Source: Candidatus Xenobia bacterium (GTDB taxonomy: Bacteria > Vulcanimicrobiota > Xenobia > Xenobiales > QWHO01). Taken from it: 64,000 nucleotides of DNA. The number at the start of each line of letters is the position of its first letter. Position 1 is the first letter of the stretch. The stretch is from assembly GCA_045863235.1 (NCBI GenBank), contig BTUM01000020.1:43287-107286 (forward strand). Direction: 5' to 3'. This document shows positions 1-64,000 of this stretch, in pieces. A program made the translations under genes and the position numbers. The notes under the pieces were generated by a model. That model had not been told where the DNA came from. It searched no databases and saw nothing but the letters and a program-made list of their open reading frames with translations.

Positions 1-1
1 A

Positions 2-226
2 GGGCCGGCGGCGGCCATGCTGGCTTCGCTGGGTTTCCCGGTCTCGGCGGCGGGGGTGGCCCTGGCCCTGCAGGGCCACCTGGACGAGCTGATCTGCGAC
101 GATCGGGACCGCGCTCTTGAGTTGCCCTGTCCGGCTCGGTTCCTGCCCACCGTCATGCGCAATCCGGAAGACCGTCTGGAGCTGGCCCGGAGGATCCTCG
201 AAGGGCGGCCCGAAAGCCCGGGCTGA
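2..226 (+). CDS. cofD: 2-phospho-L-lactate transferase, C-terminal fragment (5' end outside window)
   Basis: Reads GPAAAMLASLGFPVSAAGVA...LICDDRD...TVMRNPEDRLELARRIL, typical of the CofD C-terminus; its stop overlaps the cofC start (TGATG). Confidence 0.8.
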   Translation, partial: GPAAAMLASLGFPVSAAGVALALQGHLDELICDDRDRALELPCPARFLPTVMRNPEDRLELARRILEGRPESPG

Positions 227-795
227 TGTCGATTCGAGCCGTGATCCCGGTCAACCGTCTGGAGCAAGCCAAGAGCCGCCTGGCCGAGGTGCTCAGCGAC
301 CGCAGCGAGCTGGTGCTTGAGCTGCTCTCGCGGGTGGTGCAGGCGATCAAGCCGTGCGTGGACGAGGTGCTGATCGTCAGTCCCGACCGCCGCCTCGAGC
401 CCGAAGCCGCACGGCTGGGGGTGAGCTTTCTCTTGCAGCGCTCCAGCGGCCTCAATCCCGCCCTGGATGAGGCGCGCGCTCACCTGGGAGAGGGCCCGCT
501 GCTGGTGGCGCTGGGTGACCTTCCCCAGCTGACCGAGCCGGACGTGCGCGCCTTCCTGCTGCGGCCTGAGGAGGTGCTGCTGGCACCCGACCGCGAGCAG
601 AACGGCACCAATCTAATGTTTCTACGCTCGACCGGGAGCTTCATGTTTCAGTATGGTCCGGGTAGCTTCGTGCGCCACTTCAGCCAGGCGATGGGTCGGG
701 GCCTGACGGTGGGCGTGCACCGCTCGAGCGGCACCGAGGTCGACCTGGATGCTCCCACCGACCTGCCCCAACTGGCGTGGACGAGCTGCGACTGA
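226..795 (+). CDS. cofC: 2-phospho-L-lactate/phosphoenolpyruvate guanylyltransferase
   Basis: AVIPV..L..AKSRL N-terminus, GLNPAL, GDLP, APDR..NGTN, QYGPGSF.RH and VDLDAPTDL motifs; lies between cofD and cofE. Confidence 0.92.
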   Translation: MSIRAVIPVNRLEQAKSRLAEVLSDRSELVLELLSRVVQAIKPCVDEVLIVSPDRRLEPEAARLGVSFLLQRSSGLNPALDEARAHLGEGPLLVALGDLPQLTEPDVRAFLLRPEEVLLAPDREQNGTNLMFLRSTGSFMFQYGPGSFVRHFSQAMGRGLTVGVHRSSGTEVDLDAPTDLPQLAWTSCD

Positions 796-1517
796 TCCCC
801 GTCCGGGGAGTTCCAGAGATTCGGGCCGGAGAGGACGTGGCGAAGCTGCTCGCCCCCCTGCTCGCGCGGCTGGCTCGGCCTGGCGACGTTCTGGTGGTGA
901 CCCACAAGGTGCTCAGCAAGGCGGAAGGACGGCTGGTCGACCTGACCGAGGTGCAGCCATCGGCCCTGGCCGAGAGCCATGCCCGGGCCTGGGGCAAGGA
1001 CCCCCGCCAGGTGGAAGTGGTGCTGCGCGAAAGCGGCTCGATCTTGCGCATGGAGGGCCCGGTGATCATCTCTCGCACCCGCCACGGGCTGGTCTGCGCC
1101 AACGCCGGCGTGGACAAGAGCAACGTGCCAGGCCAGGCGGTCTGTCTTTTGCCGGAGGACCCGGACGCCTCGGCAGGCCGCCTCTACCAGGCGCTGGAGG
1201 CGGCTCTGGGTTTCTCCCTACCGGTGGTGATCAGCGACTCGTTCGGCCGGCCCTGGCGGCTGGGCATCGTCAACGTGGCCATCGGCCTGGCGGGGATGGC
1301 GCCCTTTACCGACCATCGCGGCCGGACCGACGCCCACGGCTATCGTCTGGAGGCCAGCCTGATGGCGACTGCCGACGCGGTGGCCGCAGCCGCCGAGCTG
1401 GTCATGGGCAAGACCGATGGCGTGCCGGCCGCCCTGGTGCGCGGCCTCGAGCTGAGCGGCTCGACGGGCTGCGCGGCCGAGCTGATCCGCCCCGGCGAGC
1501 AGGATCTCTTTCGTTGA
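777..1517 (+). CDS. cofE: Coenzyme F420-0:L-glutamate ligase
   Basis: GVPEIRAGED, VVTHKVLSKAEGR, ANAGVDKSN, LLPEDPD, SDSFGRPWR and MGKTDGVP motifs. Confidence 0.93.
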   Translation: MDELRLIPVRGVPEIRAGEDVAKLLAPLLARLARPGDVLVVTHKVLSKAEGRLVDLTEVQPSALAESHARAWGKDPRQVEVVLRESGSILRMEGPVIISRTRHGLVCANAGVDKSNVPGQAVCLLPEDPDASAGRLYQALEAALGFSLPVVISDSFGRPWRLGIVNVAIGLAGMAPFTDHRGRTDAHGYRLEASLMATADAVAAAAELVMGKTDGVPAALVRGLELSGSTGCAAELIRPGEQDLFR

Positions 1518-1536
1518 CCGGGCGAAGGGAGTCGGC

Positions 1537-2556
1537 ATGAATCGGATCAAGAAGAAGCACCTCGGCTACTGCGCGATGTTCGAGCAGTTCCACCCCAACG
1601 ATATGCTGGTCTGGTGCGAGCAGGCGGAGCAGCTCGGCTTTGGCAGCATCATGGCCAGCGACCACTTCCACCCCTGGACCCCTCAGCAGGGCCACAGCGC
1701 TTTCGTGTGGACCTGGATGGGGGCGCTGGGGGCGCGCACCTCGCTGCCCTTCGGAACCGGAGTGACGCCGCCCGGCTATCGCTACCATCCGGCCCTGGTG
1801 GCCCAGATGGCCTGCACGGTCGAAGCCATGTACCCGGGGCGCTTCTGGCTCGGCCTGGGGGCCGGAGAAGCTCTCAACGAGCACGTCATCGGTTGCTACT
1901 GGCCGGAGCCCCCGGTGCGACTCGAGAAGTTGCTCGAGTCGATCGAGATCATCAAGAAGCTCTTCACCGGCAAGGTGGTCAAACACCAGGGCAAGCACTT
2001 CACCCTCGAATCGGCTCAGATCTATACCCTGCCGCCCTCCCCGCCGCCCATCCTGGTGGCCACCTCGGGCCCCATCATGAGCGCCAACACGGGCCGCTTC
2101 TGCGACGGCGTGATCACGGTGGGGGCGGCCGACGACAAGCTCTCGATGCTGATGGGCAAGTTCGAGGGAGGGGCCCGCGAGGCCGGTAAGGACCCGGCGG
2201 CGATGCCGCGGCTGATCCAGATCCACGTCTCCTGGGCACCTGGCCTGGAGGAGGCCACCGACAACGCGGTGCGCGAGTGGCCCAACGGAGGGATGAACTT
2301 TCCCAAGGCCGATGTGCGCTCCCCCGAGGTTTTCGAGGCCATCGCCCGCATGGTGCGTCCCGAGCACTTCAAAGGCCGGGTGCTCATCTCCGAGAAGGCC
2401 GAGGACCACATCAACCTGATCAACCACCTCTACTCCAAGGGCTTCGATGGCGTCTACGTCCATAACGTGGGCCGCAACCAGGCCGAGTTCCTCAAGTTCT
2501 ACGCCGCCGAAGTCTTGCCCAGCCTCGCTCTGGAGCCGGTCGGTAGTCCTGGTTGA
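1537..2556 (+). CDS. F420-dependent LLM-class oxidoreductase (G6PDH-like family)
   Basis: EQFHP, SDHFHPW, GTGVT, YHPALVAQ and GLGAGEALNEH motifs; directly follows cofE. Confidence 0.88.
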   Translation: MNRIKKKHLGYCAMFEQFHPNDMLVWCEQAEQLGFGSIMASDHFHPWTPQQGHSAFVWTWMGALGARTSLPFGTGVTPPGYRYHPALVAQMACTVEAMYPGRFWLGLGAGEALNEHVIGCYWPEPPVRLEKLLESIEIIKKLFTGKVVKHQGKHFTLESAQIYTLPPSPPPILVATSGPIMSANTGRFCDGVITVGAADDKLSMLMGKFEGGAREAGKDPAAMPRLIQIHVSWAPGLEEATDNAVREWPNGGMNFPKADVRSPEVFEAIARMVRPEHFKGRVLISEKAEDHINLINHLYSKGFDGVYVHNVGRNQAEFLKFYAAEVLPSLALEPVGSPG

Positions 2557-2587
2557 ACGCCGACCCTCCCATAGTCGGTAGGTCGCG

Positions 2588-3925
2588 ATGAGCTGGGGAC
2601 TCATCCTGCTGGGTATCCCGGCTCTGCTGCTGCTGCACGGCTTCTTCGTGGCGGCCGAGATCGGCGCGGTTTCGGCCCGCCGTCACCGGCTGGCTCAGCT
2701 GGCCGCCAACGGGGTGCGGGCCGCCACCAAGTTCCTGCCGGTCACCCAGGACGCCGGTCGGTTTGCGGCCTATGTGTCCGCCTGCCAGGTGGGCATCAGC
2801 CTCACCGGTCTGGTCCTGGGCTACTGGGGTTACGCCTTTCTGGCCCTGCCTCTCGACCCCTGGCTGGGGCAGCGCTTCGAGCTCTCCGAGATGGGCGCTC
2901 GGATTCTGGCCGTCACCATCGTGCTGGCCACCATGATGTCCCTGCTGGTCTTGTTGGGCGAGCTGGTGCCCAAGTCGCTGGCCCTGCTCGAGCCCGAGAA
3001 GGCGGCCGTGCGAACCTCCACCCTGATGCGCAAGATGACCACCCTCTTCAAGCCCCTGACCTTCGTCTATGATCGGGTGTCGCGTTTTCTTCTGGCCCGC
3101 CTGGGCTTGAGCGAGGCCGCCTGGCAGAACACCCACGTCCACTCGCCCGAGGAGATCCAGATCCTGGTGGAGGAGAGCGGCGCCCAGGGACTGCTCGAGG
3201 AAGAAGAGCAGCGCCTGCTCGAGAACACCCTCCGGCTGCGCGACTTCAACGCCCGCCACGCCATGATTCCCCGCACCAAGATGTTCACCGCCTCGCTCGA
3301 GTTGCCCATTCCCGAGTTGCTCAAGCTGCTGGCCGAGTCCAACTATTCGCGCCTGCCGCTTTATCGCGAGTCGCCTGACCAGATCGAGGGGGTGGTGCAC
3401 CTCAAGGACCTGCTTTGCCTCAGCCGCGCTCCGGGCCAGGTCAAGCACGTCTCCCAGGTCATGCTGAAGGTGCCCTACGTGCCCGAGACGGTGCCTGTGG
3501 ACGAGCTGTTCAACCTGCTGCAGCGCAAGCATTACCACATGGCCATCGTGGTGGACGAGTTCGGTGGCACGGCCGGCATGGTCACTCTGGAAGACCTGAT
3601 CGAGCGCATTTTCGGCGATTTCGAGGACGAGTTCGACCCCCCCGAGCTGACCGCCGAGCTGCGCTCGGGGCGACTGTTCCTGGCCGGGGACGTCCTGGTG
3701 GAAGACCTCAACGAGTGGCTCGACGTCGAGCTCGACTCGGACCTGGCCGACTCGGTCGGCGGCCTGGTGATGGCCGAGCTGGGCCAGGTGCCCGAGCCGG
3801 GGGCAGAGGTCACCATCGCCGAGATCCCGTTCCGGGTGGAGCGGGTGGAGGGCAAGTGGGCCGCCCGCGTCAGCCTGGCCGTCACCGAGGAGCAGGCAGC
3901 TCACTTCCAGGAGCACTACGACTGA
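2588..3925 (+). CDS. CNNM/CorB (hemolysin-family) CBS-domain membrane protein
   Basis: FFVAAE, CQVGIS, GELVPKSLA, MIPRT, YSRLPLY, VDEFGGTAGMVTLEDLIE motifs and a C-terminal CorC-like domain. Confidence 0.92.
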   Translation: MSWGLILLGIPALLLLHGFFVAAEIGAVSARRHRLAQLAANGVRAATKFLPVTQDAGRFAAYVSACQVGISLTGLVLGYWGYAFLALPLDPWLGQRFELSEMGARILAVTIVLATMMSLLVLLGELVPKSLALLEPEKAAVRTSTLMRKMTTLFKPLTFVYDRVSRFLLARLGLSEAAWQNTHVHSPEEIQILVEESGAQGLLEEEEQRLLENTLRLRDFNARHAMIPRTKMFTASLELPIPELLKLLAESNYSRLPLYRESPDQIEGVVHLKDLLCLSRAPGQVKHVSQVMLKVPYVPETVPVDELFNLLQRKHYHMAIVVDEFGGTAGMVTLEDLIERIFGDFEDEFDPPELTAELRSGRLFLAGDVLVEDLNEWLDVELDSDLADSVGGLVMAELGQVPEPGAEVTIAEIPFRVERVEGKWAARVSLAVTEEQAAHFQEHYD

Positions 3926-5208
3926 TGGAGGTGACTGTCGGGCTGCTGGTGATCGCGGGCCTGGTGCTGCTCAACAGCCTGTTCGTGGCGGCCGAGTTCT
4001 CGCTGGTGGGCGTGCCCCAGGCGCGGCTGGCCCAGCTGTCCGAGTCCGGCTCACGGGGGGCCACCGAGGTGCTCACCCTGCTCAAGGATCGAGACCGTCT
4101 CAACCGTTTCGTGGCCACGGCCCAGGTCGGGCTGGCCCTGGTCATCCTGGGTCTTGGCATGTACGGTGAGCCGCTGCTCTCATCCTGGTTTCGCCAGGCC
4201 ATGCCCACCACTCCGGGTCTGGCCACTGTGCTGGCCTTGCTGGTGCTGACCTGCCCCCACGTTGTGCTGGGGCAGGTGGTCCCCAAGGCGTTGGCCCTCA
4301 CTTATGCCGTGCCGACCTCCATCACGCTGCAGGGGCCTTTGAGCTTGCTCGAGCGTCTCTTCTTTCCGGTGGTGGTCACTCTGAACGCGGCCGGCAACGC
4401 CCTGCTCAAGCTGCTGGGTGCTCACTCGCTGGACCCCAAGGGTCGGCTCTTTTCGCCCGAGGAGCTCGAGCAGGTCGTGGAGGAGAGCCACCAGGGCGGT
4501 CTGCTCGAGCGCACCGAGGAGCAGTTCCTCAAGAACATCTTTGATTTTCAGGGTCGCATCGTGGGCCGGGTGATGACCCCCCGCACGCGAGTCTTCGGTT
4601 TGAGCGTGGAGGCCGACCAGGACGAGGTGCTGGGGGCCATCCACGAGCACCGCTACACCCGCTATCCGGTCTATGAGGGCGATATGGATCACCTGGTGGG
4701 AGTCTTGCATATCAAGGACCTGGCCCGCCAGATGGTGCAGAACCACCCCTTCAACCTGCGGGCGGTGCTCAGGCCAGTGCTCTATGTGCCTGCCTCCACT
4801 CCGCTCGAGGACATGGTCAACCGCTTCCGCACCGGCCGCACCCAGTTTGCGGTCGTGCTCGACGAGTTTGGCGGGATGGCCGGCGTGGTGACGGTGGAGG
4901 ACGTGGTCGAGGAAGTGGTGGGGGAGATTCAAGACGAGTTCGACCAGGAGACGCCCCCCCTGGAGCGGCTCGACGACGAAACCGTGCGGGTTCGAGGCGA
5001 TCTGATGCTGACCGACCTGCGGCGAGAGTTCGGAGGGGAGATCCCCGAGCATCCCGAGGTCGAAACGGTGGGCGGTATGGTGATGGCCGAGCTGGGCCGG
5101 GTGCCCGAATCGGGGGATCGGGTGCAGTACGCAGGCCTCGACTTCGAGGTGGAGGAAGTGACCGGAATGGCGGTGCAGTCCTTGCTGGTGCGCCGAGAGA
5201 AGGAGTAG
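3925..5208 (+). CDS. Second CNNM/CorB CBS-domain membrane protein
   Basis: ATG at 3925 overlaps the upstream TGA; LFVAAEF, GQVVPKALA, MTPRT, YTRYPVY and LDEFGGMAGVVTVEDVVEE motifs. Confidence 0.92.
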   Translation: MEVTVGLLVIAGLVLLNSLFVAAEFSLVGVPQARLAQLSESGSRGATEVLTLLKDRDRLNRFVATAQVGLALVILGLGMYGEPLLSSWFRQAMPTTPGLATVLALLVLTCPHVVLGQVVPKALALTYAVPTSITLQGPLSLLERLFFPVVVTLNAAGNALLKLLGAHSLDPKGRLFSPEELEQVVEESHQGGLLERTEEQFLKNIFDFQGRIVGRVMTPRTRVFGLSVEADQDEVLGAIHEHRYTRYPVYEGDMDHLVGVLHIKDLARQMVQNHPFNLRAVLRPVLYVPASTPLEDMVNRFRTGRTQFAVVLDEFGGMAGVVTVEDVVEEVVGEIQDEFDQETPPLERLDDETVRVRGDLMLTDLRREFGGEIPEHPEVETVGGMVMAELGRVPESGDRVQYAGLDFEVEEVTGMAVQSLLVRREKE

Positions 5209-5213
5209 CTCGA

Positions 5214-5735
5214 ATGGACGGAGTTTGGGTCTACCCGGTGGATGATGCCGACCAGGAGGAATCCAAGAGCGAGGCGGTGGCCCGCCTCAGCGAGGCCAGC
5301 TCCTACCTGGTGGTTTTTCTCGAGCCTGAGCGCAGCCTGGCTCTGGCACCCTCGGCCGACCTGGGGCACTCGTTCAGGCAGGGCGAGCGGGTCTATGATG
5401 CCATGGACGAGGTCCTGGTCTACGACTGGATGACCTCACCGGACGGGCGGCTGGTGGGCGTTCGCAACCTGCTGCCTCCCGAGAGCCTGCTGCAGGCTTA
5501 CCAGCACGAGAAGTGGCCCTGGATCTCGCACGAGCAGGATGAGCTGCGCATCTGGTTCGGGGAGGAGCGGGGGGCCGACCTGAGCCAGACCGTGCACCGC
5601 TGCGTCTTCGCCGACCCATTCCGCTCGGCTGACGGGCGCCTGGCTCTGGCTTACGACACCTACGGTTTGAAGGGAGATGAGCTGGAGCGTCTGCGCAAGC
5701 TGGCGGCCCACTGGCTGCCCGTAGCCTCGGCCTGA
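5214..5735 (+). CDS. Hypothetical protein
   Basis: 173-aa ORF 5 bp after the previous stop, with GC-rich codon usage; no family recognised. Confidence 0.7.
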   Translation: MDGVWVYPVDDADQEESKSEAVARLSEASSYLVVFLEPERSLALAPSADLGHSFRQGERVYDAMDEVLVYDWMTSPDGRLVGVRNLLPPESLLQAYQHEKWPWISHEQDELRIWFGEERGADLSQTVHRCVFADPFRSADGRLALAYDTYGLKGDELERLRKLAAHWLPVASA

Positions 5736-5793
5736 TCCCGCGCGTTGACCTCTTCAGACTCAGAGCGCGCAAGACAATCTGTCGAGCGCCGGC

Positions 5794-6219
5794 TCAATGC
5801 ACCTTGGCCCAGTAACGCACGTTGCCCTGCGTGCTGCCGCTGCCGGGCGACTGCACGAAGGTCGGAAATGAGCCCGTGGACTGGCTGAAGTCCTGGGCGG
5901 CAAAGTAGGGAGTGGCATAGACCAGGGTGCGGGTCTGCCCGGGTTTGAGCTCGCCTACCTCCATGTCGCTTTCATGGAAGTAGTAGGCTTCGAAGCCGGA
6001 GGCCTTGTAGCCGATGGGAGCCAGGGGCTGGAACTTCATGGTCACGAGGCTGTCGCGATCGGTCGTTTTGCCGTTGTTGCGCACCTTGATTTCGAGGTAG
6101 ATGCGCCGGTCGAGATCTCCGTGGGCATAGGCCCTGGTGCTCACGATGCGCAGATCCTGCGGTTCACCCTTGGCGATGCCGATTAGCAAGAGAACGATGA
6201 GGGTCAGTCGTTTGAGCAT
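5794..6219 (-). CDS. Exported hypothetical protein (possible Ig/CARDB-like fold)
   Basis: Signal peptide MLKRLTLIVLLLIGIAKG, GGAGG RBS, and a VRNNG...LKPGQT pattern. Confidence 0.7.
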   Translation of the reverse strand: MLKRLTLIVLLLIGIAKGEPQDLRIVSTRAYAHGDLDRRIYLEIKVRNNGKTTDRDSLVTMKFQPLAPIGYKASGFEAYYFHESDMEVGELKPGQTRTLVYATPYFAAQDFSQSTGSFPTFVQSPGSGSTQGNVRYWAKVH

Positions 6220-6235
6220 GCGTTCCTCCCCTGGT

Positions 6236-9200
6236 TCATTGTCCGAAGATCAAGATGACCTTGCCTGGAACCGAGGCGTTGCCGGGTGCCGGGGCGGCGA
6301 TGTCGTTGATGCCGTCGGCGTTGAGGTCGCCGATGGCCATCTTGCCCGGATTGGAGAGGGCGTAGCGAAGAGGGGCGGCGAATGCTCCCCCGGCCTGTCC
6401 GACCAGGATCTGCAGGCTCTCCAGCCCGGTGATCAGGTCCAAGATCCCGTCGGCGTTGAGATCGCCCGCGACCAGCCGGCCACCGCCCACCACCAGCGGA
6501 AAATTGACCGCTCCGGCAAATGTGCCCGCCCCCTGGTTGAGCAGTACGCTGACATTGTTGGTGCCGGTGTTGGAGGCCGCTAGATCGGGCCCGTTGACCC
6601 CGTCGAAGTCGCCCGCGGCAAGTCCCGTCGGGCTGACGCCTCCAGCCAGGCCCAACACCGTGGTCGCAAACGAGGTGCCTGCGCCGTTGTTGCGCAGAAC
6701 CCTGAGGTTGTCGTCGTCGGCGTTGGCCACCGCCAGGTCGGGGCCGTTGACCCCATCGAAGTCGGCTGCTTGAACGAAGCTGGGCCCGTTGCCGACGGCG
6801 AAGGTGTTCTGGGCGGCAACGCCTCCCGAGCCGTTGTTGAGTAAGACGCGAACCACCAGTTGCAGCGAGTCGATGACCGCCAGGTCGGGCCCGTTCAGCC
6901 CATCGAAGTCGGCGCTGATCACCACGGTCGGGTTGAGCGCACCCGGCATGGCGATGGGAACGGCCGGATTGAAGCCGGCCCCGTTGTTCAAGAGCAGCGA
7001 CAGATCGGCTCCGACCGAGTTGGCGGTGACCAGGTCGATTCGTCCGTCCCGGTTGAAATCGGCTGCCACGACGGACGTGGGGTTGATCCCCACGGGGAAG
7101 TTATTGAAGGCGCTGAAGGTGCCCCCGCCCTGGTTGAAGATCACCTCCACCCGATTCTGCAGCGAGTTGACCGAAGCCACATCCAGCCCGTTGCTGCCGT
7201 CGAGGTCGGCCAGAACGGAGTAGTTGGTGCCTTCATTGGGGCCCAGCACGAAGGGGTAAGCCAGGTAGCCGCCCCCCTGGTTGAGGAAGACACTGGCCCC
7301 GGGCTCCATGATGCTGACGCTGGCGGCCACCGCGTCGGGGCCGTTGAGGCCGTCCAGATTCCCGAAATCGAACTCGGAAGCGCTTCCAGCGATGGCCGTG
7401 GGGCTTGAGGCGGTGAAGGTGGCCGCGCCCGAGTTGAAAAGTACGGTCAGGCTGTCCTGGAAGATGTTGGTCACTCCGATGTCCAACCCGTTGACCCCGT
7501 CGACATTGGCCAGACCCAGCCGGAAGACGCCCGGGGAGTTGAAGATGGCCGTGGTGGCCGGGAAGTTGCCGGTGCCGTCGTTGAGCATCAACCAGATGTT
7601 CTGGTTGATGGAGTCGTTGAAGACCATATCATTGCCGTTGACCCCGTCGAGGTTGCCCGACTTGAGGTCCAGGCCGTTTCCGCCCAGCGGAATGCCGAAA
7701 TTGGTGAAGGGGCCGAACACCCCGCCGGCACCCGCCGGATACACCCGGATGTGGGGGAAGACCACCACGCCGATGTCGGCGAGTCCATCGCCGTCGAAGT
7801 CGCTCAGGGTGACGCCCTGGCCGCCTGCCCCCAGAGCGATGGTTGCTCCCGGAGCCAGGACTCCGGCGCCGTTGTTGAAGAGGGTCTGCAGGTCATTGAG
7901 GCCGACGTTGGTGACCAGGTCGAGATCGCCGTCTGCGTCGATATCCCCCAGGTCTCCCCAGATGTTGCCGCCGATCAGGGTGGCCACGTCGGTGGCTGCA
8001 AAGCCACCCGCCCCATTGCTCAAAAAGACGGTGACCTCATCGTTTTTCAGCAGCACGAAGTCGATGCCGTTAAGGTTGTCCAGATTCCCTTTGATCAGCC
8101 GGTTCAGGCTGTTGGTCGGATCGGTGTAGATGGTCGAGGCCGCGCCCAGCGTGCCATCGGCCTGGGTGAGGAGCTGGAACAGGGCGCGGGAGGCCGGATT
8201 GGGGCCGGTCATGATGACGTCGTCGCGCCCGTCCCCGTTCACGTCCAGCAAGATGGTGCTGTCGGCCTGGTTGGGGGTGGAAAAGGCGCGGTTGCCGGGC
8301 GGGAGGCTTCCCACCGCGACCGTGGCCGGCACGCTGGCGGTGATGCCATCGCGAGTGGCCGAGATGTTGGCCGTGCCGGGAGTTCCCGTGCCGCTCACCA
8401 GGCCGGTCGGGGTCACGGTGGCCACGGCGGGATTGTCCGAAGACCACGTCGAGCTGGCGGTTACGTCGGCCGAGCTATTGTCGGAGAAGGTGCCGGTGGC
8501 GGTCAGCTGTTGCGGGGTCAGGCCCACCAGGGCCACCGGGTTGGGGGTTACGGCGAGGGTCTGAAGCAGAGGAGGCGTGATCTCGAAGGCGGCACTGGTG
8601 GCCCCGGTGAGGCCAGTTGAGGTTGCGACCAGGGTGTAACCTGTCGAAGGCGCGGCCACCACCAGGTTGGAGAACACGGCCACGCCGTTCACCGGGGTTG
8701 CCGTCGGGCTGCCCAGCAGTGTGGTCGAGGTGGGGTTGGATCCCAGGGCGAGCGTGATGGGGGAGGTGGCCGTGGGGAACAGGTTCCCGTTCTGGTCGAG
8801 CACGGCGACCTGGGCGGAGAAAACGGTCCCGGCCGCGGACTGTACTGATGGTTGGACGGCGAACGTCAGAGAGGTTGCGGTCGGAGACACCGCTGGATTC
8901 GGCGGGCCGGGTGGTGCCGGGGGAGCCAGACTGAGGAGCTGAATCCTCTGAGTCAGCACCTGGCCGGGTGTGACCGTGATGTTGACCGGAGCCGACTCGG
9001 CGATCTTGTTGCCCACCTCGTCATGGCCGAACACGCTGAGCCGGAAGGTGCCGGGCAGCACCTGGAAGGTGACGGTCACGCTCTGGGCGTCCTCAGGAAC
9101 CGGAGTGACGATGGGTCCAGCCACCAGGTTGAAGGGCGGGTCGGGAGCGGCCACCTCGGTGTGCACCGTGGCCACCCCGGCTCGCTCCTGGCGAGCCTGG

Positions 9201-9337
9201 GGCAGGTCGAGGGCCATTCGCACCGAGACCATCTGGGGCCCGGGGGCAGGTGCCGGCACACCTCCCGAGCGGGGGCCAGCCGAGGAGCACCCCAGCAAGA
9301 GCAGCAACAGCAGGAGTGAGGCGGAGCTCAGGCGCAT
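6236..9337 (-). CDS. Large lipoprotein with Ig-like (Big_2) domain and FG-GAP/VCBS repeats
   Basis: Lipobox-like LLLLLLGC; QQLTATGTFSDNS..DVT...TWSS.NP.VATV Ig motif; many (G/A)D(F/L)(D/N)G.(N/D)G..D repeats. The start could alternatively be 9367. Confidence 0.85.
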   Translation of the reverse strand: MRLSSASLLLLLLLLGCSSAGPRSGGVPAPAPGPQMVSVRMALDLPQARQERAGVATVHTEVAAPDPPFNLVAGPIVTPVPEDAQSVTVTFQVLPGTFRLSVFGHDEVGNKIAESAPVNITVTPGQVLTQRIQLLSLAPPAPPGPPNPAVSPTATSLTFAVQPSVQSAAGTVFSAQVAVLDQNGNLFPTATSPITLALGSNPTSTTLLGSPTATPVNGVAVFSNLVVAAPSTGYTLVATSTGLTGATSAAFEITPPLLQTLAVTPNPVALVGLTPQQLTATGTFSDNSSADVTASSTWSSDNPAVATVTPTGLVSGTGTPGTANISATRDGITASVPATVAVGSLPPGNRAFSTPNQADSTILLDVNGDGRDDVIMTGPNPASRALFQLLTQADGTLGAASTIYTDPTNSLNRLIKGNLDNLNGIDFVLLKNDEVTVFLSNGAGGFAATDVATLIGGNIWGDLGDIDADGDLDLVTNVGLNDLQTLFNNGAGVLAPGATIALGAGGQGVTLSDFDGDGLADIGVVVFPHIRVYPAGAGGVFGPFTNFGIPLGGNGLDLKSGNLDGVNGNDMVFNDSINQNIWLMLNDGTGNFPATTAIFNSPGVFRLGLANVDGVNGLDIGVTNIFQDSLTVLFNSGAATFTASSPTAIAGSASEFDFGNLDGLNGPDAVAASVSIMEPGASVFLNQGGGYLAYPFVLGPNEGTNYSVLADLDGSNGLDVASVNSLQNRVEVIFNQGGGTFSAFNNFPVGINPTSVVAADFNRDGRIDLVTANSVGADLSLLLNNGAGFNPAVPIAMPGALNPTVVISADFDGLNGPDLAVIDSLQLVVRVLLNNGSGGVAAQNTFAVGNGPSFVQAADFDGVNGPDLAVANADDDNLRVLRNNGAGTSFATTVLGLAGGVSPTGLAAGDFDGVNGPDLAASNTGTNNVSVLLNQGAGTFAGAVNFPLVVGGGRLVAGDLNADGILDLITGLESLQILVGQAGGAFAAPLRYALSNPGKMAIGDLNADGINDIAAPAPGNASVPGKVILIFGQ

Positions 9338-9395
9338 CAGAAGGGCCGGGTTAGGCAATGAGACCAACTTCCCTGCTCGGTCGGGGGAGGCGAGG

Positions 9396-10742
9396 TTAAC
9401 CCCACAGGATCCAGGTGACGGCCAGCTCGCCTCCGGTCTTGATGTTGAGCATGTCGTTGCCCGACAGGCGCATCAGGGGCACCCCGATCTTCTGAGAGAA
9501 CAGGTAGGGATCGAAGTCCACCCGGAAGGGTTGATACTCCCAGCCCTCCCCTGAGGGCACCGGGCACTCGAATTGCGGGATGAAAACTCGCTCCTGAGCC
9601 ACGTAGCGCTTGCTGATGGCCGTTTGGACGGCCGTTTGCCAATCCGAGTCGGAAAGCTCCCAGCCCAGGTAGATTCCGTCTCCACCCCAGCCATCGGCAG
9701 GCTTGAGCACCAGAGTCTCGCGGCGCTCGAGCAGAGTGCTCACCACCGGGCCGTCCTCTACGATGGCGGTCCAGGGTACGATGCGGCGGATGAACTGCAA
9801 CTCGTCGGCATCGAGCAGCTCTTCCATCTCCTCGCGATGGAACAGGGCCAGCAGCGACTTGATGGTGAGGGGCTTGGCCCGGAAGGGGTTGACCATGCAC
9901 ACCGCCCCGGCCCGGTAGGCGTCGAGCAGGGCCTGCGCTTCCTCGCCCCGGGCCAGCAGGTCCTCGACCAGCACCCGCCGGTAGACCACATCGATGGGCT
10001 TGCCGTCGTAGTCGAGCAGACGGCCGTTCTTGAACTCGAGCTCGCGCGGGTCGGAGACCACGGTGTCGATCCCGTGGCCCTTGAAGTGGTCGCGCAGGAG
10101 GGCGAACTCGGCGTGGGTGCTGACGGTGACCCAGTCCACGATGGCGATGCGGGGGCTGCCCGAGCCCCCCCAGCTCTTCCACGAGCGGAGCAGCACTTCC
10201 AGAATGCTGGGGTCGCAGGGCAGATAGTGGCCCGGGTGAAGCTGGGCAAACTGTTTCCAGGTCTCGGTCTGGGAGATGATGTCCCAGCAAGCGTCCATGA
10301 AGGCGGCCCCGCCGGGGCTGTCGATGTTCAGCTCCACGATGCGGTAGCCCGAGTCGTCGGGGCTCTGGGGCGGCCCCAGAAACCCGTCCACGCGCGAAAC
10401 GTGGGAGCCGTGGGGGAGGCTGGCCGGCAGCCGGATGAGGTCGCGCTCCTGGGGCGAGATGCCCAGCAGCTCCATCCAGCGGGGACGATGCAGGATGGGC
10501 TCGAGGCGGATCAGGATCTTGAGCAGCTGGGCCATCTCGCGGTTGACCGGCTCGAGGCGCGAGCGGCTCACCAGAGCGGGGGCGAAGTTCAGCGGGATGG
10601 GACGATCCCCCACCACCAGCCCGGCCTTGCGCAGGCGCTCGCGGACGGCCTCCAGCTCCTGGCGCGTGCCAGCGGGGTCTTTCTCCAGCAGCGAGCGGAA
10701 GGTGTCAGCGGCCTTCTGGGCAGCGGGGTCGGTGTGCGTCAT
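9396..10742 (-). CDS. Circularly permuted ATP-grasp (glutathionylspermidine-synthase-like) ligase
   Basis: SRVDGF, ELNIDSPGG, IDVVYRR, VNPF, VLKPADGWGG.GIYLG and YVAQE motifs; ATG at 10742 overlaps the upstream stop. Confidence 0.8.
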   Translation of the reverse strand: MTHTDPAAQKAADTFRSLLEKDPAGTRQELEAVRERLRKAGLVVGDRPIPLNFAPALVSRSRLEPVNREMAQLLKILIRLEPILHRPRWMELLGISPQERDLIRLPASLPHGSHVSRVDGFLGPPQSPDDSGYRIVELNIDSPGGAAFMDACWDIISQTETWKQFAQLHPGHYLPCDPSILEVLLRSWKSWGGSGSPRIAIVDWVTVSTHAEFALLRDHFKGHGIDTVVSDPRELEFKNGRLLDYDGKPIDVVYRRVLVEDLLARGEEAQALLDAYRAGAVCMVNPFRAKPLTIKSLLALFHREEMEELLDADELQFIRRIVPWTAIVEDGPVVSTLLERRETLVLKPADGWGGDGIYLGWELSDSDWQTAVQTAISKRYVAQERVFIPQFECPVPSGEGWEYQPFRVDFDPYLFSQKIGVPLMRLSGNDMLNIKTGGELAVTWILWG

Positions 10743-11611
10743 CGAGGGCGGTTCGCAGGGCTCAGGCAGCCGTCCTGCAGTCGATAGCGGGCGCCGTAGA
10801 GAAAGGGCAGGTTGGCCGCCCCGTGGCCCACCGGCAGCCCGAAGACCAGAGGGACCCCCAGCCCGCGCAGGATGGGCTCGAGCACCTCCTCGGCGCTCCA
10901 GGGCTCGTCCGCGCTGGGAGCACAGTCCTCGAAGCTGCCCAGGGCCACGGCCAGAACCCCGTCCAGACAGCCCGACTCGCGCAGCTGCACGAGATAGCGG
11001 TCGAGGCGGTAAGGCTTCTCGTGCACGTCCTCGAGCAGCAGGATGGAGTCTCGAGCCGAGAGTTGGAAGGGCGTTCCGCACAGGCTGGCCAGCACGCACA
11101 GGTTGCCGCCCACCAGGGGGCCTTCAGCCTGACCCGCCACCACGGTGCGGCCTGCCAGATCGGGCACGGTATCTTCGGTCAGGAGGCTCTTCAGGGCCCG
11201 CCGACTTTCTTCGTCGGGGTGATGACCCAGACTGTGCAGCACCGGGCCGTGCACCAGCTCGGTCCAGCCCTTCCGGTGCAACGCCTGGTGAAGCACGGTG
11301 AGATCGGAGAAGCCCACCACCGGCCGGGGGTGGTTCCCAGGGTCGAGCTGGCCCAGCAAGCGGGCGGTGCCGTAACCGCCACGGCTGGCCCAGACCAGGT
11401 CGATGGCAGGGTCCTGGAGCGCCCGCTGCAGCTCCTGCAAGCGCTCCTGGTCCGAGCCGGCAAAGTAGAGCTCCCGGCGCTCGGGGGGCAGCACCGGCTC
11501 GAAACCCCAGCTGGCGATCAGCTCGGCATTCTGCTCGAGCTTCTTTCGGTCGGGCGGACCTGAGGGAGAGACCACGGCAACCCGGGCACCGGGACGAAGC
11601 GGCAGGCTCAA
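10739..11611 (-). CDS. LD-carboxypeptidase (peptidase S66)
   Basis: VVSPS, RGGYG, GFSDLT, GGNL, LLEDV.E.PY..DR and PVGHG motifs. Confidence 0.92.
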   Translation of the reverse strand: MSLPLRPGARVAVVSPSGPPDRKKLEQNAELIASWGFEPVLPPERRELYFAGSDQERLQELQRALQDPAIDLVWASRGGYGTARLLGQLDPGNHPRPVVGFSDLTVLHQALHRKGWTELVHGPVLHSLGHHPDEESRRALKSLLTEDTVPDLAGRTVVAGQAEGPLVGGNLCVLASLCGTPFQLSARDSILLLEDVHEKPYRLDRYLVQLRESGCLDGVLAVALGSFEDCAPSADEPWSAEEVLEPILRGLGVPLVFGLPVGHGAANLPFLYGARYRLQDGCLSPANRPR

Positions 11612-12021
11612 CGCTCTTGCAGGCCTTCCCGGGTGGACCAGCGAGGGAAGTCGGCCGGCACGCCGGGATGGTTCTGGCCACGGCAGACCACCGTGCAGGA
11701 GCGCTGGTCGGGGCTGACCTGGTAGCCCTCGCGATAGGTCGGTTTGCCGACCGCGGGACAGAGCTGACGGGGATGCTCAGGGTCGAGGGCTTGCATGTAG
11801 GGCACCAGAGCCTCCCAGTCGGGAGGAAAGTGCCCCTCGTGCTCGCGGGCATAGAGCTCGAGGCAGCGCTGGATCCGGATCAGCGCCGTCTGGCAGGCCA
11901 GCAGCTGGCCCCGCTCGCGCGCCCCGGGCTGTAAGATGACCTTGCTCACCAGATAGGGCCCGCCCAGCACAATCAGAAGAGCAAAGCCGACCAGCAGGAG
12001 AATGACTTTCTTGCCGCTCAA
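11608..12021 (-). CDS. Small membrane-anchored protein, pilin/pseudopilin-like
   Basis: N-terminal TM helix followed by AR..GQL.AC...L..I...LELYA..H.G.FP..L.P and a CP motif. Confidence 0.6.
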   Translation of the reverse strand: MSGKKVILLLVGFALLIVLGGPYLVSKVILQPGARERGQLLACQTALIRIQRCLELYAREHEGHFPPDWEALVPYMQALDPEHPRQLCPAVGKPTYREGYQVSPDQRSCTVVCRGQNHPGVPADFPRWSTREGLQER

Positions 12022-12095
12022 GAGGGATGGATTCGCGGCCCGCCGGGTGGACCCTGGTCAAGGTGAGCAGTCACCTTCTGTCGAAGCCTCAAAGC

Positions 12096-12290
12096 ATGAA
12101 GATCGCCCGGGTTGTCCGCAAGCTCAAAATGGGGGAAGAGCCGACCGACTTTGCCTATTGGCAGTCGCGCCCCATGGAGGAGCGCCTGGAGGCCCTGCTC
12201 GAGATTCGGAGGGATTATCACGAGTGGCGCTATGGGTCTGAGCCAGGATTTGAAAGAGTTCTTACAATTACTCGAGACTCACCAGGTTGA
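12096..12290 (+). CDS. Small protein, probable partner of the downstream nucleotidyltransferase
   Basis: 64 aa containing DFAYWQSRPMEERLEAL; overlaps the next gene. Confidence 0.65.
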   Translation: MKIARVVRKLKMGEEPTDFAYWQSRPMEERLEALLEIRRDYHEWRYGSEPGFERVLTITRDSPG

Positions 12291-12672
12291 GTATCTCGTA
12301 GTTGGAGGGTTCGCTGTGGCGGCCCACGGCCATCCTCGCTACACCAAAGACATTGACCTCTGGGTTCGGCCCTCAGCCGAGAATGCCCGAAGGCTCGTGC
12401 ACTGTCTCCAGGAGTTCGGCTTTGCCTCCTTTGGCATCAAAGCGGAGGATTTCCTTGAGCCGGACGTGGTCATTCAACTCGGTCACCCACCCAACCGTAT
12501 CGACCTCCTGACCAGCCCGAGCGGTGTCGACTTTGAAGACTGCTATTCGAAGCGAGTGCGGACTGTGCTCGAGGGGGTGCCGATCAATCTGATCGACCTG
12601 GAGAGCTTGAAGGCGAACAAGCGAGCTTCCGGACGGCATCAGGATCTGGCCGACCTGGAGAACCTGAGTTGA
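12232..12672 (+). CDS. Minimal nucleotidyltransferase (DUF6036-like)
   Basis: YLVVGGFAV..HG.PRYTKDIDLW and L..NKRASGR.QDLADLE motifs. Confidence 0.85.
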   Translation: MGLSQDLKEFLQLLETHQVEYLVVGGFAVAAHGHPRYTKDIDLWVRPSAENARRLVHCLQEFGFASFGIKAEDFLEPDVVIQLGHPPNRIDLLTSPSGVDFEDCYSKRVRTVLEGVPINLIDLESLKANKRASGRHQDLADLENLS

Positions 12673-12682
12673 GAGAGGTTTG

Positions 12683-13729
12683 CTACTCCTCCAGGTCTCC
12701 ACGCTGGGGCTTGAGGGGAACGAGCACCGTGCGGTCGGGTGCCTCCACCCGGACGCGGTCCAGGAAGCAGCCTTCGCCGGTCTGGCTGGCGTCGGTCTGC
12801 ACCCGGAAGCGCAGCTCCACTGTCTTACCCTGGTAATCCGACAGGTCCAGGCGGTGCTCGCGCCAGTCGGAGCGGCCGGTCACACGCTCCACGGCCGTCC
12901 ACTGACCGTCCTTGGGCCGGGCTTCCACGTGCAGGAAGTCGGCCTCGGGCTCGAGGTCGTGGCGCAGGTCGAAGGCCAGCTCAGGCTTCTCGGTCCCGGC
13001 CAGCGAGATGGGCTGGCTCACCAGGCCCAGGTTGCTGAAGTTGCCGTAGCGGCCTCCCGGACTGTCGGTCCAGACCTTGCCACGGCCTTCCTCGTCGACC
13101 TTGCCCCAGTGGTCATTGCGGTGCAGGATGCCGTGCATGAAACGGCCCAGACGGTCGACGTCGCCGGCTGCTACCGCTTCTGCGTGCTTCTTGGAATGGT
13201 AGGCGTAGGTGCCGATCTTGCCTACCTGCAAGGCCAGGATGGCGGCCTGGGCAGGCAGCCCGGCCCCGGCTCCGATGGCCGCGAAACTTCCCGCCACGCC
13301 GATCTGCAGCACTCCGGCGATGGTCTGGGCGGTGTCCTTGTGGCGCACACCCTGGACGGCGAGATAGAGGCCCATGGCGCCCACGAAGCCGTTGCCGAGG
13401 AGGCCCGGAAGCATACTGCCCGCCCCCAGGCCCATCCGGGCCACGCCGTCGAACATCGCCTCGCGATCGCCGCGCACGTGGCCGCTGTTGAAGCGAGCCG
13501 CGCCCAGGCCCATGACCTTGAGGCCGTCCAGGATTCCCATGCTGGTCACGGCGCTGTGGTCGGTGGAGCCGATCAGGGCGGCGGTGGTCTCATCCAGGTC
13601 CATCAGGCAGAGCACGTCGCCCGTCACCTGGGCCGCTCGCGCAGGCAGCGGCTTGGCGGGTGAATGACCCGCAGGCGCACGGGAAGGTTCGCGACAGGTT
13701 GCCACGCTCAGTTGCACCCCTTGATCCAA
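12683..13729 (-). CDS. Hypothetical protein with Gly-rich hydrophobic helices and a C-terminal beta-sandwich domain
   Basis: C-terminal WTDSPGG.Y...LDLSDYQGKTVELRFR..TD....EG..LD pattern, like MAM/jelly-roll modules of secreted proteases; start uncertain. Confidence 0.7.
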   Translation of the reverse strand: MDQGVQLSVATCREPSRAPAGHSPAKPLPARAAQVTGDVLCLMDLDETTAALIGSTDHSAVTSMGILDGLKVMGLGAARFNSGHVRGDREAMFDGVARMGLGAGSMLPGLLGNGFVGAMGLYLAVQGVRHKDTAQTIAGVLQIGVAGSFAAIGAGAGLPAQAAILALQVGKIGTYAYHSKKHAEAVAAGDVDRLGRFMHGILHRNDHWGKVDEEGRGKVWTDSPGGRYGNFSNLGLVSQPISLAGTEKPELAFDLRHDLEPEADFLHVEARPKDGQWTAVERVTGRSDWREHRLDLSDYQGKTVELRFRVQTDASQTGEGCFLDRVRVEAPDRTVLVPLKPQRGDLEE

Positions 13730-13941
13730 TCATTTTGCTCTCAAAGATCTCTGAAGACGACAAAGCCCTCCATGAGCGAACCGTGGCCCAGATCTCTGCG
13801 AAACGCCCGGAGTGGTCCTGGTCGGGTGGACAGCGGCCGGGGCCTCGAGCTGGTCAGGGTCGGCGAAGTGCGGCACCCTGACGATCCGTTGCGTCCCGGC
13901 TCACGAGGGAACGCAGCCGCACCGCGCGAAGCGCCCGGCTT

Positions 13942-16533
13942 ATGAGCGAGATCCCCCAGAAGTACGACCACAATGCCGCCGAAGAGCGCTGGATGAAGCT
14001 GTGGGAGGAGTCCGGCATCTACCGCTGGGATCCCACCCGTTCGCGCGAAGAAACGTTTGTGGTGGACACCCCGCCCCCCACGGTGAGCGGCTCGCTCCAC
14101 GTGGGACACGTCTTCTCCTACACCCACCAGGATCTGATTGTGCGCTACCAGCGCATGCGGGGCAAGAACATCGCCTACCCGATGGGCTGGGACGACAACG
14201 GACTGCCCACCGAGCGGCGGGTGCAGAACATCTTCGGAATCCGCTGCAACCCGCGCCTGCCCTATGACCCCGAATGGAAGCCCCGGCGCGACAAGCCTGA
14301 CAACGACGTGGAGGAAGTCTCCCGGCGCAACTTCATCGAAGCCTGCGCCCTGGTGACGGTGGAGGACGAGGCTGCCTTCGAAGCCCTCTGGCGCCGGCTG
14401 GGCCTCTCGGTCGACTGGCGAGAGACTTACGCTACTATCGACGCCCACTGCCGCAAGATCTCCCAGCTCTCGTTCCTGGACCTGGTGGAGAAGGGTCAGG
14501 TCTACCAGGTGGAGGCGCCCACCATGTGGGACATCGACTTTCAGACCGCCGTGGCCCAGGCCGAGGTGGAGGACCGCGAGCGGGACAGCTTCTACCACGA
14601 CATCCGCTTTCAGGTCGAGGGGGGCGGCGACTTCGTCATCTCCACCACCCGCCCCGAGCTGCTGGCCGCCTGCGTGGCGGTGGCCGCCCACCCCGACGAC
14701 GAGCGCTTCAAGCCGCTCTTTGGCAAGCGAGCCATCACCCCGCTCTTTCACGCCGCCGTGCCCATCGTGCCGGCCGAGCATGCCGACCCCGAGAAGGGCA
14801 CGGGGATCTTGATGGTCTGCACCTTCGGCGATTCGGCCGACGTGGACTTCTGGAAGAAGTCGGGCCTGCCGCTCAAGCAGGTGGTCAGCTTGCAGGGCAC
14901 GCTCTTGCCCGTGACCTTCGGCACCGAGCCCTTCAGCAGCCTCGATCCGGCCGCCGCCCAGGTGGCCTACGATCAGCTGGCCGGCCAGCACCTCAAGAAG
15001 GCCCGGGCCCGCGTGGTGGAGCTTCTGGCCGAGGCCGGGGCCGGAGTGGGGGAGCCGCGCCCCACCAAGCAGTTCGTCAAGTTCTATGAGAAGGGCGACA
15101 GGCCGCTCGAGTTCGTGTCCAGCCGGCAGTGGTTCATCCGCCTGCTCGAGCACAAGGAGAAGCTGCTCGAGATGAGCCGCAAGATCGAGTGGCATCCGAG
15201 TCACATGCGCCTGCGGGTGGAGCACTGGATCGAGGGCCTCAACCAGGACTGGGCGGTGAGCCGCCAGCGTTACTTCGGAGTGGCCTTCCCGGTCTGGTAT
15301 CCGGTCGACCAGGACGGCCAGCCCGACCACCAGCAGCCGATCTACGCCAGCAAGGAGAGTCTGCCGGTGGATCCGCTCTCGGACGTGCCCCCGGGCTACA
15401 CCGAGGCCCAGCGCAACCAGCCGGGCGGCTTTACCGGCGACCCGGACGTGATGGACACCTGGGCCACCTCCTCGATGAGCCCTCAGATCATGAGCCACTG
15501 GGGCATCGATCCCAAGCGCCACGGGCGCCTGTTCCCGATGGATGTGCGCCCGCAGTCGCACGAGATCATCCGCACCTGGGCCTTCTACACCATCGTGAAG
15601 GCCTGGATGCACGAGGACACGATTCCCTGGAAAAACGTGACCATCAGCGGCTGGATCCTCGACCCGGACCGCAAGAAGATGAGCAAGTCCCGGGGCAACG
15701 TGGTCACCCCGGGGCACCTGCTGGAAAAGCACTCTTCTGACTCGGTGCGCTACTGGGCTGCCCGCGCTCGCCTGGGCACCGACACCGCTTTTGACGAGAA
15801 GGTGATGGAGCAGGGCTCGAAGCTTCGCACCAAGCTGTTCAACGCCAGCAAGTTCGTGCTGGGGGTCATGGAGCGCTCGGGCGCCAGGGCGGGAGGCCCG
15901 GACCAGATCACTCACCCGCTCGATCTGGCGATGGCCGCCAACCTGAGCGAGCTGGTGCGCCAGGCCACTGAGAGCTTCGACCGCTTCGACTACGCCGGGG
16001 CCCTTTCGGCCACGGAGGACTTCTTCTGGAACTTCTGCGACGACTACGTCGAGCTGGTCAAGCGCCGCAGCTACGAAGAGGAAGACTCGCCTGGCCGCCG
16101 CTCGGCCCTGGCCGCCCTCAAGCTTGGCCTGGAGACATTGCTGCGCCTGTTCGCGCCCACCATGCCGTACGTGACCGAGGAGATCTGGTCGTGGCGCCAT
16201 CCCGGTTCGATCCACAAGGCAGCCTGGCCGTCCGAGGACGAGTTCGCCACCGGCGGACGCGTCGAGCACCCGCAGGCCTATGCCTGTGCCGTGGAAGTGC
16301 TCAAGAAGGCTCGCATGGCCAAGACCGAGGGCAAGAAGAACCTGCGCTGGCCCATCGCCAGACTCGAGGTGGTGGGCAAGGAGGAGGACCTCGCGGCCCT
16401 GCGCACCGTGCTCGACGATGTGCTGCAGGCCGGCGCGGTGGAGCCGGAGGGCGTCACCTTGCAGGCCGGGGAAGCTGGCGGGTCGGAGCGCTTTGTGGTG
16501 AAGGCGGTGCTGGCCGAGTCCGGAGCGAGCTGA
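13942..16533 (+). CDS. valS: Valine--tRNA ligase
   Basis: DTPPPTVSGSLHVGH (HIGH), GWDDNGLPTER, WAVSRQRYFG, DTWATSS and KMSKS motifs. Confidence 0.97.
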   Translation: MSEIPQKYDHNAAEERWMKLWEESGIYRWDPTRSREETFVVDTPPPTVSGSLHVGHVFSYTHQDLIVRYQRMRGKNIAYPMGWDDNGLPTERRVQNIFGIRCNPRLPYDPEWKPRRDKPDNDVEEVSRRNFIEACALVTVEDEAAFEALWRRLGLSVDWRETYATIDAHCRKISQLSFLDLVEKGQVYQVEAPTMWDIDFQTAVAQAEVEDRERDSFYHDIRFQVEGGGDFVISTTRPELLAACVAVAAHPDDERFKPLFGKRAITPLFHAAVPIVPAEHADPEKGTGILMVCTFGDSADVDFWKKSGLPLKQVVSLQGTLLPVTFGTEPFSSLDPAAAQVAYDQLAGQHLKKARARVVELLAEAGAGVGEPRPTKQFVKFYEKGDRPLEFVSSRQWFIRLLEHKEKLLEMSRKIEWHPSHMRLRVEHWIEGLNQDWAVSRQRYFGVAFPVWYPVDQDGQPDHQQPIYASKESLPVDPLSDVPPGYTEAQRNQPGGFTGDPDVMDTWATSSMSPQIMSHWGIDPKRHGRLFPMDVRPQSHEIIRTWAFYTIVKAWMHEDTIPWKNVTISGWILDPDRKKMSKSRGNVVTPGHLLEKHSSDSVRYWAARARLGTDTAFDEKVMEQGSKLRTKLFNASKFVLGVMERSGARAGGPDQITHPLDLAMAANLSELVRQATESFDRFDYAGALSATEDFFWNFCDDYVELVKRRSYEEEDSPGRRSALAALKLGLETLLRLFAPTMPYVTEEIWSWRHPGSIHKAAWPSEDEFATGGRVEHPQAYACAVEVLKKARMAKTEGKKNLRWPIARLEVVGKEEDLAALRTVLDDVLQAGAVEPEGVTLQAGEAGGSERFVVKAVLAESGAS

Positions 16534-16539
16534 GCTGGG

Positions 16540-17316
16540 CTATTGGCAGATCGCCGAGTAGGCCGCGGCCAGCCTGAGGCAACGCTCGCGGTCGAGCGGC
16601 CCGGACCAGTGGCCGCCCTGCTTGATCCACGAGCCCACGATCAGTCCGTTCGCAGCCCGCAGGGCCGAGAGCTGGTCGGGGGTGACGCCTGAGCCGACCA
16701 ACACCGGCAGGCCGGTGGCGGCTTTGACCTCGGCCAGGTCTTCCGGCCGGGTGGGCTGGCCGGTCGAGGTGCCGGTGACGATCAGCCCGTCGGCCCCGAA
16801 GAACTCGGCCCCGCGGGCGGCCTCGGCCAGGCTCAGGTCGGCGGTCAGGGCGTGGGAGGCGTGCTTTTTCTTGATGTCGGCGTAGACCTGCACGCCCTGG
16901 GCCCCGATCGCGCGCCGGTAGCGCAGCAGGGGACCGGCTTCGGCCCGCTCGAGCAAGCCCTCGTCGGCCACATGGGCGAAAACGAAGTTCTCCACCCGCA
17001 CGAATTCGGCTCCGATGGCCAGGGCCACGGCCACCGCCTCGCGGGCACCCCCCGAGAGGATCTGCACCCCCATGCGAAGCTCGGGCACGGCCTGGCGCAC
17101 GGCGATGCCGATGCGGGTCATCACGGCCACGGTTTCGGGGGGGTGCTGGCCATGCACGTAGGGCGTATCGTGCATGTTCTCCAGGATCAGCCCGCCGAAG
17201 CCGGTCTCGGCCAGGATGCGAGCTTCCAGCACCGCCTGCTCCACCAGCCGCTCTACGCCGTCCTGGGAGCGGGGCGAGCCGGGCAGGGGCAGGGCATGGA
17301 CCATGCCGATGAGCAC
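16540..17316 (-). CDS. BtpA/SgcQ family protein
   Basis: LIGMVH.LPLPGSP, ENMHDTPY, DIKKKH, ADGLIVTG..TG and PVLVGSGVT motifs; GTG start at 17316. Confidence 0.9.
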   Translation of the reverse strand: MLIGMVHALPLPGSPRSQDGVERLVEQAVLEARILAETGFGGLILENMHDTPYVHGQHPPETVAVMTRIGIAVRQAVPELRMGVQILSGGAREAVAVALAIGAEFVRVENFVFAHVADEGLLERAEAGPLLRYRRAIGAQGVQVYADIKKKHASHALTADLSLAEAARGAEFFGADGLIVTGTSTGQPTRPEDLAEVKAATGLPVLVGSGVTPDQLSALRAANGLIVGSWIKQGGHWSGPLDRERCLRLAAAYSAICQ

Positions 17317-17320
17317 GGGC

Positions 17321-17953
17321 TCAGTCCTCGATGGCCACCTGCTGGCGGCAGAGGAAGTCCACCAGGTCGTCCACCGCTTGCCCGTAGCACACCTTGCGGC
17401 CGTCCGAGCCCTGGGTCCAGTCGCAACCCGGCGGGATGGCCACCTTGCGGCCATCGCTGCTCAGCGTCCAGTCCCCTCCGGGAGGAACGGCCACCTTGCG
17501 TCCGTCCGGGCCCTGGGTCCAGGTGTAGCCGTGCGGAATGGCAACGCGGCGCCCGTCCGGGCCCTCGGTCCAGTCGCCGCCAGAGGGAACGGCCACGCGG
17601 CGCCCGTCGCGACCCTCGGTCCAGGTCCAGCCCTGGGGTACGGCAATGCGGCGCCCATCACGCCCCTCGGTCCAGTCGCCGCCAGGGGGGATGGCCACCC
17701 GTCGGCCATCGCGCCCATCGGTCCAGTCCCAGTTATGGGGCAGGGCGATCTTGCGCCCGTCGCGGCCGTAGGTCACGTCGTCTTCAGCCGGGTAAGCCAC
17801 CCTCCGTCCGTCGCGGCCCTCGGCCCAGTCCCAGCCCTCGGGCACGGCCACCCGCCGGCCGTCCGAGCCGTTGCACCAGGTTCCCCGGGCTGCGCCGAGG
17901 CTGGCCGCCGGCAGGCGGGACGGAACTTGGTAGGGCGTGGCGGTGATGCGCAT
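17321..17953 (-). CDS. Tandem 17-aa repeat protein (W-T-E-G-x-D-G-R-R-V-A-V-P-x-G-x-D)
   Basis: Ten consecutive 17-aa units are visible in the translation. Confidence 0.8.
   Translation of the reverse strand: MRITATPYQVPSRLPAASLGAARGTWCNGSDGRRVAVPEGWDWAEGRDGRRVAYPAEDDVTYGRDGRKIALPHNWDWTDGRDGRRVAIPPGGDWTEGRDGRRIAVPQGWTWTEGRDGRRVAVPSGGDWTEGPDGRRVAIPHGYTWTQGPDGRKVAVPPGGDWTLSSDGRKVAIPPGCDWTQGSDGRKVCYGQAVDDLVDFLCRQQVAIED
17366..17880 (-). repeat. About 10 x 51-bp coding tandem repeat
   Basis: Degenerate 51-bp units encode the 17-aa repeats; boundaries approximate. Confidence 0.8.
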
Positions 17954-18031
17954 GGCGTGATGACTCCCCGGATTTTGGGCCAGTCTATCCCAGCGCGCGC
18001 TCCAGGGTTTTGTGGGAATGTTACAGGAGCG

Positions 18032-19171
18032 TCAGACGGGTACCTCGGCCACCGCCATGGGATGATCCGAGATCTGCACGCCGTGCGCGTCGTGGAGCTT
18101 GAATCCCTCGAACTCGGCTGGGCCGGCGGCGTTCTTGGTGTTGACGAAGTCGATGTGGAAGGCGTGCACCTCGTGGCCGGCCTGGCGCAGCTCATTGGCC
18201 AGCGAGCTGTCCGCGCCGCCGTTGAGGTCGCCCCCTCCGACCACCAGCTGGCCGGGCTCGGCCTGACGCGCCAGCTCGTCCATCACTGCCTCGCGCGCCT
18301 CGGTTCGCTGGGCGTCGGTATAGTTGTGGGTGGGCATGTGGGTGTTCCAGAGCAGCGCCTCGCGCCCGCCGGGAAGGCGGACCTCCACGGTCTGAAGGCT
18401 GCGCGGCTCTTGCCCGTCGCCCTGCAGGGCCCACTCCTTGAGCTCCTGGAGCCCGCTTCCGTCGTTGAGCAGCACCCGGTTGGAATGGGCCGTCACCTCA
18501 AGGTCGGGGTGCACCAGGGTTAGATTGCCCTGCAGCAGCGTGGTCTGGGAATAATAGCCGTGCATCGAGAGGCCTTCCACCAGCTCGTCCACGTGGCCGG
18601 GGGAGACCTCCTGGAGCAGGTAGACGTCGGCCTGCCGATCCTTCATGGCGGCGATCATCTCGTCGAGCTGCGGCCTGGCCCCGTCGGCATCGCGGCTGCG
18701 CTCGTGGTGCAGGTTCCAGGTGACTACCTTCAGGTCTCCACCGTCCACCGCCTGCCAGCCCGGGCGGCCGTCCGTCGTGGTGATCTGATTGTGCGACGAT
18801 TCCAGGTTGCGCGCGGCGTCGGGCAGCGAGGGGATGCCCTCCAGAATGCGCCAGGCGTGAGCACCCTTCACCCCCAACTCGGGGGAGATGCACAGTCCCT
18901 GCTCGGTCAGAGCCACTGGAGCGGCCTGGGCGCACACTGGCGCGTGGGCCAGCGCATAGCTTCCCGCTCCCGCGGCCGTGCCCACCACGCCCAGGGCCAG
19001 CATCGAGCCCAGCGCCAGCTTGCGCAGCCGATGGCCCTTCTGCTCAGGCTCCTGTTCGTCGGTCTCGGGCTGCGGCAGGTAAGCGTCCGCCGGCCCGCTC
19101 TCCGGCGGGGCATAGCGCACGCCGGGCACGCCCTTGTAAGCTGTGGTGCTGGTGATGCTGGTCGCTTCCAT
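18032..19171 (-). CDS. Endonuclease/exonuclease/phosphatase family protein
   Basis: VVTWNLH, LLQEV, NTHM, GGDLN, IDFV and SDHP motifs; preceded by a low-complexity N-terminus and a TM segment. Confidence 0.85.
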   Translation of the reverse strand: MEATSITSTTAYKGVPGVRYAPPESGPADAYLPQPETDEQEPEQKGHRLRKLALGSMLALGVVGTAAGAGSYALAHAPVCAQAAPVALTEQGLCISPELGVKGAHAWRILEGIPSLPDAARNLESSHNQITTTDGRPGWQAVDGGDLKVVTWNLHHERSRDADGARPQLDEMIAAMKDRQADVYLLQEVSPGHVDELVEGLSMHGYYSQTTLLQGNLTLVHPDLEVTAHSNRVLLNDGSGLQELKEWALQGDGQEPRSLQTVEVRLPGGREALLWNTHMPTHNYTDAQRTEAREAVMDELARQAEPGQLVVGGGDLNGGADSSLANELRQAGHEVHAFHIDFVNTKNAAGPAEFEGFKLHDAHGVQISDHPMAVAEVPV

Positions 19172-19297
19172 CCAGGCTTTCAGGATAGCACCGGTCGGCG
19201 CCCCCCCGGGAGAAATTCATGTTACCGGACTGCAACCGATGTTAAAGTTCCTGGCCACGCCCTGCCGGTCAGGGACCCCTCTTCTGTGTGCTCGAGA

Positions 19298-19335
19298 AAT
19301 CTGTAGTGTAAGTTTTGGATCTTACACTACAGATT
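19298..19335. promoter_or_regulatory. Perfect 15-bp inverted repeat containing back-to-back TACACT (-10-like) boxes
   Basis: AATCTGTAGTGTAAG-ttttggat-CTTACACTACAGATT; AT-rich and intergenic. Confidence 0.6.
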
Positions 19336-19512
19336 CCATGAGCGAGCCAAACCACGAGCAGGCTGACGCAAAACCGGTGGTGGTGTCGAAGCGTGCCCTG
19401 CACAATACATTGTGGTCTCGGAGCTATACCAGTGTCGGAGTGACCCTCCGCCACCCCGGGACCGACCGAACGCTCGGCAGTCGGGCGGGGGTCGATGGCC
19501 GCGCCCGGGGGA

Positions 19513-20136
19513 TCAGGAAGCCTGACCGATGCCCGAGTGCATGGAGGGGCCGGGGGGCTGCGAGCGCACGATACGGGCTTCGGCCTCGAGCAGCTCCTGC
19601 CAGCGCGCCCGCACCCGCCTGGGGGCAGCCACCTTGTTGGCCAGGCGCAGGAAAACTTTGTAGTGTCCGTGCTCGGAGGCCCACAGGCTCTTGTAGAGCT
19701 TGGCCAGCTCGGCGTCGGGGGCGTGCTCGGAGAGCAGATGGAAGCGCTCGCACGAACGAAGCTCGATCAAGGATGAGATCAGCAGCCGGTCGACCAGCTC
19801 GTCGCGGCCCTGGCCCAGGCGGATCTCCTTGCGCAGGTCGGCGGCATAGCGGTTCTTGTGCAGGCGCGAGAGCTCGCCTCCGCGCCGGGCCAGCAGGCGC
19901 GTCACGATGGCCAGATGCTCGGCCTCGTCCTTGGCGATCAGGGTGAGCGTGTTGACCCACTCGTCGGGAGGGTTGGCGTCGGGCCACTGATTCAGGAGGG
20001 AGAGCGCGTTGCTGGCGGCCTTGCGTTCGAGGTGGGCGTGGTCGTTGAGCAGGGCCACAACGTCGGAGAGGGCCTGCTCGGCCCATTCCGGCGGGGTGAG
20101 CCAGGCCAGCGGGAGATCGTCAATTTTTCCAGCCAT
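19513..20136 (-). CDS. miaE: tRNA-(ms2io6A)-hydroxylase MiaE-like di-iron protein
   Basis: LLNDHAHLERKAA, E.EH, DRLLISSLIE.RSCERF and SE.GH motifs. Confidence 0.9.
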   Translation of the reverse strand: MAGKIDDLPLAWLTPPEWAEQALSDVVALLNDHAHLERKAASNALSLLNQWPDANPPDEWVNTLTLIAKDEAEHLAIVTRLLARRGGELSRLHKNRYAADLRKEIRLGQGRDELVDRLLISSLIELRSCERFHLLSEHAPDAELAKLYKSLWASEHGHYKVFLRLANKVAAPRRVRARWQELLEAEARIVRSQPPGPSMHSGIGQAS

Positions 20137-20782
20137 CGAGCCACTCCTGGAAGAGGTTGGGGTTCAGGGATGTGAGCGAATCCACCACCCGGTGGGCTAA
20201 GGCAAGATCCGAGGCCGAGCGGGTGGAGGTCACGGCCACCACCAGCGAGCCGGCCGCCAAGCCTGCCTCCACGCCCTGCGGGGCATCCTCCACCACCAGG
20301 CAGCGAGCCGGGGGCAGGCCCAGGGCTTCGGCGGCCAGCGAGAAGACCTGCGGGTGGGGCTTGCCCTCGGTTACGTCATCCCCCGTGACCAGGGCGTCGA
20401 AGTACTGGCGGATGCCCAGCCCGGTCAGCAACAGCTCCACGTTCTCGCGCGGACCCGAGGAGCCCACCGCCAGCTTGAAGCCGGCTCTGGCCAGGCCTTC
20501 GACCAGCTCACGGGCTCCCGGCAGGGGATGGATGTGCTCGCGGACATGGGCCCGAAACAGCTCCTCCTTTTCGCCGGCCAGGCTCTCAAGCTCTTGCTGG
20601 CTCACTTCGCGGCCCAGCCAGACCGGGAGAATCTGGGCGTTGTGCGAGCCGAAAGTGCGCTCGAAGAGCGGCAGCTCGAATGGCACGCCGTGGCGCCGGC
20701 CCAGCTCGTTCCAGGCGGCAAAGTGCGACTCATGGGAGTCCACCAGCACGCCATCCATGTCAAATATCGCTCCGTACTCCAT
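20120..20782 (-). CDS. HAD-family phosphatase (beta-PGM-like)
   Basis: FDMDGVLVDS, GKPHP and VVEDA..GV.AG motifs. Confidence 0.92.
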   Translation of the reverse strand: MEYGAIFDMDGVLVDSHESHFAAWNELGRRHGVPFELPLFERTFGSHNAQILPVWLGREVSQQELESLAGEKEELFRAHVREHIHPLPGARELVEGLARAGFKLAVGSSGPRENVELLLTGLGIRQYFDALVTGDDVTEGKPHPQVFSLAAEALGLPPARCLVVEDAPQGVEAGLAAGSLVVAVTSTRSASDLALAHRVVDSLTSLNPNLFQEWLDGWKN

Positions 20783-20873
20783 TGCGTCTTTTCTCGAGGG
20801 CCGCTTTTCAGACTTTTTTCAGGATCTCCTGGCACGATAGCGCGGCACAAGAGAGCGGAGGGATCTGAATACC

Positions 20874-21275
20874 ATGAACGTCGCCCTGACCGGAGCCACC
20901 CCCATTCCCCAGCGCTTCCAGGCGCCCGCCAGCGCCAACTCTGCACCCCAGCAGGCGCCTGCTCCGAAGGACGACAGTGAGGACAACGCCCTCCTGAAGT
21001 TCTACAAGGAGTATCAGACCCCCATTCACGTGGCCGGTGGGGCCCTTCTCGGAGCGGGCATCTCCCGTTTGGCCGGCGTTCCCGGGGAGGCCGTGCTCTC
21101 GGCCGCCGGAATCGGAGCCTTTGCCGGTTGGGTGGCTGACAATCCCCGCCGGGCCGCTTGCATGGCCGGTGGGGCCGTGCTCGGCGCCACCATCGCCTCG
21201 CTGGCCGGCCTGTCCGGGCCGGCCGTGGTCAGCGCCGCGGGCACCGGCACCTTCGTGGGATGGATCGTGGGCTGA
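20874..21275 (+). CDS. Small Gly-zipper membrane protein
   Basis: Pro/Ala-rich N-terminus then two similar hydrophobic units (AGGALLGA...AAGIGAFAGW / AGGAVLGA...AAGTGTFVGW). Confidence 0.7.
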   Translation: MNVALTGATPIPQRFQAPASANSAPQQAPAPKDDSEDNALLKFYKEYQTPIHVAGGALLGAGISRLAGVPGEAVLSAAGIGAFAGWVADNPRRAACMAGGAVLGATIASLAGLSGPAVVSAAGTGTFVGWIVG

Positions 21276-21895
21276 TGCGACCCATCGACCCCAGCAACCC
21301 TTCGCAGCCGGCTCGGCCCAAGAACCGGCCCTCGTTGCCACCTTCCGGTGACAAAGAGCCTCAGGACGGTGTGCAGCTCTCGCGCACCCGAACCGCCAGC
21401 GGGCGCTTTCGCGTCAAGCGCGGCGACACCAAGCTGAAGACCCTGCGCGAGACCTACGGGCTCGACTTTGCGGCCGGGTTGCCGGGCAATATGCCTCTGG
21501 CCATCCTGCGGGCCGCCAGCGGGCTTTCCTTGAGCCAGATGCTCGAGCAGCCCGAGAAGCTCGAGGAAGCCACCGAGAAGGTCAAGAAGGAGAAAACTCT
21601 GGTCCGGCTTTACCAGGACAGCCCGGGCGCCGGTGGGGGCTATCCTCCGGAATCGACCGTGGACACCGACAGCCCGGGAGCCGGGGGCGGTTATCCTCCT
21701 TACCAGACCATTGACAGCCCGGGAGCTGGTGGCGGGTATCCGCCTGCCGAAACCGTGGACAGCCCCGGTGCCGGTGGAGGCTATCCTCCCTACCAGAGCG
21801 TGCCGCCTGGTAAGGACCCTTCCAGAGAGCCCTCTAAGGAGCCCCCTGCGGAGCCTCAAAAAGGGCCTTCCGAGCCTCCAAAAAGTCCGGCTTGA
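21275..21895 (+). CDS. Hypothetical protein with four DSPGAGGGYPP repeats
   Basis: ATG at 21275 is coupled to the upstream TGA; repeats are visible in the translation. Confidence 0.75.
   Translation: MRPIDPSNPSQPARPKNRPSLPPSGDKEPQDGVQLSRTRTASGRFRVKRGDTKLKTLRETYGLDFAAGLPGNMPLAILRAASGLSLSQMLEQPEKLEEATEKVKKEKTLVRLYQDSPGAGGGYPPESTVDTDSPGAGGGYPPYQTIDSPGAGGGYPPAETVDSPGAGGGYPPYQSVPPGKDPSREPSKEPPAEPQKGPSEPPKSPA
21617..21790 (+). repeat. 4 x 33-bp coding repeat (DSPGAGGGYPP) with short variable linkers
   Basis: GACAGCCC.GG.GC.GG.GG.GG.TATCC.CC occurs four times with synonymous variation only. Confidence 0.9.
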
Positions 21896-23330
21896 TGGAA
21901 AGGGCCTGCTGGTAGCACTCGCAGGCCTCCTCGCGGCGCCCTAAAGCGTCCAGGCAGTTGCCCTTGAGAAAGAGCAGCACCTCGTCGCGGCCGTAGCGGT
22001 CGATGGTGCGCTGGAAAAAGTCCAGGGCCGGCTCGAAGCGCCCGATGCCGTAGCTCAGGTGGCCCAGCCAGAACGTGAGGTTCGGACCGCCCGGGAAGTG
22101 GTAGTCGTTCTCCCAGGTCCGCCCGAGGAGCTCGACCAGGTCGCTGCCCTCGCTGAAGTTGAGCCGGGGAAGGACTCCGGCCAGCTTGTTGGCGCAGGCT
22201 GCCAGGGCCTGAGGGTCGGCCAGGTTCAGGCGCACGAAGGCCGGCAGGGCGGTGCGCCAGCTGTCTGAGCGGTCGCGCACCAGGGCGAACATCTCATTGG
22301 CTGTGTTGACCAGGTTGACCCGATCGAATCGCTCGCGAAAGGCGTAGTTGAGGTGCGGGAAGTCGCCCTCGAGGTCGAGGGCGCAGACCGTCTGCAAGCT
22401 GTCGAGGTAGCGGTGGCTGGTCAACCAGGCCTGCTCGAACGTGCCCGTCAGGGCCGGGTAGTTGACCAGGTGGGAGAAGGCTCCCTCGTGCAGTTGCAGG
22501 GGGTGGTCGGGATAGTGGGTCATGTGCTCGACGCTGGTAAAGGCGCGATCGGAGCTGAGCAGGATCAGCCGGCCCAGCTTGCGCAGACCCCGCAGCACGG
22601 CCAGGCTGGCTGTTGGAATGGTGAAGGACCCTTTCGTGACGGTGCGGGTGTAGTGCTGTAACAGCTCGGAGAGGTTGCGCTCGGCGTATCGGGTGGTCGG
22701 GTCGATCGCCTGGTAACTGCGCACCACCTCCACATCGCGAGCATCGCGCGGCTCCTGGTTGGGGGTCTTACGGACCAGCTCCACCAGGCACTCCTCCAGA
22801 ACGCCGTCTTTGACACGGAACTCGTCCTGGGCCAGGGAGTCGAAGAAGTAGTTGGCGATCACCACCAACGGATTGGCGAAGCTCTGGATGGTTTCACCCG
22901 AGCGCCGCAACTTCAGAACCGGGTCTTCACCCGCGCGAAAGAGGGCGAAGTCGAAGCGCTCGCCCTGCAATCGCTCGTGTTGCTCCCAGAACTCCAGGTT
23001 GGCCTCGGCCAGGTCGGTCAGCACCAGGCGAAAACGCAGGCTGCGGGTAGCCGGAAAGTAGGCCAGCTTGCGCTCCAACTCGCGCGCCAGGTAGAAGGAC
23101 AATCGGCCGGTGCCGGTGCCCACCTCGAGCAGGGTGAGCGGCTCGTCAGGATGCTCGAGAGGCCGATCGAGCAGCATGGCCAGGATCAAGTCGGCATAGG
23201 CCTCGGCGATGACGGTGCTGTTGGTCACATAGTAAGGGGTTCGCTCGTTCCAGGCCTGTACGCCCAGATTGCGGTAGTGGTTCTCCTGCAGTCGCCAGAG
23301 GTCGCATTGCGACAAAGAAACAGCCGTCAT
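21834..23330 (-). CDS. SAM-dependent methyltransferase-like (MidA/NDUFAF7-type) protein with C-terminal TPR
   Basis: LLEVGTGTGRL (SAM motif I), VIANYFFDSL, and TPR-like helices at the C-terminus. Confidence 0.75.
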   Translation of the reverse strand: MTAVSLSQCDLWRLQENHYRNLGVQAWNERTPYYVTNSTVIAEAYADLILAMLLDRPLEHPDEPLTLLEVGTGTGRLSFYLARELERKLAYFPATRSLRFRLVLTDLAEANLEFWEQHERLQGERFDFALFRAGEDPVLKLRRSGETIQSFANPLVVIANYFFDSLAQDEFRVKDGVLEECLVELVRKTPNQEPRDARDVEVVRSYQAIDPTTRYAERNLSELLQHYTRTVTKGSFTIPTASLAVLRGLRKLGRLILLSSDRAFTSVEHMTHYPDHPLQLHEGAFSHLVNYPALTGTFEQAWLTSHRYLDSLQTVCALDLEGDFPHLNYAFRERFDRVNLVNTANEMFALVRDRSDSWRTALPAFVRLNLADPQALAACANKLAGVLPRLNFSEGSDLVELLGRTWENDYHFPGGPNLTFWLGHLSYGIGRFEPALDFFQRTIDRYGRDEVLLFLKGNCLDALGRREEACECYQQALSIKPDFLEARKALFEAPQGAP

Positions 23331-24283
23331 TGCACACTCAGGGCCCCGGACCAGCCGGTCGAGGGCTCGCCTTTCAAAGTCGTGGGATCCAGGGCCCAGG
23401 CGCGGGCTATGGCCAGCACGCTGGATTCATCCGGATAGGTGAGATCGGTGCGCTCGAAGTAGCCGGGCTCTTCGGCCTCGTCGCTGGTTTCGTCAAAGAA
23501 GGCTGGCAGGCTCTGCTCGGCCTCGGTGACGTGACCGAGCCGCCACAAGGTGGTGCCGATCTCGCCCAGGTAGGCGTAGGCGCGCACGATGGTGCCCTCC
23601 TCGGTACGGGCCCAGGCGAACAGCCCCTGACCCGGGTCGCAAGCGAAATAGCAGACCTTGTGGGCTCGCTGGCTGAGCGACTCGAGGTAAAGCAGCAGCG
23701 GATCGGATTGCACTTCGGCCTCGGGGTCCGGGTAAGGTAGCCCCACCGCCAGGCTCCAACCCTCCAGGCGAGGGGTGACGAACACCCGGCCCGGCGTTTG
23801 AGCGAGGCCTTCTTGCCAGGAGACCGGGCGCACCTGGCGCAGGCCCATCTCGCACAAGAGCAACTCGCTCTCGCAGGCCGCCGCCAGCCAGGCACAGGGT
23901 GGGTGGAAGGGCGTCGGCTCTTGCGGGATGGGACTCCCCTCAGCCGGACGGGCCGCCAGGCTCAAGAGCAAGAGGCCGAGCCGGAGCGGATCTGCCTCTA
24001 CGGCCTGCCCTTCGACCGTCAGCGTGCCGCCGTTGGACTGGCAGACCAGGCACGGCTCATCGGGACCGGCCACAAACGTGCTGGGAGCCTTGCCGCCTTT
24101 GAGGGCCTTCAGCACGGCCTTGCCCAGGTCGGCAGGGTAAGGTCGGGGACCCAGGCTGAACACCGGCTCGCAACTGGCGAAGCCGCCCTGTGACGTGCGC
24201 CGGCGGGCTACCACCGCCGTCTGGTTGGGACGCGGGTAGACCAGGCATTGCTGCTCTTTCGGGCCGAACAGCCGCTGCAACAT
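23327..24283 (-). CDS. Hypothetical protein
   Basis: 318-aa ORF coupled to the methyltransferase (ATGA overlap); contains VFVTPRLEGWSLAVG and YPDE..VL.IA.AW.LDP. Confidence 0.75.
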   Translation of the reverse strand: MLQRLFGPKEQQCLVYPRPNQTAVVARRRTSQGGFASCEPVFSLGPRPYPADLGKAVLKALKGGKAPSTFVAGPDEPCLVCQSNGGTLTVEGQAVEADPLRLGLLLLSLAARPAEGSPIPQEPTPFHPPCAWLAAACESELLLCEMGLRQVRPVSWQEGLAQTPGRVFVTPRLEGWSLAVGLPYPDPEAEVQSDPLLLYLESLSQRAHKVCYFACDPGQGLFAWARTEEGTIVRAYAYLGEIGTTLWRLGHVTEAEQSLPAFFDETSDEAEEPGYFERTDLTYPDESSVLAIARAWALDPTTLKGEPSTGWSGALSVQ

Positions 24284-24486
24284 GCCCCCCCTTTCGGGCC
24301 GTCGCTCGGGGGGCCTTCTGGGCTCCCATGTAGGTTCTCCGGGTCAGGGCGACGCTGCCTTCCGGCTTCGTGCGGGTTCGGAGAACCTGTAAGCCAAGCT
24401 TACTCGATCGACGGGCCGGCCTCAGTGAGATTTTCCCCGATGACCGCGTTCCAGGGGTCCTGCTCGGATTGGGCGAACCAGGCCTC

Positions 24487-24873
24487 ATGAAGCGTCTGAC
24501 GACCCTCCTCTTGCTTTTGACCGCCCTGGCGGGGGCCCAGATCGGCGGCTATTTCGAGCTCGGCCCCACACCCTCCACGGTCTGGGAGGGCGATTCGTTC
24601 GAGGTCGAGGTGAAGCTTGAGATGGTGGCTCGCGAGGAGCTGCGGGTGCATCTCAGCGCCGACCATCTGAGTCTCTCGACCCGAGAGCTGGTGATCCCAA
24701 AGGGCGAGAGGTCAGCGGTGTTCATGGTGACCGCGCCCCTCTTGCCGGTAAACTACAACCAGCAGCCTCAGTCCTACACAGGACGGTTGAAAGTGAGCGA
24801 CCGCAAAAACTCGCACGAACGCTACGTGACCATCATCCCTCGCAGCTATCCCAACCCCAATCCGATTCGATGA
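24487..24873 (+). CDS. Exported hypothetical protein
   Basis: Signal peptide MKRLTTLLLLLTALAGA. Confidence 0.7.
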   Translation: MKRLTTLLLLLTALAGAQIGGYFELGPTPSTVWEGDSFEVEVKLEMVAREELRVHLSADHLSLSTRELVIPKGERSAVFMVTAPLLPVNYNQQPQSYTGRLKVSDRKNSHERYVTIIPRSYPNPNPIR

Positions 24874-24983
24874 ACAAAGTCGCATCAACGTTTCCGTTTT
24901 GTTTCAGCCCGCCCTGGTAGGTTGAAGCTCCAACCCGGGAAAGACGCAAACATGCGCGCAGCTCGGGTGGGCTGGAGGCAAAT

Positions 24984-26327
24984 GTGGGGACGATCACTGA
25001 CTTCAGGCATGCCATGCCTGCGGCGCAGGCCACTGCGCCCGTTCCGGCCGCGAACGCGGCCTCGACGACTCTCGAGAGCCCTGCCGCTCGACCGGGAGTC
25101 CAGGATGAAGTGGAACTGAGCGCTCCGGTCAACCCCTACGCTGACATCGCCAAGAAGAGCGCGAACGTGAAGGTGGATGCCTGGAAGAAGGGCCCCAACG
25201 ACTCGGTGGAGCGCATTCTCACCAGCCAGGGCTACACCCCCGAGGAGATTTACCGCAAGGATTCCCAGGGCCGCTCGCTGATTCAGCGCGTGGCGGGAGT
25301 GAACGACCTGGCCGACCCGAACCTGGTGCGGCCGGGACAGAGCCTGGTGGTGCCGGTGAAGGATCAGGCCCAGGCTTCCCCGTCCCCTCAAGCCCAGAAC
25401 CAGGCGCAGGCCCAGAATGAAGGCACGGCCCGGGTCACCATCGACGCCTGGGGAAAGGGTCCCAACGATTCCGTGGAGCGTGTCCTGGTCAATCAGGGAT
25501 ACAGTTTGCGGGAGATCCACTCGAAGGACCGGGACGGCAAGAGCATGCTCGACCGGGTCGCCGCTGACAACGGTCTGCAGAGCCCCGACTCGGTTCGAGC
25601 CGGGCGAGAGCTGGTGCTGCCCTCCAAGCGCCAGGATCGCGGCGAGCAGGACCAGCGGGGCCAGGGCCAGCCGCGCCAGGAGCCGACGGAGCCTCGCCAG
25701 GAGCCCAAACCGGAGGCGCCCCGCGTCGAGGAGCCGAAGCCGCCGGTGCCCGAGCCCCGTCCGGAGGTTCCTGCGCCCCGCGTCGAGGAGCCGAAGCCAC
25801 CCGTGCCCGAGCCCCGTTCGGAGGTTCCTGCGCCTCGCGTCGAGGAGCCGAAACCCCCTGTGAGCGAGCCGCATGCGCCCCGGCTCGAGGAGCCGAAACC
25901 AGCCGTTCCGGTCGAGGGCGAGGCCACGCTGGAGATGGGTCTGATGCTTGATGGAATGCGCCAGAACCGCTTCACCCGCGACGAGTTCAGGGCGCTCAAT
26001 GGTGCTGCCAATCGTTACGAGGAGATGCGCGCCGCCTACGGTAAGGACGGCTACTCGAGCGACGAGCTGCGCGACCTGGGTCGCTACGAAGAGCAGTATG
26101 GCAAGATGTATGCCCGCTTCTTCGAGCACGACCGCTCGCGCATCCGCATCGAGGCTCACCAGACCGACGATCCCCGGGTGCAGCAGCGCCTGCGCCTGAC
26201 CGAGGAGGGAGCGGTGCTCTATGACCGCTACAAAGCCGGCGAGATCACCCTGGATGATGCCGCTGGCCTGCTCATGGTTCAGCGCAGCCAGGCCCGCGAG
26301 CTTGGACGGACGGAGGGAGGACTGTGA
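24984..26327 (+). CDS. Protein with two LysM-like domains and a Pro/Glu-rich repeat linker
   Basis: GGAGG RBS then GTG; duplicated ~65-aa unit ending N.L..P..VR.G..LV.P; PRVEEPKPPVPEPR repeats. Confidence 0.8.
   Translation: MGTITDFRHAMPAAQATAPVPAANAASTTLESPAARPGVQDEVELSAPVNPYADIAKKSANVKVDAWKKGPNDSVERILTSQGYTPEEIYRKDSQGRSLIQRVAGVNDLADPNLVRPGQSLVVPVKDQAQASPSPQAQNQAQAQNEGTARVTIDAWGKGPNDSVERVLVNQGYSLREIHSKDRDGKSMLDRVAADNGLQSPDSVRAGRELVLPSKRQDRGEQDQRGQGQPRQEPTEPRQEPKPEAPRVEEPKPPVPEPRPEVPAPRVEEPKPPVPEPRSEVPAPRVEEPKPPVSEPHAPRLEEPKPAVPVEGEATLEMGLMLDGMRQNRFTRDEFRALNGAANRYEEMRAAYGKDGYSSDELRDLGRYEEQYGKMYARFFEHDRSRIRIEAHQTDDPRVQQRLRLTEEGAVLYDRYKAGEITLDDAAGLLMVQRSQARELGRTEGGL
25716..25901 (+). repeat. 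57-bp coding tandem repeat (APRVEEPKPPVPEPRxEVP), two full and two partial copies
   Basis: Near-identical units start at 25716, 25773, 25830 and 25875. Confidence 0.85.
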
Positions 26328-28246
26328 TGAACGTTCTGGCAACTTTACCCACCCGCGCCAACCTGCAGGGCGCTCCGCCGCCCGGAGCCCGGTATTCTCT
26401 GGTGTCACCTGACCAGGTCAACCTGAGTCAGCCACCTTGCGCTGAGACCATCGAAACTGACCCGGTCTGCCAGATTTCCCCCTACCGGAAGTCGGTGGTG
26501 GCGGTCTGCCTCTGCCTCAGTGGGTTGACCGGCCTTGGTGCTGCCGTGCCCGCTCTGGCAGCGCAGGTCGCTCACCAGACCCAGCAAGCCGACGACTTCA
26601 AGGTGGTGGTCGTGCCCCACGGCACCCCCCGGGTCGATCTGATCGCCCAGACGGAGAAGGGCCCCAATGACGAGGTCACCCACGTCCCCTACTCGGAGGT
26701 GGGGGTCTACCTGGGCGACGGACTGTTCCACGACTCCAATGGCAACCTTTCCTACCTGCCCACCGACGCCCATGGCTGGACCCCGGCCCTGAGCCAGTTC
26801 CAGCGCGTGGATGTGGAGGTGAACAACGGGCGCGACAAGTCGGTCTCACGCTTCGGGAATACCGTGCACTTCACCGAGGGCTCCACCAAACGTCACGTTT
26901 TCACCGACCAGGGAGAACACATCGAGCAGTTGAGCCGGCGTGAGAAGGCTCAGTTCGATCGCACCGATGATCAGATCCGGGTCAGCAGCGAGAAGGCGAA
27001 TTATACCGTGACCCGCGGCGAGGGTGGCACGCTGACCATTGCTCAGCCCGGCAAGGACAACATCGTCCTGTATCCAGGCATTACCCAGACCCGCATCGGG
27101 CAGGGCGAGCGCCTGATCGGCCGGGTTACCGTCCGCGACGAGGGCCGCATGACCGTGGAGGGCCAGCGTGGCAAGTCCGAGGTCATGCGCTCGGCGGGAG
27201 GCGGCGTGCTCCAGGTGGATGGCCGCCAGGACTACCGCCTCACCCGCGAGGCTGATGGGACGCTGCACATCGAGAAACCGGGTGGCGACCACCGCATGCG
27301 AGTGGACAACCCCGAGAAGCTGCAACTTGCCCAGGAGCGCTACCAGGCGATCGTCAATCACCTGGAGGCCCGCGAGCCGGGCTATACCCAGAAGCACCCG
27401 GTCATCATGGCTATCCTTGAATATGCCGCCCATAACCCGGACATCCTGGACGGCGAAGAGGATGCGCAGGCCTTCCTGCAAGCCGGGACGCAGCTCACCA
27501 ACGTGGGCGGCGCGGCCGTCTCGGGCGTGGCCATGATCAAGGGAGCCACCGCCCTGAGCTTGGCCGAGCGGGCCCACGCTCTGGGCTCGGCTGCCCTGGC
27601 CGCCAAGGCCGGGGCGGAAGCTGCCGCCCGGGCCGGCAACCTGGCCCAGGCCGCGGGACTCGCCGGCGAGGCGCGCGCCCTGGGTGAGCAGGCGCGCAGC
27701 ATCGGGGCCGAGGCCATGCAGACCGGCAAGGGCGCCCAGAATGCCGCCAAGGTGGCTCAGGTCATGCTGGGCGTTGCTGCCACCCTCGAGATCGTGGATG
27801 GCGGCTGGGGTATCCACGAGGGAGCCTCTAACCGCTCGCTGGTGGAGGGCGCCATCGCCGTCACCGAGGCCCGCATGCAAGAGCTGAGGGGGACTCTCAC
27901 GGGAGCCGAGCTCGAGCGGGCCACCGAGGACTACTCCAAGGTCATGAACACCCTGGAGCAGCTGAGACAGAACGCCAAGAAGCAGGTGCGCGTGGGCGGC
28001 CTGAAGGTCGGCTGCGGAAGCTTGCTGCTGGTCTCAGCCCTGATGGGCCCCAAGGCTCCGGTGGCCCTGGGAGCGGTGGGCATCGCCTGCACTGCCGGCA
28101 CATCGATTTACGAGCACTGGGACAAGCTCGAGAGCTTCTTTGACAAGGATGCGCCTCAACGCCCGACCCTGATCGACATCCTGCCCGACGACGAGATCGT
28201 GCTCAAGCTCGACGACGGGACGCCCTTGAAGATCAAGCGCGACTAG
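26324..28246 (+). CDS. Hypothetical protein with beta-rich middle and Ala/Gly-rich hydrophobic C-terminal helices
   Basis: 640-aa ORF coupled to the previous gene; good codon usage; no family recognised. Confidence 0.75.
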   Translation: MMNVLATLPTRANLQGAPPPGARYSLVSPDQVNLSQPPCAETIETDPVCQISPYRKSVVAVCLCLSGLTGLGAAVPALAAQVAHQTQQADDFKVVVVPHGTPRVDLIAQTEKGPNDEVTHVPYSEVGVYLGDGLFHDSNGNLSYLPTDAHGWTPALSQFQRVDVEVNNGRDKSVSRFGNTVHFTEGSTKRHVFTDQGEHIEQLSRREKAQFDRTDDQIRVSSEKANYTVTRGEGGTLTIAQPGKDNIVLYPGITQTRIGQGERLIGRVTVRDEGRMTVEGQRGKSEVMRSAGGGVLQVDGRQDYRLTREADGTLHIEKPGGDHRMRVDNPEKLQLAQERYQAIVNHLEAREPGYTQKHPVIMAILEYAAHNPDILDGEEDAQAFLQAGTQLTNVGGAAVSGVAMIKGATALSLAERAHALGSAALAAKAGAEAAARAGNLAQAAGLAGEARALGEQARSIGAEAMQTGKGAQNAAKVAQVMLGVAATLEIVDGGWGIHEGASNRSLVEGAIAVTEARMQELRGTLTGAELERATEDYSKVMNTLEQLRQNAKKQVRVGGLKVGCGSLLLVSALMGPKAPVALGAVGIACTAGTSIYEHWDKLESFFDKDAPQRPTLIDILPDDEIVLKLDDGTPLKIKRD

Positions 28247-29145
28247 CTCTGGAAGGCGGCTGCCTGGCGTGAGGCGTGGAAGGCCTGCACCAGCGCGCGG
28301 GCAGCCTTCTCCAGGTCGTGCAGGCCGGTCTCGAGGTAGGTATCATCCTCCTTGACGAAGGCCAGCTTCATCTTCTCCAGGGCCGCCAGGGTTTCGACCA
28401 GCCCTTCCTCGGTTTGCTCGATCCCTCCAAGCAGTCCTTCGCGGGCCTCTTCCGGGGCAAGACCCACCATCTCGCGCTGCTGCACCAGCTCAGCGCGGTG
28501 ATGGCGCGAGCGCTTCTCCACTTCCTCGAGCACCGCCAGCAGGCCGTCTGCGTCCAGTTGATCCTGGCGCCAGGCTTGCAGGGCCCGGGCTACCTCCACG
28601 TAGTTGTCGGTGACCTCGGAGCCCCTGGGCCCTCCCGCCTCCAGGCCTTCGGCGTTGACGGCCGCGAAGGAGGATTTCTCCGGCTCGTCTGCCGAGGCGG
28701 GCAGGTTGCGCCCGCACTTGGCGCAGCGATCACTTCCTCGCTCGTTGTCGTGGCTGCAGAAGATGCAGCTTACTCGGCCCATGGCCTCGATGTGCTCCAT
28801 CGCCTGGCTGTGAGCATCCAGCATCAGGTCGTTGGCCGCCTTCGCCAGCTCCAGCCCTCGGGCGAACTCGGCTCCCGATGGCTCCTCCAGGGAGAATTCG
28901 GAGGTCATCACCTCGACCGCTGCCAGGTGGTTCTGGAAGGCGGTCACGATCTGGCGATAGATGGGATCATCGGCCCGGGCCACCCCCTTTTCTGCCTGAT
29001 CGGCCAGGGTAGCCAGCTCGAACTGAACGAAACCGGCCACCTGGGAAAGGACGCCGAGGACGTCCTCCGAGGTGGCCTGCCCTTCCTGGTAGGCGGCCCA
29101 GACCCGGCGAATCGTCGCCAGGGCCGGTGATTCATAGTTCTGCAA
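28243..29145 (-). CDS. Helical hypothetical protein with central zinc ribbon
   Basis: CIFC...N......CAKCG motif; start codon uncertain (TTG). Confidence 0.7.
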   Translation of the reverse strand: MQNYESPALATIRRVWAAYQEGQATSEDVLGVLSQVAGFVQFELATLADQAEKGVARADDPIYRQIVTAFQNHLAAVEVMTSEFSLEEPSGAEFARGLELAKAANDLMLDAHSQAMEHIEAMGRVSCIFCSHDNERGSDRCAKCGRNLPASADEPEKSSFAAVNAEGLEAGGPRGSEVTDNYVEVARALQAWRQDQLDADGLLAVLEEVEKRSRHHRAELVQQREMVGLAPEEAREGLLGGIEQTEEGLVETLAALEKMKLAFVKEDDTYLETGLHDLEKAARALVQAFHASRQAAAFQS

Positions 29146-29151
29146 GGCGAA

Positions 29152-29742
29152 CTAGAACTGCATGAAGCGGGCCGCGCAGCCGCAGCCCGAACCCTGGTAG
29201 AAGTTCCCGCCATAGCTGGGAACGAAGCCGGGGTTGTAGGTGCCCCAACTGGTCTGGCCCCAGGCGTTGCCGGCCGAATGCTGCCCGATTTGAGCCCCGC
29301 TCCAGGTGTTGCCCATCACCGCATCCTGACGGAAGCCCCAGTAATTCATGTCGGTCTGGTTGGCATAATAGTTGCCCGTGTAGAAATTCCCGCCGGCGTT
29401 GGCGTTGGTGTAACCGTGGTTACCGGTGTTGGTGTAGGTCTGGTTGTAGTTGCCAAAGAAGTCCCGGCTGGCGTGGCCGGTCTCGACCCCGTCGCCAAAA
29501 AAGCGCCCGTAGCCCGCCTGCGAGCCGAACATGTTGTTGTTGGAGTAATCCGCCCCGGCATACACGCCGCGCTGGGTGTTCAGGCCGATCTCGGCGCCCT
29601 GGTGGCCCCAGCCGAAGGGCCCGCCTCCATACTGCTGCGAGCGAAGTCCGAAGTCGAAGTCGAGCTTGCCGTCCCGGTTCGCGTCCCCAAGCCCGATCCG
29701 AAAGTTGCCGTCATTGAAGATCGTAAATCCGCCGCCCGCCAT
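29152..29742 (-). CDS. Gly/Asn/aromatic-rich low-complexity protein
   Basis: GAGG RBS, C-ending codon bias, 196 aa rich in G, N, Y, F and Q. Confidence 0.75.
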   Translation of the reverse strand: MAGGGFTIFNDGNFRIGLGDANRDGKLDFDFGLRSQQYGGGPFGWGHQGAEIGLNTQRGVYAGADYSNNNMFGSQAGYGRFFGDGVETGHASRDFFGNYNQTYTNTGNHGYTNANAGGNFYTGNYYANQTDMNYWGFRQDAVMGNTWSGAQIGQHSAGNAWGQTSWGTYNPGFVPSYGGNFYQGSGCGCAARFMQF

Positions 29743-29935
29743 GGTGAGACCCTCCTCATGTTGACTTCTCTCTCTTTGTATGAAGTATCCCGCGCGATCG
29801 GTCGAAAGTCAGGGTCCAAATGTTAAAAAAACATTGCCAAACGGACACGAGCCAGAGAGTCCTGCTACCTGGCGCGAGCCAGACGGTAACAGCCTGTCTA
29901 TGACTTCAGGCCCGCTATGAGGCTATTCTCCGGGC

Positions 29936-30742
29936 ATGCGCATCCAGGACTCCTTCGTCTCGCTCGTTCAACGCACTGTAACCCCGCGGGCGGCTGTTCC
30001 GGTCCCCTCCGGCGACACCGTCGAGCTCGCCCCTGTCACTCCCGAGAAGGAGGCGGTCATCCGAGCGATGATCCGCAAAGCCCCAGACGAGCTCTCACGT
30101 GAGCGGGTAGTGGAGGCTCTGGCGGCCTACCCCCTGGAGGCCCTGGAGCGGGTTCAGGCCTACGGAACCCTTATCGAGGTTTACGACTTCGCCGCCGGGG
30201 AAGGCGTCCCGAGCTATTTGCCCACGCTGTCCAACCCGGATACGCTGGGCGCTTACAACACCAAAGCCAACGTGTTGGGCTTCAATCGCTCCAACTTGAC
30301 TCCGTTCGCCGTGCTGCATGAGTTCGCGCACGCTCTGGACATGTCCATGGGCGAGCCGAGCCGCACCCCCGAATGGCGTGGGGCCCACGCCCTGGCGGCC
30401 AACACCAATCAGGTGGTGCGCGACTACGCCAAACAGGACCCGTCGGAGTATCTGGCCGAAAGCGTGGCTGCCTACCTGGTGCCCGACCAGGCCCTGGTGC
30501 CCCTGATCGAGCGCGGACTGGCCGAAGAGCGCGGGCTGGGTGGGCTGGATGAGCGCGAGTACTGGCAGATGCACCAGAACTTCTGCCATGGTCGGCTCGA
30601 GCGCGTGGACGGCGAGGGCTACCGGTTGGTGCGCGAGCTACTCGAAGAAGACGAGGTGCCCGCCGTGGCGCCGCTGCCGGCAATGAGCGAGGAACAGTGG
30701 AACCAGTTCTTGCTCAGCTCTCCTCAGCCCGCGGCGAGCTGA
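29936..30742 (+). CDS. Zinc metallopeptidase, anthrax lethal factor/Pro-Pro endopeptidase-like (HExxH)
   Basis: VLHEFAHALD followed by DYA...PSEYLAES. Confidence 0.78.
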   Translation: MRIQDSFVSLVQRTVTPRAAVPVPSGDTVELAPVTPEKEAVIRAMIRKAPDELSRERVVEALAAYPLEALERVQAYGTLIEVYDFAAGEGVPSYLPTLSNPDTLGAYNTKANVLGFNRSNLTPFAVLHEFAHALDMSMGEPSRTPEWRGAHALAANTNQVVRDYAKQDPSEYLAESVAAYLVPDQALVPLIERGLAEERGLGGLDEREYWQMHQNFCHGRLERVDGEGYRLVRELLEEDEVPAVAPLPAMSEEQWNQFLLSSPQPAAS

Positions 30743-31703
30743 GAACCCCGAGCGTCACCTCGCAAAGCGGCTCCATCACAATCACCCCCTCGACCCCCAG
30801 CAGCAGGAAGCCGATCGCTCGGCCGGCCAGGCGCCCGGCGCACATGCCCGTGCTCATGCGCCAGGCGGCAACAAAGGGCGACCGGGTGAGCATTGTGGCC
30901 GCAGTGATGGAGAGGAACTGGAACAGCGGCACCAGCCAGCTCGCGAAGAGCAGTGGGCCCAGCCAGTCCACCAGAAAGCCCACCACCAGAGGCGCTCGCA
31001 TACCGCGCGTGGCGGGGGTGAAGAGCAGTGCCAGCAAGATGCCCGCTTTGAAACCGTGGGCATAGAGGGGCTGGGACAGGCTGGGGTGCACCCCTGAGAG
31101 CAGATAGAGCACATTGGATACGCTCAGCGCATACACCGTCAGCCCCACCAGCAGACCGGCCATCACCAGGTGTTGAGCCAACCACACCATCTGGCCCAGG
31201 CGCCCCGGCGGAATCTCCCAGGGGGTGGGGATACGCGGCACCAGCGGGTCAGCTTGCCAGGCCATCCCGAAGGCCAGCGCTGACCAGAGCACCGTGGTGC
31301 CCAGTTGCCCGTAGGCAAATTTGACGGCCTGAGGGGGGATGGCCCCTGGCTGGCCATAGGTGTGCAGGCTGATCAGCACTGCCAGGATGCCCAGGGCGCC
31401 GGCTACCCGCAGCAGCCAGCGCCACTCTGAGCCCTCGGGCTCGTCCCGGTCGGCCGCCACCGTGGGCCCGAAGAGGGTCTGAGGGAGCAGGACGGCAAGG
31501 CCCCCCACGAAGAGCAGCACCAGGAGCAGATTCACCCCAGCGGTCAGGAAAATCGCCAGGTGAATTCCCAGAGAGCCCAGGAGCGACTTGAGCATGGACT
31601 CGGTGAGGAGGCGCATCCCCAGTTGGAGCATCATCCCGCCCAGCAGGGCCACCTCCAGGCTCAGCAACACGATCAGGATGAGGTTGGCGCGCTTCTGGTT
31701 CAC
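30714..31703 (-). CDS. Multi-pass membrane protein
   Basis: Several hydrophobic helices; GTG start overlaps the upstream stop. Confidence 0.7.
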   Translation of the reverse strand: MNQKRANLILIVLLSLEVALLGGMMLQLGMRLLTESMLKSLLGSLGIHLAIFLTAGVNLLLVLLFVGGLAVLLPQTLFGPTVAADRDEPEGSEWRWLLRVAGALGILAVLISLHTYGQPGAIPPQAVKFAYGQLGTTVLWSALAFGMAWQADPLVPRIPTPWEIPPGRLGQMVWLAQHLVMAGLLVGLTVYALSVSNVLYLLSGVHPSLSQPLYAHGFKAGILLALLFTPATRGMRAPLVVGFLVDWLGPLLFASWLVPLFQFLSITAATMLTRSPFVAAWRMSTGMCAGRLAGRAIGFLLLGVEGVIVMEPLCEVTLGVLSSPRAEES

Positions 31704-31945
31704 GGGCTCAGCGTCTCGACCGGTCGGGGCGTCGGCTCATCCTCCGTCAGGCCCCGTAGGCCGTGCTCGGCGTAGAGCTGCATCCAGCCAAACAGCATGC
31801 TGATCGAGATGAGCACCATCAGAATGAAGAGGCGCGCGCGCATGAACATCCCCGGCCAACTCCCCAGTCCGGGCGGGAAAGGATTCAGCCCGATGCCAAG
31901 GCCCAGGAGCAGCAGCATTCCCAGCCCGATCAGGTCAGCGATCAC
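31700..31945 (-). CDS. Small two-TM membrane protein
   Basis: VIADLIGLGMLLLLGLGIG...LFILMVLISISMLFGW; start uncertain. Confidence 0.55.
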   Translation of the reverse strand: MIADLIGLGMLLLLGLGIGLNPFPPGLGSWPGMFMRARLFILMVLISISMLFGWMQLYAEHGLRGLTEDEPTPRPVETLSP

Positions 31946-31979
31946 AGAGACTGTGAATTCGGGTGAGCCGGGCCGGTTC

Positions 31980-33020
31980 CTACTTGACCCGGTCGAGGAT
32001 GAGTTGCTGCACGATCCCATCCGGGTCCACGCAGATCTCGAGGCTGAGGTCGGAATAAGTCCAGATCGTTCCCTGGTAAGGGACCATGGAACGATGGCGA
32101 ACCGAGTCCGGTGGGCCCAGGGCCGCAGAGATCCTGTCCTGAGGATCCCCTCGAAGGAGCATGACGGATCCACCCCGCTCCAGTTGATACCCTGACAGGA
32201 AGGTAACCACGTCGTTCCTGCAGGCAGCACTGACCTGCCCGAATTGAGACGGCCGGGGGTCACCCAGCTCGTAGTAGCATCGCCACGGCTCGACTCCAGG
32301 ATTCACCTCGTAAGGAAGTCCGAGCCCCACAAGATCGGTCACCGGCATTCCAAGATAGACCTCGCGGATGGTCAGGACATCCTGGGGAATTCTCAAACCA
32401 GGGCGGCGAGCTGGCTTCTGCATGCGAGCGAACTCCTGCTCAGCCCGTTTGCGGTTGATCCGATCCAGGCGCTGACCCACGGCATCCCAATCGCGAAGGT
32501 AGTAGTTCCTCACTCCGGTGCCGCCTCGCACGAGCACGCCTGGATGATGGTGATACGAAGCATCCGCACTCCAGCTCATTCGTGCGGGTCCCAACTGAGC
32601 CGTGATTTCAGACGCACTGCTGGTTTGACTCAGAATCTCCCGACCACGGGATTCGACGGACGAACCCGCGATGAAGACCACGCGTCCCCCTCTTGTATCC
32701 AGGCCGACGTGCGCTTTGAGATGGACGGCGGGCAAGGTTGGCGAGTCACCTCGCTGGAGGCAAGGCGGGTCTTCGTAGTTAAGCCACCAGCCAATCTCGG
32801 GCATCGTGTCCAGTGCTTCCTCAAAGAGCGGATCCCCCTGACCCTCCGACACGGGAGGGCCGAGCACCCGTCGAACCTCTTCGTCCGTCATTCCCACTCC
32901 CACTCGTCCCACCGTGAGGCTCCGACCTCTTTCCGGTCGGCCGAGCTTCAAGCAGGTCAGAGCGACCAGGCCAACAGTCAGGAGCACCCAGAGGAGATTG
33001 AGTCGAGCGTGCTGGCGCAT
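31980..33020 (-). CDS. Membrane-anchored protein with two similar domains (V.LGM....V..LG.P)
   Basis: N-terminal TM/lipoprotein-like segment; duplicated VGVGMT..VLGPP / VYLGM..ALGPP; atypical codon usage. Confidence 0.65.
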   Translation of the reverse strand: MRQHARLNLLWVLLTVGLVALTCLKLGRPERGRSLTVGRVGVGMTDEEVRRVLGPPVSEGQGDPLFEEALDTMPEIGWWLNYEDPPCLQRGDSPTLPAVHLKAHVGLDTRGGRVVFIAGSSVESRGREILSQTSSASEITAQLGPARMSWSADASYHHHPGVLVRGGTGVRNYYLRDWDAVGQRLDRINRKRAEQEFARMQKPARRPGLRIPQDVLTIREVYLGMPVTDLVGLGLPYEVNPGVEPWRCYYELGDPRPSQFGQVSAACRNDVVTFLSGYQLERGGSVMLLRGDPQDRISAALGPPDSVRHRSMVPYQGTIWTYSDLSLEICVDPDGIVQQLILDRVK

Positions 33021-33226
33021 ACCCGGAGTCTAACACTGCAGTGTGGCAAGTGATTGGCACGCCTGAGATTCGACGCCTGTCCGACCGACCGGCCTGCTCT
33101 AGTCCGGCTGACCTGTCTGGCTGCCGCGCGAGGCGGACGACCCTTACGATGCCTGGACGACCTGCCGGGCCTGTCCTGCCGACCTGGAACCGCCCATCTC
33201 GCCGCCTGGACCTCATTCACAAAACG

Positions 33227-33335
33227 CGGCCGGTGCCCTCTGTCTCGAATCCGGCAGGTGCCCTGTGTCTCGAATCCGGTCGGTGCCCTCTGTCTCGAAT
33301 CCGGCCGGTGCCCCTCTGTCTCGAATCCGGTCGGG
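33227..33335. repeat. Intergenic tandem repeat, 4 x 25 bp (CGGNNGGTGCCCTCTGTCTCGAATC) plus a partial fifth copy
   Basis: Units at 33227, 33252, 33277 and 33302 (the last is 26 bp); no spacers. Confidence 0.92.
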
Positions 33336-33369
33336 ACGCGCAGGAACTGCTCAAGTCGCTCCAAAATCA

Positions 33370-33399
33370 TGTAGTGTTGGTTTTTATTTTTACACTACA
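33370..33399. promoter_or_regulatory. TGTAGTGT-N14-ACACTACA palindrome with T-rich spacer
   Basis: Same arms and spacing as the site at 19302-19331; 12 bp upstream of the ATG at 33412. Confidence 0.6.
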
Positions 33400-33411
33400 G
33401 GATGTTAGAGC

Positions 33412-34698
33412 ATGTTTGTGAGACAGACCGGTCGCCGATTCCTTTTGTTGCACTCCTACCGCGAGGGCGGCAGTCGCGTTTGCCAGCTGGCCCTGCATCG
33501 GTTTGACGGGGTAGGCGAGGTGGTGGAGGCGCTTGAGCCGCGGGGATGGCGAGCTCTCCGGGGCAAGGTCGAGGGTCAGTTCCCTCACCTGGCGCTGGAC
33601 TGGGATGGGCTGAGGGGCAGGCTGACCCGGCTGCTCGAGCGGCTTCAGGAGGCTGGTGGTCCTGAGGAGAGGGTACGGGCAGGGCTGGAGTCAGGCAAGC
33701 GCGCGACCGAACGAGTCACTCCCCTGGTGGAGTCCGGGAAAGATGCCGGGCGCGCTCTTGAGCTTCGACGCGCGATCCGCAGATTGCGCCGACTGGTGAG
33801 CGAGGCGGAGCCTGAGGTTTTGCGACTGGCCGGCTCGGACCTTCACGAGTTGGGTCAGCGACTTGCTGAGAGCGTTCCGGTGGAGGCAGAGGGAGTCGAG
33901 AGCGAGTTGGCTGCTTCGGCGGCCCTCGAGGAGGAAGACCCGAAGGCGGCCCGAGGGAGGCTGCGTCGGGCGCAGCGGCTCCGACCCTGGGACGGAGGGC
34001 TGTGGAGGCTGGAAGCTGAGCTCCTGGCCCGCCATCGACGCTGGAAGGGGGCTGAGAAGGCGTATCGAGCCGCTGCTCGGCTCGACTGGCACCGGCTCCC
34101 CACGAATCGGCGGGTCTTTCGTCCAGACGAGCCGGAAGTCCGTCCCTATCTGCAAGACCTGGAAGGGCTGGCATTGGTCCTGGAGCGGAGGGGCCTTTTG
34201 GAGCAGGCCTGTGAGGTTCTCCAGGAGCGAGTTCGCGTCTGTCCGGAGCCGGCCTCTCGCGAGGCGCTGGGAGCCGCTCTCCACCGTGCCGGTCAGTTTG
34301 AGCAAGCGCGGCAGCAATTCCGAAGACTGCCCGACTGTGACTGGAGACGGCATTATCACGAGGCCGTCACCTGGCTCGAGCAGGGGGCTGCTCTGGCCGG
34401 CCTGGGGGTCTTGCTGCGCGCCATCGCCCGCAACGATTGGCCCGCCTGCACGCTGCTTCCCCGTCTTCGGGGAGGGCCTCGAGTCTCGCAGCCTGACACT
34501 GAATATTGGGAGCAGTTCGGCGATCTATGGAGCGAAGAGGCTCGTTGTTTTCTTCGAGCCGTCCGCGAGGATCGGACAGTTCGGGTCTGGATCACCCAGC
34601 TCTACAAGCGGCGCCATCGGGTGCGCAAAGTGATGCCGCTCTATGTGATGAGACCGGTGGCCCGACGGGCACTGGCCAGAATCGTCAGTTCGGCGTGA
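33412..34698 (+). CDS. TPR-like helical-repeat protein with basic N-terminal beta module
   Basis: RPYL..L.GLA.VL...G..EQA...L and ALG.ALH.AGQFEQA..QF TPR-like segments; atypical codon usage. Confidence 0.7.
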   Translation: MFVRQTGRRFLLLHSYREGGSRVCQLALHRFDGVGEVVEALEPRGWRALRGKVEGQFPHLALDWDGLRGRLTRLLERLQEAGGPEERVRAGLESGKRATERVTPLVESGKDAGRALELRRAIRRLRRLVSEAEPEVLRLAGSDLHELGQRLAESVPVEAEGVESELAASAALEEEDPKAARGRLRRAQRLRPWDGGLWRLEAELLARHRRWKGAEKAYRAAARLDWHRLPTNRRVFRPDEPEVRPYLQDLEGLALVLERRGLLEQACEVLQERVRVCPEPASREALGAALHRAGQFEQARQQFRRLPDCDWRRHYHEAVTWLEQGAALAGLGVLLRAIARNDWPACTLLPRLRGGPRVSQPDTEYWEQFGDLWSEEARCFLRAVREDRTVRVWITQLYKRRHRVRKVMPLYVMRPVARRALARIVSSA

Positions 34699-36088
34699 TC
34701 CCCGCACCGCGACGGCGAAGTCTCACTCCGCCGATCACGACCGCGTCCGCTCCGGCGGACACGGTGGCGGAACCTTGCTCTGGCGTCCCGACCCAGTTCA
34801 GTTGGGCCCGGGCGTGCTCGAAGTCAAAGGTGTGGATGTGCGAGTGCATTCCATCAGGAGTGTCGCGATCGCGCTCGCGGGTCAGGAAGACGACCGTGTT
34901 ACCGTCCTGGCTGAGCTGAGGAGCCACGTTGACGGGCGGACCTTCCAGGGGGTATTCCTTCTGAGCCGGCGGGCGGTCGACCGTGAGCAGTTCACCTTCC
35001 TGGCTGCGGAGCTCGATTTGCCCCCGTGATTCCCAGCCAATCCAGCGCCCGTCACCCGAGAAGGTCGGGGCGCTGCCGGGCTGGTCACCGGAAACCCTCT
35101 CCAGCGCTCCGAGGAGCGAGGCCTGATACACGGCCATCATTCCGGCTGCGTCGCCGGCAGTCAGATTGCTCGCTACCGAAGCGAAGGCAATGCGCTGCCC
35201 ATCGCGCGAGATCGTCGGATCGATGCAACGGCCGTCGGCTGCCTGGCCCTCCTGGTTCCGGCTCACCAGGCGTGTTTCACCGGTCTTGCGATTGTGGAGA
35301 TAAACCTGCGGGTCGAACTTCTCATGCCCCCAGGCGTCTGTCGCTTGAGGAACGGAAGCATCCAGCGATCGGCCCATGAAGTTGAAGGCCACCAGGCTTC
35401 CATCCCCCGACAGGCTGATCTGCTCGGCCAGGCCGTGCTGGCTCACGCCACCGGTGGGGCGGCTGACCACCTCGACGCGGCCGGTCGCGAGCTCCTTGAC
35501 GACCACCTTCTCGTTGCACCCGGTCGGCTCATCGGTCAGATTGTTGGCTGTCGAGATGAAGGCGATCACCTTACCATCGGCAGAGATTCGGGGGGCGAAC
35601 GAGGAGAGGTTGGCGGGAGTGCCATTCTGAGCCGTGCTGACCAGCCGGGTCTGGTGGCTCTCGCGGTCGTAAAGAAAGACGTCCGTGGCACGGTTGGTGT
35701 CGTTCTCGACCAGGTTGGAGGCCCGGGAGGCAAACGCCACGTAGCGGCCATCGGCTGACATGCTCACTCCGAACGAGGAGTCGTTCGGGTCTGCCCCATC
35801 CACACCGTTGCTGATTCGGCGCAGCTCTCCGTTGAGCCGGTCCTTCAGGAAGATGTCGTAGCGCAACCGTCCCGGTTCGTTGTGGTACCAGTCTCGCCCA
35901 TTGGCCTGAGCGGCGAAGGCCACAAAGCGGCCATCGTCCGACACGCAGGCTTCGCTGGCCAGACCCTTGATGACCACCGAGTCGCTCGGTGAGGAAGCAT
36001 GGCTGGTTGATTCGAGTCGGCGCCCGGGTTCGAACTCCCGGGTCAGCAGGCGAGCTGCGCGCGTCGGATCGACGGTCGCGTCGGCCAT
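34685..36088 (-). CDS. TolB/PD40-like beta-propeller protein
   Basis: Repeated (I/M)S.DGR.VAF.S.ASNL blades and DTN.ATDVFLYDR. Confidence 0.88.
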   Translation of the reverse strand: MADATVDPTRAARLLTREFEPGRRLESTSHASSPSDSVVIKGLASEACVSDDGRFVAFAAQANGRDWYHNEPGRLRYDIFLKDRLNGELRRISNGVDGADPNDSSFGVSMSADGRYVAFASRASNLVENDTNRATDVFLYDRESHQTRLVSTAQNGTPANLSSFAPRISADGKVIAFISTANNLTDEPTGCNEKVVVKELATGRVEVVSRPTGGVSQHGLAEQISLSGDGSLVAFNFMGRSLDASVPQATDAWGHEKFDPQVYLHNRKTGETRLVSRNQEGQAADGRCIDPTISRDGQRIAFASVASNLTAGDAAGMMAVYQASLLGALERVSGDQPGSAPTFSGDGRWIGWESRGQIELRSQEGELLTVDRPPAQKEYPLEGPPVNVAPQLSQDGNTVVFLTRERDRDTPDGMHSHIHTFDFEHARAQLNWVGTPEQGSATVSAGADAVVIGGVRLRRRGAGITPN

Positions 36089-36089
36089 C

Positions 36090-37058
36090 TCAAACCGTCC
36101 GGCGCTGGGCCAACTGGCCCTGATCCACGAAGTTGAACAGGATGTCGTGAATGGTCCTCACGCTTGCGGTGTTGAGGTTTTGCTGAGGGCTCAACATTGC
36201 GTGAGGCACCTGCTCGGAGGGACCAAAGCGATACCAGCCGTTGCTGCTGGTGCAGCGCTCCAAGAAGGCGGCCACCCGCTTTGTGCCACTCAGCTTGTCG
36301 CCGTCGGTGGTCAGGATTTGCACCGGGCAACTGACCTTCTTGATCGTGTTGCCTACCAGGCGCATCGCCCGGGCCTGGCCCAGCGAGCCCTGGGTGTGTG
36401 GCGTGGGGTCGTTGGACTCGAGCACGTTCTTGTTGTAGGGGATCTGGTCGAGCACGAGACGGCCAAACAACCCGAAGGTGCAGTGGTCGAGGATGTCCGA
36501 GACGGCAAAGAGGATGCCGTGGGGGAGATCCCCACCGATATAGGGGGCCATGGCGGCCGCCCCGGCCAGCTGGTGTCGCTCGGCCATGCGCAGGGCCACG
36601 TTGCCCCCACCCGAGAGACCGATGGCGTGGATGGGGGCTCCCAGGCCGGCGGCCCGGGCGTAGGTCTGGTCGATGAACCGGTCCCAGGCCCCGGGCTGGC
36701 CCATCCGGGGGATGCGCACACCGGTGGGAAGGCCGTCCGTCCCCACGTAACCGTGGCCCGGCATGCGCGGGGCCAGAACGTTGTAGCCAGCGTCGTGGAA
36801 GCGTCCGGCCAACTCGCGAAACTGCCACGGCCCGGCGCTGTACCCGTGGAACATCAACACCGTGCCCTTCGCCTTTCCGGGTTGCTGCAAGAACAATGGC
36901 TCGTAGCCCGGTTGCAGCTTCAGGCCGTCGGGGTCGGGCGTGTGGACGAGCGCCTGGTCCTTGACCACGAGGGCTTCGAGCTCCGCCGCTACCTCGTGAG
37001 GCGTGGAGGCGCGAGTCGCGAGCCCTGAACGGTAAAGCTGTGCCGGTGCAACCTGCAT
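36090..37058 (-). CDS. Alpha/beta hydrolase (carboxylesterase-like)
   Basis: FHGYS, PRMPGHG, nucleophile elbow GLSGG, and a C-terminal His. Confidence 0.85.
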   Translation of the reverse strand: MQVAPAQLYRSGLATRASTPHEVAAELEALVVKDQALVHTPDPDGLKLQPGYEPLFLQQPGKAKGTVLMFHGYSAGPWQFRELAGRFHDAGYNVLAPRMPGHGYVGTDGLPTGVRIPRMGQPGAWDRFIDQTYARAAGLGAPIHAIGLSGGGNVALRMAERHQLAGAAAMAPYIGGDLPHGILFAVSDILDHCTFGLFGRLVLDQIPYNKNVLESNDPTPHTQGSLGQARAMRLVGNTIKKVSCPVQILTTDGDKLSGTKRVAAFLERCTSSNGWYRFGPSEQVPHAMLSPQQNLNTASVRTIHDILFNFVDQGQLAQRRTV

Positions 37059-37308
37059 GGACCGATTGTGCCCCGCGGGCCTGAAAGGCCGCTTAAAGCC
37101 GTCAGACCGCCATGGCTGCCTGGGTTCCGTCCAGACCCTGACCCATGGCCCGGCTTGCAGGCCGTAGCCCGCTCTCGAACGTCTGGCTGCACCCGGTCCG
37201 ACGCCGATCTGGACACGGCGGGACCTGGGGGTGGTTTGCTCAATACCCGAGAGCGAGCACAGGAGCGGCGGGCGGCTCCCTGGCTGGCTGGAGAGAGCGT
37301 CAATCGCC

Positions 37309-39936
37309 CTACGTGCGGCGTCGCGTGCGCAGGAGCGTGCCGCCGATAGCCAGGCCCGAATCGAGCTGGGCGATCCCGCCCGCAGCCGTCGGGAGGACGC
37401 CGGAGGCCTGACCGAAGAGGCTGTGCAGCACAGCCTGACGCTCCTCGCCCGCAGCCACGCGCTCCTCGACCCGGGCGAAATCCAGGCCAGCCCTGGAGCT
37501 GTCCCCGTCGTGCAAGCTCAGGAGCTTGGCGAAGGTCTCCCCCTGGGCTGGATCGGGCAGTGCCTTCTCTGGCAGGCGCTCGAGCAGCCTCCAGAGAGCC
37601 TGGGGCAGTCCGGCCTCGCCGGTGCGCTCGGCGATCGCGCCCACCCAGGGAGCGTTGGAGCTCTGCACCGACTGCACGCGCATCCTCATTCCCTCCGGGC
37701 TGACGCCCAGCAGGTCGTTCAGCTCCTCGGGGGGCGGCTTCTTCACCCCGCTCAGAGCCAGGCGCCCCAACCGGGCGAAGTCGATTCCCTCGCTGTCCAG
37801 GGGCAGCGTCTGCTCGAACCAGAGCCGGGAGTCCAGGGCCTGGGCGCAATCCTCAGGGGAAAGAGGCAGCGGACGACCGTTGAGACGCGCCCAGGCCAGG
37901 GCCGAGGTGGTCATCAGGCCCAGCTCGCGGGCGTCGTTGATCGGCCCGAACCCCAGCCCGGTGGCGGCGGGGATGGGGCTGGAGGAGAAGTCCTTCCCGA
38001 GCGGATCGCTCTCCCAGCGGTGCGAGTAGCGACCGGCTTCGGCCAGCGCAACCAGCCCCAGCGCCTCCGCCTGCAGCTCCCTGACTCGTTCCGTTTGCCC
38101 CATGACTCTGGCCACCAGGAGGTCCTCCAGAATCAGGTCGTTGGTGACGGGCAGGCTCGTTTGCTGAGCGCTCAGGGGGCCGGCGTGGAACTGAGCCTCC
38201 TGGCTGATGCCCAACAACCTGCGAACCGATTCGGCATCGCGCGTCATCGCCACCCAGTAGGGATTGCGGGCCAGCGGCTTGCCGCCCCCGCCGGTCGAGC
38301 CCGAGGTGCGACCCACCTTCGTCGCGGGCTCCACCTTTCCGTCCAGCTCCACCCGTCCCAGCTGACCGGAGGTACCCAGCCGCAGCAGAGTGCGCACGGC
38401 CGCCTCGCGAGTGGTGGCGTCATCTTGCACCGTGGCCTTGAGGTAGTCGCGCACCGGACCTGCGACCTCCGGCGAGAGGTCGGGCAAGGGGAGGAGCTCG
38501 GCCACCCTGCCCGGCTCGGGAACGCTCGCGAGATGCTCGAGGATTTTGTGGGGAAGGCGGTACTCGGACTGCAGGTAGTTGGCCCAACTCTCCGGGCTGG
38601 AGAGATCGGCTTCGCGTTCAGCCCGCTCGGCCGCGATCCGCTCCGCGGTCGGGATGCGGGGATCGTTGAGCTCGCTGGCCCGGCGGTATTCCTTCTCGAC
38701 CGCCTCTTTCAGGGGCTCGAGCAGATCACCTGGCTCGAACGGCGAGCTGCGGGCATCATGCAGAGCCTCTTGCAGCTTGGAGGTATCCGAGCTGTACAGA
38801 TCGGCAAGTTGCAGCCCGGCCAGGCCACCGAACTCCTGCTGCAGACGTCGCTCGAAAAGCTCCACCGAGCCTTTGGGAAAGGCCAGATCGCTCTGCACCA
38901 GACGGTAGGTCGCCTGCTGGTAGCCCTGAATGGGATGGAGCGCTCTGACCACCTGCCCCGCCTGCTCGAGAGGGTCCCCGGACGGGTTCTCGCGGGCCTC
39001 CTGGAGGGCCCCGTGGGCCTTCTGGATATGCCCGGCCAGTTCGGTCAGCGCCGCCTCCCGACGGGTGCGCTGATCCTCCGGGCTCGAGAGGCGGAAACGG
39101 CCGTCTTTGCCCTGATGCAGCACCGCCGAGTGACTTGTCCGGAGCGTGGCGGCCTGGCAGTCCGCCGCACCCTTCAGGATGGTGTTGGGAACGTCCACGA
39201 ACACTTCCAGCAGCTCCTCGGGTAACCCGGTGAGGCGCACCAGCTCGCGCTTGTCGAGTGGCCCGAGCCGGGCCAGCTGCTCGAGGACCATCGTCTGGCA
39301 GCGATTCACCGCCTCGGGGTCTTTGAGCAGGACGGCCTCGGGGGTTCTTTCGGAATCCATCATGCCGAGCTCGAGGCCGTCGCGATTGAACAGCTTTCCA
39401 AGCGGCTCCAGACCGCGCGTCATCAGCTCATCCAGCGAGTAGACGGGCAGCGGCCGGGCCAGGGGGGCGATGGGTGGCATCAGAGAGAGCAGGTCGGGGC
39501 CGAAGGGGCGGACCGTCGGCGGGGTCAGCGCGAGAGTGTGCTCTGCCGTGAAGCTCAATTTCTGGTGGAGCCTGTTGCGCTGCTGGACGGCCATCATCTC
39601 CTTGAGGAGGTCGAGATGGGACGGCCCCGTGCCGTGGGACTGCTCCCCGCCGCTCAGCAGAAAGCCCTCGCCCAGCAGGTCGCTGAAGCTGGTGCGCCGG
39701 ACCGCGCCGTCGCGAGGCCAGACGTGCTCGGGAGCGGCGGTCGGCTCGCTCGGGTTCGGCTCGGTCGGGGTTTCTGGCAGAAAGGACGGCAGCTTCTCGC
39801 TCGGAGCGGTGACCGACGAGCCCAGGGAGTCGCGGACCCAGAGCGAGTCCGGCACCTCGTGCTCGCGATTGCCGGTACTACCCGTGAAGGACGGCAGGGG
39901 GGCCAGGGGACCGATTGGGGAATTGGCCGATGCCAT
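37309..39936 (-). CDS. Large hypothetical protein
   Basis: 875-aa ORF with Pro/Ser-rich N-terminus and basic C-terminal IGGTLLRTRRRT. Confidence 0.75.
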   Translation of the reverse strand: MASANSPIGPLAPLPSFTGSTGNREHEVPDSLWVRDSLGSSVTAPSEKLPSFLPETPTEPNPSEPTAAPEHVWPRDGAVRRTSFSDLLGEGFLLSGGEQSHGTGPSHLDLLKEMMAVQQRNRLHQKLSFTAEHTLALTPPTVRPFGPDLLSLMPPIAPLARPLPVYSLDELMTRGLEPLGKLFNRDGLELGMMDSERTPEAVLLKDPEAVNRCQTMVLEQLARLGPLDKRELVRLTGLPEELLEVFVDVPNTILKGAADCQAATLRTSHSAVLHQGKDGRFRLSSPEDQRTRREAALTELAGHIQKAHGALQEARENPSGDPLEQAGQVVRALHPIQGYQQATYRLVQSDLAFPKGSVELFERRLQQEFGGLAGLQLADLYSSDTSKLQEALHDARSSPFEPGDLLEPLKEAVEKEYRRASELNDPRIPTAERIAAERAEREADLSSPESWANYLQSEYRLPHKILEHLASVPEPGRVAELLPLPDLSPEVAGPVRDYLKATVQDDATTREAAVRTLLRLGTSGQLGRVELDGKVEPATKVGRTSGSTGGGGKPLARNPYWVAMTRDAESVRRLLGISQEAQFHAGPLSAQQTSLPVTNDLILEDLLVARVMGQTERVRELQAEALGLVALAEAGRYSHRWESDPLGKDFSSSPIPAATGLGFGPINDARELGLMTTSALAWARLNGRPLPLSPEDCAQALDSRLWFEQTLPLDSEGIDFARLGRLALSGVKKPPPEELNDLLGVSPEGMRMRVQSVQSSNAPWVGAIAERTGEAGLPQALWRLLERLPEKALPDPAQGETFAKLLSLHDGDSSRAGLDFARVEERVAAGEERQAVLHSLFGQASGVLPTAAGGIAQLDSGLAIGGTLLRTRRRT

Positions 39937-40227
39937 CGGGGTTAATTCGGTTTTTGGCGGAGTTGGACCTGCGTGCGCTCAGCAGCTGAAAAGCGAGCAG
40001 CTCGGAGTGGTCGAGCGCGCCCGGGCTGTCGAAGCCGGAGAACGGGTTGCCGGCGAGAGTGGGGAACCGGGTGCCGGGGTCGAGGGAGAAGCCGGCCACA
40101 TGCTCGGCCGTGCACATAGAGCACCAGGCTGCCGTCTGCGAGCTTGAGGCGAACAGAGAGTATACCGCCGGTATTGAAACCGAGCATATGTTCTGTCTGT
40201 GCCAGCCGGGTATCGGACGAGAGCGCG

Positions 40228-41373
40228 GTGGACGGCAATCTGCAGGCCTACTTCGCTACCTCCACCGCCGAGCTCGGCCCGGAGGCGACCGTGGCCGGCG
40301 TTGCTTTCGTTAAAGCCAACAGATCCGCTGCCGCCGCCCCTGCGGCCAGCTCCGCCCCGCCCGAGCTGGCCGATCTCGCCGAGCGACTCAAGAAGCTGTT
40401 CGCGAAGATCGACAAGAACAAGGACGGCATCCTGTCGCACGCCGAGGTTCAGCAGGCAATGAAGGACCCCACCATCAAAGGCAAGGATGCCGCCGCTCTG
40501 AACGTGCTGGTCCGGTATGGCGACCAGATCCAGTGGCTCAGCCACGATGAGAGCGACCGTCCCTACGACCAGAAGGGCGTCAGCCTGAAAGACCTCGAGC
40601 GCCTGGGCAGGCGCGACATGACCGAGCACCAGCGCATCAGCAAGGGTCACAACGCCGACTTCATGACGAAGGCGGCCAGGCTTTACAACCACTTCCAGAA
40701 GCAGATCGAGGGCCAGAGCAGCCAGCTCTTCGAGGGGATGCCCGACCCGAGCAGCGTCAAGCAAGGGCAGGTCGGCAACTGCTTCTTCCTGGCCGCCGTC
40801 GTGGCCCTGGCCTCCAGGAACCCCGGGGCCATCAAGAATATGATTAAGGAGAACCCGGACGGCTCCTACACCGTCACGTTCCCCGGCAAGCCCCCGGTCA
40901 AAGTCCCCGCCCTCACGGACGCCGAGAAAGCGGTCGCATCCCAATCCAACGGCCTCTGGGTGACCGTGCTGGAGAAAGCTTACGCCAAACTCACCAACCA
41001 GGGCGGCCCCAACCCGATGGAGCCCGGCTACATGGGCAGCGTGGATACCGGCCTCGACCCGTTCTCCAAGAACGGCCGCGCCGAGGGGATCTTTCTCAGC
41101 GGCGCCAAACCCGGCGACATCCGCTTGAAGCTGATCCAGGCCTTCAAAGAGGGCCGCCTGGTAGAAGCCGGCTGCGTGCAACCCAAAATGAAAGGCCTCG
41201 TGGCCGGGCACGCCTATACGGTGCTGTCTTTCGACGAAAGGTCGGACAAGCTGACGCTGCGCAACCCCTGGGGCAACACCGAGCCGGGCAGCGACGGCAA
41301 GGATGACGGGGTCTTCGTCATCACGTTCCCTGACTTCATGGCCAACTTCTTTTCGCTGGGGATCAGCGCATAA
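40228..41373 (+). CDS. Calpain-like (C2 family) cysteine protease with EF-hand
   Basis: QGQVGNCFFLAA (Cys), LEKAYAK, GHAYTV (His), LRNPWG (Asn); DKNKDGILSHAE EF-hand. Start uncertain (ORF open from 40144). Confidence 0.88.
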   Translation: MDGNLQAYFATSTAELGPEATVAGVAFVKANRSAAAAPAASSAPPELADLAERLKKLFAKIDKNKDGILSHAEVQQAMKDPTIKGKDAAALNVLVRYGDQIQWLSHDESDRPYDQKGVSLKDLERLGRRDMTEHQRISKGHNADFMTKAARLYNHFQKQIEGQSSQLFEGMPDPSSVKQGQVGNCFFLAAVVALASRNPGAIKNMIKENPDGSYTVTFPGKPPVKVPALTDAEKAVASQSNGLWVTVLEKAYAKLTNQGGPNPMEPGYMGSVDTGLDPFSKNGRAEGIFLSGAKPGDIRLKLIQAFKEGRLVEAGCVQPKMKGLVAGHAYTVLSFDERSDKLTLRNPWGNTEPGSDGKDDGVFVITFPDFMANFFSLGISA

Positions 41374-41569
41374 TACGGGGGGGCTGTACCGGAGCCGGCG
41401 GCTCGAAGACCGACGACGGCGCAAGCCGCCCGGCCGGCCGAATTGCTCGTCCTCGCGAACATTCAGGCGCCCCTTGCGGCCGTGGACAGCTCCGAATAGG
41501 GCGCTCCTTTCAGACGTCTCCGTGGACAGCTGTGGCAGGAGTGTCCTCCCCCGGAGCCAATCGTCCGGA

Positions 41570-42682
41570 GTGAGTCCGGACTACCACGAGCGACGCCAGT
41601 CGATTCTCTACCTCAAGAAGCAGGGCCGCCACCAGGAGGCGCTCGATCAGGTGCTGGCCCTGCAAGCAGAAGGAGTGGAGACCGTCGATCTGGCCGTCAA
41701 TCACGCCGACACCCTGGCCCGGCTGTTGCGCGCGGCCGAGGCCCTGGAGGTGCTCGAGAACGCCCGCCTGCGCTTTCCCCGTCTGCCTCTCTTCGGCCGG
41801 GCCCTGCTGGCCGGGCTCTTGCAGGGCGCCGGACGGCTGGAGGAGGCCAGGCTCGAGTTCGACCAGCTGGCCGGCGAGCCGGAGCTGTCGGTGGCCGTTG
41901 CCCGGCGGGTAGCCGATTTTCTCCAGTCTGACAACCAGTCCGAGCGCATCGGACCCATGCTCGAGCGCCTGGCCCGCGACGAGGCCGAGTGGTATCGCCT
42001 GCGGGCTCGTTTTGCTCCCGAGGGCGAAGCGCTCTCGCTCCTCAAGCGGGGCCACGAGCGCTTTCCCGACCACCGACCTATGTTTGAGGACTACGTGGTC
42101 TTGCGTCTCAAGCACGAGGGACCCGAGGTGATGGCCTCCGAGCTCGAGTCGCTGCTCTCGCTGGGCAGCCACAAAGACAGCCTGCGCCTGCGCGAGAGGC
42201 TGGCTCAGAGCCTGCGTGAGCTCAATGAGCCGGCTCGGGCCCTGGAGCTGCTCTTGGAGTGCGCTCGCCGCGAGCCCGGCAACGGCTACTACCTGGCCAA
42301 CGTGGGCTACGTCTATAAGGATCTTGGCGAGCCCGAGAAGGCGCTGGACTACCTGGCCCGGGCCATCGAGCTGCGACCAAACGATCGCTGTTCGGTCAAC
42401 TCGTTCGTCAAGACCAGCCGCGACTGGGGCCAGTCGGAGCGGGCGATGGAGCTGTTGCGCTTGCGCCTGGAGAAGGTGCCCGACGACCGGGCCGTCCTCA
42501 ACGGCTTTCTCACCGCCTGCCGCGATGCCGGTAAGCGCGAGCTGGCCCACGGCTACATCTCCGCGCGCGCCGCTCAGAACAAGGGGCTGTGGGGCGCTTA
42601 CATGAGCGTGTTCCGGGCTGGAAAGAAGACCACCCCCAAGAAGAAGGCTCGCAAGCCCGGGTCTCCGGTCGAGGAGCCTTGA
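41570..42682 (+). CDS. Tetratricopeptide repeat protein
   Basis: Multiple TPR-like units, e.g. YYLANVGYVYKDLGEPEKALDYLARAIELRPND; Lys-rich tail; GTG start inferred. Confidence 0.8.
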   Translation: MSPDYHERRQSILYLKKQGRHQEALDQVLALQAEGVETVDLAVNHADTLARLLRAAEALEVLENARLRFPRLPLFGRALLAGLLQGAGRLEEARLEFDQLAGEPELSVAVARRVADFLQSDNQSERIGPMLERLARDEAEWYRLRARFAPEGEALSLLKRGHERFPDHRPMFEDYVVLRLKHEGPEVMASELESLLSLGSHKDSLRLRERLAQSLRELNEPARALELLLECARREPGNGYYLANVGYVYKDLGEPEKALDYLARAIELRPNDRCSVNSFVKTSRDWGQSERAMELLRLRLEKVPDDRAVLNGFLTACRDAGKRELAHGYISARAAQNKGLWGAYMSVFRAGKKTTPKKKARKPGSPVEEP

Positions 42683-42766
42683 GATAGCCGAGGGCCCCTC
42701 GCTCGGCTCGCCGCAGGAGGCTCCCCGCCGGTTGGCGTGGAAAAGCTGAGCTGGAGGTGATTCGCC

Positions 42767-43549
42767 ATGGCAGAGGCCGCCCGGCCGCTCGAGGAGCTTG
42801 CGCCCCGCCCTGACATTTCGCACCTGATCACGGAGAACGATGAGCCCGTGGACAACTGGTTCCAGGAACGCCAGATACGTCTGCTCCCCGAGAGTCTCTA
42901 TACCTCCTGGGCTCGAGCCGGCCAGACGCGTCCGTTCGTGGCGGGCGCTGATGTCGGCCTCTTTTACAAGGTCTCCGAGCAAGCCGTGGTGCCGGATGTC
43001 ATCATCAGCCTGGACGCCGAGGTCCGGGACGATTGGTGGGAGGATCACAACCGCTCGTACATGATCTGGGAGTTTGGCAAGCCTCCCGACCTCGTGGTTG
43101 AGGTGGTCTCCAACCGCCAGGGTGGGGAGGAAGACAAGCTCTCCCGCTATGCTCAGGCCGGGGTCCCGTATTGCGTGATCTTTGACCCCTGCCACTTCTT
43201 GAGCAAGCGCGTCCTGCGCGTTTACGCCCTTCACGCCGGGCGCTACGTCGATGTGCTCGACCCTTCGTGGCTGGAGGAGATCGGGCTGGGTTTGACTCTC
43301 TGGCAGGGAAATTACGAAGGGATGACTTCAACCTGGCTGCGCTGGTGCGACCGGGAGGGACAACTGCTGCCGACCGGGCGCGAGCTGGCCGAGCAGGAGC
43401 GTCAGCGGGCCGAGCAAGAGCGGGAGCGGGCCGAGCACGAGCGTGAGCGGGCCGAGCACGAGCGTGAGCGGGCCGAGCACGAGCGTGAGCGAGCCGATCG
43501 ATTGGCAGTGCGCTTGCGCGAGCTAGGAGTCGAGCCCGATACTCTTTGA
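42767..43549 (+). CDS. Uma2 (DUF820) family putative endonuclease
   Basis: GGAGG RBS; E.DEPVD, VPDV, WEFGKPPDLVVEVVS, KL..Y...GVPY..IFDP motifs; coiled-coil tail. Confidence 0.9.
   Translation: MAEAARPLEELAPRPDISHLITENDEPVDNWFQERQIRLLPESLYTSWARAGQTRPFVAGADVGLFYKVSEQAVVPDVIISLDAEVRDDWWEDHNRSYMIWEFGKPPDLVVEVVSNRQGGEEDKLSRYAQAGVPYCVIFDPCHFLSKRVLRVYALHAGRYVDVLDPSWLEEIGLGLTLWQGNYEGMTSTWLRWCDREGQLLPTGRELAEQERQRAEQERERAEHERERAEHERERAEHERERADRLAVRLRELGVEPDTL
43388..43498 (+). repeat. About 5 x 21-bp coding repeat (AE[Q/H]ERER)
   Basis: GCCGAGCACGAGCGTGAGCGG-type units in the Uma2 tail. Confidence 0.85.
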
Positions 43550-43592
43550 CCAGAAAGGAACTCCTGCCCGGAAAAGCTAAAGCGCTGAGCCT

Positions 43593-46500
43593 ATGGCTCG
43601 CAAGCCCGCGGCCCAGGCTCCCCGCACCATCGGCGACCTCATCGAGGTTCCCCCGATCCGCACCGTCATTCAGCTGGTGGACGCCGGTCGCGCCGAGCTT
43701 CGCGACGAGCTGCTGGGCAGTTTCGTGTTTACCGGCGAGGTGGAGGCCTTCTTCGCTCGCCTGCTGCCGGCTCTGGCTCAACCCACCGGGCTGGGGGCCT
43801 TCCTCAAGGGCCACTACGGCAGCGGCAAGTCCCATTGCCTTACTTTCCTGCAGCGCCTGCTCGAGCGCGATCCCCTGGCCCGCGAGCGGCTCCCCGAGGG
43901 CCTGAGCGCCGTGGAGCGCGATTTCCTGGTCGTGCCCATCCCCCTGACGGCCTACAGCAACCGCACGCCGCTCGAGAGCATCGTGATGCTGGGCGTGGAG
44001 GAGGCGTTGCGCTCGGCCACCGGGACGCGCCCGGTGCTGGCCGACCGCACCCGTCTGCTGGAGAATTTCCGGCTCTTGATCCTGCCCCACTACCCCCTGC
44101 CGGGCTGGGAGGAGCTGGGCGAGGAGGAGGCTGCCAGGGCGGCCCTCGAGCTCTTGCGCAGCCTGCCCGAGAACCCCCTGCAGCTGAGCTTCGACCGGCG
44201 CCAGACCATGGACCGCCTGCAAGAGCACCTCCAGGGGCGCGCCCTGGTGCTGCTGCTCGACGAGCTTTCCGAGTTCTTGCGATCCAAGGGCAACAGCGCC
44301 GGCTACCACGAGGACATTCGCTATTTGCAGTTTCTGGGCGAGTGGGCCCAGCAGATGCCGCTCTTCGTGGTGGCCACGCTGCAGCAGTCGCTCGAAGAGC
44401 TCGGCTACGGCGAGGAGGAGACCTACCTGCGCATCAAGGAGCGCTATCCCCTGCGCTTCACCCTCTCGGCCCGCCACGTCTCCGACCTGGTGGAGGGTCG
44501 CCTGATCCGCCGCAAGCCGGGCGCCGAGGAGGTCCTCGAGCGGCTCTGGCGCGAGCTGGAGGAAGCCTATCCCGGACTGATCTCGCGCGAGCGCTTCCTC
44601 AAGACCTACCCGGTCCACCCCGCCACGCTCGAGCTGCTCGAAGGTCTGATGCCCATCTTCTCGCGTCACCGCGGGGTGGTGGATTTCGTGCATACCCGCC
44701 TGGCCGGCAACCCCCTCAAGGGCGAGAGCGGCCTGCTCGGCGAGCCGTTGGACCGGCTCTTGACGCCGGACACCATCTTTGACCACTTCGAGGAGCGTTT
44801 CAGCGAGATAGGCGAGCTCTCACCCTACCGCGATACCGTCTGGGCTCACCTTGCGGGCGAGATCCCTCGTCTTTTCGAGCAACCGCGCGAGCGCGAGATG
44901 GCCGAGCAGGCGGTCAAGATCCTGATTCTGGCCGAGGCCCGCCAGACCCCGGTGGCCCGCGACGCGGCTGGCCTTGCGCGTATGATGGCCCGGCGCATCA
45001 GCCGCCTGTCGGCCCAGGTGAACGTGGACTACCTGCGCGAGAACGTGCTCGAAGTGCTGATCGCCCGGTCCTCGTTCGTGGCCCGGCGAGGCCAGGAGTA
45101 CTTCCTCGATCTCGAGGCCAACGTCAACCAGCTGCTCAGCCGGCGCTTGCGAGCGGTTCGTCCCGACAAGGTGGGCGACTGGGGCCAGCTGCTCTCGCTG
45201 GTCAAGCGAAACGAGTTGCCGCTGGCCGAGTACGCGGGCCTGCGCAAGAGCACCCTCAAGTGGGAGAATTCGGTGCGCGAGGGCCTGTCGGGCTGGCTGG
45301 ACGTACGCGCGCTTCCCTATCAGGAGTTCATCCGCACCCTCAACCGGCTGGAGGAGGACTCGCTGGACTTTGCCGTCCATCTGGGCCTGCCCGAGGAGGG
45401 CCAGGGCGAGGCGGCTCGGGCCCTGCTCGAGCACGCCCGGCAGAGTCGCATGGCGCCCACGGTGCTATTCTGGTTGCCGACCCCGCCCGACGCCGAGGCG
45501 AGCGAGTTGGCCCGCGACGTGCTGGCTCACCGCCGGGTGGCCCACGATCTCGAGGAGGAGGGCCAGCACGATCCGGCCCGCCTGGTGCGGGCCAACCTGG
45601 AGAAGCTGGAGCGAAAGCTCGAGCGAGCCCTGGCCGACCTCTACGCGGCCGGGCGGGTGCTGCGGGTGGGGGCAGAGGAGAAGGCTCCGGCCGGCGACCC
45701 CATGCAGTGGAGCGAGGTGCTCGCGCGGCTCTTGAAGCCCCGCCTGGCCGAGCTCTATCCCCGTTTTGCCAGCGTGGCTCCCTTCACCGACCTTCTCACC
45801 CGCAAGGCCCTCGAGCGCCTCTGGGCAGAGTTCCTGGCCGAAGGGCGGGCGGCTCGTCCCGGCCAGGCCGACGTTCTCATTGAGACCCTGCTCAAGCCTC
45901 TGGGGCTGGTTCAGGAGGCGAGCGACCACTACGCCCTGCAGGTCGACCCCATCGGTTCTCCGGTGCAGGCCGAGCTGCTCGACCGGTTGCTCCCCGACCA
46001 GAAGATCCCCTTGAGCCAGCTGCGACGGGCCCTGCAGAAGGGTCCCTTCGGGCTGCTCGCGGATCAGTTCGCGCTGCTGGCGGCGGGACTGATCCAGGCC
46101 GGTCGGGTCACCCCCTACGTCAACGACCGCGCTACCCGCCTGGGCTCGATTCGTGACCTGACGCAGCCCCGGGTGGAGGCGCTGGGTCAGGCCCAGATGC
46201 TGGAGGCGAGCCAGCTCGAGCGCCTGGGGGAGCTGGCCTTCTTGTGGCCAGGCGAGAGCCTGTTGCCTCTCAGCCCGACGCGCCTTCGCACCCTGTGGGA
46301 GAGCGCCCTGGCCAGCCTGAGCGCCTTGCGCGAGCAGGCTGACGAGCTGCACGCGCTCACGGGCAAGCTGCCGAGCTGCCCGGCCTTGCCGCTCGAGGAG
46401 CTGGCCGCCCGGGCCCGTCGCGTCGAGCAGATGCTGTCCGCGGTGGGCTCACCGGCCGGGGCCGCCGTGGGCCTGCGCCGGCTGCTCGAGCAGGACGTGG

Positions 46501-48464
46501 CCGAGCTCGAGCGAGCGTTTCGCGAGCTGCCCTTGTGGCTCGAGCTCTTGCGCCGTCACGGTCGGGCCATCGCCGCCGCCTGGCGTCGCTGGGAGGAAGC
46601 GCCCGACGTGCGCTCTCGCCTGGGCGAGCTGGTCGCTCATCCCGAGCGCTGGGAGGAGCTCTCGCTCGAGCTCTCCGAGCGCGAGGCAACCTATCGCCAG
46701 AGCTATACCGAGGCGCACCGCGAGTTCTATGCGGGCGAGGTGTTCAGCCTCAAGAAGCGCCTTCTGGCCACGGGCGAATGGGCTGCGGTGGAGGCCCTGG
46801 GCCCGGTGCTGGGGCTGGAGGCGCGTCCCAGCGCCGCTTCCCTCAAGCACCTCCTCGAAGAGCTCCCCCGCCCCTGCCGTCACCGTCTCGAGGAGCAGCT
46901 TCTCCTGGGCGTGCGCTGCGCCTGTGGCTTCGTGCCCGGCCAGAGCCCGCCCGAGGTGGAGGACCCGGGACCGCAGGTGCGTCAGGGCCTGGTCTCGGCC
47001 TGCCAGGCTCTGTGCGAGGCCCACGAGCGGCTGGACGTTTTCGTGCGCAACCTGCGCCAGGTAGGCCAGGAGGCCCGCGCGGCCCGCCTCGAGCAGGTGC
47101 TGGCGGCGGCCTCCGAGCTGGCCGCCGAGCCCGCCCTGGAGGGAACCTGGACGCGCCTGTCCACGCACCTTGCCGGCCTGGTCGACGGGCCCACCGTGGA
47201 GAGCTTGAGCCGGGCTCTGACCGGCCAGGTCCTGGTAGCGCCTCGTCGCCTGGAAGATCTGGTGCGCCGCCTGGAGGATCAGCGCTTACCGCTCTCTCGC
47301 CTGCGCCAGCATTTCGAGGAGTGGTTGGAAGCGGGCTCGCTACGTCCCGACAGCTGGGTGCACGTGCAGTACGGGCTTGACGCCGAGCGGGGCCTGGGGG
47401 CCTGGCTTGCGGCCTGGCTGGCCCAGCACTCGCTGGAGGCGGGCCGCGAGCTGCGGCGGCGCTTCCAACTCGAGGACGCGGGAGCGCCCTCGGGCTCGGC
47501 CGAGGAGGCTTACGCGCGGCTTTCCGAGGTTTTGCCTGTGTCAGCTCTCGATCCGGTCGCCGGAGCGCTGCAGGAGCGTATCTTTCCAGAAGTCTCGCTG
47601 CGCCTCTGTCGATCAGCTCTGTACCGGGCGCTGGAGGACCCTTCCGTGGCCCGCCGCCTTTTGGAGCTGCCGCGCATTGATTTCGAGCACCTGGAGGTGG
47701 CCCGCCTGGCCGCCGAGGTGCTCTCCTGCGAGTCGAGCGACTATCCCACCGTGGCCCGCCTGCTGCCCGAGTGGGGCTGCGCCCGCCACCTCGATCTTGC
47801 CGCCGGCCTGCTCGAGCCTGCGCTGGAAGCGGGCATTTCGGCCCGCCTGGAGGCTCTGCTGGAGGGCTGTGAGTTGCCTTCCCTGGGCCTCGGGGAGGCC
47901 CCCGCCGCTCTGGCGGGAAGCTGGAACGGCCCGCTGGTGGTGCTGGTGGTGGACGCCCTGCGTTGGGACCTGTGGGATCTCATGAGGGGCCTGGTGGAGG
48001 CCGAGCTGGGCGCTCCCGCGCAAGAGCAGCTGGCCCTCTCGCCGCTCCCCACGGTGACCACGCAGGCCCGCTCGGCCCTGCTAGGCGGCGAGGAGGAAGC
48101 TCCGCCCGGCAGCGACGGCCTCTTGCTCGCTCGTCCCGTGGTGCTGGTCAAGAACGCCGATGACAGGCGCAATCGCTCGCGGGTGGAGGGGCTCCTGGCT
48201 TCGCCCCCGCCGGTGCTGATGCTGCATCTGTCCTTCGTGGATCGGCGGCGCCACGAGTCGAGCCTCGAGCTCTGGCCGCTCTACCAGGAGCTGCTCGGCG
48301 AGGCACGCGTGCGGCTGGTGCCGCTGCTGCGCCTGATCCGGCCCGGCTGCCGGATCTTGCTGCTGGCCGACCACGGCTTTCTGGGGGTGGAGGAGGGCGA
48401 CCGGGCCCACGGAGGCGCGCGTCCTCAAGAGCGGGTCGTGCCCGCCGTGGTCTGGGAGCGTTAG
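43593..48464 (+). CDS. BREX BrxC/DUF6079-like P-loop ATPase fused to a C-terminal PglZ-like domain
   Basis: IGDLIEVPPIRTVIQL N-terminus, Walker A GHYGSGKSH, Walker B LLLDELSEFL, YPVHP, C-x13-CACGF Zn motif; C-terminal VDALRWD, LPTVT, ADHGF, HGG..PQE.VVP. Confidence 0.8.
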   Translation: MARKPAAQAPRTIGDLIEVPPIRTVIQLVDAGRAELRDELLGSFVFTGEVEAFFARLLPALAQPTGLGAFLKGHYGSGKSHCLTFLQRLLERDPLARERLPEGLSAVERDFLVVPIPLTAYSNRTPLESIVMLGVEEALRSATGTRPVLADRTRLLENFRLLILPHYPLPGWEELGEEEAARAALELLRSLPENPLQLSFDRRQTMDRLQEHLQGRALVLLLDELSEFLRSKGNSAGYHEDIRYLQFLGEWAQQMPLFVVATLQQSLEELGYGEEETYLRIKERYPLRFTLSARHVSDLVEGRLIRRKPGAEEVLERLWRELEEAYPGLISRERFLKTYPVHPATLELLEGLMPIFSRHRGVVDFVHTRLAGNPLKGESGLLGEPLDRLLTPDTIFDHFEERFSEIGELSPYRDTVWAHLAGEIPRLFEQPREREMAEQAVKILILAEARQTPVARDAAGLARMMARRISRLSAQVNVDYLRENVLEVLIARSSFVARRGQEYFLDLEANVNQLLSRRLRAVRPDKVGDWGQLLSLVKRNELPLAEYAGLRKSTLKWENSVREGLSGWLDVRALPYQEFIRTLNRLEEDSLDFAVHLGLPEEGQGEAARALLEHARQSRMAPTVLFWLPTPPDAEASELARDVLAHRRVAHDLEEEGQHDPARLVRANLEKLERKLERALADLYAAGRVLRVGAEEKAPAGDPMQWSEVLARLLKPRLAELYPRFASVAPFTDLLTRKALERLWAEFLAEGRAARPGQADVLIETLLKPLGLVQEASDHYALQVDPIGSPVQAELLDRLLPDQKIPLSQLRRALQKGPFGLLADQFALLAAGLIQAGRVTPYVNDRATRLGSIRDLTQPRVEALGQAQMLEASQLERLGELAFLWPGESLLPLSPTRLRTLWESALASLSALREQADELHALTGKLPSCPALPLEELAARARRVEQMLSAVGSPAGAAVGLRRLLEQDVAELERAFRELPLWLELLRRHGRAIAAAWRRWEEAPDVRSRLGELVAHPERWEELSLELSEREATYRQSYTEAHREFYAGEVFSLKKRLLATGEWAAVEALGPVLGLEARPSAASLKHLLEELPRPCRHRLEEQLLLGVRCACGFVPGQSPPEVEDPGPQVRQGLVSACQALCEAHERLDVFVRNLRQVGQEARAARLEQVLAAASELAAEPALEGTWTRLSTHLAGLVDGPTVESLSRALTGQVLVAPRRLEDLVRRLEDQRLPLSRLRQHFEEWLEAGSLRPDSWVHVQYGLDAERGLGAWLAAWLAQHSLEAGRELRRRFQLEDAGAPSGSAEEAYARLSEVLPVSALDPVAGALQERIFPEVSLRLCRSALYRALEDPSVARRLLELPRIDFEHLEVARLAAEVLSCESSDYPTVARLLPEWGCARHLDLAAGLLEPALEAGISARLEALLEGCELPSLGLGEAPAALAGSWNGPLVVLVVDALRWDLWDLMRGLVEAELGAPAQEQLALSPLPTVTTQARSALLGGEEEAPPGSDGLLLARPVVLVKNADDRRNRSRVEGLLASPPPVLMLHLSFVDRRRHESSLELWPLYQELLGEARVRLVPLLRLIRPGCRILLLADHGFLGVEEGDRAHGGARPQERVVPAVVWER

Positions 48465-48465
48465 C

Positions 48466-51400
48466 TCAACCGCCGTGGGCCAGATCCTCGCTTAACTTCC
48501 CCTCCCTTATTCCGTAGAGCCCGGCGTAGCGCACCGGCTCGGGCGCCAGCTTCGCCCAGTGCTCGGCGTACTGCTCCACCTGACCTGCGTAGCGCGCCAC
48601 CAGCTCGTCCAGGCTCCTGCGGTCGGTCTTGTAGTCCACCAGCTCCCACCCCTCCTCCTGCTGCAGGGCCAGATCCAGCACACCAAAGATCAGCCGGTCC
48701 TCCACCCGGGCCCCGAAAGGCACCTCCACCAGGCGCTGGCCGGCTTGCATGGCCCGGGCCCAGAAGGGGGTCGTCTTCACCTGCTCCACCGTCTCCAGGG
48801 CCAGCGGTATCAGCTGGCTCAACTCCGGCGACTCGAAGGTGAACCAGCGAGCCAGTCTTGCCAACTCGTCCGAGCCCAGTGAAGGTTTGCGCATGAGCTG
48901 CTCGAGCAGCCGGTGGATCAGCTCGCCCCAGGCGGCACCCGCGTCGGGACGCTCGCTGCTCAGGGCCTCCTCGGGGATGGGCGCGCTCCACACCTGGAGG
49001 CGCTCCTCGTGGTTGCTGGCGGTGACCGAGGTACGCCGCCAGCTCAGCTCGCGGGCGCTCTCCCAGTCGCACACAGGGGGGTGCTTGCGACGCTTGCGGG
49101 GGCGAGACGGCTCGAGCGCCGGGGGCAGCTCGTCGGCTTCGCCCAGGAACTCGTCGAAAGCCGCCCAGGGGCGGTGGGCCGAGCCGTGAGTGCCGGTCCA
49201 CTGGCTCACGACCAGCTGCTCGCGGGCCCGGGTGGCGGCCACGTAGAGCAGGCGGATCCGCTCCGCATTCAGATAGCCGATCTCGGCCGCCTCGTGCTCG
49301 GGCCAGTCGGGGGGCTGGGCGAAGATGCGATACTGGTTGCGCATGGTGAGAAATCCCCGGGCGCCCCCCTCGGCTCGCAGAATACGCCGGTCGGCCCGCA
49401 CCGCCAAGCCCCCGGTGGGGGCCACCAGGAAGACGACCCGGGCCTCCAGGCCCTTGGCCTGGTGGAGGTTCATCAACCGGACCACGTCCGAGCGTCCGCA
49501 ATCGAGGGCCAGAGGACGTTCCTGGCGCACGCTGAGAAGCCCGCGCAGGGCCTCGGAGAAGGTCAGGCCCTCCGAGCAGGCCAGGCGGAGCGCATCGGCG
49601 ATCTGCAAGAGCTCGGCGGCGCCTCCCGGTCGGGCGGCCGCCAGGGCCAGCAGGCCGGAGTCTTCCAGCACTTTCTCCACGGCGGCCCCGATGGGCAGGC
49701 GGCCGAGCAGCTGGTGCATGGCGCGCAGGCGCTGCAGGGCCTGGTTGACCACCCGCTCGCCCTGATCAGATGGGTAGAAGGCGCCCCCCTGCAGGCGGTG
49801 GCGATAGAGAGTGTCGTCGTCGATCCCAAAGAGCGTGCCGCGCAGCACGCCCACCAGGCTCACCTCGTCTTGCGGGTCGCTGAGCACGCTCAAGAGCTCG
49901 AAGAGAGCCCCCACCTCCTCGTCGGCGCTGGCGTGACCGCCGGTGACCTCGCAGGGCACGGCCCGCTCGGCCAGGGCCTGGGCGTACAGGCTGAGGTGCT
50001 CGCGCCTCATGGTGAGCAGGAGGAAGTCGCCGGCGCGATAGTCGCCTGAGGCGATGGCCCCCGAGATCCACTCGGCCACCTTCGGAGCCTCGCAGTCGCT
50101 GGTCTGGGAGTATCGCTCCGAGCTAACCGGGCTGCGCCACAGCCGGGCCTGGCCCGTCTTCACCGGCACCAGGGGCGAGAAGGCGGCTTGCTCGTCGGTA
50201 GGCTCTTCAGGCAGCAGGCGGCTGAAGACGCGGTTGGTCCATTCGCAGAGCCCGGGCAGCGAGCGGAAGGAGGCGCTGAGGGTCACGGTGCGGTCCATGC
50301 GCTCGCGCACCTGGTTGTAGGTCTCGATGTCGGCGCGCCGGAAGCGGTAGATCGACTGCTTGGGGTCGCCCACGATGAAGAGGGCTCCGGGGCGCAGCTC
50401 CAGCTGGCTCCAGTCGCTTTCTTCTTGCCCCGGTCGGGCGGCCAGCAGGAACAACACCTCGGCCTGGATGGGATCGGTGTCCTGGAACTCGTCCACGAAG
50501 AGCCAGCGGTAGCGGCGCTGCAGGCGCTCGCGCACCTCGGGACGCTCGCGCAAGAGTCGGGCGGCGATCGTCAGAAGGTCGTTGAAGTTCAGCAGCCCCC
50601 GGCGGCGTCGCTCTTCTCGGTAGCGCTCACGCACGGTCTGGAGAAAGCCGGTGCAGAGGGTGTAGAGGAAGGCCTTCCAGTCGCGCAGGAAGGGCTCTGC
50701 GATTTGCTCTCGGAAGGCGTTGGCTCGGGCCAGGGCGCGGTCGCAGTTGGCCCGCCGCTCGGCCGGGCTCTCGCCCCACCATTTCTGCACCGATTTGGGC
50801 TCGCGCTCAAAGAGCGACAGAAGACCGACCAGGTTGAAGAGATCGCGGGAGGCGCGACTTTTCTTGCCCAGGAACTGATCGCTTCGCTTGAAGAGCTCAC
50901 AGGTGGTGTGGACGGCCTGAACGCTCCGGGGAAGAAGACCCTCGATCTCTTCGGCAAACTGGTCCACGGCCTTCCAGGCGGCCTCGACGTCGGGCCGGGG
51001 ATGGTTGCCGGGGGGGAAGTCGACCTCGCCGTTATCGCACACGATGGCCAGGGCGTCGAGCAGATCCTCGGGAGCTGCCCCCGACTCGGACAGCTCGCGG
51101 CGCACCGCCACGCCCTCGGGCTCTTCGAGGCAGCGGCGGAAGATGAAGTTGCGCAGGGTCTGATCCTCGGCTTCGTCGGTCTCGCGAAAGCCGGGGGTGA
51201 TGCCGGCCTCGACGGGAACCTCGCGCACGAGCGAGGCGCAAAACGAGTGCACCGTGCCCAGAAACATGCGGTCGAGCTCTTGCAGGGCCTGGCTCAGGAG
51301 GGGCGAGGGCTCCTCGGCAATGGCCTGCTCGAGCGCGAGCTGCAGGCGGCCGCGCAGCTCGGAGGCGGCCTTGCGGGTGAAGGTCACCGCCGCCATCTCG

Positions 51401-51549
51401 CCGGTCCGGTAGCGGCCGGAGCGCAGTCCGGCCACCATGCGCGAGGAGAGGCTTTGGGTCTTGCCCGAGCCGGCGGGGGCCTCCACCATCAAGTTGAAGG
51501 CGAGATCGCTGGCAATCTGCTCGCGCGCTTTCTGGTCGGGCAGGGTCAT
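48466..51549 (-). CDS. addA: AddA-like UvrD helicase with C-terminal PD-(D/E)XK nuclease
   Basis: EAPAGSGKT, TFTRKAA.EL, GTVHSFC, VDEFQDTD, VGDPKQSIYRFRRAD, HQAKGLE, LLYVAATRA and LVDYKTD motifs. Confidence 0.88.
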   Translation of the reverse strand: MTLPDQKAREQIASDLAFNLMVEAPAGSGKTQSLSSRMVAGLRSGRYRTGEMAAVTFTRKAASELRGRLQLALEQAIAEEPSPLLSQALQELDRMFLGTVHSFCASLVREVPVEAGITPGFRETDEAEDQTLRNFIFRRCLEEPEGVAVRRELSESGAAPEDLLDALAIVCDNGEVDFPPGNHPRPDVEAAWKAVDQFAEEIEGLLPRSVQAVHTTCELFKRSDQFLGKKSRASRDLFNLVGLLSLFEREPKSVQKWWGESPAERRANCDRALARANAFREQIAEPFLRDWKAFLYTLCTGFLQTVRERYREERRRRGLLNFNDLLTIAARLLRERPEVRERLQRRYRWLFVDEFQDTDPIQAEVLFLLAARPGQEESDWSQLELRPGALFIVGDPKQSIYRFRRADIETYNQVRERMDRTVTLSASFRSLPGLCEWTNRVFSRLLPEEPTDEQAAFSPLVPVKTGQARLWRSPVSSERYSQTSDCEAPKVAEWISGAIASGDYRAGDFLLLTMRREHLSLYAQALAERAVPCEVTGGHASADEEVGALFELLSVLSDPQDEVSLVGVLRGTLFGIDDDTLYRHRLQGGAFYPSDQGERVVNQALQRLRAMHQLLGRLPIGAAVEKVLEDSGLLALAAARPGGAAELLQIADALRLACSEGLTFSEALRGLLSVRQERPLALDCGRSDVVRLMNLHQAKGLEARVVFLVAPTGGLAVRADRRILRAEGGARGFLTMRNQYRIFAQPPDWPEHEAAEIGYLNAERIRLLYVAATRAREQLVVSQWTGTHGSAHRPWAAFDEFLGEADELPPALEPSRPRKRRKHPPVCDWESARELSWRRTSVTASNHEERLQVWSAPIPEEALSSERPDAGAAWGELIHRLLEQLMRKPSLGSDELARLARWFTFESPELSQLIPLALETVEQVKTTPFWARAMQAGQRLVEVPFGARVEDRLIFGVLDLALQQEEGWELVDYKTDRRSLDELVARYAGQVEQYAEHWAKLAPEPVRYAGLYGIREGKLSEDLAHGG

Positions 51550-54398
51550 CAGGGCACCTCGGCGGCCCGCCGGCGATAGTCGAGCAGCGGGTTGTGGCCT
51601 GCGAGCTTGTTCCTGGCTGCCTCGTCGGTATTCGCCCGGCAGGCGTTCTGGAAGTTGCAATAGGTGCAGTCGTTCTTGCGGCTCTCGGTGTGCAGGAAGG
51701 CGCCCGTCTCAAGCGGCTCGAGCACGTCTTGCAGCAGGGCCTCGAGGTGGGCCGCGTCGGGGGAGGGGAAGAAGAGCCAGGGCCGCTCGCCGCGCGTGGT
51801 GGGGAAGCAGTAGCTAAGCCCCCGCACGCTCTCGCCGGTGAGCTCCTGGGCGACCAGCGCGTAGAGGGCGTGCTGCAGCAGACGCCCTCCCTGAAAGACG
51901 GCCCCATCCACGGTTTTGAGCCGGCGGCCGGTCTTGTAGTCGACCACCTCGATACCCTGCCCGAGGCGGTCGATGCGGTCGATGCGCCCCCGCAGGGGCA
52001 GGTTCATGACCTTGACCGGCTCGGCGCGGGCCAGGGGCTCGTCCTCGAGCCCGTCCTGGCCGAAGGCCACCTCGCAGCCGATGGGGGTGCGCTCGGGATG
52101 GCTCAGCTCGAGGCGCAAGAAGCACTCCAGATCGCGCTTGAGCATGCGCGTCTCGCCTCTCTCGACGGCCCGGGAAGGAGGAGGATATTCGCGCCGGAAC
52201 GCTTCCAGCGCCTCCTCGAGGAGCTGCTCGAGCCGGGGCGTATCGCGCTCCTTGTCGGGTCGCCACCCGCGCCGGCGAAGCTCGCGATGGTAGGTGGCGA
52301 AAAGGTCGTGCAAGAGCGAGCCCCGGGCCGCCTCGTCGAGCCAGCGGTCGGGGTCGGGGCGAGACAGATCGAGCGGTCGCAGCCTGAGAGCGCGCTCGAG
52401 GAAGTCGCGGAAGGGGCAGGCCGCCAGGCCTTCGAGCCGGCTGGCCGAGACAGGCTCTCCGGTGCGGCGGGGATCGAGCCGTCCGGCCGCAGAAGGCACA
52501 TAGCCGTCGTAGACGGTGAAACGGTCGGAGGCGCGCTCCTCGGCCGCCCGGCGGCCGGCGGCCAGATTGGGGAAGCTCTCCAGGGCCGGGTCGGGGTCGA
52601 GCAGCCAGCGCTCGGTCACGCTGGCGGCGACCTCCGGGCTGGCGTAGCCCACCGGCTCGCCCAGCCAGTGCTCGAGGTCTTCATAGCTCTTCAGCGGGTG
52701 CACCTTGCGGGCGGCCTCAAAAAAGAGCCATGAGGGCAAAAGCTCCTGCCCGCTTCGCAGGTCGCGGGTGGAGTAGCTGAGGGTGACCGCCCCGGTAAGG
52801 TTGGCCAGTTGCTCTCGGATGCGGTGCAGGCGCTCTGCGCCCCGGTCGTGCGAGAGGGCCAGCCCGGGGTGGAGGGCGGTGCGCTCTTCGTCGGTCAAGA
52901 TGGCGTCCTCCACGGCTCCAAGACCGATGCGGCCCTCCTCCAGGCCCAGCACGAAGGTGTGGGGACGGGCGGTCAGCCCCACCCGGTCGAGGGTGGTGAC
53001 GTGCAGGTGCCCCGGCAGGGCCCGCGCGCCCAGATAGTCTAGCGGCTCGAGCTTCTGGCGCAGCCAGCGCACGGTCTCCTCCACGCTCCAGCGCTGGCCC
53101 TCGAGCATCAAGAGCTCGTCGAAAGCGCGGGTGAGGCGCTGGTGGGCGGCGTGGTCCTCGGGCCCGCGCCTGGTGACGTGCTCGTCCGTGATCGATTGCA
53201 GTCCGCGCACCCAGGTGGCCCAGTCGGCGGTGTGACGCGCGTCGACCGGGAGGCGTCGAAAGAGACTCGCGATCCACTTGCCAAGCTGCTCCACCTGCCC
53301 GGCCTGCTCGCTCTGCCCGCGTTGCAGAAGCCAGGCTTTGAGGCGGGCCAGGTGGGTGGCGTAGGTCTCGCGCTCCCAGGTGGCTTCGGAGCGCTCGAGC
53401 AGCGAGCCGGCCAGGGAGGGGTCGAGATCGGGCGGACGCACCAGCCGCGAGAGCAAGAGCTCGCGCAGGTCGAAGGCCGAGTAGCGCTGCTCGATCCAGG
53501 TCAAGAGGCCGAGCAGAGCCTGGCCGGGACGAGAGAGCGAGAGCGGCAGCCCGCGCTCGAAGGTGGCCGGCAGGCTCAGCCCGGCCAGCTTGTCCTTGAG
53601 CAGGGTGAACGACTCGGGATCGGCGCAGGCCAGCTCGACCTGATCGAGCTTGAGCGAGCCGATGCGGCGCAAGACCTCCATGATCTCGGCGTCGCGGCGT
53701 CCGGCGCGGAAAAATCGGGGTTTGGTGGCTTTGGGTTGCTCCGCCTGGCGAGGGCTCGTCGCGAGCCGTCGGGGCAGCGGCAACTGCGGAGCCCGGGAGC
53801 GCAGCTTCTGGCCGGGGAGCCGATCGAGGAAGGCGCGCTCGAGCGGGGCCCACACGGTGGAGGGGAACTCGAGCACCAGGTCACTGACTTGCACGGGAGT
53901 CTGGCTGGCGCGGGCGTAGACGGTGGCGCGGTCGGCCAGGCCCCGGGCCTTCAGGAACTTCTCATAGGCTTTGAGCAGCGCCGTCAGCTCTCTTTGCTTG
54001 GCGCCGGTCAGCGCCTTGCCCAGCTCGCGATGGGTCAGGCCGGCCATGCGCAGCTCGCTGACCGCCGTCCAGAGGGCTTCGGCCATGCCGGGTTGCTCGA
54101 GCAGCTCGGCGAAATGGCGGGGGGTCTTCGGGGACAGCTCGAGCATGAGCTTGTGAATGAGGCTTGGCCCGAGCCCCTCGGGCTTGGGGCTCAGCCCGGC
54201 CGCCAGAAGGTCGGGCGCAGCTGCCTCGAGGGCCATTTCAAAGGGGGTGAGCAAGCGCAGGTTGGCCCAGCTCGTCCCCTGGTGGAGCAGGGCCTCGGAG
54301 AGGGTCCACTTGAGGCTGCGATAGGGGAGAAAGACCCACTTGGCGCGCGTGGGATGGGCGCGGCAAAGCTCGGCGAGTTGTGCCAGGAAAGGGCTCAC
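51549..54398 (-). CDS. addB: AddB-like inactivated helicase with PD-(D/E)XK nuclease and Fe-S cysteines
   Basis: SASRLE.LA.CPF, RG.LLH, LRGRIDRID, VDYKTG, LQ.ALY and CTYCNFQNAC motifs; coupled to addA. Confidence 0.85.
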   Translation of the reverse strand: MSPFLAQLAELCRAHPTRAKWVFLPYRSLKWTLSEALLHQGTSWANLRLLTPFEMALEAAAPDLLAAGLSPKPEGLGPSLIHKLMLELSPKTPRHFAELLEQPGMAEALWTAVSELRMAGLTHRELGKALTGAKQRELTALLKAYEKFLKARGLADRATVYARASQTPVQVSDLVLEFPSTVWAPLERAFLDRLPGQKLRSRAPQLPLPRRLATSPRQAEQPKATKPRFFRAGRRDAEIMEVLRRIGSLKLDQVELACADPESFTLLKDKLAGLSLPATFERGLPLSLSRPGQALLGLLTWIEQRYSAFDLRELLLSRLVRPPDLDPSLAGSLLERSEATWERETYATHLARLKAWLLQRGQSEQAGQVEQLGKWIASLFRRLPVDARHTADWATWVRGLQSITDEHVTRRGPEDHAAHQRLTRAFDELLMLEGQRWSVEETVRWLRQKLEPLDYLGARALPGHLHVTTLDRVGLTARPHTFVLGLEEGRIGLGAVEDAILTDEERTALHPGLALSHDRGAERLHRIREQLANLTGAVTLSYSTRDLRSGQELLPSWLFFEAARKVHPLKSYEDLEHWLGEPVGYASPEVAASVTERWLLDPDPALESFPNLAAGRRAAEERASDRFTVYDGYVPSAAGRLDPRRTGEPVSASRLEGLAACPFRDFLERALRLRPLDLSRPDPDRWLDEAARGSLLHDLFATYHRELRRRGWRPDKERDTPRLEQLLEEALEAFRREYPPPSRAVERGETRMLKRDLECFLRLELSHPERTPIGCEVAFGQDGLEDEPLARAEPVKVMNLPLRGRIDRIDRLGQGIEVVDYKTGRRLKTVDGAVFQGGRLLQHALYALVAQELTGESVRGLSYCFPTTRGERPWLFFPSPDAAHLEALLQDVLEPLETGAFLHTESRKNDCTYCNFQNACRANTDEAARNKLAGHNPLLDYRRRAAEVP

Positions 54399-54457
54399 CT
54401 GCTCGGCCTTCGCGGCCCGGGGCAGGTTGCCCCTCGGGGGCGCTCGAACCCCGTGGC

Positions 54458-55021
54458 ATGAGGATTTTTCTCTCGCTGTTGCTGGCTGTTGCGCTTCCGG
54501 CCGGAGCCCAGCCCTATACTCCCGAGACCGCTCCAGAAGACCTGAAGGCGCCGACTCAACGCGCCCTGGACGCCTTCCAGGAAGTCAAGACGCGGCTGCT
54601 CGGTCGCCTGGGCCAGGCCCTGCAGAAGGGCGGCCCGGAGCTGGCCATCGAGGTTTGCCGCGAGGAAGCGCCGCGCCTGACCACCGGCGCGGTCGGCTTC
54701 CCGGTCGGCCGCACCAGCCATCGCCTGCGAAACCCCAAGAACGCCACCCCGAAGTGGGCCCAGACATACCTCGACCAGTTCGCCTCCCAGCCGGCCGAGA
54801 AGGCTCCCGTCTGGGTCGTGCCTCTGCAGGGGCGAGTGGGAGTGATCGCCCCGCTGGGCACGCAGTCGCTCTGCCTTCAGTGTCACGGCGACCCCGGGGC
54901 CATGCCGGCCGAGCTTCGCACCACCTTGAAGCGGCTCTATCCCACCGACCGGGCCACCGGCTTCGAGGTGGGAGACCTGCGGGGCGTCATCTGGGCCGAG
55001 GTGCCGGTCGACGAGCCTTGA
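54458..55021 (+). CDS. Exported c-type heme protein (DUF3365-like)
   Basis: Signal peptide, AIEVC, RTS.RLRNP.N, CLQCHG and YP.D.ATGF..GDLRG motifs. Confidence 0.85.
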   Translation: MRIFLSLLLAVALPAGAQPYTPETAPEDLKAPTQRALDAFQEVKTRLLGRLGQALQKGGPELAIEVCREEAPRLTTGAVGFPVGRTSHRLRNPKNATPKWAQTYLDQFASQPAEKAPVWVVPLQGRVGVIAPLGTQSLCLQCHGDPGAMPAELRTTLKRLYPTDRATGFEVGDLRGVIWAEVPVDEP

Positions 55022-55215
55022 CATCATCTGCGCTCTGAGCTCTTCCAGGCGCCCAAACAGCGGGCGCAGATCTCGATACCTCCCTGCGATTGATGGCGCT
55101 GGCACTCGGCGCTCCCCCTATCCTTCATTTGGAGGCTTCAGTCACCCGGTTCCCCACGAGGCCCGGAGACTGATGAGGCCAGCTTATCCGGGCCAGGTGA
55201 CAGGTAGTGTCATCC

Positions 55216-56388
55216 TCAGCGACCCAGCTCGAGCAGATGGATGACTTCCTCGATCAGAGCAATGAACTGCTCGTTACGCACGAACCGAAAGTGGGAGAGA
55301 TCCAGTGGCAAGAGCCCGGTGGCCACGATCCCCTCGGCGTGCAGTCGGCTCTCGTTGACGCGAGGCTGGACGGTCTCGATGATGACCCCGTCTTGCACGA
55401 GCTGGACGAGGTTGGAGCGGAAGGCGGCGGTGAGGGCGTGCTCAAAGGTCCCCCTGTAGTCGAGCAGGATGGCCCAGCCGCGAAACATGGGAAAGTCGGC
55501 CAGGGAAATGTGGGGAAGCGGCACCGCATCGGGCGGTGAGGGCCAGCAGGCCCTGGGCTGCCCGATGGGCTGGAAATCCTCAGGCTGGTAACGCATCCAG
55601 AAGCGCCCGCGCGCGAAAACCCCCCCTGTCTCGGGCCCGGGCACCGAGATGCCGGCCGTATCGCCGGCCGGCATCAGGGCCACCCGCAGGGGCATGGAGT
55701 GGGAGCCCGAGGGGATGTAGAGCCGGGTGCGGCCCTTGACGACGCGCGGGGCGTGCTGGCGGCTGCCGAGCAGGGCCCGGCAGAGAGGGGAGCCGTTGAG
55801 GTAGACGGGAATCTCCGAATAGGCGCAGTGGTGGACCAGCAATCCCACCTCGGGGCGCACCATCCCCACCAGCGATATGTTGGGCTCCAGGAAGAGCCCC
55901 ACCGAGTCGGTGTTGGTCTTGAAGGGTAGCCCGCTCACTTTGAAGCGATCATTGGTGATGGGCCGCACTGACTGGAGCTGATCCTTCTCGCCAGCAACGC
56001 GCAAACGTTGCCCCTGGCTGATCATGTCCACCCGCCGAGGCCTCAGGGCCTGCAGGGCCAGGATGGCTGAGGCCAGGTGCACGTAGCGGCGCTCACTGCC
56101 GGTAGGCGAGGAGAGGGCCCAGCGCACGAGCTGGCCCAGCTGCTCCCCGATCGGAAGGCCGTCGTGCACCAGCTCGAAGGAGCTCGGCCAGATCCGGATG
56201 CGCACCGTGGAAGCGCCGCTGGCGACCGCCCACTGCACCAGCTTGACGGCGTAGAGGTAGGGGGTGGGGAACTGGGTGCGCGCCAGCTTGCGAGCGGCCG
56301 AGAACTGGTCGATGGTGAACTCGCCCGCAGAATCCACCTCGCCACCCTGGCGGATTTGATCGAGCAAGTTTTGCAGCTCGCCGTGCAC
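55216..56388 (-). CDS. Hypothetical protein with degenerate GHKL/HATPase-like N-terminus
   Basis: DSAGEFTID...A.RKLA..Q...P..Y..KLVQ.AV.SGA...HDG pattern; GTG start inferred. Confidence 0.65.
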   Translation of the reverse strand: MHGELQNLLDQIRQGGEVDSAGEFTIDQFSAARKLARTQFPTPYLYAVKLVQWAVASGASTVRIRIWPSSFELVHDGLPIGEQLGQLVRWALSSPTGSERRYVHLASAILALQALRPRRVDMISQGQRLRVAGEKDQLQSVRPITNDRFKVSGLPFKTNTDSVGLFLEPNISLVGMVRPEVGLLVHHCAYSEIPVYLNGSPLCRALLGSRQHAPRVVKGRTRLYIPSGSHSMPLRVALMPAGDTAGISVPGPETGGVFARGRFWMRYQPEDFQPIGQPRACWPSPPDAVPLPHISLADFPMFRGWAILLDYRGTFEHALTAAFRSNLVQLVQDGVIIETVQPRVNESRLHAEGIVATGLLPLDLSHFRFVRNEQFIALIEEVIHLLELGR

Positions 56389-56491
56389 TCCCGGGCGCTT
56401 CGGTGAGGAATGGTCGGGTCCCCCCACCCCGAGGCGTGTCGCCTGGCAGGCACGGCCCGTGCCCCCCGGCGTCGCCCGGGCTGGCACACGG

Positions 56492-57094
56492 TCAACCAGC
56501 GAGCAACCCGCTCAGGCAGCAGCGCACCACCTGGAGCACGGCCGGCCGCACGGCTACCGAGCCTGGCTGAGGCAGCGCGCGGCTGATCAGGATGCCGGCC
56601 AGCCCGTGCATGGCCGCCCACAGGGGCAGCTCGGCCTGCTTGCGGGCGCCGGGGCGGAAAGCGCCCTCGGCCTCCAGGCCGTCGAGCGCCTGGCGAAACA
56701 GCTCGAACGAGGTTTTCCCGCCCGGCCCGCGACCGGAGTCCGGGCGGTCCGAGCCGGCGCCGTGGGGGCCGAACATCACCTGAAAGCGGGCCGGATCCTC
56801 CAGGGCGAACTCGACGTAGGCCAGGGCGATGGACTCCAGAGCCTCCACGCCGCGTCTGCCGCGCAGGGCATGCTCCATGCTCCCGGCCAGGCCGGAGAAG
56901 CCTGCCCGGGCCACTTCGGCCAGGAGCTCGCTCTTGTCGGCGAAGTGCTTGTAGCAGGCGCTGGGCGCCACCCCCACCAGCGAGGCCGCCTGGCGCAGGC
57001 TGAATCCTTCGCTGCCGTGCGCGCTCACCAGGGAGGTGGCGGCCTCGATCAGCGCGGCCCGGAGATCGCCATGATGGTAGGGCATGGGGCGCAT
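56492..57094 (-). CDS. TetR/AcrR family regulator (WHG-type C-terminus)
   Basis: YHHGDLR.ALI, FSLRQAA..VGV...A.Y.HF..K and WAAMHG motifs. Confidence 0.92.
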   Translation of the reverse strand: MRPMPYHHGDLRAALIEAATSLVSAHGSEGFSLRQAASLVGVAPSACYKHFADKSELLAEVARAGFSGLAGSMEHALRGRRGVEALESIALAYVEFALEDPARFQVMFGPHGAGSDRPDSGRGPGGKTSFELFRQALDGLEAEGAFRPGARKQAELPLWAAMHGLAGILISRALPQPGSVAVRPAVLQVVRCCLSGLLAG

Positions 57095-57156
57095 GGTGAC
57101 ATTCTCGGGAGGGGCTGTAAAGAGGGTGCCTTCTGTCCGGCCAGGAATGGCCGGGC

Positions 57157-58059
57157 ATGGCGCAACTCTTTCCCAGCCTGGTGATCTTCTTGTCGCTGTT
57201 GGACGCGGCCGTCACCGTGAGCTTCCGAGACGTCCTGCGAGTGGCCATGCAGTTTCCCCTGATTGCACGCGCCCTGCTGGCCGTGCTCGTGCTGGTTCCC
57301 GCCTTCGCCACCCTGCTCACCTTCATCGAGGGCATTCCCTGGCCGACCCGTGTCGCTCTGGCCCTGATGGCTTGTTCCCCAGGGGCCCCCATGTCCGCCA
57401 AGCGGGCGGTCCAACTGGGGAGCCCGCTTTCGACCGCCATGGCGATGCAGCTGATCGTGGCGGGAGCGGGAGTGATCACCGCCCCCCTGACCTTGATTTT
57501 GATGGCCCACCTGCACGGCCTGCGGGCCTGGATCCCGATCGAGCAGGTGGCTCAGCAGGTCTTCACCGTGCAGGTCATCCCGGTGGCACTGGGCTTGTTT
57601 TTGACCTACCGATTCCCGAAGCTGAGGGCCCGCCTGAGCCGACCCCTGAGCGTGGCGGCGAACCTGTGCATGTTGCTGCTGGTCATCCTGACCCTGGCGG
57701 CGGTGGCCGGGGACATTTTCGAGCTCGCTGCCGGCAGCTGGGGGGCGCTCCTCTCTCTGTCCGTGGTCTCACTGGCGATCGGCCACTTCCTGGGGGGTCC
57801 CGCGCCTGAGACACGGGTGGCCATGGCCATTGCCTCGGCCAACCGAAACCTCGGCCTGGCCCTCTTCCTCAGCACGCTGGTGCGCGCTCAGCCTCAGAAG
57901 CTGATCATCATCTATGCGCTGGTGAATTTTCTGATGAGCGAGATCTACAAGCATCTCGTCCATCGAAGGTTGGCCAGCTCGAAGAGCCGGGCGGAAACTG
58001 AGCAAGACGAAACAAAACGACAGGTTGATCTGCAGGAAGAGTCCCCCCCTGTAAGGTAG
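57157..58059 (+). CDS. Bile acid:sodium symporter family transporter
   Basis: Multi-TM; CSPGAP, GHFLGGP and RNLGLAL motifs. Confidence 0.85.
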   Translation: MAQLFPSLVIFLSLLDAAVTVSFRDVLRVAMQFPLIARALLAVLVLVPAFATLLTFIEGIPWPTRVALALMACSPGAPMSAKRAVQLGSPLSTAMAMQLIVAGAGVITAPLTLILMAHLHGLRAWIPIEQVAQQVFTVQVIPVALGLFLTYRFPKLRARLSRPLSVAANLCMLLLVILTLAAVAGDIFELAAGSWGALLSLSVVSLAIGHFLGGPAPETRVAMAIASANRNLGLALFLSTLVRAQPQKLIIIYALVNFLMSEIYKHLVHRRLASSKSRAETEQDETKRQVDLQEESPPVR

Positions 58060-58125
58060 TTCCCGCGGTCAAAACTCTGTCGAGCACGCGGGGTCTGTGC
58101 TCCTAAGCCCTAGGAGGAAACTTCC

Positions 58126-59367
58126 TTGTTGTTCGCATTCAATCGAGTCCTGGCCATTCTTGTTCTGCTGACCTGCCTGACGCCTGGCGTATCGGCTCAG
58201 ACCCCATACGTGCCGGTCTGGGTGGATACGACGGGCAAGCTGAGTGACCAGGCCGTGGCCGACGTGGTGGCTCAGGTCGCCGCCGAGAACTCCAATCCGG
58301 ATCATATTGTGGTCATCGTGCACGGCTTCGCCACTGACCGTGACACCAGCACCGAGCAGTACAACACGCTCGGCCCCCGCTTCAAGGCCGCCTTCGAGAA
58401 GCTCGGCAAGAAGGCCGTGGTGGTTGGATTCCAGTGGGATTCCTCGGTCGAGAGCGGCTTGCTGGGGATGGAGGGGGAGTACTTCGAAACCATCCCCCAG
58501 GCCCACACCACCGGACGCAACGCCCTGCGCCAGGTGCTGCTCGCCCTGCAGCAGCGATTTCCGAAAGCGGCCTTGAACATCGCCGGCCACAGCATGGGAT
58601 GCGAGGTCTCGGCCGCGGCCGTCATACCCGAGCTGAAATTCGATGACAAGGACACCCAGCCTGAGATCTTTCAAGCCGGGCAGGACATCGTGCTCAACAC
58701 GGCCACCCTGGCCGGCTCCGATCTCGATTACGACATCTGGTATAAGGGCGGAGTGTCAGCTAGAGAGAGCGGAACTCGTCGCTGCAAGTTTGCCTGGATG
58801 ACCATGTCCAAGATTCTGGGTGAGCAGCAGGATGAAGTCCTGAAGATGCGCGCCATGGTACGAGGCGATGCCTCCGGCAACATGTTCCCGCTCATGACCG
58901 AGCAGCAGTATGACACGCTGTTCAAGAACCGGGCCGTGCTCTTTGACAACCAGAACATCCCCACCGACCACTCCTTCTTGAAATACTACGACGAGGAGCG
59001 TCTGGCTCGCATTGCCCCGGTCGCAGTCTTCCTCGCCGACCCCAGCCAACCCGAGCCGGAGGAGCTGGTTGAGCTCGACCAGATCGTCCAGGCTCCGGAG
59101 GTGGGCAACATCCTCCTGCCGATGCTCGACAGCCCGCGCCTGGCGGCCCAGGTTTACGCCCTGTGGAGGATGGAGCACCTGGATTGTGGCGGCTGCAAGC
59201 ACATGTCCGATGGCTACCTCACCAGCATCGTCAAGAAGATGCGCAAGACGCCGCGGGCGATCAAAGGCATGCGCGCAGACAGCGAGTGCAAGACGGTCCA
59301 GCAGGGATATTGGCCCACCAAGACGATGATGAAGCGGGCTGGTGCGCCCGAGGGAGCGGAGCTTTGA
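58126..59367 (+). CDS. Exported alpha/beta hydrolase (DUF900-like)
   Basis: AGGAGG RBS then TTG; signal peptide; VHGF and GHSMG motifs. Confidence 0.8.
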   Translation: MLFAFNRVLAILVLLTCLTPGVSAQTPYVPVWVDTTGKLSDQAVADVVAQVAAENSNPDHIVVIVHGFATDRDTSTEQYNTLGPRFKAAFEKLGKKAVVVGFQWDSSVESGLLGMEGEYFETIPQAHTTGRNALRQVLLALQQRFPKAALNIAGHSMGCEVSAAAVIPELKFDDKDTQPEIFQAGQDIVLNTATLAGSDLDYDIWYKGGVSARESGTRRCKFAWMTMSKILGEQQDEVLKMRAMVRGDASGNMFPLMTEQQYDTLFKNRAVLFDNQNIPTDHSFLKYYDEERLARIAPVAVFLADPSQPEPEELVELDQIVQAPEVGNILLPMLDSPRLAAQVYALWRMEHLDCGGCKHMSDGYLTSIVKKMRKTPRAIKGMRADSECKTVQQGYWPTKTMMKRAGAPEGAEL

Positions 59368-59395
59368 GATGTTTAGACACCAACGAGGAGGCCTG

Positions 59396-59950
59396 ATGCG
59401 CAACTTTTCCCTGGCTCTGATTCTGCTACTGCTCGGCATGGCGCCGACCCTGGCTCAGGGCAGCCCGGCCTACGACGGGCTCACCGTTCTGGGGGCAGCC
59501 CCCAAGCTGACCGACGAGCAGGGCTCCACCCTCACCCTGGTGGCCTGCCACACCAAATACAAGGAGCCCGTGGTGGGTTTCTACTTCGTACAGAACGGTG
59601 TGGAGGTGCGCTTTTATGCCAACGCCGCCACCTGGGACAAGCTCAAGCAAAAGCTGATCAAAGCCCGCGACCAGTGGGCCACCCTGGCGCCGCGGGAGTT
59701 CGAGATGGAAGGAGCCGTCAAGGGCTACCAGATCAAGAACCGCGTGGCAACCCTTCGCCTCAGCCTGATCGGCGAGACCGATCTCGCCGACCGGCGGCTG
59801 CAGATGTCGGCCACCGGCGGAGCTGCCAAGCCCCAGCGCGCCATGGTGGCGCTGCGCGATACCGAGTTGAAGGCGCTGGTGGAGGATTTCTACAAGATCG
59901 ACGACTACTTCCGCGCCGCCGGGAACGCGGGGCAGCCGCCGGCTCCCTGA
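59396..59950 (+). CDS. Exported hypothetical protein
   Basis: GAGGAGG RBS; signal peptide MRNFSLALILLLLGMAPTLA. Confidence 0.75.
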   Translation: MRNFSLALILLLLGMAPTLAQGSPAYDGLTVLGAAPKLTDEQGSTLTLVACHTKYKEPVVGFYFVQNGVEVRFYANAATWDKLKQKLIKARDQWATLAPREFEMEGAVKGYQIKNRVATLRLSLIGETDLADRRLQMSATGGAAKPQRAMVALRDTELKALVEDFYKIDDYFRAAGNAGQPPAP

Positions 59951-59995
59951 CGGTCTTCGGGTAGAGAGGCAGCGTTCAGCGCGGCCTCTCTGCAT

Positions 59996-62014
59996 TTAGA
60001 GAAAATCCATCAACACCACCACCGAGCGCGCCTCGACCCGGTAGGTGGAGCCCGGCAGCGAGGGCTTCTCCTCCCAGGGGCCGATGTCGTCCGGCGAGGG
60101 CAGGCTGGTATCGAGCCAGCGCTTCCACCCTCGCGAGGGTAGCTCGAACTCGAGGGGCTCCCAGTAAGCGTTCAGCATGCCGTGCATGATCCGCTTGCCA
60201 TCGGCGAGCCGGGCGGTGAAGGCCAGCGAGTGGGAGATGTCCCGCCAGTCAGGCTGTGAAAGCCGGGTTCCGTGCCACTCCACCCGACCCTGGCGCAGCA
60301 GTTCGGTGAGGGTCAGCCCCTCATTGGCCGAGGCGTCCCGGCCCACGTGGGCGGCCACCAGCTGGCTGACGAAGCGCAGCAGGTCGGCGTGGCGCTCGAC
60401 CAGGCTCCAGTCGAACCAGCTGATCTCGTTATCCTGACAGTAGGCATTGTTGTTGCCCAGCTGGGTGCGCCGCACCTCGTCTCCCATCAACAGCATGGGC
60501 GTGCCCAGAGCCATCAGGTTGAGGGCCATGAAGTTCTTGCACTGGCGGTTGCGCAGCGCTTCGATGGCCGGGTCGCCTGTGGGCCCCTCCACCCCGCAGT
60601 TCCAGCTGAAGTTCTCATTGCTGCCGTCGCGGTTGTCCTCGCCATTGGCCTGGTTGTGCTTGTGATCGTAGCTGACCAGATCGTTGAGGGTGAAGCCGTC
60701 GTGGCAGGTCACGAAGTTGATGCTCTGCTCGGGCTCTCGCTCTTCGTGACCGAACACGTCCGGGCTGGCCAGCAGGCGGTCGGCCACCCGGGCCACGGTG
60801 TTGTTCTCTCCTCGCAGAAAGCGGCGCACGTCGTCGCGGAACTTGCCGTTCCACTCCTTCCAGCTGTCCCCCACGAAACTGCCCACCTGATACAGGCCGG
60901 CCGCGTCCCAGGCCTCGGCGATCAGCTTGCTGCCCGCCAGCACCGGGTCGGACTCGATGTCCCACAGGATAGGAGGATTCTCCAGTGGCTTTCCATGGGC
61001 GTCGCGGGCCAGAATGGAGGCCAGGTCGAAGCGAAAGCCGTCCACGTGCATCTCCTGCACCCAGAAACGCAGGCTATCGAGGATCAGGCGACGGACCACC
61101 GCGTGGTTGCCGTTCATGGTGTTGCCGCAACCGGTGTAATCGAGCAGCTTGCCGGAGGGGTCGGTCAGGTAGTACGTGTTCCGGTCCAGCCCCTTGAAGC
61201 AGAAAGTGGGACCGTCCTCTCCCACCTCCGCGGTATGGTTGTAGACCACGTCCAACAGAACCTCGATGCCAGCCTTGTGCAGAGCCTTGACCATAGCTCG
61301 GAACTCCTGGCCCGGGTCGCCCTGGCTGTAGCCGGGATGGGCCGCAAAAAACGAGACCGGCTGGTAGCCCCAGTAGTTGGGCCGACCGGCGGGCGCGGCC
61401 TGGGGGTCGAAGTGGAAGACCGGCAGCAGCTCGACCGCCGTGACGCCCAGCTGCTTGAGATAGGGGATCTTGTCCACTACCCCGAGGTAGGTGCCACGCC
61501 GCTGCTCCGGCAAGCCTGAGTTGGGATGGCGGGTGAAGCCTCCTACGTGCATCTCGTAGATGACCGTCTGGGAGAACGGCCGGCCCAGGGGAACGTCTCC
61601 TTCCCAGTCGTAGGCGGCGCGCCGATCGATGAGCACGCTCTTCATGGCCGTGGCGGCGTTGTCGCCCGGGCGAGCGCCTGCTTCGCGGTCGTAGCCGGGC
61701 GGAACGGCCACTCCTCGTCCATAGGGATCGAGCAGCACCTTTTGGGGATCGTAGCCCAGCTGCTCGGGCCCGCGGGCTCGGTAGGCGTAGATCTGCCCCG
61801 GGGTCAGGCCGGCCACCTCCCCATGCCAGTAATGATAGGTGCGGCCGCCCAGGGGAATGACCCGGGCCGGTCGGCGGTCATCCACCCGGTCGAACAAGAG
61901 CAGCTCGAGGCCCGCGGCGCCCCGAGCGAAGACCGAGAAATTGGCCCCAAGGGCGGTCAGGGTGGCCCCGGTCGGGTAGCACCGGCCCTTGCGGGGGGGG
62001 GTCGCTCTGGGCAC
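59996..62014 (-). CDS. glgX: Glycogen debranching enzyme
   Basis: NYWGY, DVVYNHT, DGFRFDLAS, AEAWD, HDGFTL.DLVSY and NNNAYCQDN motifs; GTG start after GGAGG (alternative ATG at 62038). Confidence 0.95.
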   Translation of the reverse strand: MPRATPPRKGRCYPTGATLTALGANFSVFARGAAGLELLLFDRVDDRRPARVIPLGGRTYHYWHGEVAGLTPGQIYAYRARGPEQLGYDPQKVLLDPYGRGVAVPPGYDREAGARPGDNAATAMKSVLIDRRAAYDWEGDVPLGRPFSQTVIYEMHVGGFTRHPNSGLPEQRRGTYLGVVDKIPYLKQLGVTAVELLPVFHFDPQAAPAGRPNYWGYQPVSFFAAHPGYSQGDPGQEFRAMVKALHKAGIEVLLDVVYNHTAEVGEDGPTFCFKGLDRNTYYLTDPSGKLLDYTGCGNTMNGNHAVVRRLILDSLRFWVQEMHVDGFRFDLASILARDAHGKPLENPPILWDIESDPVLAGSKLIAEAWDAAGLYQVGSFVGDSWKEWNGKFRDDVRRFLRGENNTVARVADRLLASPDVFGHEEREPEQSINFVTCHDGFTLNDLVSYDHKHNQANGEDNRDGSNENFSWNCGVEGPTGDPAIEALRNRQCKNFMALNLMALGTPMLLMGDEVRRTQLGNNNAYCQDNEISWFDWSLVERHADLLRFVSQLVAAHVGRDASANEGLTLTELLRQGRVEWHGTRLSQPDWRDISHSLAFTARLADGKRIMHGMLNAYWEPLEFELPSRGWKRWLDTSLPSPDDIGPWEEKPSLPGSTYRVEARSVVVLMDFL

Positions 62015-62201
62015 CGTTTGTCTTCCTCCGCGGCACATTGTAGCTGTGAATTCCTGCAAACCTTCAGAGTTACATCTTAACAGCGAAGGCACGCGGGGCA
62101 ATGATCAGGATCACAGCTGATCTTCTCGGACCAGGAGGAGCCTCCCTGGATCTTCCGAACCGCCCCCGGCCCTCGGTTGAGGCCTATCAGGAGGTATTCT
62201 C

Positions 62202-63104
62202 ATGAAACGTTTCTTACTCGGATCGCTCGCCCTGCTACTGCTGAGTCTTCTGGTAGCTCCCGCGCCGTCGGCGGAAGGCAACCAGGGCCGGAAGGTCCTT
62301 CTCTTCCCCGTCTTGATCCAGGGCGAATTCAAGCCCCGCTCCGAGAAAGAGTTCAGTCAGGCGCTGATCAATCAGGCCCGCAAGATCGCTCCCAAGGCCA
62401 ATGTGATCGTGGCCCGGGAGGCTGACCTCAGCGGCATGCAATACCGGGCCGGCACCCAGCCGCCCTCGGTGGAGGAGGCCGGCCGCCTGTGCGCCGCCTA
62501 TGGGGCCGATTATGCGATGTTCTTGAGCCTTCGTTTCACGCCCGAGTTTGTCAACGGGGCCGACAGCGTGCTCACCATCGCGGGCGCGGCTCGCCTCTGG
62601 GCCTACCAGGCCAGCGACCGGAAGGTGCTCGTGGACGAGCCGATCTCGGTGGTGCGCAGCACTCCGGCCGGCAGCTATCCGACCGACCAGCAGTTGCAGC
62701 CTATGGCCGACAAGCTGTCGACCCAGTGCATCAACCAGCTGGCTCAGCAGATCGTCACGGTTGCTCGCCAGAGCGCCAACCAGCAGCTGGTGCAACAGTG
62801 GGCCGCGCCTGCCCCCGCTCAGCCTCAGGCTCCCAAAGTCAACGCCGCTATGAAGCGCATGATCGACAGCCTGGAGCGCTACCGACGGGCGGTGGACTCG
62901 GGCGACCTGATCGGCTCCACCGATACCCAGCGGGTAGCCCTCTCGGCCTGGCGCGGTCTCAGCCCGCAAGAGCAGAAGCAGATCGAGGCCATGTATCCGG
63001 GAACCTGGCAGTGGATGGAGGGCGGCTTCTACTACGACACGGGGAACTACTGGTACCCTGGCTACGGAGGGATGGGAGGGGTTCGCGGCGGCGGCCGTCG
63101 CTGA
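62202..63104 (+). CDS. Exported hypothetical protein
   Basis: AGGAGG RBS; signal peptide; Tyr/Gly-rich C-terminus. Confidence 0.75.
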   Translation: MKRFLLGSLALLLLSLLVAPAPSAEGNQGRKVLLFPVLIQGEFKPRSEKEFSQALINQARKIAPKANVIVAREADLSGMQYRAGTQPPSVEEAGRLCAAYGADYAMFLSLRFTPEFVNGADSVLTIAGAARLWAYQASDRKVLVDEPISVVRSTPAGSYPTDQQLQPMADKLSTQCINQLAQQIVTVARQSANQQLVQQWAAPAPAQPQAPKVNAAMKRMIDSLERYRRAVDSGDLIGSTDTQRVALSAWRGLSPQEQKQIEAMYPGTWQWMEGGFYYDTGNYWYPGYGGMGGVRGGGRR

Positions 63105-63106
63105 GG

Positions 63107-63149
63107 TTGACAATCGACGGGCAAACCCTGTAAAGTGAACAGTGTTCAC
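63107..63149 (+). promoter_or_regulatory. Sigma70-type promoter with overlapping palindromic operator
   Basis: TTGACA (63107-63112), 18-bp spacer, TAAAGT (63131-63136), and GTGAACA-G-TGTTCAC (63135-63149) directly before the ATG. Confidence 0.7.
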
Positions 63150-63899
63150 ATGGATTGTCCAACTCTCTATCACTTCCGGGTGGCCCATTACAGCGAGAAA
63201 GTGCGCTGGGCGCTGGATTACAAGGGCGTTCCCCATCGGCGACGCGCCCTGCCGCCCGGCTTCCATCTGCCCCACGCCCTGCTTCTCACCGGCAAGCGCA
63301 CACTGCCCATCCTGCGCCTGAACGGCCGGGCCATCAGAGATTCGACAGCCATCCTGGCCGAGTTGGAGCGGCTCCATCCCGAGCCCGCCCTTTACCCGGC
63401 CGACCTGGTGCTGCGCGAGCGGGCGCTGGCCATCGAGGACTATTACGACGAGGAGGTGGCGCCAGCGCTCAGGCGCCTGTTCTGGTCCACCTACATGAGC
63501 GACGCGACGGCCTGCGCGCGCATGGCGACCGATGGCTTTGGAGCTGCCACCCGGCTGGCCTGGAGGGCTCTCTGGCCGGTCATGCGTCCGCTCTTTCTCT
63601 CCAACATGCAGATTCGGCCCGAGCCGGTGCAGCGAGCGCGTCAGGCGCTGGGGGGCTACTTCGATCGCCTGGAGGCTGATACGGCAGCTGACGGATTCCA
63701 CGTTGGCGGCAGCTTCAGCCTGGCCGACCTGACAGCGGCGGCGGTGATGACGGCTCTGATCCGGCCGCCCGAGTTCTCCTACCCGCTGCCTGAGCCGTGG
63801 CCCCCGGCCCTGGTGGAACTGCGCGAGTCGCTGGCCGAGCGCCCGGGCTTCAAGTGGGTGCTCGACGTCTACCGGCGCTTTCGGCCCATCGCAAACTGA
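63150..63899 (+). CDS. Glutathione S-transferase family protein
   Basis: HYSEKVRWALDYKG, TLPIL, DSTAI, P.LYP and FSLADLTAA motifs. Confidence 0.9.
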   Translation: MDCPTLYHFRVAHYSEKVRWALDYKGVPHRRRALPPGFHLPHALLLTGKRTLPILRLNGRAIRDSTAILAELERLHPEPALYPADLVLRERALAIEDYYDEEVAPALRRLFWSTYMSDATACARMATDGFGAATRLAWRALWPVMRPLFLSNMQIRPEPVQRARQALGGYFDRLEADTAADGFHVGGSFSLADLTAAAVMTALIRPPEFSYPLPEPWPPALVELRESLAERPGFKWVLDVYRRFRPIAN

Positions 63900-63909
63900 T
63901 CGGCCACCG

Positions 63910-64000
63910 CGAACGTATGTTCCGGGCTCCGCCCCGCAGGCGGATCATGATCCGCTCCCGAGCCGGATCATGACGAACGCATGTTCCGGGCTCCGCTCCG
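63910..64000. repeat. Two 27-bp direct repeats, 64-bp period, truncated by window end
   Basis: CGAACGTATGTTCCGGGCTCCGCCCCG (63910-63936) vs CGAACGCATGTTCCGGGCTCCGCTCCG (63974-64000), 2 mismatches. Confidence 0.75.

Follow-up and report, generated by a model that had tools for sequence, protein, structure and literature searches.

The locus

The window, as we call the whole stretch of 64,000 nucleotides that was analysed, holds a gene whose product is, in one chain, a complete BrxC (residues 1-1260) and a catalytically complete PglZ (residues 1262-1623), both of which are otherwise defence proteins (PMC12839542). A TPR gene and a Uma2-family gene precede it (Table 1). A preliminary description of the locus had reported an uninterrupted 1623-aa reading frame with a BREX core homologue at either end, and re-scanning bore this out. 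The motifs lie where they had been placed: GHYGSGKSH (residues 73-81), LLLDE (220-224), YPVHP (339-343) and the C...CACGF motif (C1095..C1109-x-C1111) in the first part, and VDALR (1453-1457; nt 47949), LPTVT (1485-1489), ADHGF (1592-1596) and HGG-x4-E-x-VVP (1606-1617) near the C-terminus. The complete active-site pattern did not occur in the last 260 residues of any of 5000 shuffled versions of the protein. Pfam recognised DUF6079 (E 4.7e-24), while the PglZ match, at 24.5 bits, fell marginally below the 25-bit cut-off.

Table 1. Genes and domains of the fusion locus (window positions)
Feature	Position	Strand	Remarks
All-TPR partner gene	41570..42682	+	~370 aa; GTG start by codon score and homologues
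Uma2-family putative endonuclease gene	42767..43549	+	Between TPR and fusion genes (Pfam Uma2)
BrxC-PglZ fusion gene	43593..48464	+	Single ORF, 1623 aa, zero internal stops
ORC/Cdc6-type AAA+ ATPase with lid	43614..44942	+	Residues ~8-450; Walker A K79, Walker B D223/E224
Winged helix, alpha+beta domain, second winged helix	44955..46202	+	Residues ~455-870; approximate boundaries
Long helical/coiled-coil arm	46206..47162	+	Contains H1042, C1095, C1109, C1111
BrxC C-terminal strand-helix-helix-strand subdomain	47175..47372	+	BrxC module ends here (model)
PglZ-derived helical units and connector	47376..47927	+	Residues ~1262-1445, preceded by variable-length linker
Cap-less PglZ catalytic core	47928..48461	+	Alkaline-phosphatase/NPP fold

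The fusion recurs in independent genomes. Full-length, stop-free copies were found in seven others when 60 relatives were searched, and both halves are present in 152 of 166 family proteins. The BrxC/PglZ junction is bridged by contigs from two public runs (X1, 46433-48589; X3, 46274-47880), of which X1 may be the source sample, and at contig level no indel was seen within the reading frame in any of four runs. The gene is also covered at contig level in an RNA run (X4), which is not a demonstration of transcription. Measured against a 96%-identical relative, dN/dS is 0.093 for the fusion gene, which is under purifying selection, and the PglZ core has the lowest value within it (0.054). The figure for the TPR gene is 0.168.

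The BrxC half

The N-terminal model (pLDDT 87.5) has BrxC structures as its top Foldseek matches (9zdx, 9zll). These, the DUF6079 match and hhalign place the ATPase in the BrxC/PglY family of AAA+ proteins. Dedicated profiles give low scores: with the NCBIfam BrxC model the fusion reaches 68.9 against a cut-off of 400, below which a genuine type 3 BrxC (57) also falls, and with PADLOC it reaches 56 bits versus 936-1751 in type 3 controls. Alignment to 9zdx and 9zn5 puts R280 and R284 at the arginine-finger positions K326 and R330 of Acinetobacter BrxC, whose residue roles are taken from PMC13326643; R360 is probably sensor 2. K79, D223, E224, R284 and R360 recur without exception in the 40 homologues that were aligned.

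The region with the two winged helices is probably a DNA-binding arm, as suggested by the secondary structure of the model, by the hhalign alignment to type 3 BrxC (residues 11-928, probability 99.8) and by the arm architecture described for BrxC (PMC12839542, section 16). In the helical arm, H1042, C1095, C1109 and C1111 probably make up a structural zinc site. These putative ligands are invariant in all 40 homologues and match a His/Cys motif of type 3 BrxC (probability 84). A zinc hook of the Rad50 type was considered for the arm and dropped, all four ligands lying within one chain. The BrxC module closes with a subdomain that, by analogy with BrxC, which dimerises via its last 80 residues (PMC13326643), is probably a constitutive dimerisation element. 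Family members that lack PglZ terminate at the end of this module.

The PglZ half

Pfam, PADLOC and NCBIfam alone leave the C-terminus unclassified, and it is the fold that identifies PglZ: the top matches of the model (pLDDT 91.7) are PorX (Z 19.9) and the BREX PglZ 9zn5_B (Z 13.6). The preliminary description had let the PglZ region start at about nt 47930. The catalytic core does begin there, but the PglZ-derived part begins earlier, at about residue 1262 (nt 47376), because the helical region ahead of the core can be aligned to PglZ as well. The structural alignment to 9zn5_B (residues 225-749) starts at that residue, and between it and the core the model shows helices only.

The same description had recognised a shortened PglZ domain. 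Its two-metal site is intact: D1454, T1489, D1550, H1554, D1593, H1594 and H1606 are invariant in 40 of 40 homologues and correspond to PorX D239, T272, D361, H365, D415, H416 and H500. The full active-site pattern was found in 152 of 152 PglZ-bearing members with wide spacing in the regular expression, and in 105 with strict spacing. What has been lost is the three-stranded cap subdomain that belongs to the definition of PglZ (PMC12839542). The model contains zero cap strands, and the spacing from DH to the last His is 14-23 residues in six family members versus 81-125 in ten stand-alone PglZ proteins; it is 6-21 residues in 140 of the 152 members measured. The inactive, BrxB-binding Swi2/Snf2-like domain that stands at the N-terminus by the same definition is absent too, as the alignment starts at PglZ residue 214-225.

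The TPR partner and the neighbourhood

The compact single-chain protein of the preliminary description is a natural, conserved fusion, but it is one member of a two-gene unit whose second gene had been missed. The TPR gene (longest ORF from 41303) lies upstream of the fusion at 21 of the 23 family loci whose flank is long enough, and upstream of canonical BrxC in 0 of 88 loci. Co-located, co-distributed and co-diverging with the fusion, it is a dedicated partner, and elsewhere its stop codon adjoins or overlaps the start of the fusion gene. In the window this pairing is obscured by the Uma2 gene, a lineage-specific insertion outside the conserved unit that is missing from this position in other loci and has a 92%-identical copy elsewhere in genome G001. 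Uma2 and the adjacent AddAB were both considered as partners and dropped, neither being conserved beside the fusion. A complex predicted from TPR residues 70-350 and fusion residues 8-725 scored 0.56, with one control at 0.39, favouring neither binding nor its absence; a database search with the TPR protein returned generic TPR clusters only.

Only the TPR gene recurs across family loci, which thus fall short of the four to eight genes of a BREX locus, and no unannotated neighbour recurs. BrxA-like and BrxB/iSTAND-like components, universal in BREX (PMC12839542), were detected neither by Pfam (176 neighbours) nor by PADLOC (window), though highly divergent copies could be missed, and the structural models of the fusion show no iSTAND domain. 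The locus lacks pglX too, and none of the Pfam matches listed for the 176 neighbours is a PAPS reductase. A six-frame motif scan of ORFs of at least 150 aa in 46 loci (542 kb, many short contigs) contained no BREX DNA-modifying enzyme. The sole methyltransferase in it is a type II enzyme adjoining a PglZ-less member, which is directly followed by that enzyme and an endonuclease (the pair in locus L040); genomic context is available for two PglZ-less members of the clade. Apart from a short repeat (41480-41531), no mobile-element repeats or boundaries were found around the unit.

Of 176 neighbours, 18 are defence or toxin-antitoxin genes, as against 1 in a sample of 128 host genes taken at random (Fisher p 5e-4), with categories assigned post hoc and a baseline of one genome. 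By locus, the enrichment is non-significant (11/35 vs 1/12, p 0.15), and the majority of neighbours are housekeeping genes.

Distribution and inheritance

The family comprises 298 clusters at E<=1e-25 and crosses phyla. Its distribution is rare and patchy: in the host phylum 16 of 251 genomes carry the fusion, and near-complete close kin such as G007 do not. No two of four genomes of the genus have the unit at the same site; in one family, the site is stable across genera. Searches of IMG/VR viral contigs (distant canonical BrxC matches only), phage records and plasmids yielded no family member.

In the tree, the sister group of the fusion ATPase is type 3 BREX BrxC. Inheritance is largely vertical: the fusion tree (FastTree) mostly tracks RpoB across the phylum, and RpoB and fusion identities are correlated (Spearman 0.70, 15 genomes). 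GC and GC3 are host-like (0.70 and 0.87). Divergence is fast, with 25% identity in the fusion where RpoB has 70%. As an argument against defence, vertical inheritance is weakened because canonical BREX-6 BrxC is an order-wide clade too. The PglZ module has been lost about five times and is thus not always essential; one PglZ-less member (L047) retains the TPR gene.

Possible functions

The reading that we favour, and hold to be about as likely as not, is that the unit is a methyltransferase-free, two-gene offshoot of type 3 BREX directed against invading DNA, that is, a TPR-gated, methylation-independent defence nuclease. Type 3 BREX ancestry, patchy distribution, variable sites, defence or toxin-antitoxin neighbours and the type II methyltransferase and endonuclease that follow one PglZ-less member favour defence; the RpoB-like tree, the site shared across genera in one family, host-like GC, housekeeping neighbours, a RecQ gene in the operon of one clade, the lack of matches in the viral, phage and plasmid records searched and the repeated loss of PglZ count against it. 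By reference to BREX biochemistry, the chain would dimerise through the subdomain near residues 1200-1260, and ATP would drive AAA+ oligomerisation on DNA (PMC13326643). In BREX, residues 1-98 of PglZ bind BrxB, which bridges to BrxC (PMC13326643). As exactly this binding domain and brxB are missing at the fusion, the covalent tether may do the work of BrxB in linking PglZ with BrxC. The two-metal site, open and without a cap, might then nick or cut the bound DNA, with the metal-dependent nuclease activity described in PMC12205998. The BREX core persists here without its self-defining methyltransferase, so that some other trigger must be used. The TPR protein might tell self from non-self with no methylation mark, either restraining the ATPase or activating it on meeting a protein from an invader or DNA of unusual structure; bioRxiv 10.64898/2026.10.19.760177 describes TPR sensor domains in STAND immune ATPases. 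A bolder version, possible but doubtful, is that the BREX core has been rebuilt as modification-free pattern-recognition immunity, in which the separate TPR protein would sense the invader protein or DNA structure and license the single-chain BrxC ring to load on DNA and bring its own cap-less PglZ nuclease to bear there.

The evidence admits other explanations. The foremost, in our view rather unlikely, is a factor domesticated for genome maintenance. In this view the ORC/Cdc6-like ATPase would load where forks have stalled or DNA is damaged, the cap-less phosphodiesterase tethered to it would trim or nick that DNA, and the TPR protein would serve as adaptor towards proteins of repair or replication, with RecQ-type helicases cooperating. 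A RecQ equivalog (649.5 bits, cut-off 640.2) indeed lies between the TPR and fusion genes in five loci of one clade; UvrD, AlkD, RecJ, LigD and ImuB-like neighbours number 6/176 versus 0/128 (p 0.04); and PorX exemplifies a PglZ that has left defence. Vertical inheritance and host-like composition point the same way. AddAB is adjacent in the window, but it is convergent to the unit and does not adjoin it in a 96%-identical relative. A maintenance role also fits poorly with the fusion not being found in 235 of 251 phylum genomes, near-complete close kin included, and with its fast divergence. An SOS-type box was found upstream in 0 of 20 loci with four patterns, from which the host's box may differ (chance expectation 0.05-0.16).

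It is improbable that the unit is a regulated phosphodiesterase like PorX, in which PglZ would degrade cyclic or linear oligonucleotide signals under control of the ATPase and TPR protein. PorX is the top structural match, and both PorX and PglZ cleave cyclic oligoadenylates; however, the fusion lacks the cap that adjoins the PorX active site, neither cyclases nor CRISPR type III genes recur among its neighbours, and the reading leaves a DNA-loading machinery of 1260 residues without explanation.

Somewhat less credit is due to the view that the TPR protein and the ATPase do the work between them, for example as a replication-blocking DNA clamp, with PglZ as an optional effector. The PglZ-less proteins, which end cleanly where the BrxC module ends and arose at about five separate positions in the tree, and the TPR gene of L047 agree with it, as does the partial activity of E. 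fergusonii BREX with nuclease-dead PglZ (PMC12205998). Against it stand the retention of PglZ in most of the family, always with a full site, and the dN/dS of its core, the lowest in the gene.

A still fainter chance is that the fusion is an accessory BREX core acting in trans with a methyltransferase encoded elsewhere. Unlinked BREX parts do occur, since the BREX-6 methyltransferase of the window's genome is on a different contig from the brxABC-pglZ-brxD-brxHI core, and with two methyltransferase profiles some PglX- or PglXI-like match was obtained in 10 of 16 carrier genomes. The same profiles gave neither match in the other six, three of which are 92-97% complete (G005, G041, G072) and without any other PglZ; for the type 3 methyltransferase, 12 of the 16 carriers gave no match. 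Finally, the idea that two genes were joined by faulty assembly or by chance read-through, to which a 166-contig source assembly and the lack of a single contig spanning the gene in four runs might lend colour, is refuted by the conservation of the fusion in many independent records and phyla; the junction-bridging contigs and the purifying selection on the gene argue against it too.

The field has still to explain by what means BREX halts the replication of phages and BrxC exerts control over the PglZ nuclease, and work has been hampered by unstable multi-protein complexes (PMC13326643). A natural single chain predicted to have both activities, with one partner, makes BrxC-PglZ coupling directly testable, and a homologue annotated in the named species Moorella glycerini (P0174) means that study need not depend on metagenome bins. 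If the pattern-recognition reading is true, restriction-like and NLR-like defence lineages would be joined in two genes, which would be the first minimal unit for reconstituting that coupling. If the function is not defence, an immune machine has been domesticated for genome maintenance.

Comparison with known systems

The fusion belongs to none of BREX types 1-6, BR and BRC. The suggestion that it might be undescribed has held: no description was found in the literature searched, which did not extend to the supplementary neighbourhood tables of PMC12839542, where members could stand among unassigned hits.

Type 3 BREX (BrxF, BrxC, PglXI, BrxHII, PglZ, BrxA; identified by Pfam DUF6079 and PADLOC PDLC02482/02487 for BrxC and NF033449 for PglZ) shares the full-length BrxC architecture, His/Cys motif and end subdomain included. 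Its PglZ aligns with the fusion core (probability 96.7), and both lack a C-terminal Ig or wHTH domain. The fusion differs in having BrxC and PglZ in one chain, in a locus without BrxF/BrxB, BrxA, PglXI and BrxHII, in a PglZ without N-terminal domain and cap, and in the added TPR partner.

With the type 1 BrxC:BrxB:PglZ core of Acinetobacter (9zdx, 9zll, 9zn5; PMC13326643) the fusion has in common the AAA+ fold, the ATP residues, the C-terminal dimerisation region and the PglZ helical region and core. There, BrxB links BrxC to PglZ 1-98; the fusion lacks the bridge and its binding domain, and its tether is covalent and lies at the distal end of the coiled coil.

PorX, a T9SS response regulator with a PglZ domain (7pv7, 7pvk; PMC9757075), matches the fusion with its helical bundle included and shares all seven site residues; R1493 occupies the position of R276. 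The fusion has a DNA-loading ATPase instead of a receiver domain and, with no cap, 13 residues from D1593 to H1606, where PorX has 85 from D415 to H500.

BR type 3 and BRC (PMC12839542) are BREX-related units that, like the fusion, combine a shortened PglZ with a BrxC-like ATPase; neither is a fusion. BR types 1-3 have a DUF499 ATPase, an N6 methyltransferase and a helicase, whereas the ATPase here matches DUF6079 and a helicase adjoins it in some loci only. The DUF499 ATPase, methyltransferase, helicase, iSTAND and stand-alone capped PglZ of BR-3 do not recur at fusion loci, nor do the HerA/FtsK translocase, DUF4007 and active STAND of BRC, none of which is among the neighbours.

Immune ATPases of the Avs type have TPR sensors. 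STAND immune ATPases (bioRxiv 10.64898/2026.10.19.760177) likewise unite an AAA+-class NTPase, a nuclease and TPR in a single functional unit, by analogy and not homology; the fusion system encodes its TPR protein in a gene apart and has a BrxC-type ATPase and a C-terminal effector.

A single-chain BrxC-PglZ protein

A preliminary description had read the 1623-aa ORF as a fusion of a BrxC/DUF6079-like ATPase and a PglZ-like domain, and each of its motifs was found at the position given there. Profile and structure searches with both ends agree with that reading: the N-terminus leads to DUF6079/BrxC and the C-terminus to the PglZ/PorX fold. Pfam detects DUF6079 (E 4.7e-24), while PglZ scores 24.5 bits, slightly under the cut-off of 25; PADLOC and NCBIfam yield weak BrxC scores and nothing else. 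When a profile of 40 homologues was compared with solved structures, matches included BrxC (9zdx, E 1e-16) and PorX (7pv7, E 1e-7). The predicted model of residues 1-1010 (pLDDT 87.5) has BrxC as top structural match, and that of residues 990-1623 (pLDDT 91.7) aligns with PorX over 249 residues (Z 19.9) and with the BREX PglZ 9zn5_B over 347 (Z 13.6). An Atlas feature search with residues 1261-1623 retrieved PglZ clusters too (score 0.93).

Features of the fusion locus and repeats in the window
Feature	Position (nt)	Strand	Remarks
Calpain-family (Peptidase C2) protease with EF-hand	40228-41373		Just upstream of TPR gene
Short multi-copy repeat	41480-41531		Unit recurs at 40-nt spacing in relative genome G003
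TPR partner gene	41570-42682	+	All-TPR protein
Uma2 gene	42767-43549		Between TPR gene and fusion; 21-nt repeat tail
BrxC-PglZ fusion gene	43593-48464	+	1623 aa; 0 internal stops
AddB-AddA-like helicase/nuclease pair	48466-54398	-	Converges on fusion
Short multi-copy repeat	63910-64000		64-nt spacing; many contigs of relative genomes G001 and G003

The fusion is not an assembly artefact. The BrxC-PglZ junction is bridged by contigs of two public sequencing runs, X1 (which may be the source sample) and X3, and no indel in the ORF appears in the assembled contigs of four runs. The fusion also recurs in independent genomes: the full-length protein as query recovered 52 homologues, 48 of them with the C-terminal DHG domain, and residues 1-560 as query recovered 298 clusters at E<=1e-25, 120 of which were listed. 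The family was defined as the 166 of 219 collected proteins that exceed 200 bits on the N-terminal profile; 152 possess the C-terminal domain, and all 152 keep the full D/T/DxxxH/DH/H site. Among the matches listed, carriers are labelled Eremiobacterota/Xenobia, Armatimonadota, Thermodesulfobacteriota, Acidobacteriota, Planctomycetota, Moorella and other Bacillota, and several candidate phyla. The host itself probably belongs to Vulcanimicrobiota/Eremiobacterota, judging by the nearest named relatives. Measured against a relative with 96% identity, the whole fusion has a dN/dS of 0.093 and its PglZ core one of 0.054. One locus (L001) is titled 'uncultured Burkholderiales bacterium' yet is 96% identical to the fusion gene; since the other close relatives are Eremiobacterota, it is probably a mislabelled bin.

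Anatomy of the two modules

A complete BrxC occupies residues 1-1260. When aligned with a type 3 BrxC, the family profile matches across residues 11-928 (probability 99.8), and the last 400 residues of this type 3 BrxC align to the helical arm, His/Cys motif and end subdomain of the fusion (probability 84). K79, D223, E224, R284 and R360 are invariant in 40/40 aligned homologues, and in Acinetobacter BrxC the counterparts of R280/R284 in the alignment are the arginine fingers K326/R330. H1042, C1095, C1109 and C1111, invariant in the family alignment, probably bind one zinc. A strand-helix-helix-strand element in the predicted model (residues ~1216-1259) fits the distal BrxC subdomain of PMC12839542, as well as the statement in PMC13326643 that BrxC dimerises via its last 80 residues. 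PglZ-less family members end right after this element, which fixes the BrxC/PglZ boundary.

In the structural alignment, residues 1262-1623 correspond to PglZ 225-749, and the seven site residues match PorX D239, T272, D361, H365, D415, H416 and H500. PglZ's N-terminal domain, which binds BrxB according to PMC13326643, is absent. Six family members have 14-23 residues between DH and His, versus 81-125 in ten stand-alone PglZ proteins, indicating that the cap is missing. Both parts are gone from the 'shortened' domain noted earlier. The nearest capped relatives of this domain are stand-alone PglZ proteins of ~720-750 aa (P0066, P0068, P0073, P0075, P0100, P0105 and P0112), all of which score far under every BREX PglZ cut-off.

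A TPR partner and a variable neighbourhood

All-against-all gene comparison across 34 family loci revealed a single recurring neighbour, an all-TPR protein of ~300-390 aa found in 24. Its gene lies upstream of the fusion in 21 of the 23 loci whose flank reaches 3.5 kb or more; the two others are L051, whose ATPase falls outside the clade, and genome G062, which has the partner on the same strand but 9.5 kb upstream. Both genes mostly overlap or abut, and are divergent in three loci of a 1420-1460-aa clade. All 88 canonical BrxC loci compared (52 spanning at least 10 kb) lack the partner. In a phylum survey of 251 genomes, the fusion occurs in 16 and the TPR profile in 14, 13 of them carriers; 10 of these 13 had fed the profile, and eight candidates per genome were scored. 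The sole TPR-positive non-carrier is 65% complete and holds a solo paralogue only. TPR and ATPase distances co-vary in 20 loci (rho 0.42, 0/2000 permutations), a relationship for which shared ancestry alone could suffice. Solo paralogues in fusion-free surroundings are found in the host (L209, G000:C24:85117-86049) and likewise in G001, G002 and G003.

Other neighbours are less constant. A copy of the Uma2 gene, 92% identical, sits together with flanks at an unrelated G001 site, so the gene behaves as a mobile unit. The AddB-AddA-like pair and the fusion have stop codons one base apart; the pair is not a neighbour of the fusion in close relatives, and the calpain-family protease is not conserved beside the unit. 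The 20 kb at ~34700-54400 are absent from the matching G001 site, where the flanks are joined, and their genes are scattered elsewhere in G001. Repeats like that at the window's end could be CRISPR-like arrays. In L030, L043 and L003, the TPR gene has SNF2 or UvrD helicases just upstream. At L040:344-6486, a PglZ-less family ATPase has a type II methyltransferase and EcoO109I-type endonuclease directly behind it.

Defence or genome maintenance

The architecture, intact sites, lost parts and partner linkage of the unit are matters of observation; the chances that it serves in defence seem about even. In favour are its patchy presence, with absence even from near-complete close kin, a location that changes from genome to genome among four of the genus, and fast divergence (25% fusion identity where RpoB keeps 70%). 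Defence/TA genes make up 18/176 neighbours versus 1/128 random host genes (p 5e-4), with categories assigned after the data were seen and one genome as baseline; counted by locus, the enrichment is 11/35 versus 1/12 (p 0.15), which speaks against defence, as does the lack of family members among the viral contigs, phage records and plasmids searched.

A role in genome maintenance is a weaker candidate, possible but rather unlikely. It would account for a fusion tree that largely follows RpoB, an argument against defence that is tempered because canonical BREX-6 BrxC is likewise an order-wide clade, and for a host-like composition, which the host's own BREX-6 shares. A true RecQ equivalog lies inside the operon, between TPR gene and fusion, in five related loci of one clade (L025-L028, L035), and repair genes are 6/176 neighbours versus 0/128 random host genes (p 0.04). 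A signalling function is improbable, and so is a function of the ATPase only.

BREX work (PMC13326643 and PMC12205998) suggests that the chain would dimerise via its end subdomain, that ATP would drive an oligomer on DNA and that the PglZ module may be a metal-dependent nicking nuclease. The covalent tether might stand in for BrxB, judging from this BREX work. The TPR protein may gate the ATPase and provide the discrimination that methylation provides in BREX.

Relation to BREX

Pfam scanning of 176 neighbours in 35 loci (112 + 64, two rounds; leaving out 10/138 first-listed genes, 12/48 further ORFs and most L158-L161 genes) detected no BrxA, BrxB, BrxL, PAPS reductase or HerA family. When 46 loci (542 kb) were scanned for motifs in six frames, just one methyltransferase emerged, the type II enzyme at L040. 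Might the fusion work with a methyltransferase encoded elsewhere? The host has a BREX-6-like locus (L156, G000:C7:5319-16586) with brxA, brxB, brxC, pglZ, brxD and brxHI, in which brxC and pglZ overlap with no methyltransferase between them; a full BREX-6 methyltransferase (1930 bits) is on another contig (L223, G000:C39:67011-70955), making action in trans possible in principle. However, the type 3 methyltransferase profile found nothing in the whole genomes of 12/16 carriers, and 6/16 were negative with both profiles used, three of these being 92-97% complete and devoid of other PglZ. Action in trans is very unlikely.

In a quickly built tree of 71 AAA+ domains (midpoint root, no bootstrap), the family is one clade (SH-aLRT 91) neighbouring three type 3 BrxC proteins (SH-aLRT 82), both values under the starred mark, with types 1/6 apart. 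PglZ-less members occur at five places within the clade, a pattern that suggests loss or fission on several occasions. Most simply, a type 3 BREX core would have fused, shed methyltransferase, BrxA and BrxF, and gained the TPR partner. A different fusion exists at L192:12624-17390, where a type 3 BREX PglZ stands behind 920 residues, in BrxHII position; those residues have no Pfam or PADLOC match.

A full-text literature search, covering few subscription papers, found no description of the fusion or its partner, and 'TPR', 'tetratricopeptide' and 'BrxC-PglZ' are absent from the main text of PMC12839542. The preliminary description had considered that the architecture might be a catalogued BREX subtype. 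Tested for separate genes, methyltransferase, BrxA/BrxB and cap, the fusion lacks these features and falls outside BREX 1-6, BR and BRC. By analogy, it would nonetheless work like the BREX core. The TPR-fusion unit is a real, well-defined variant of the BREX core, of putative function.
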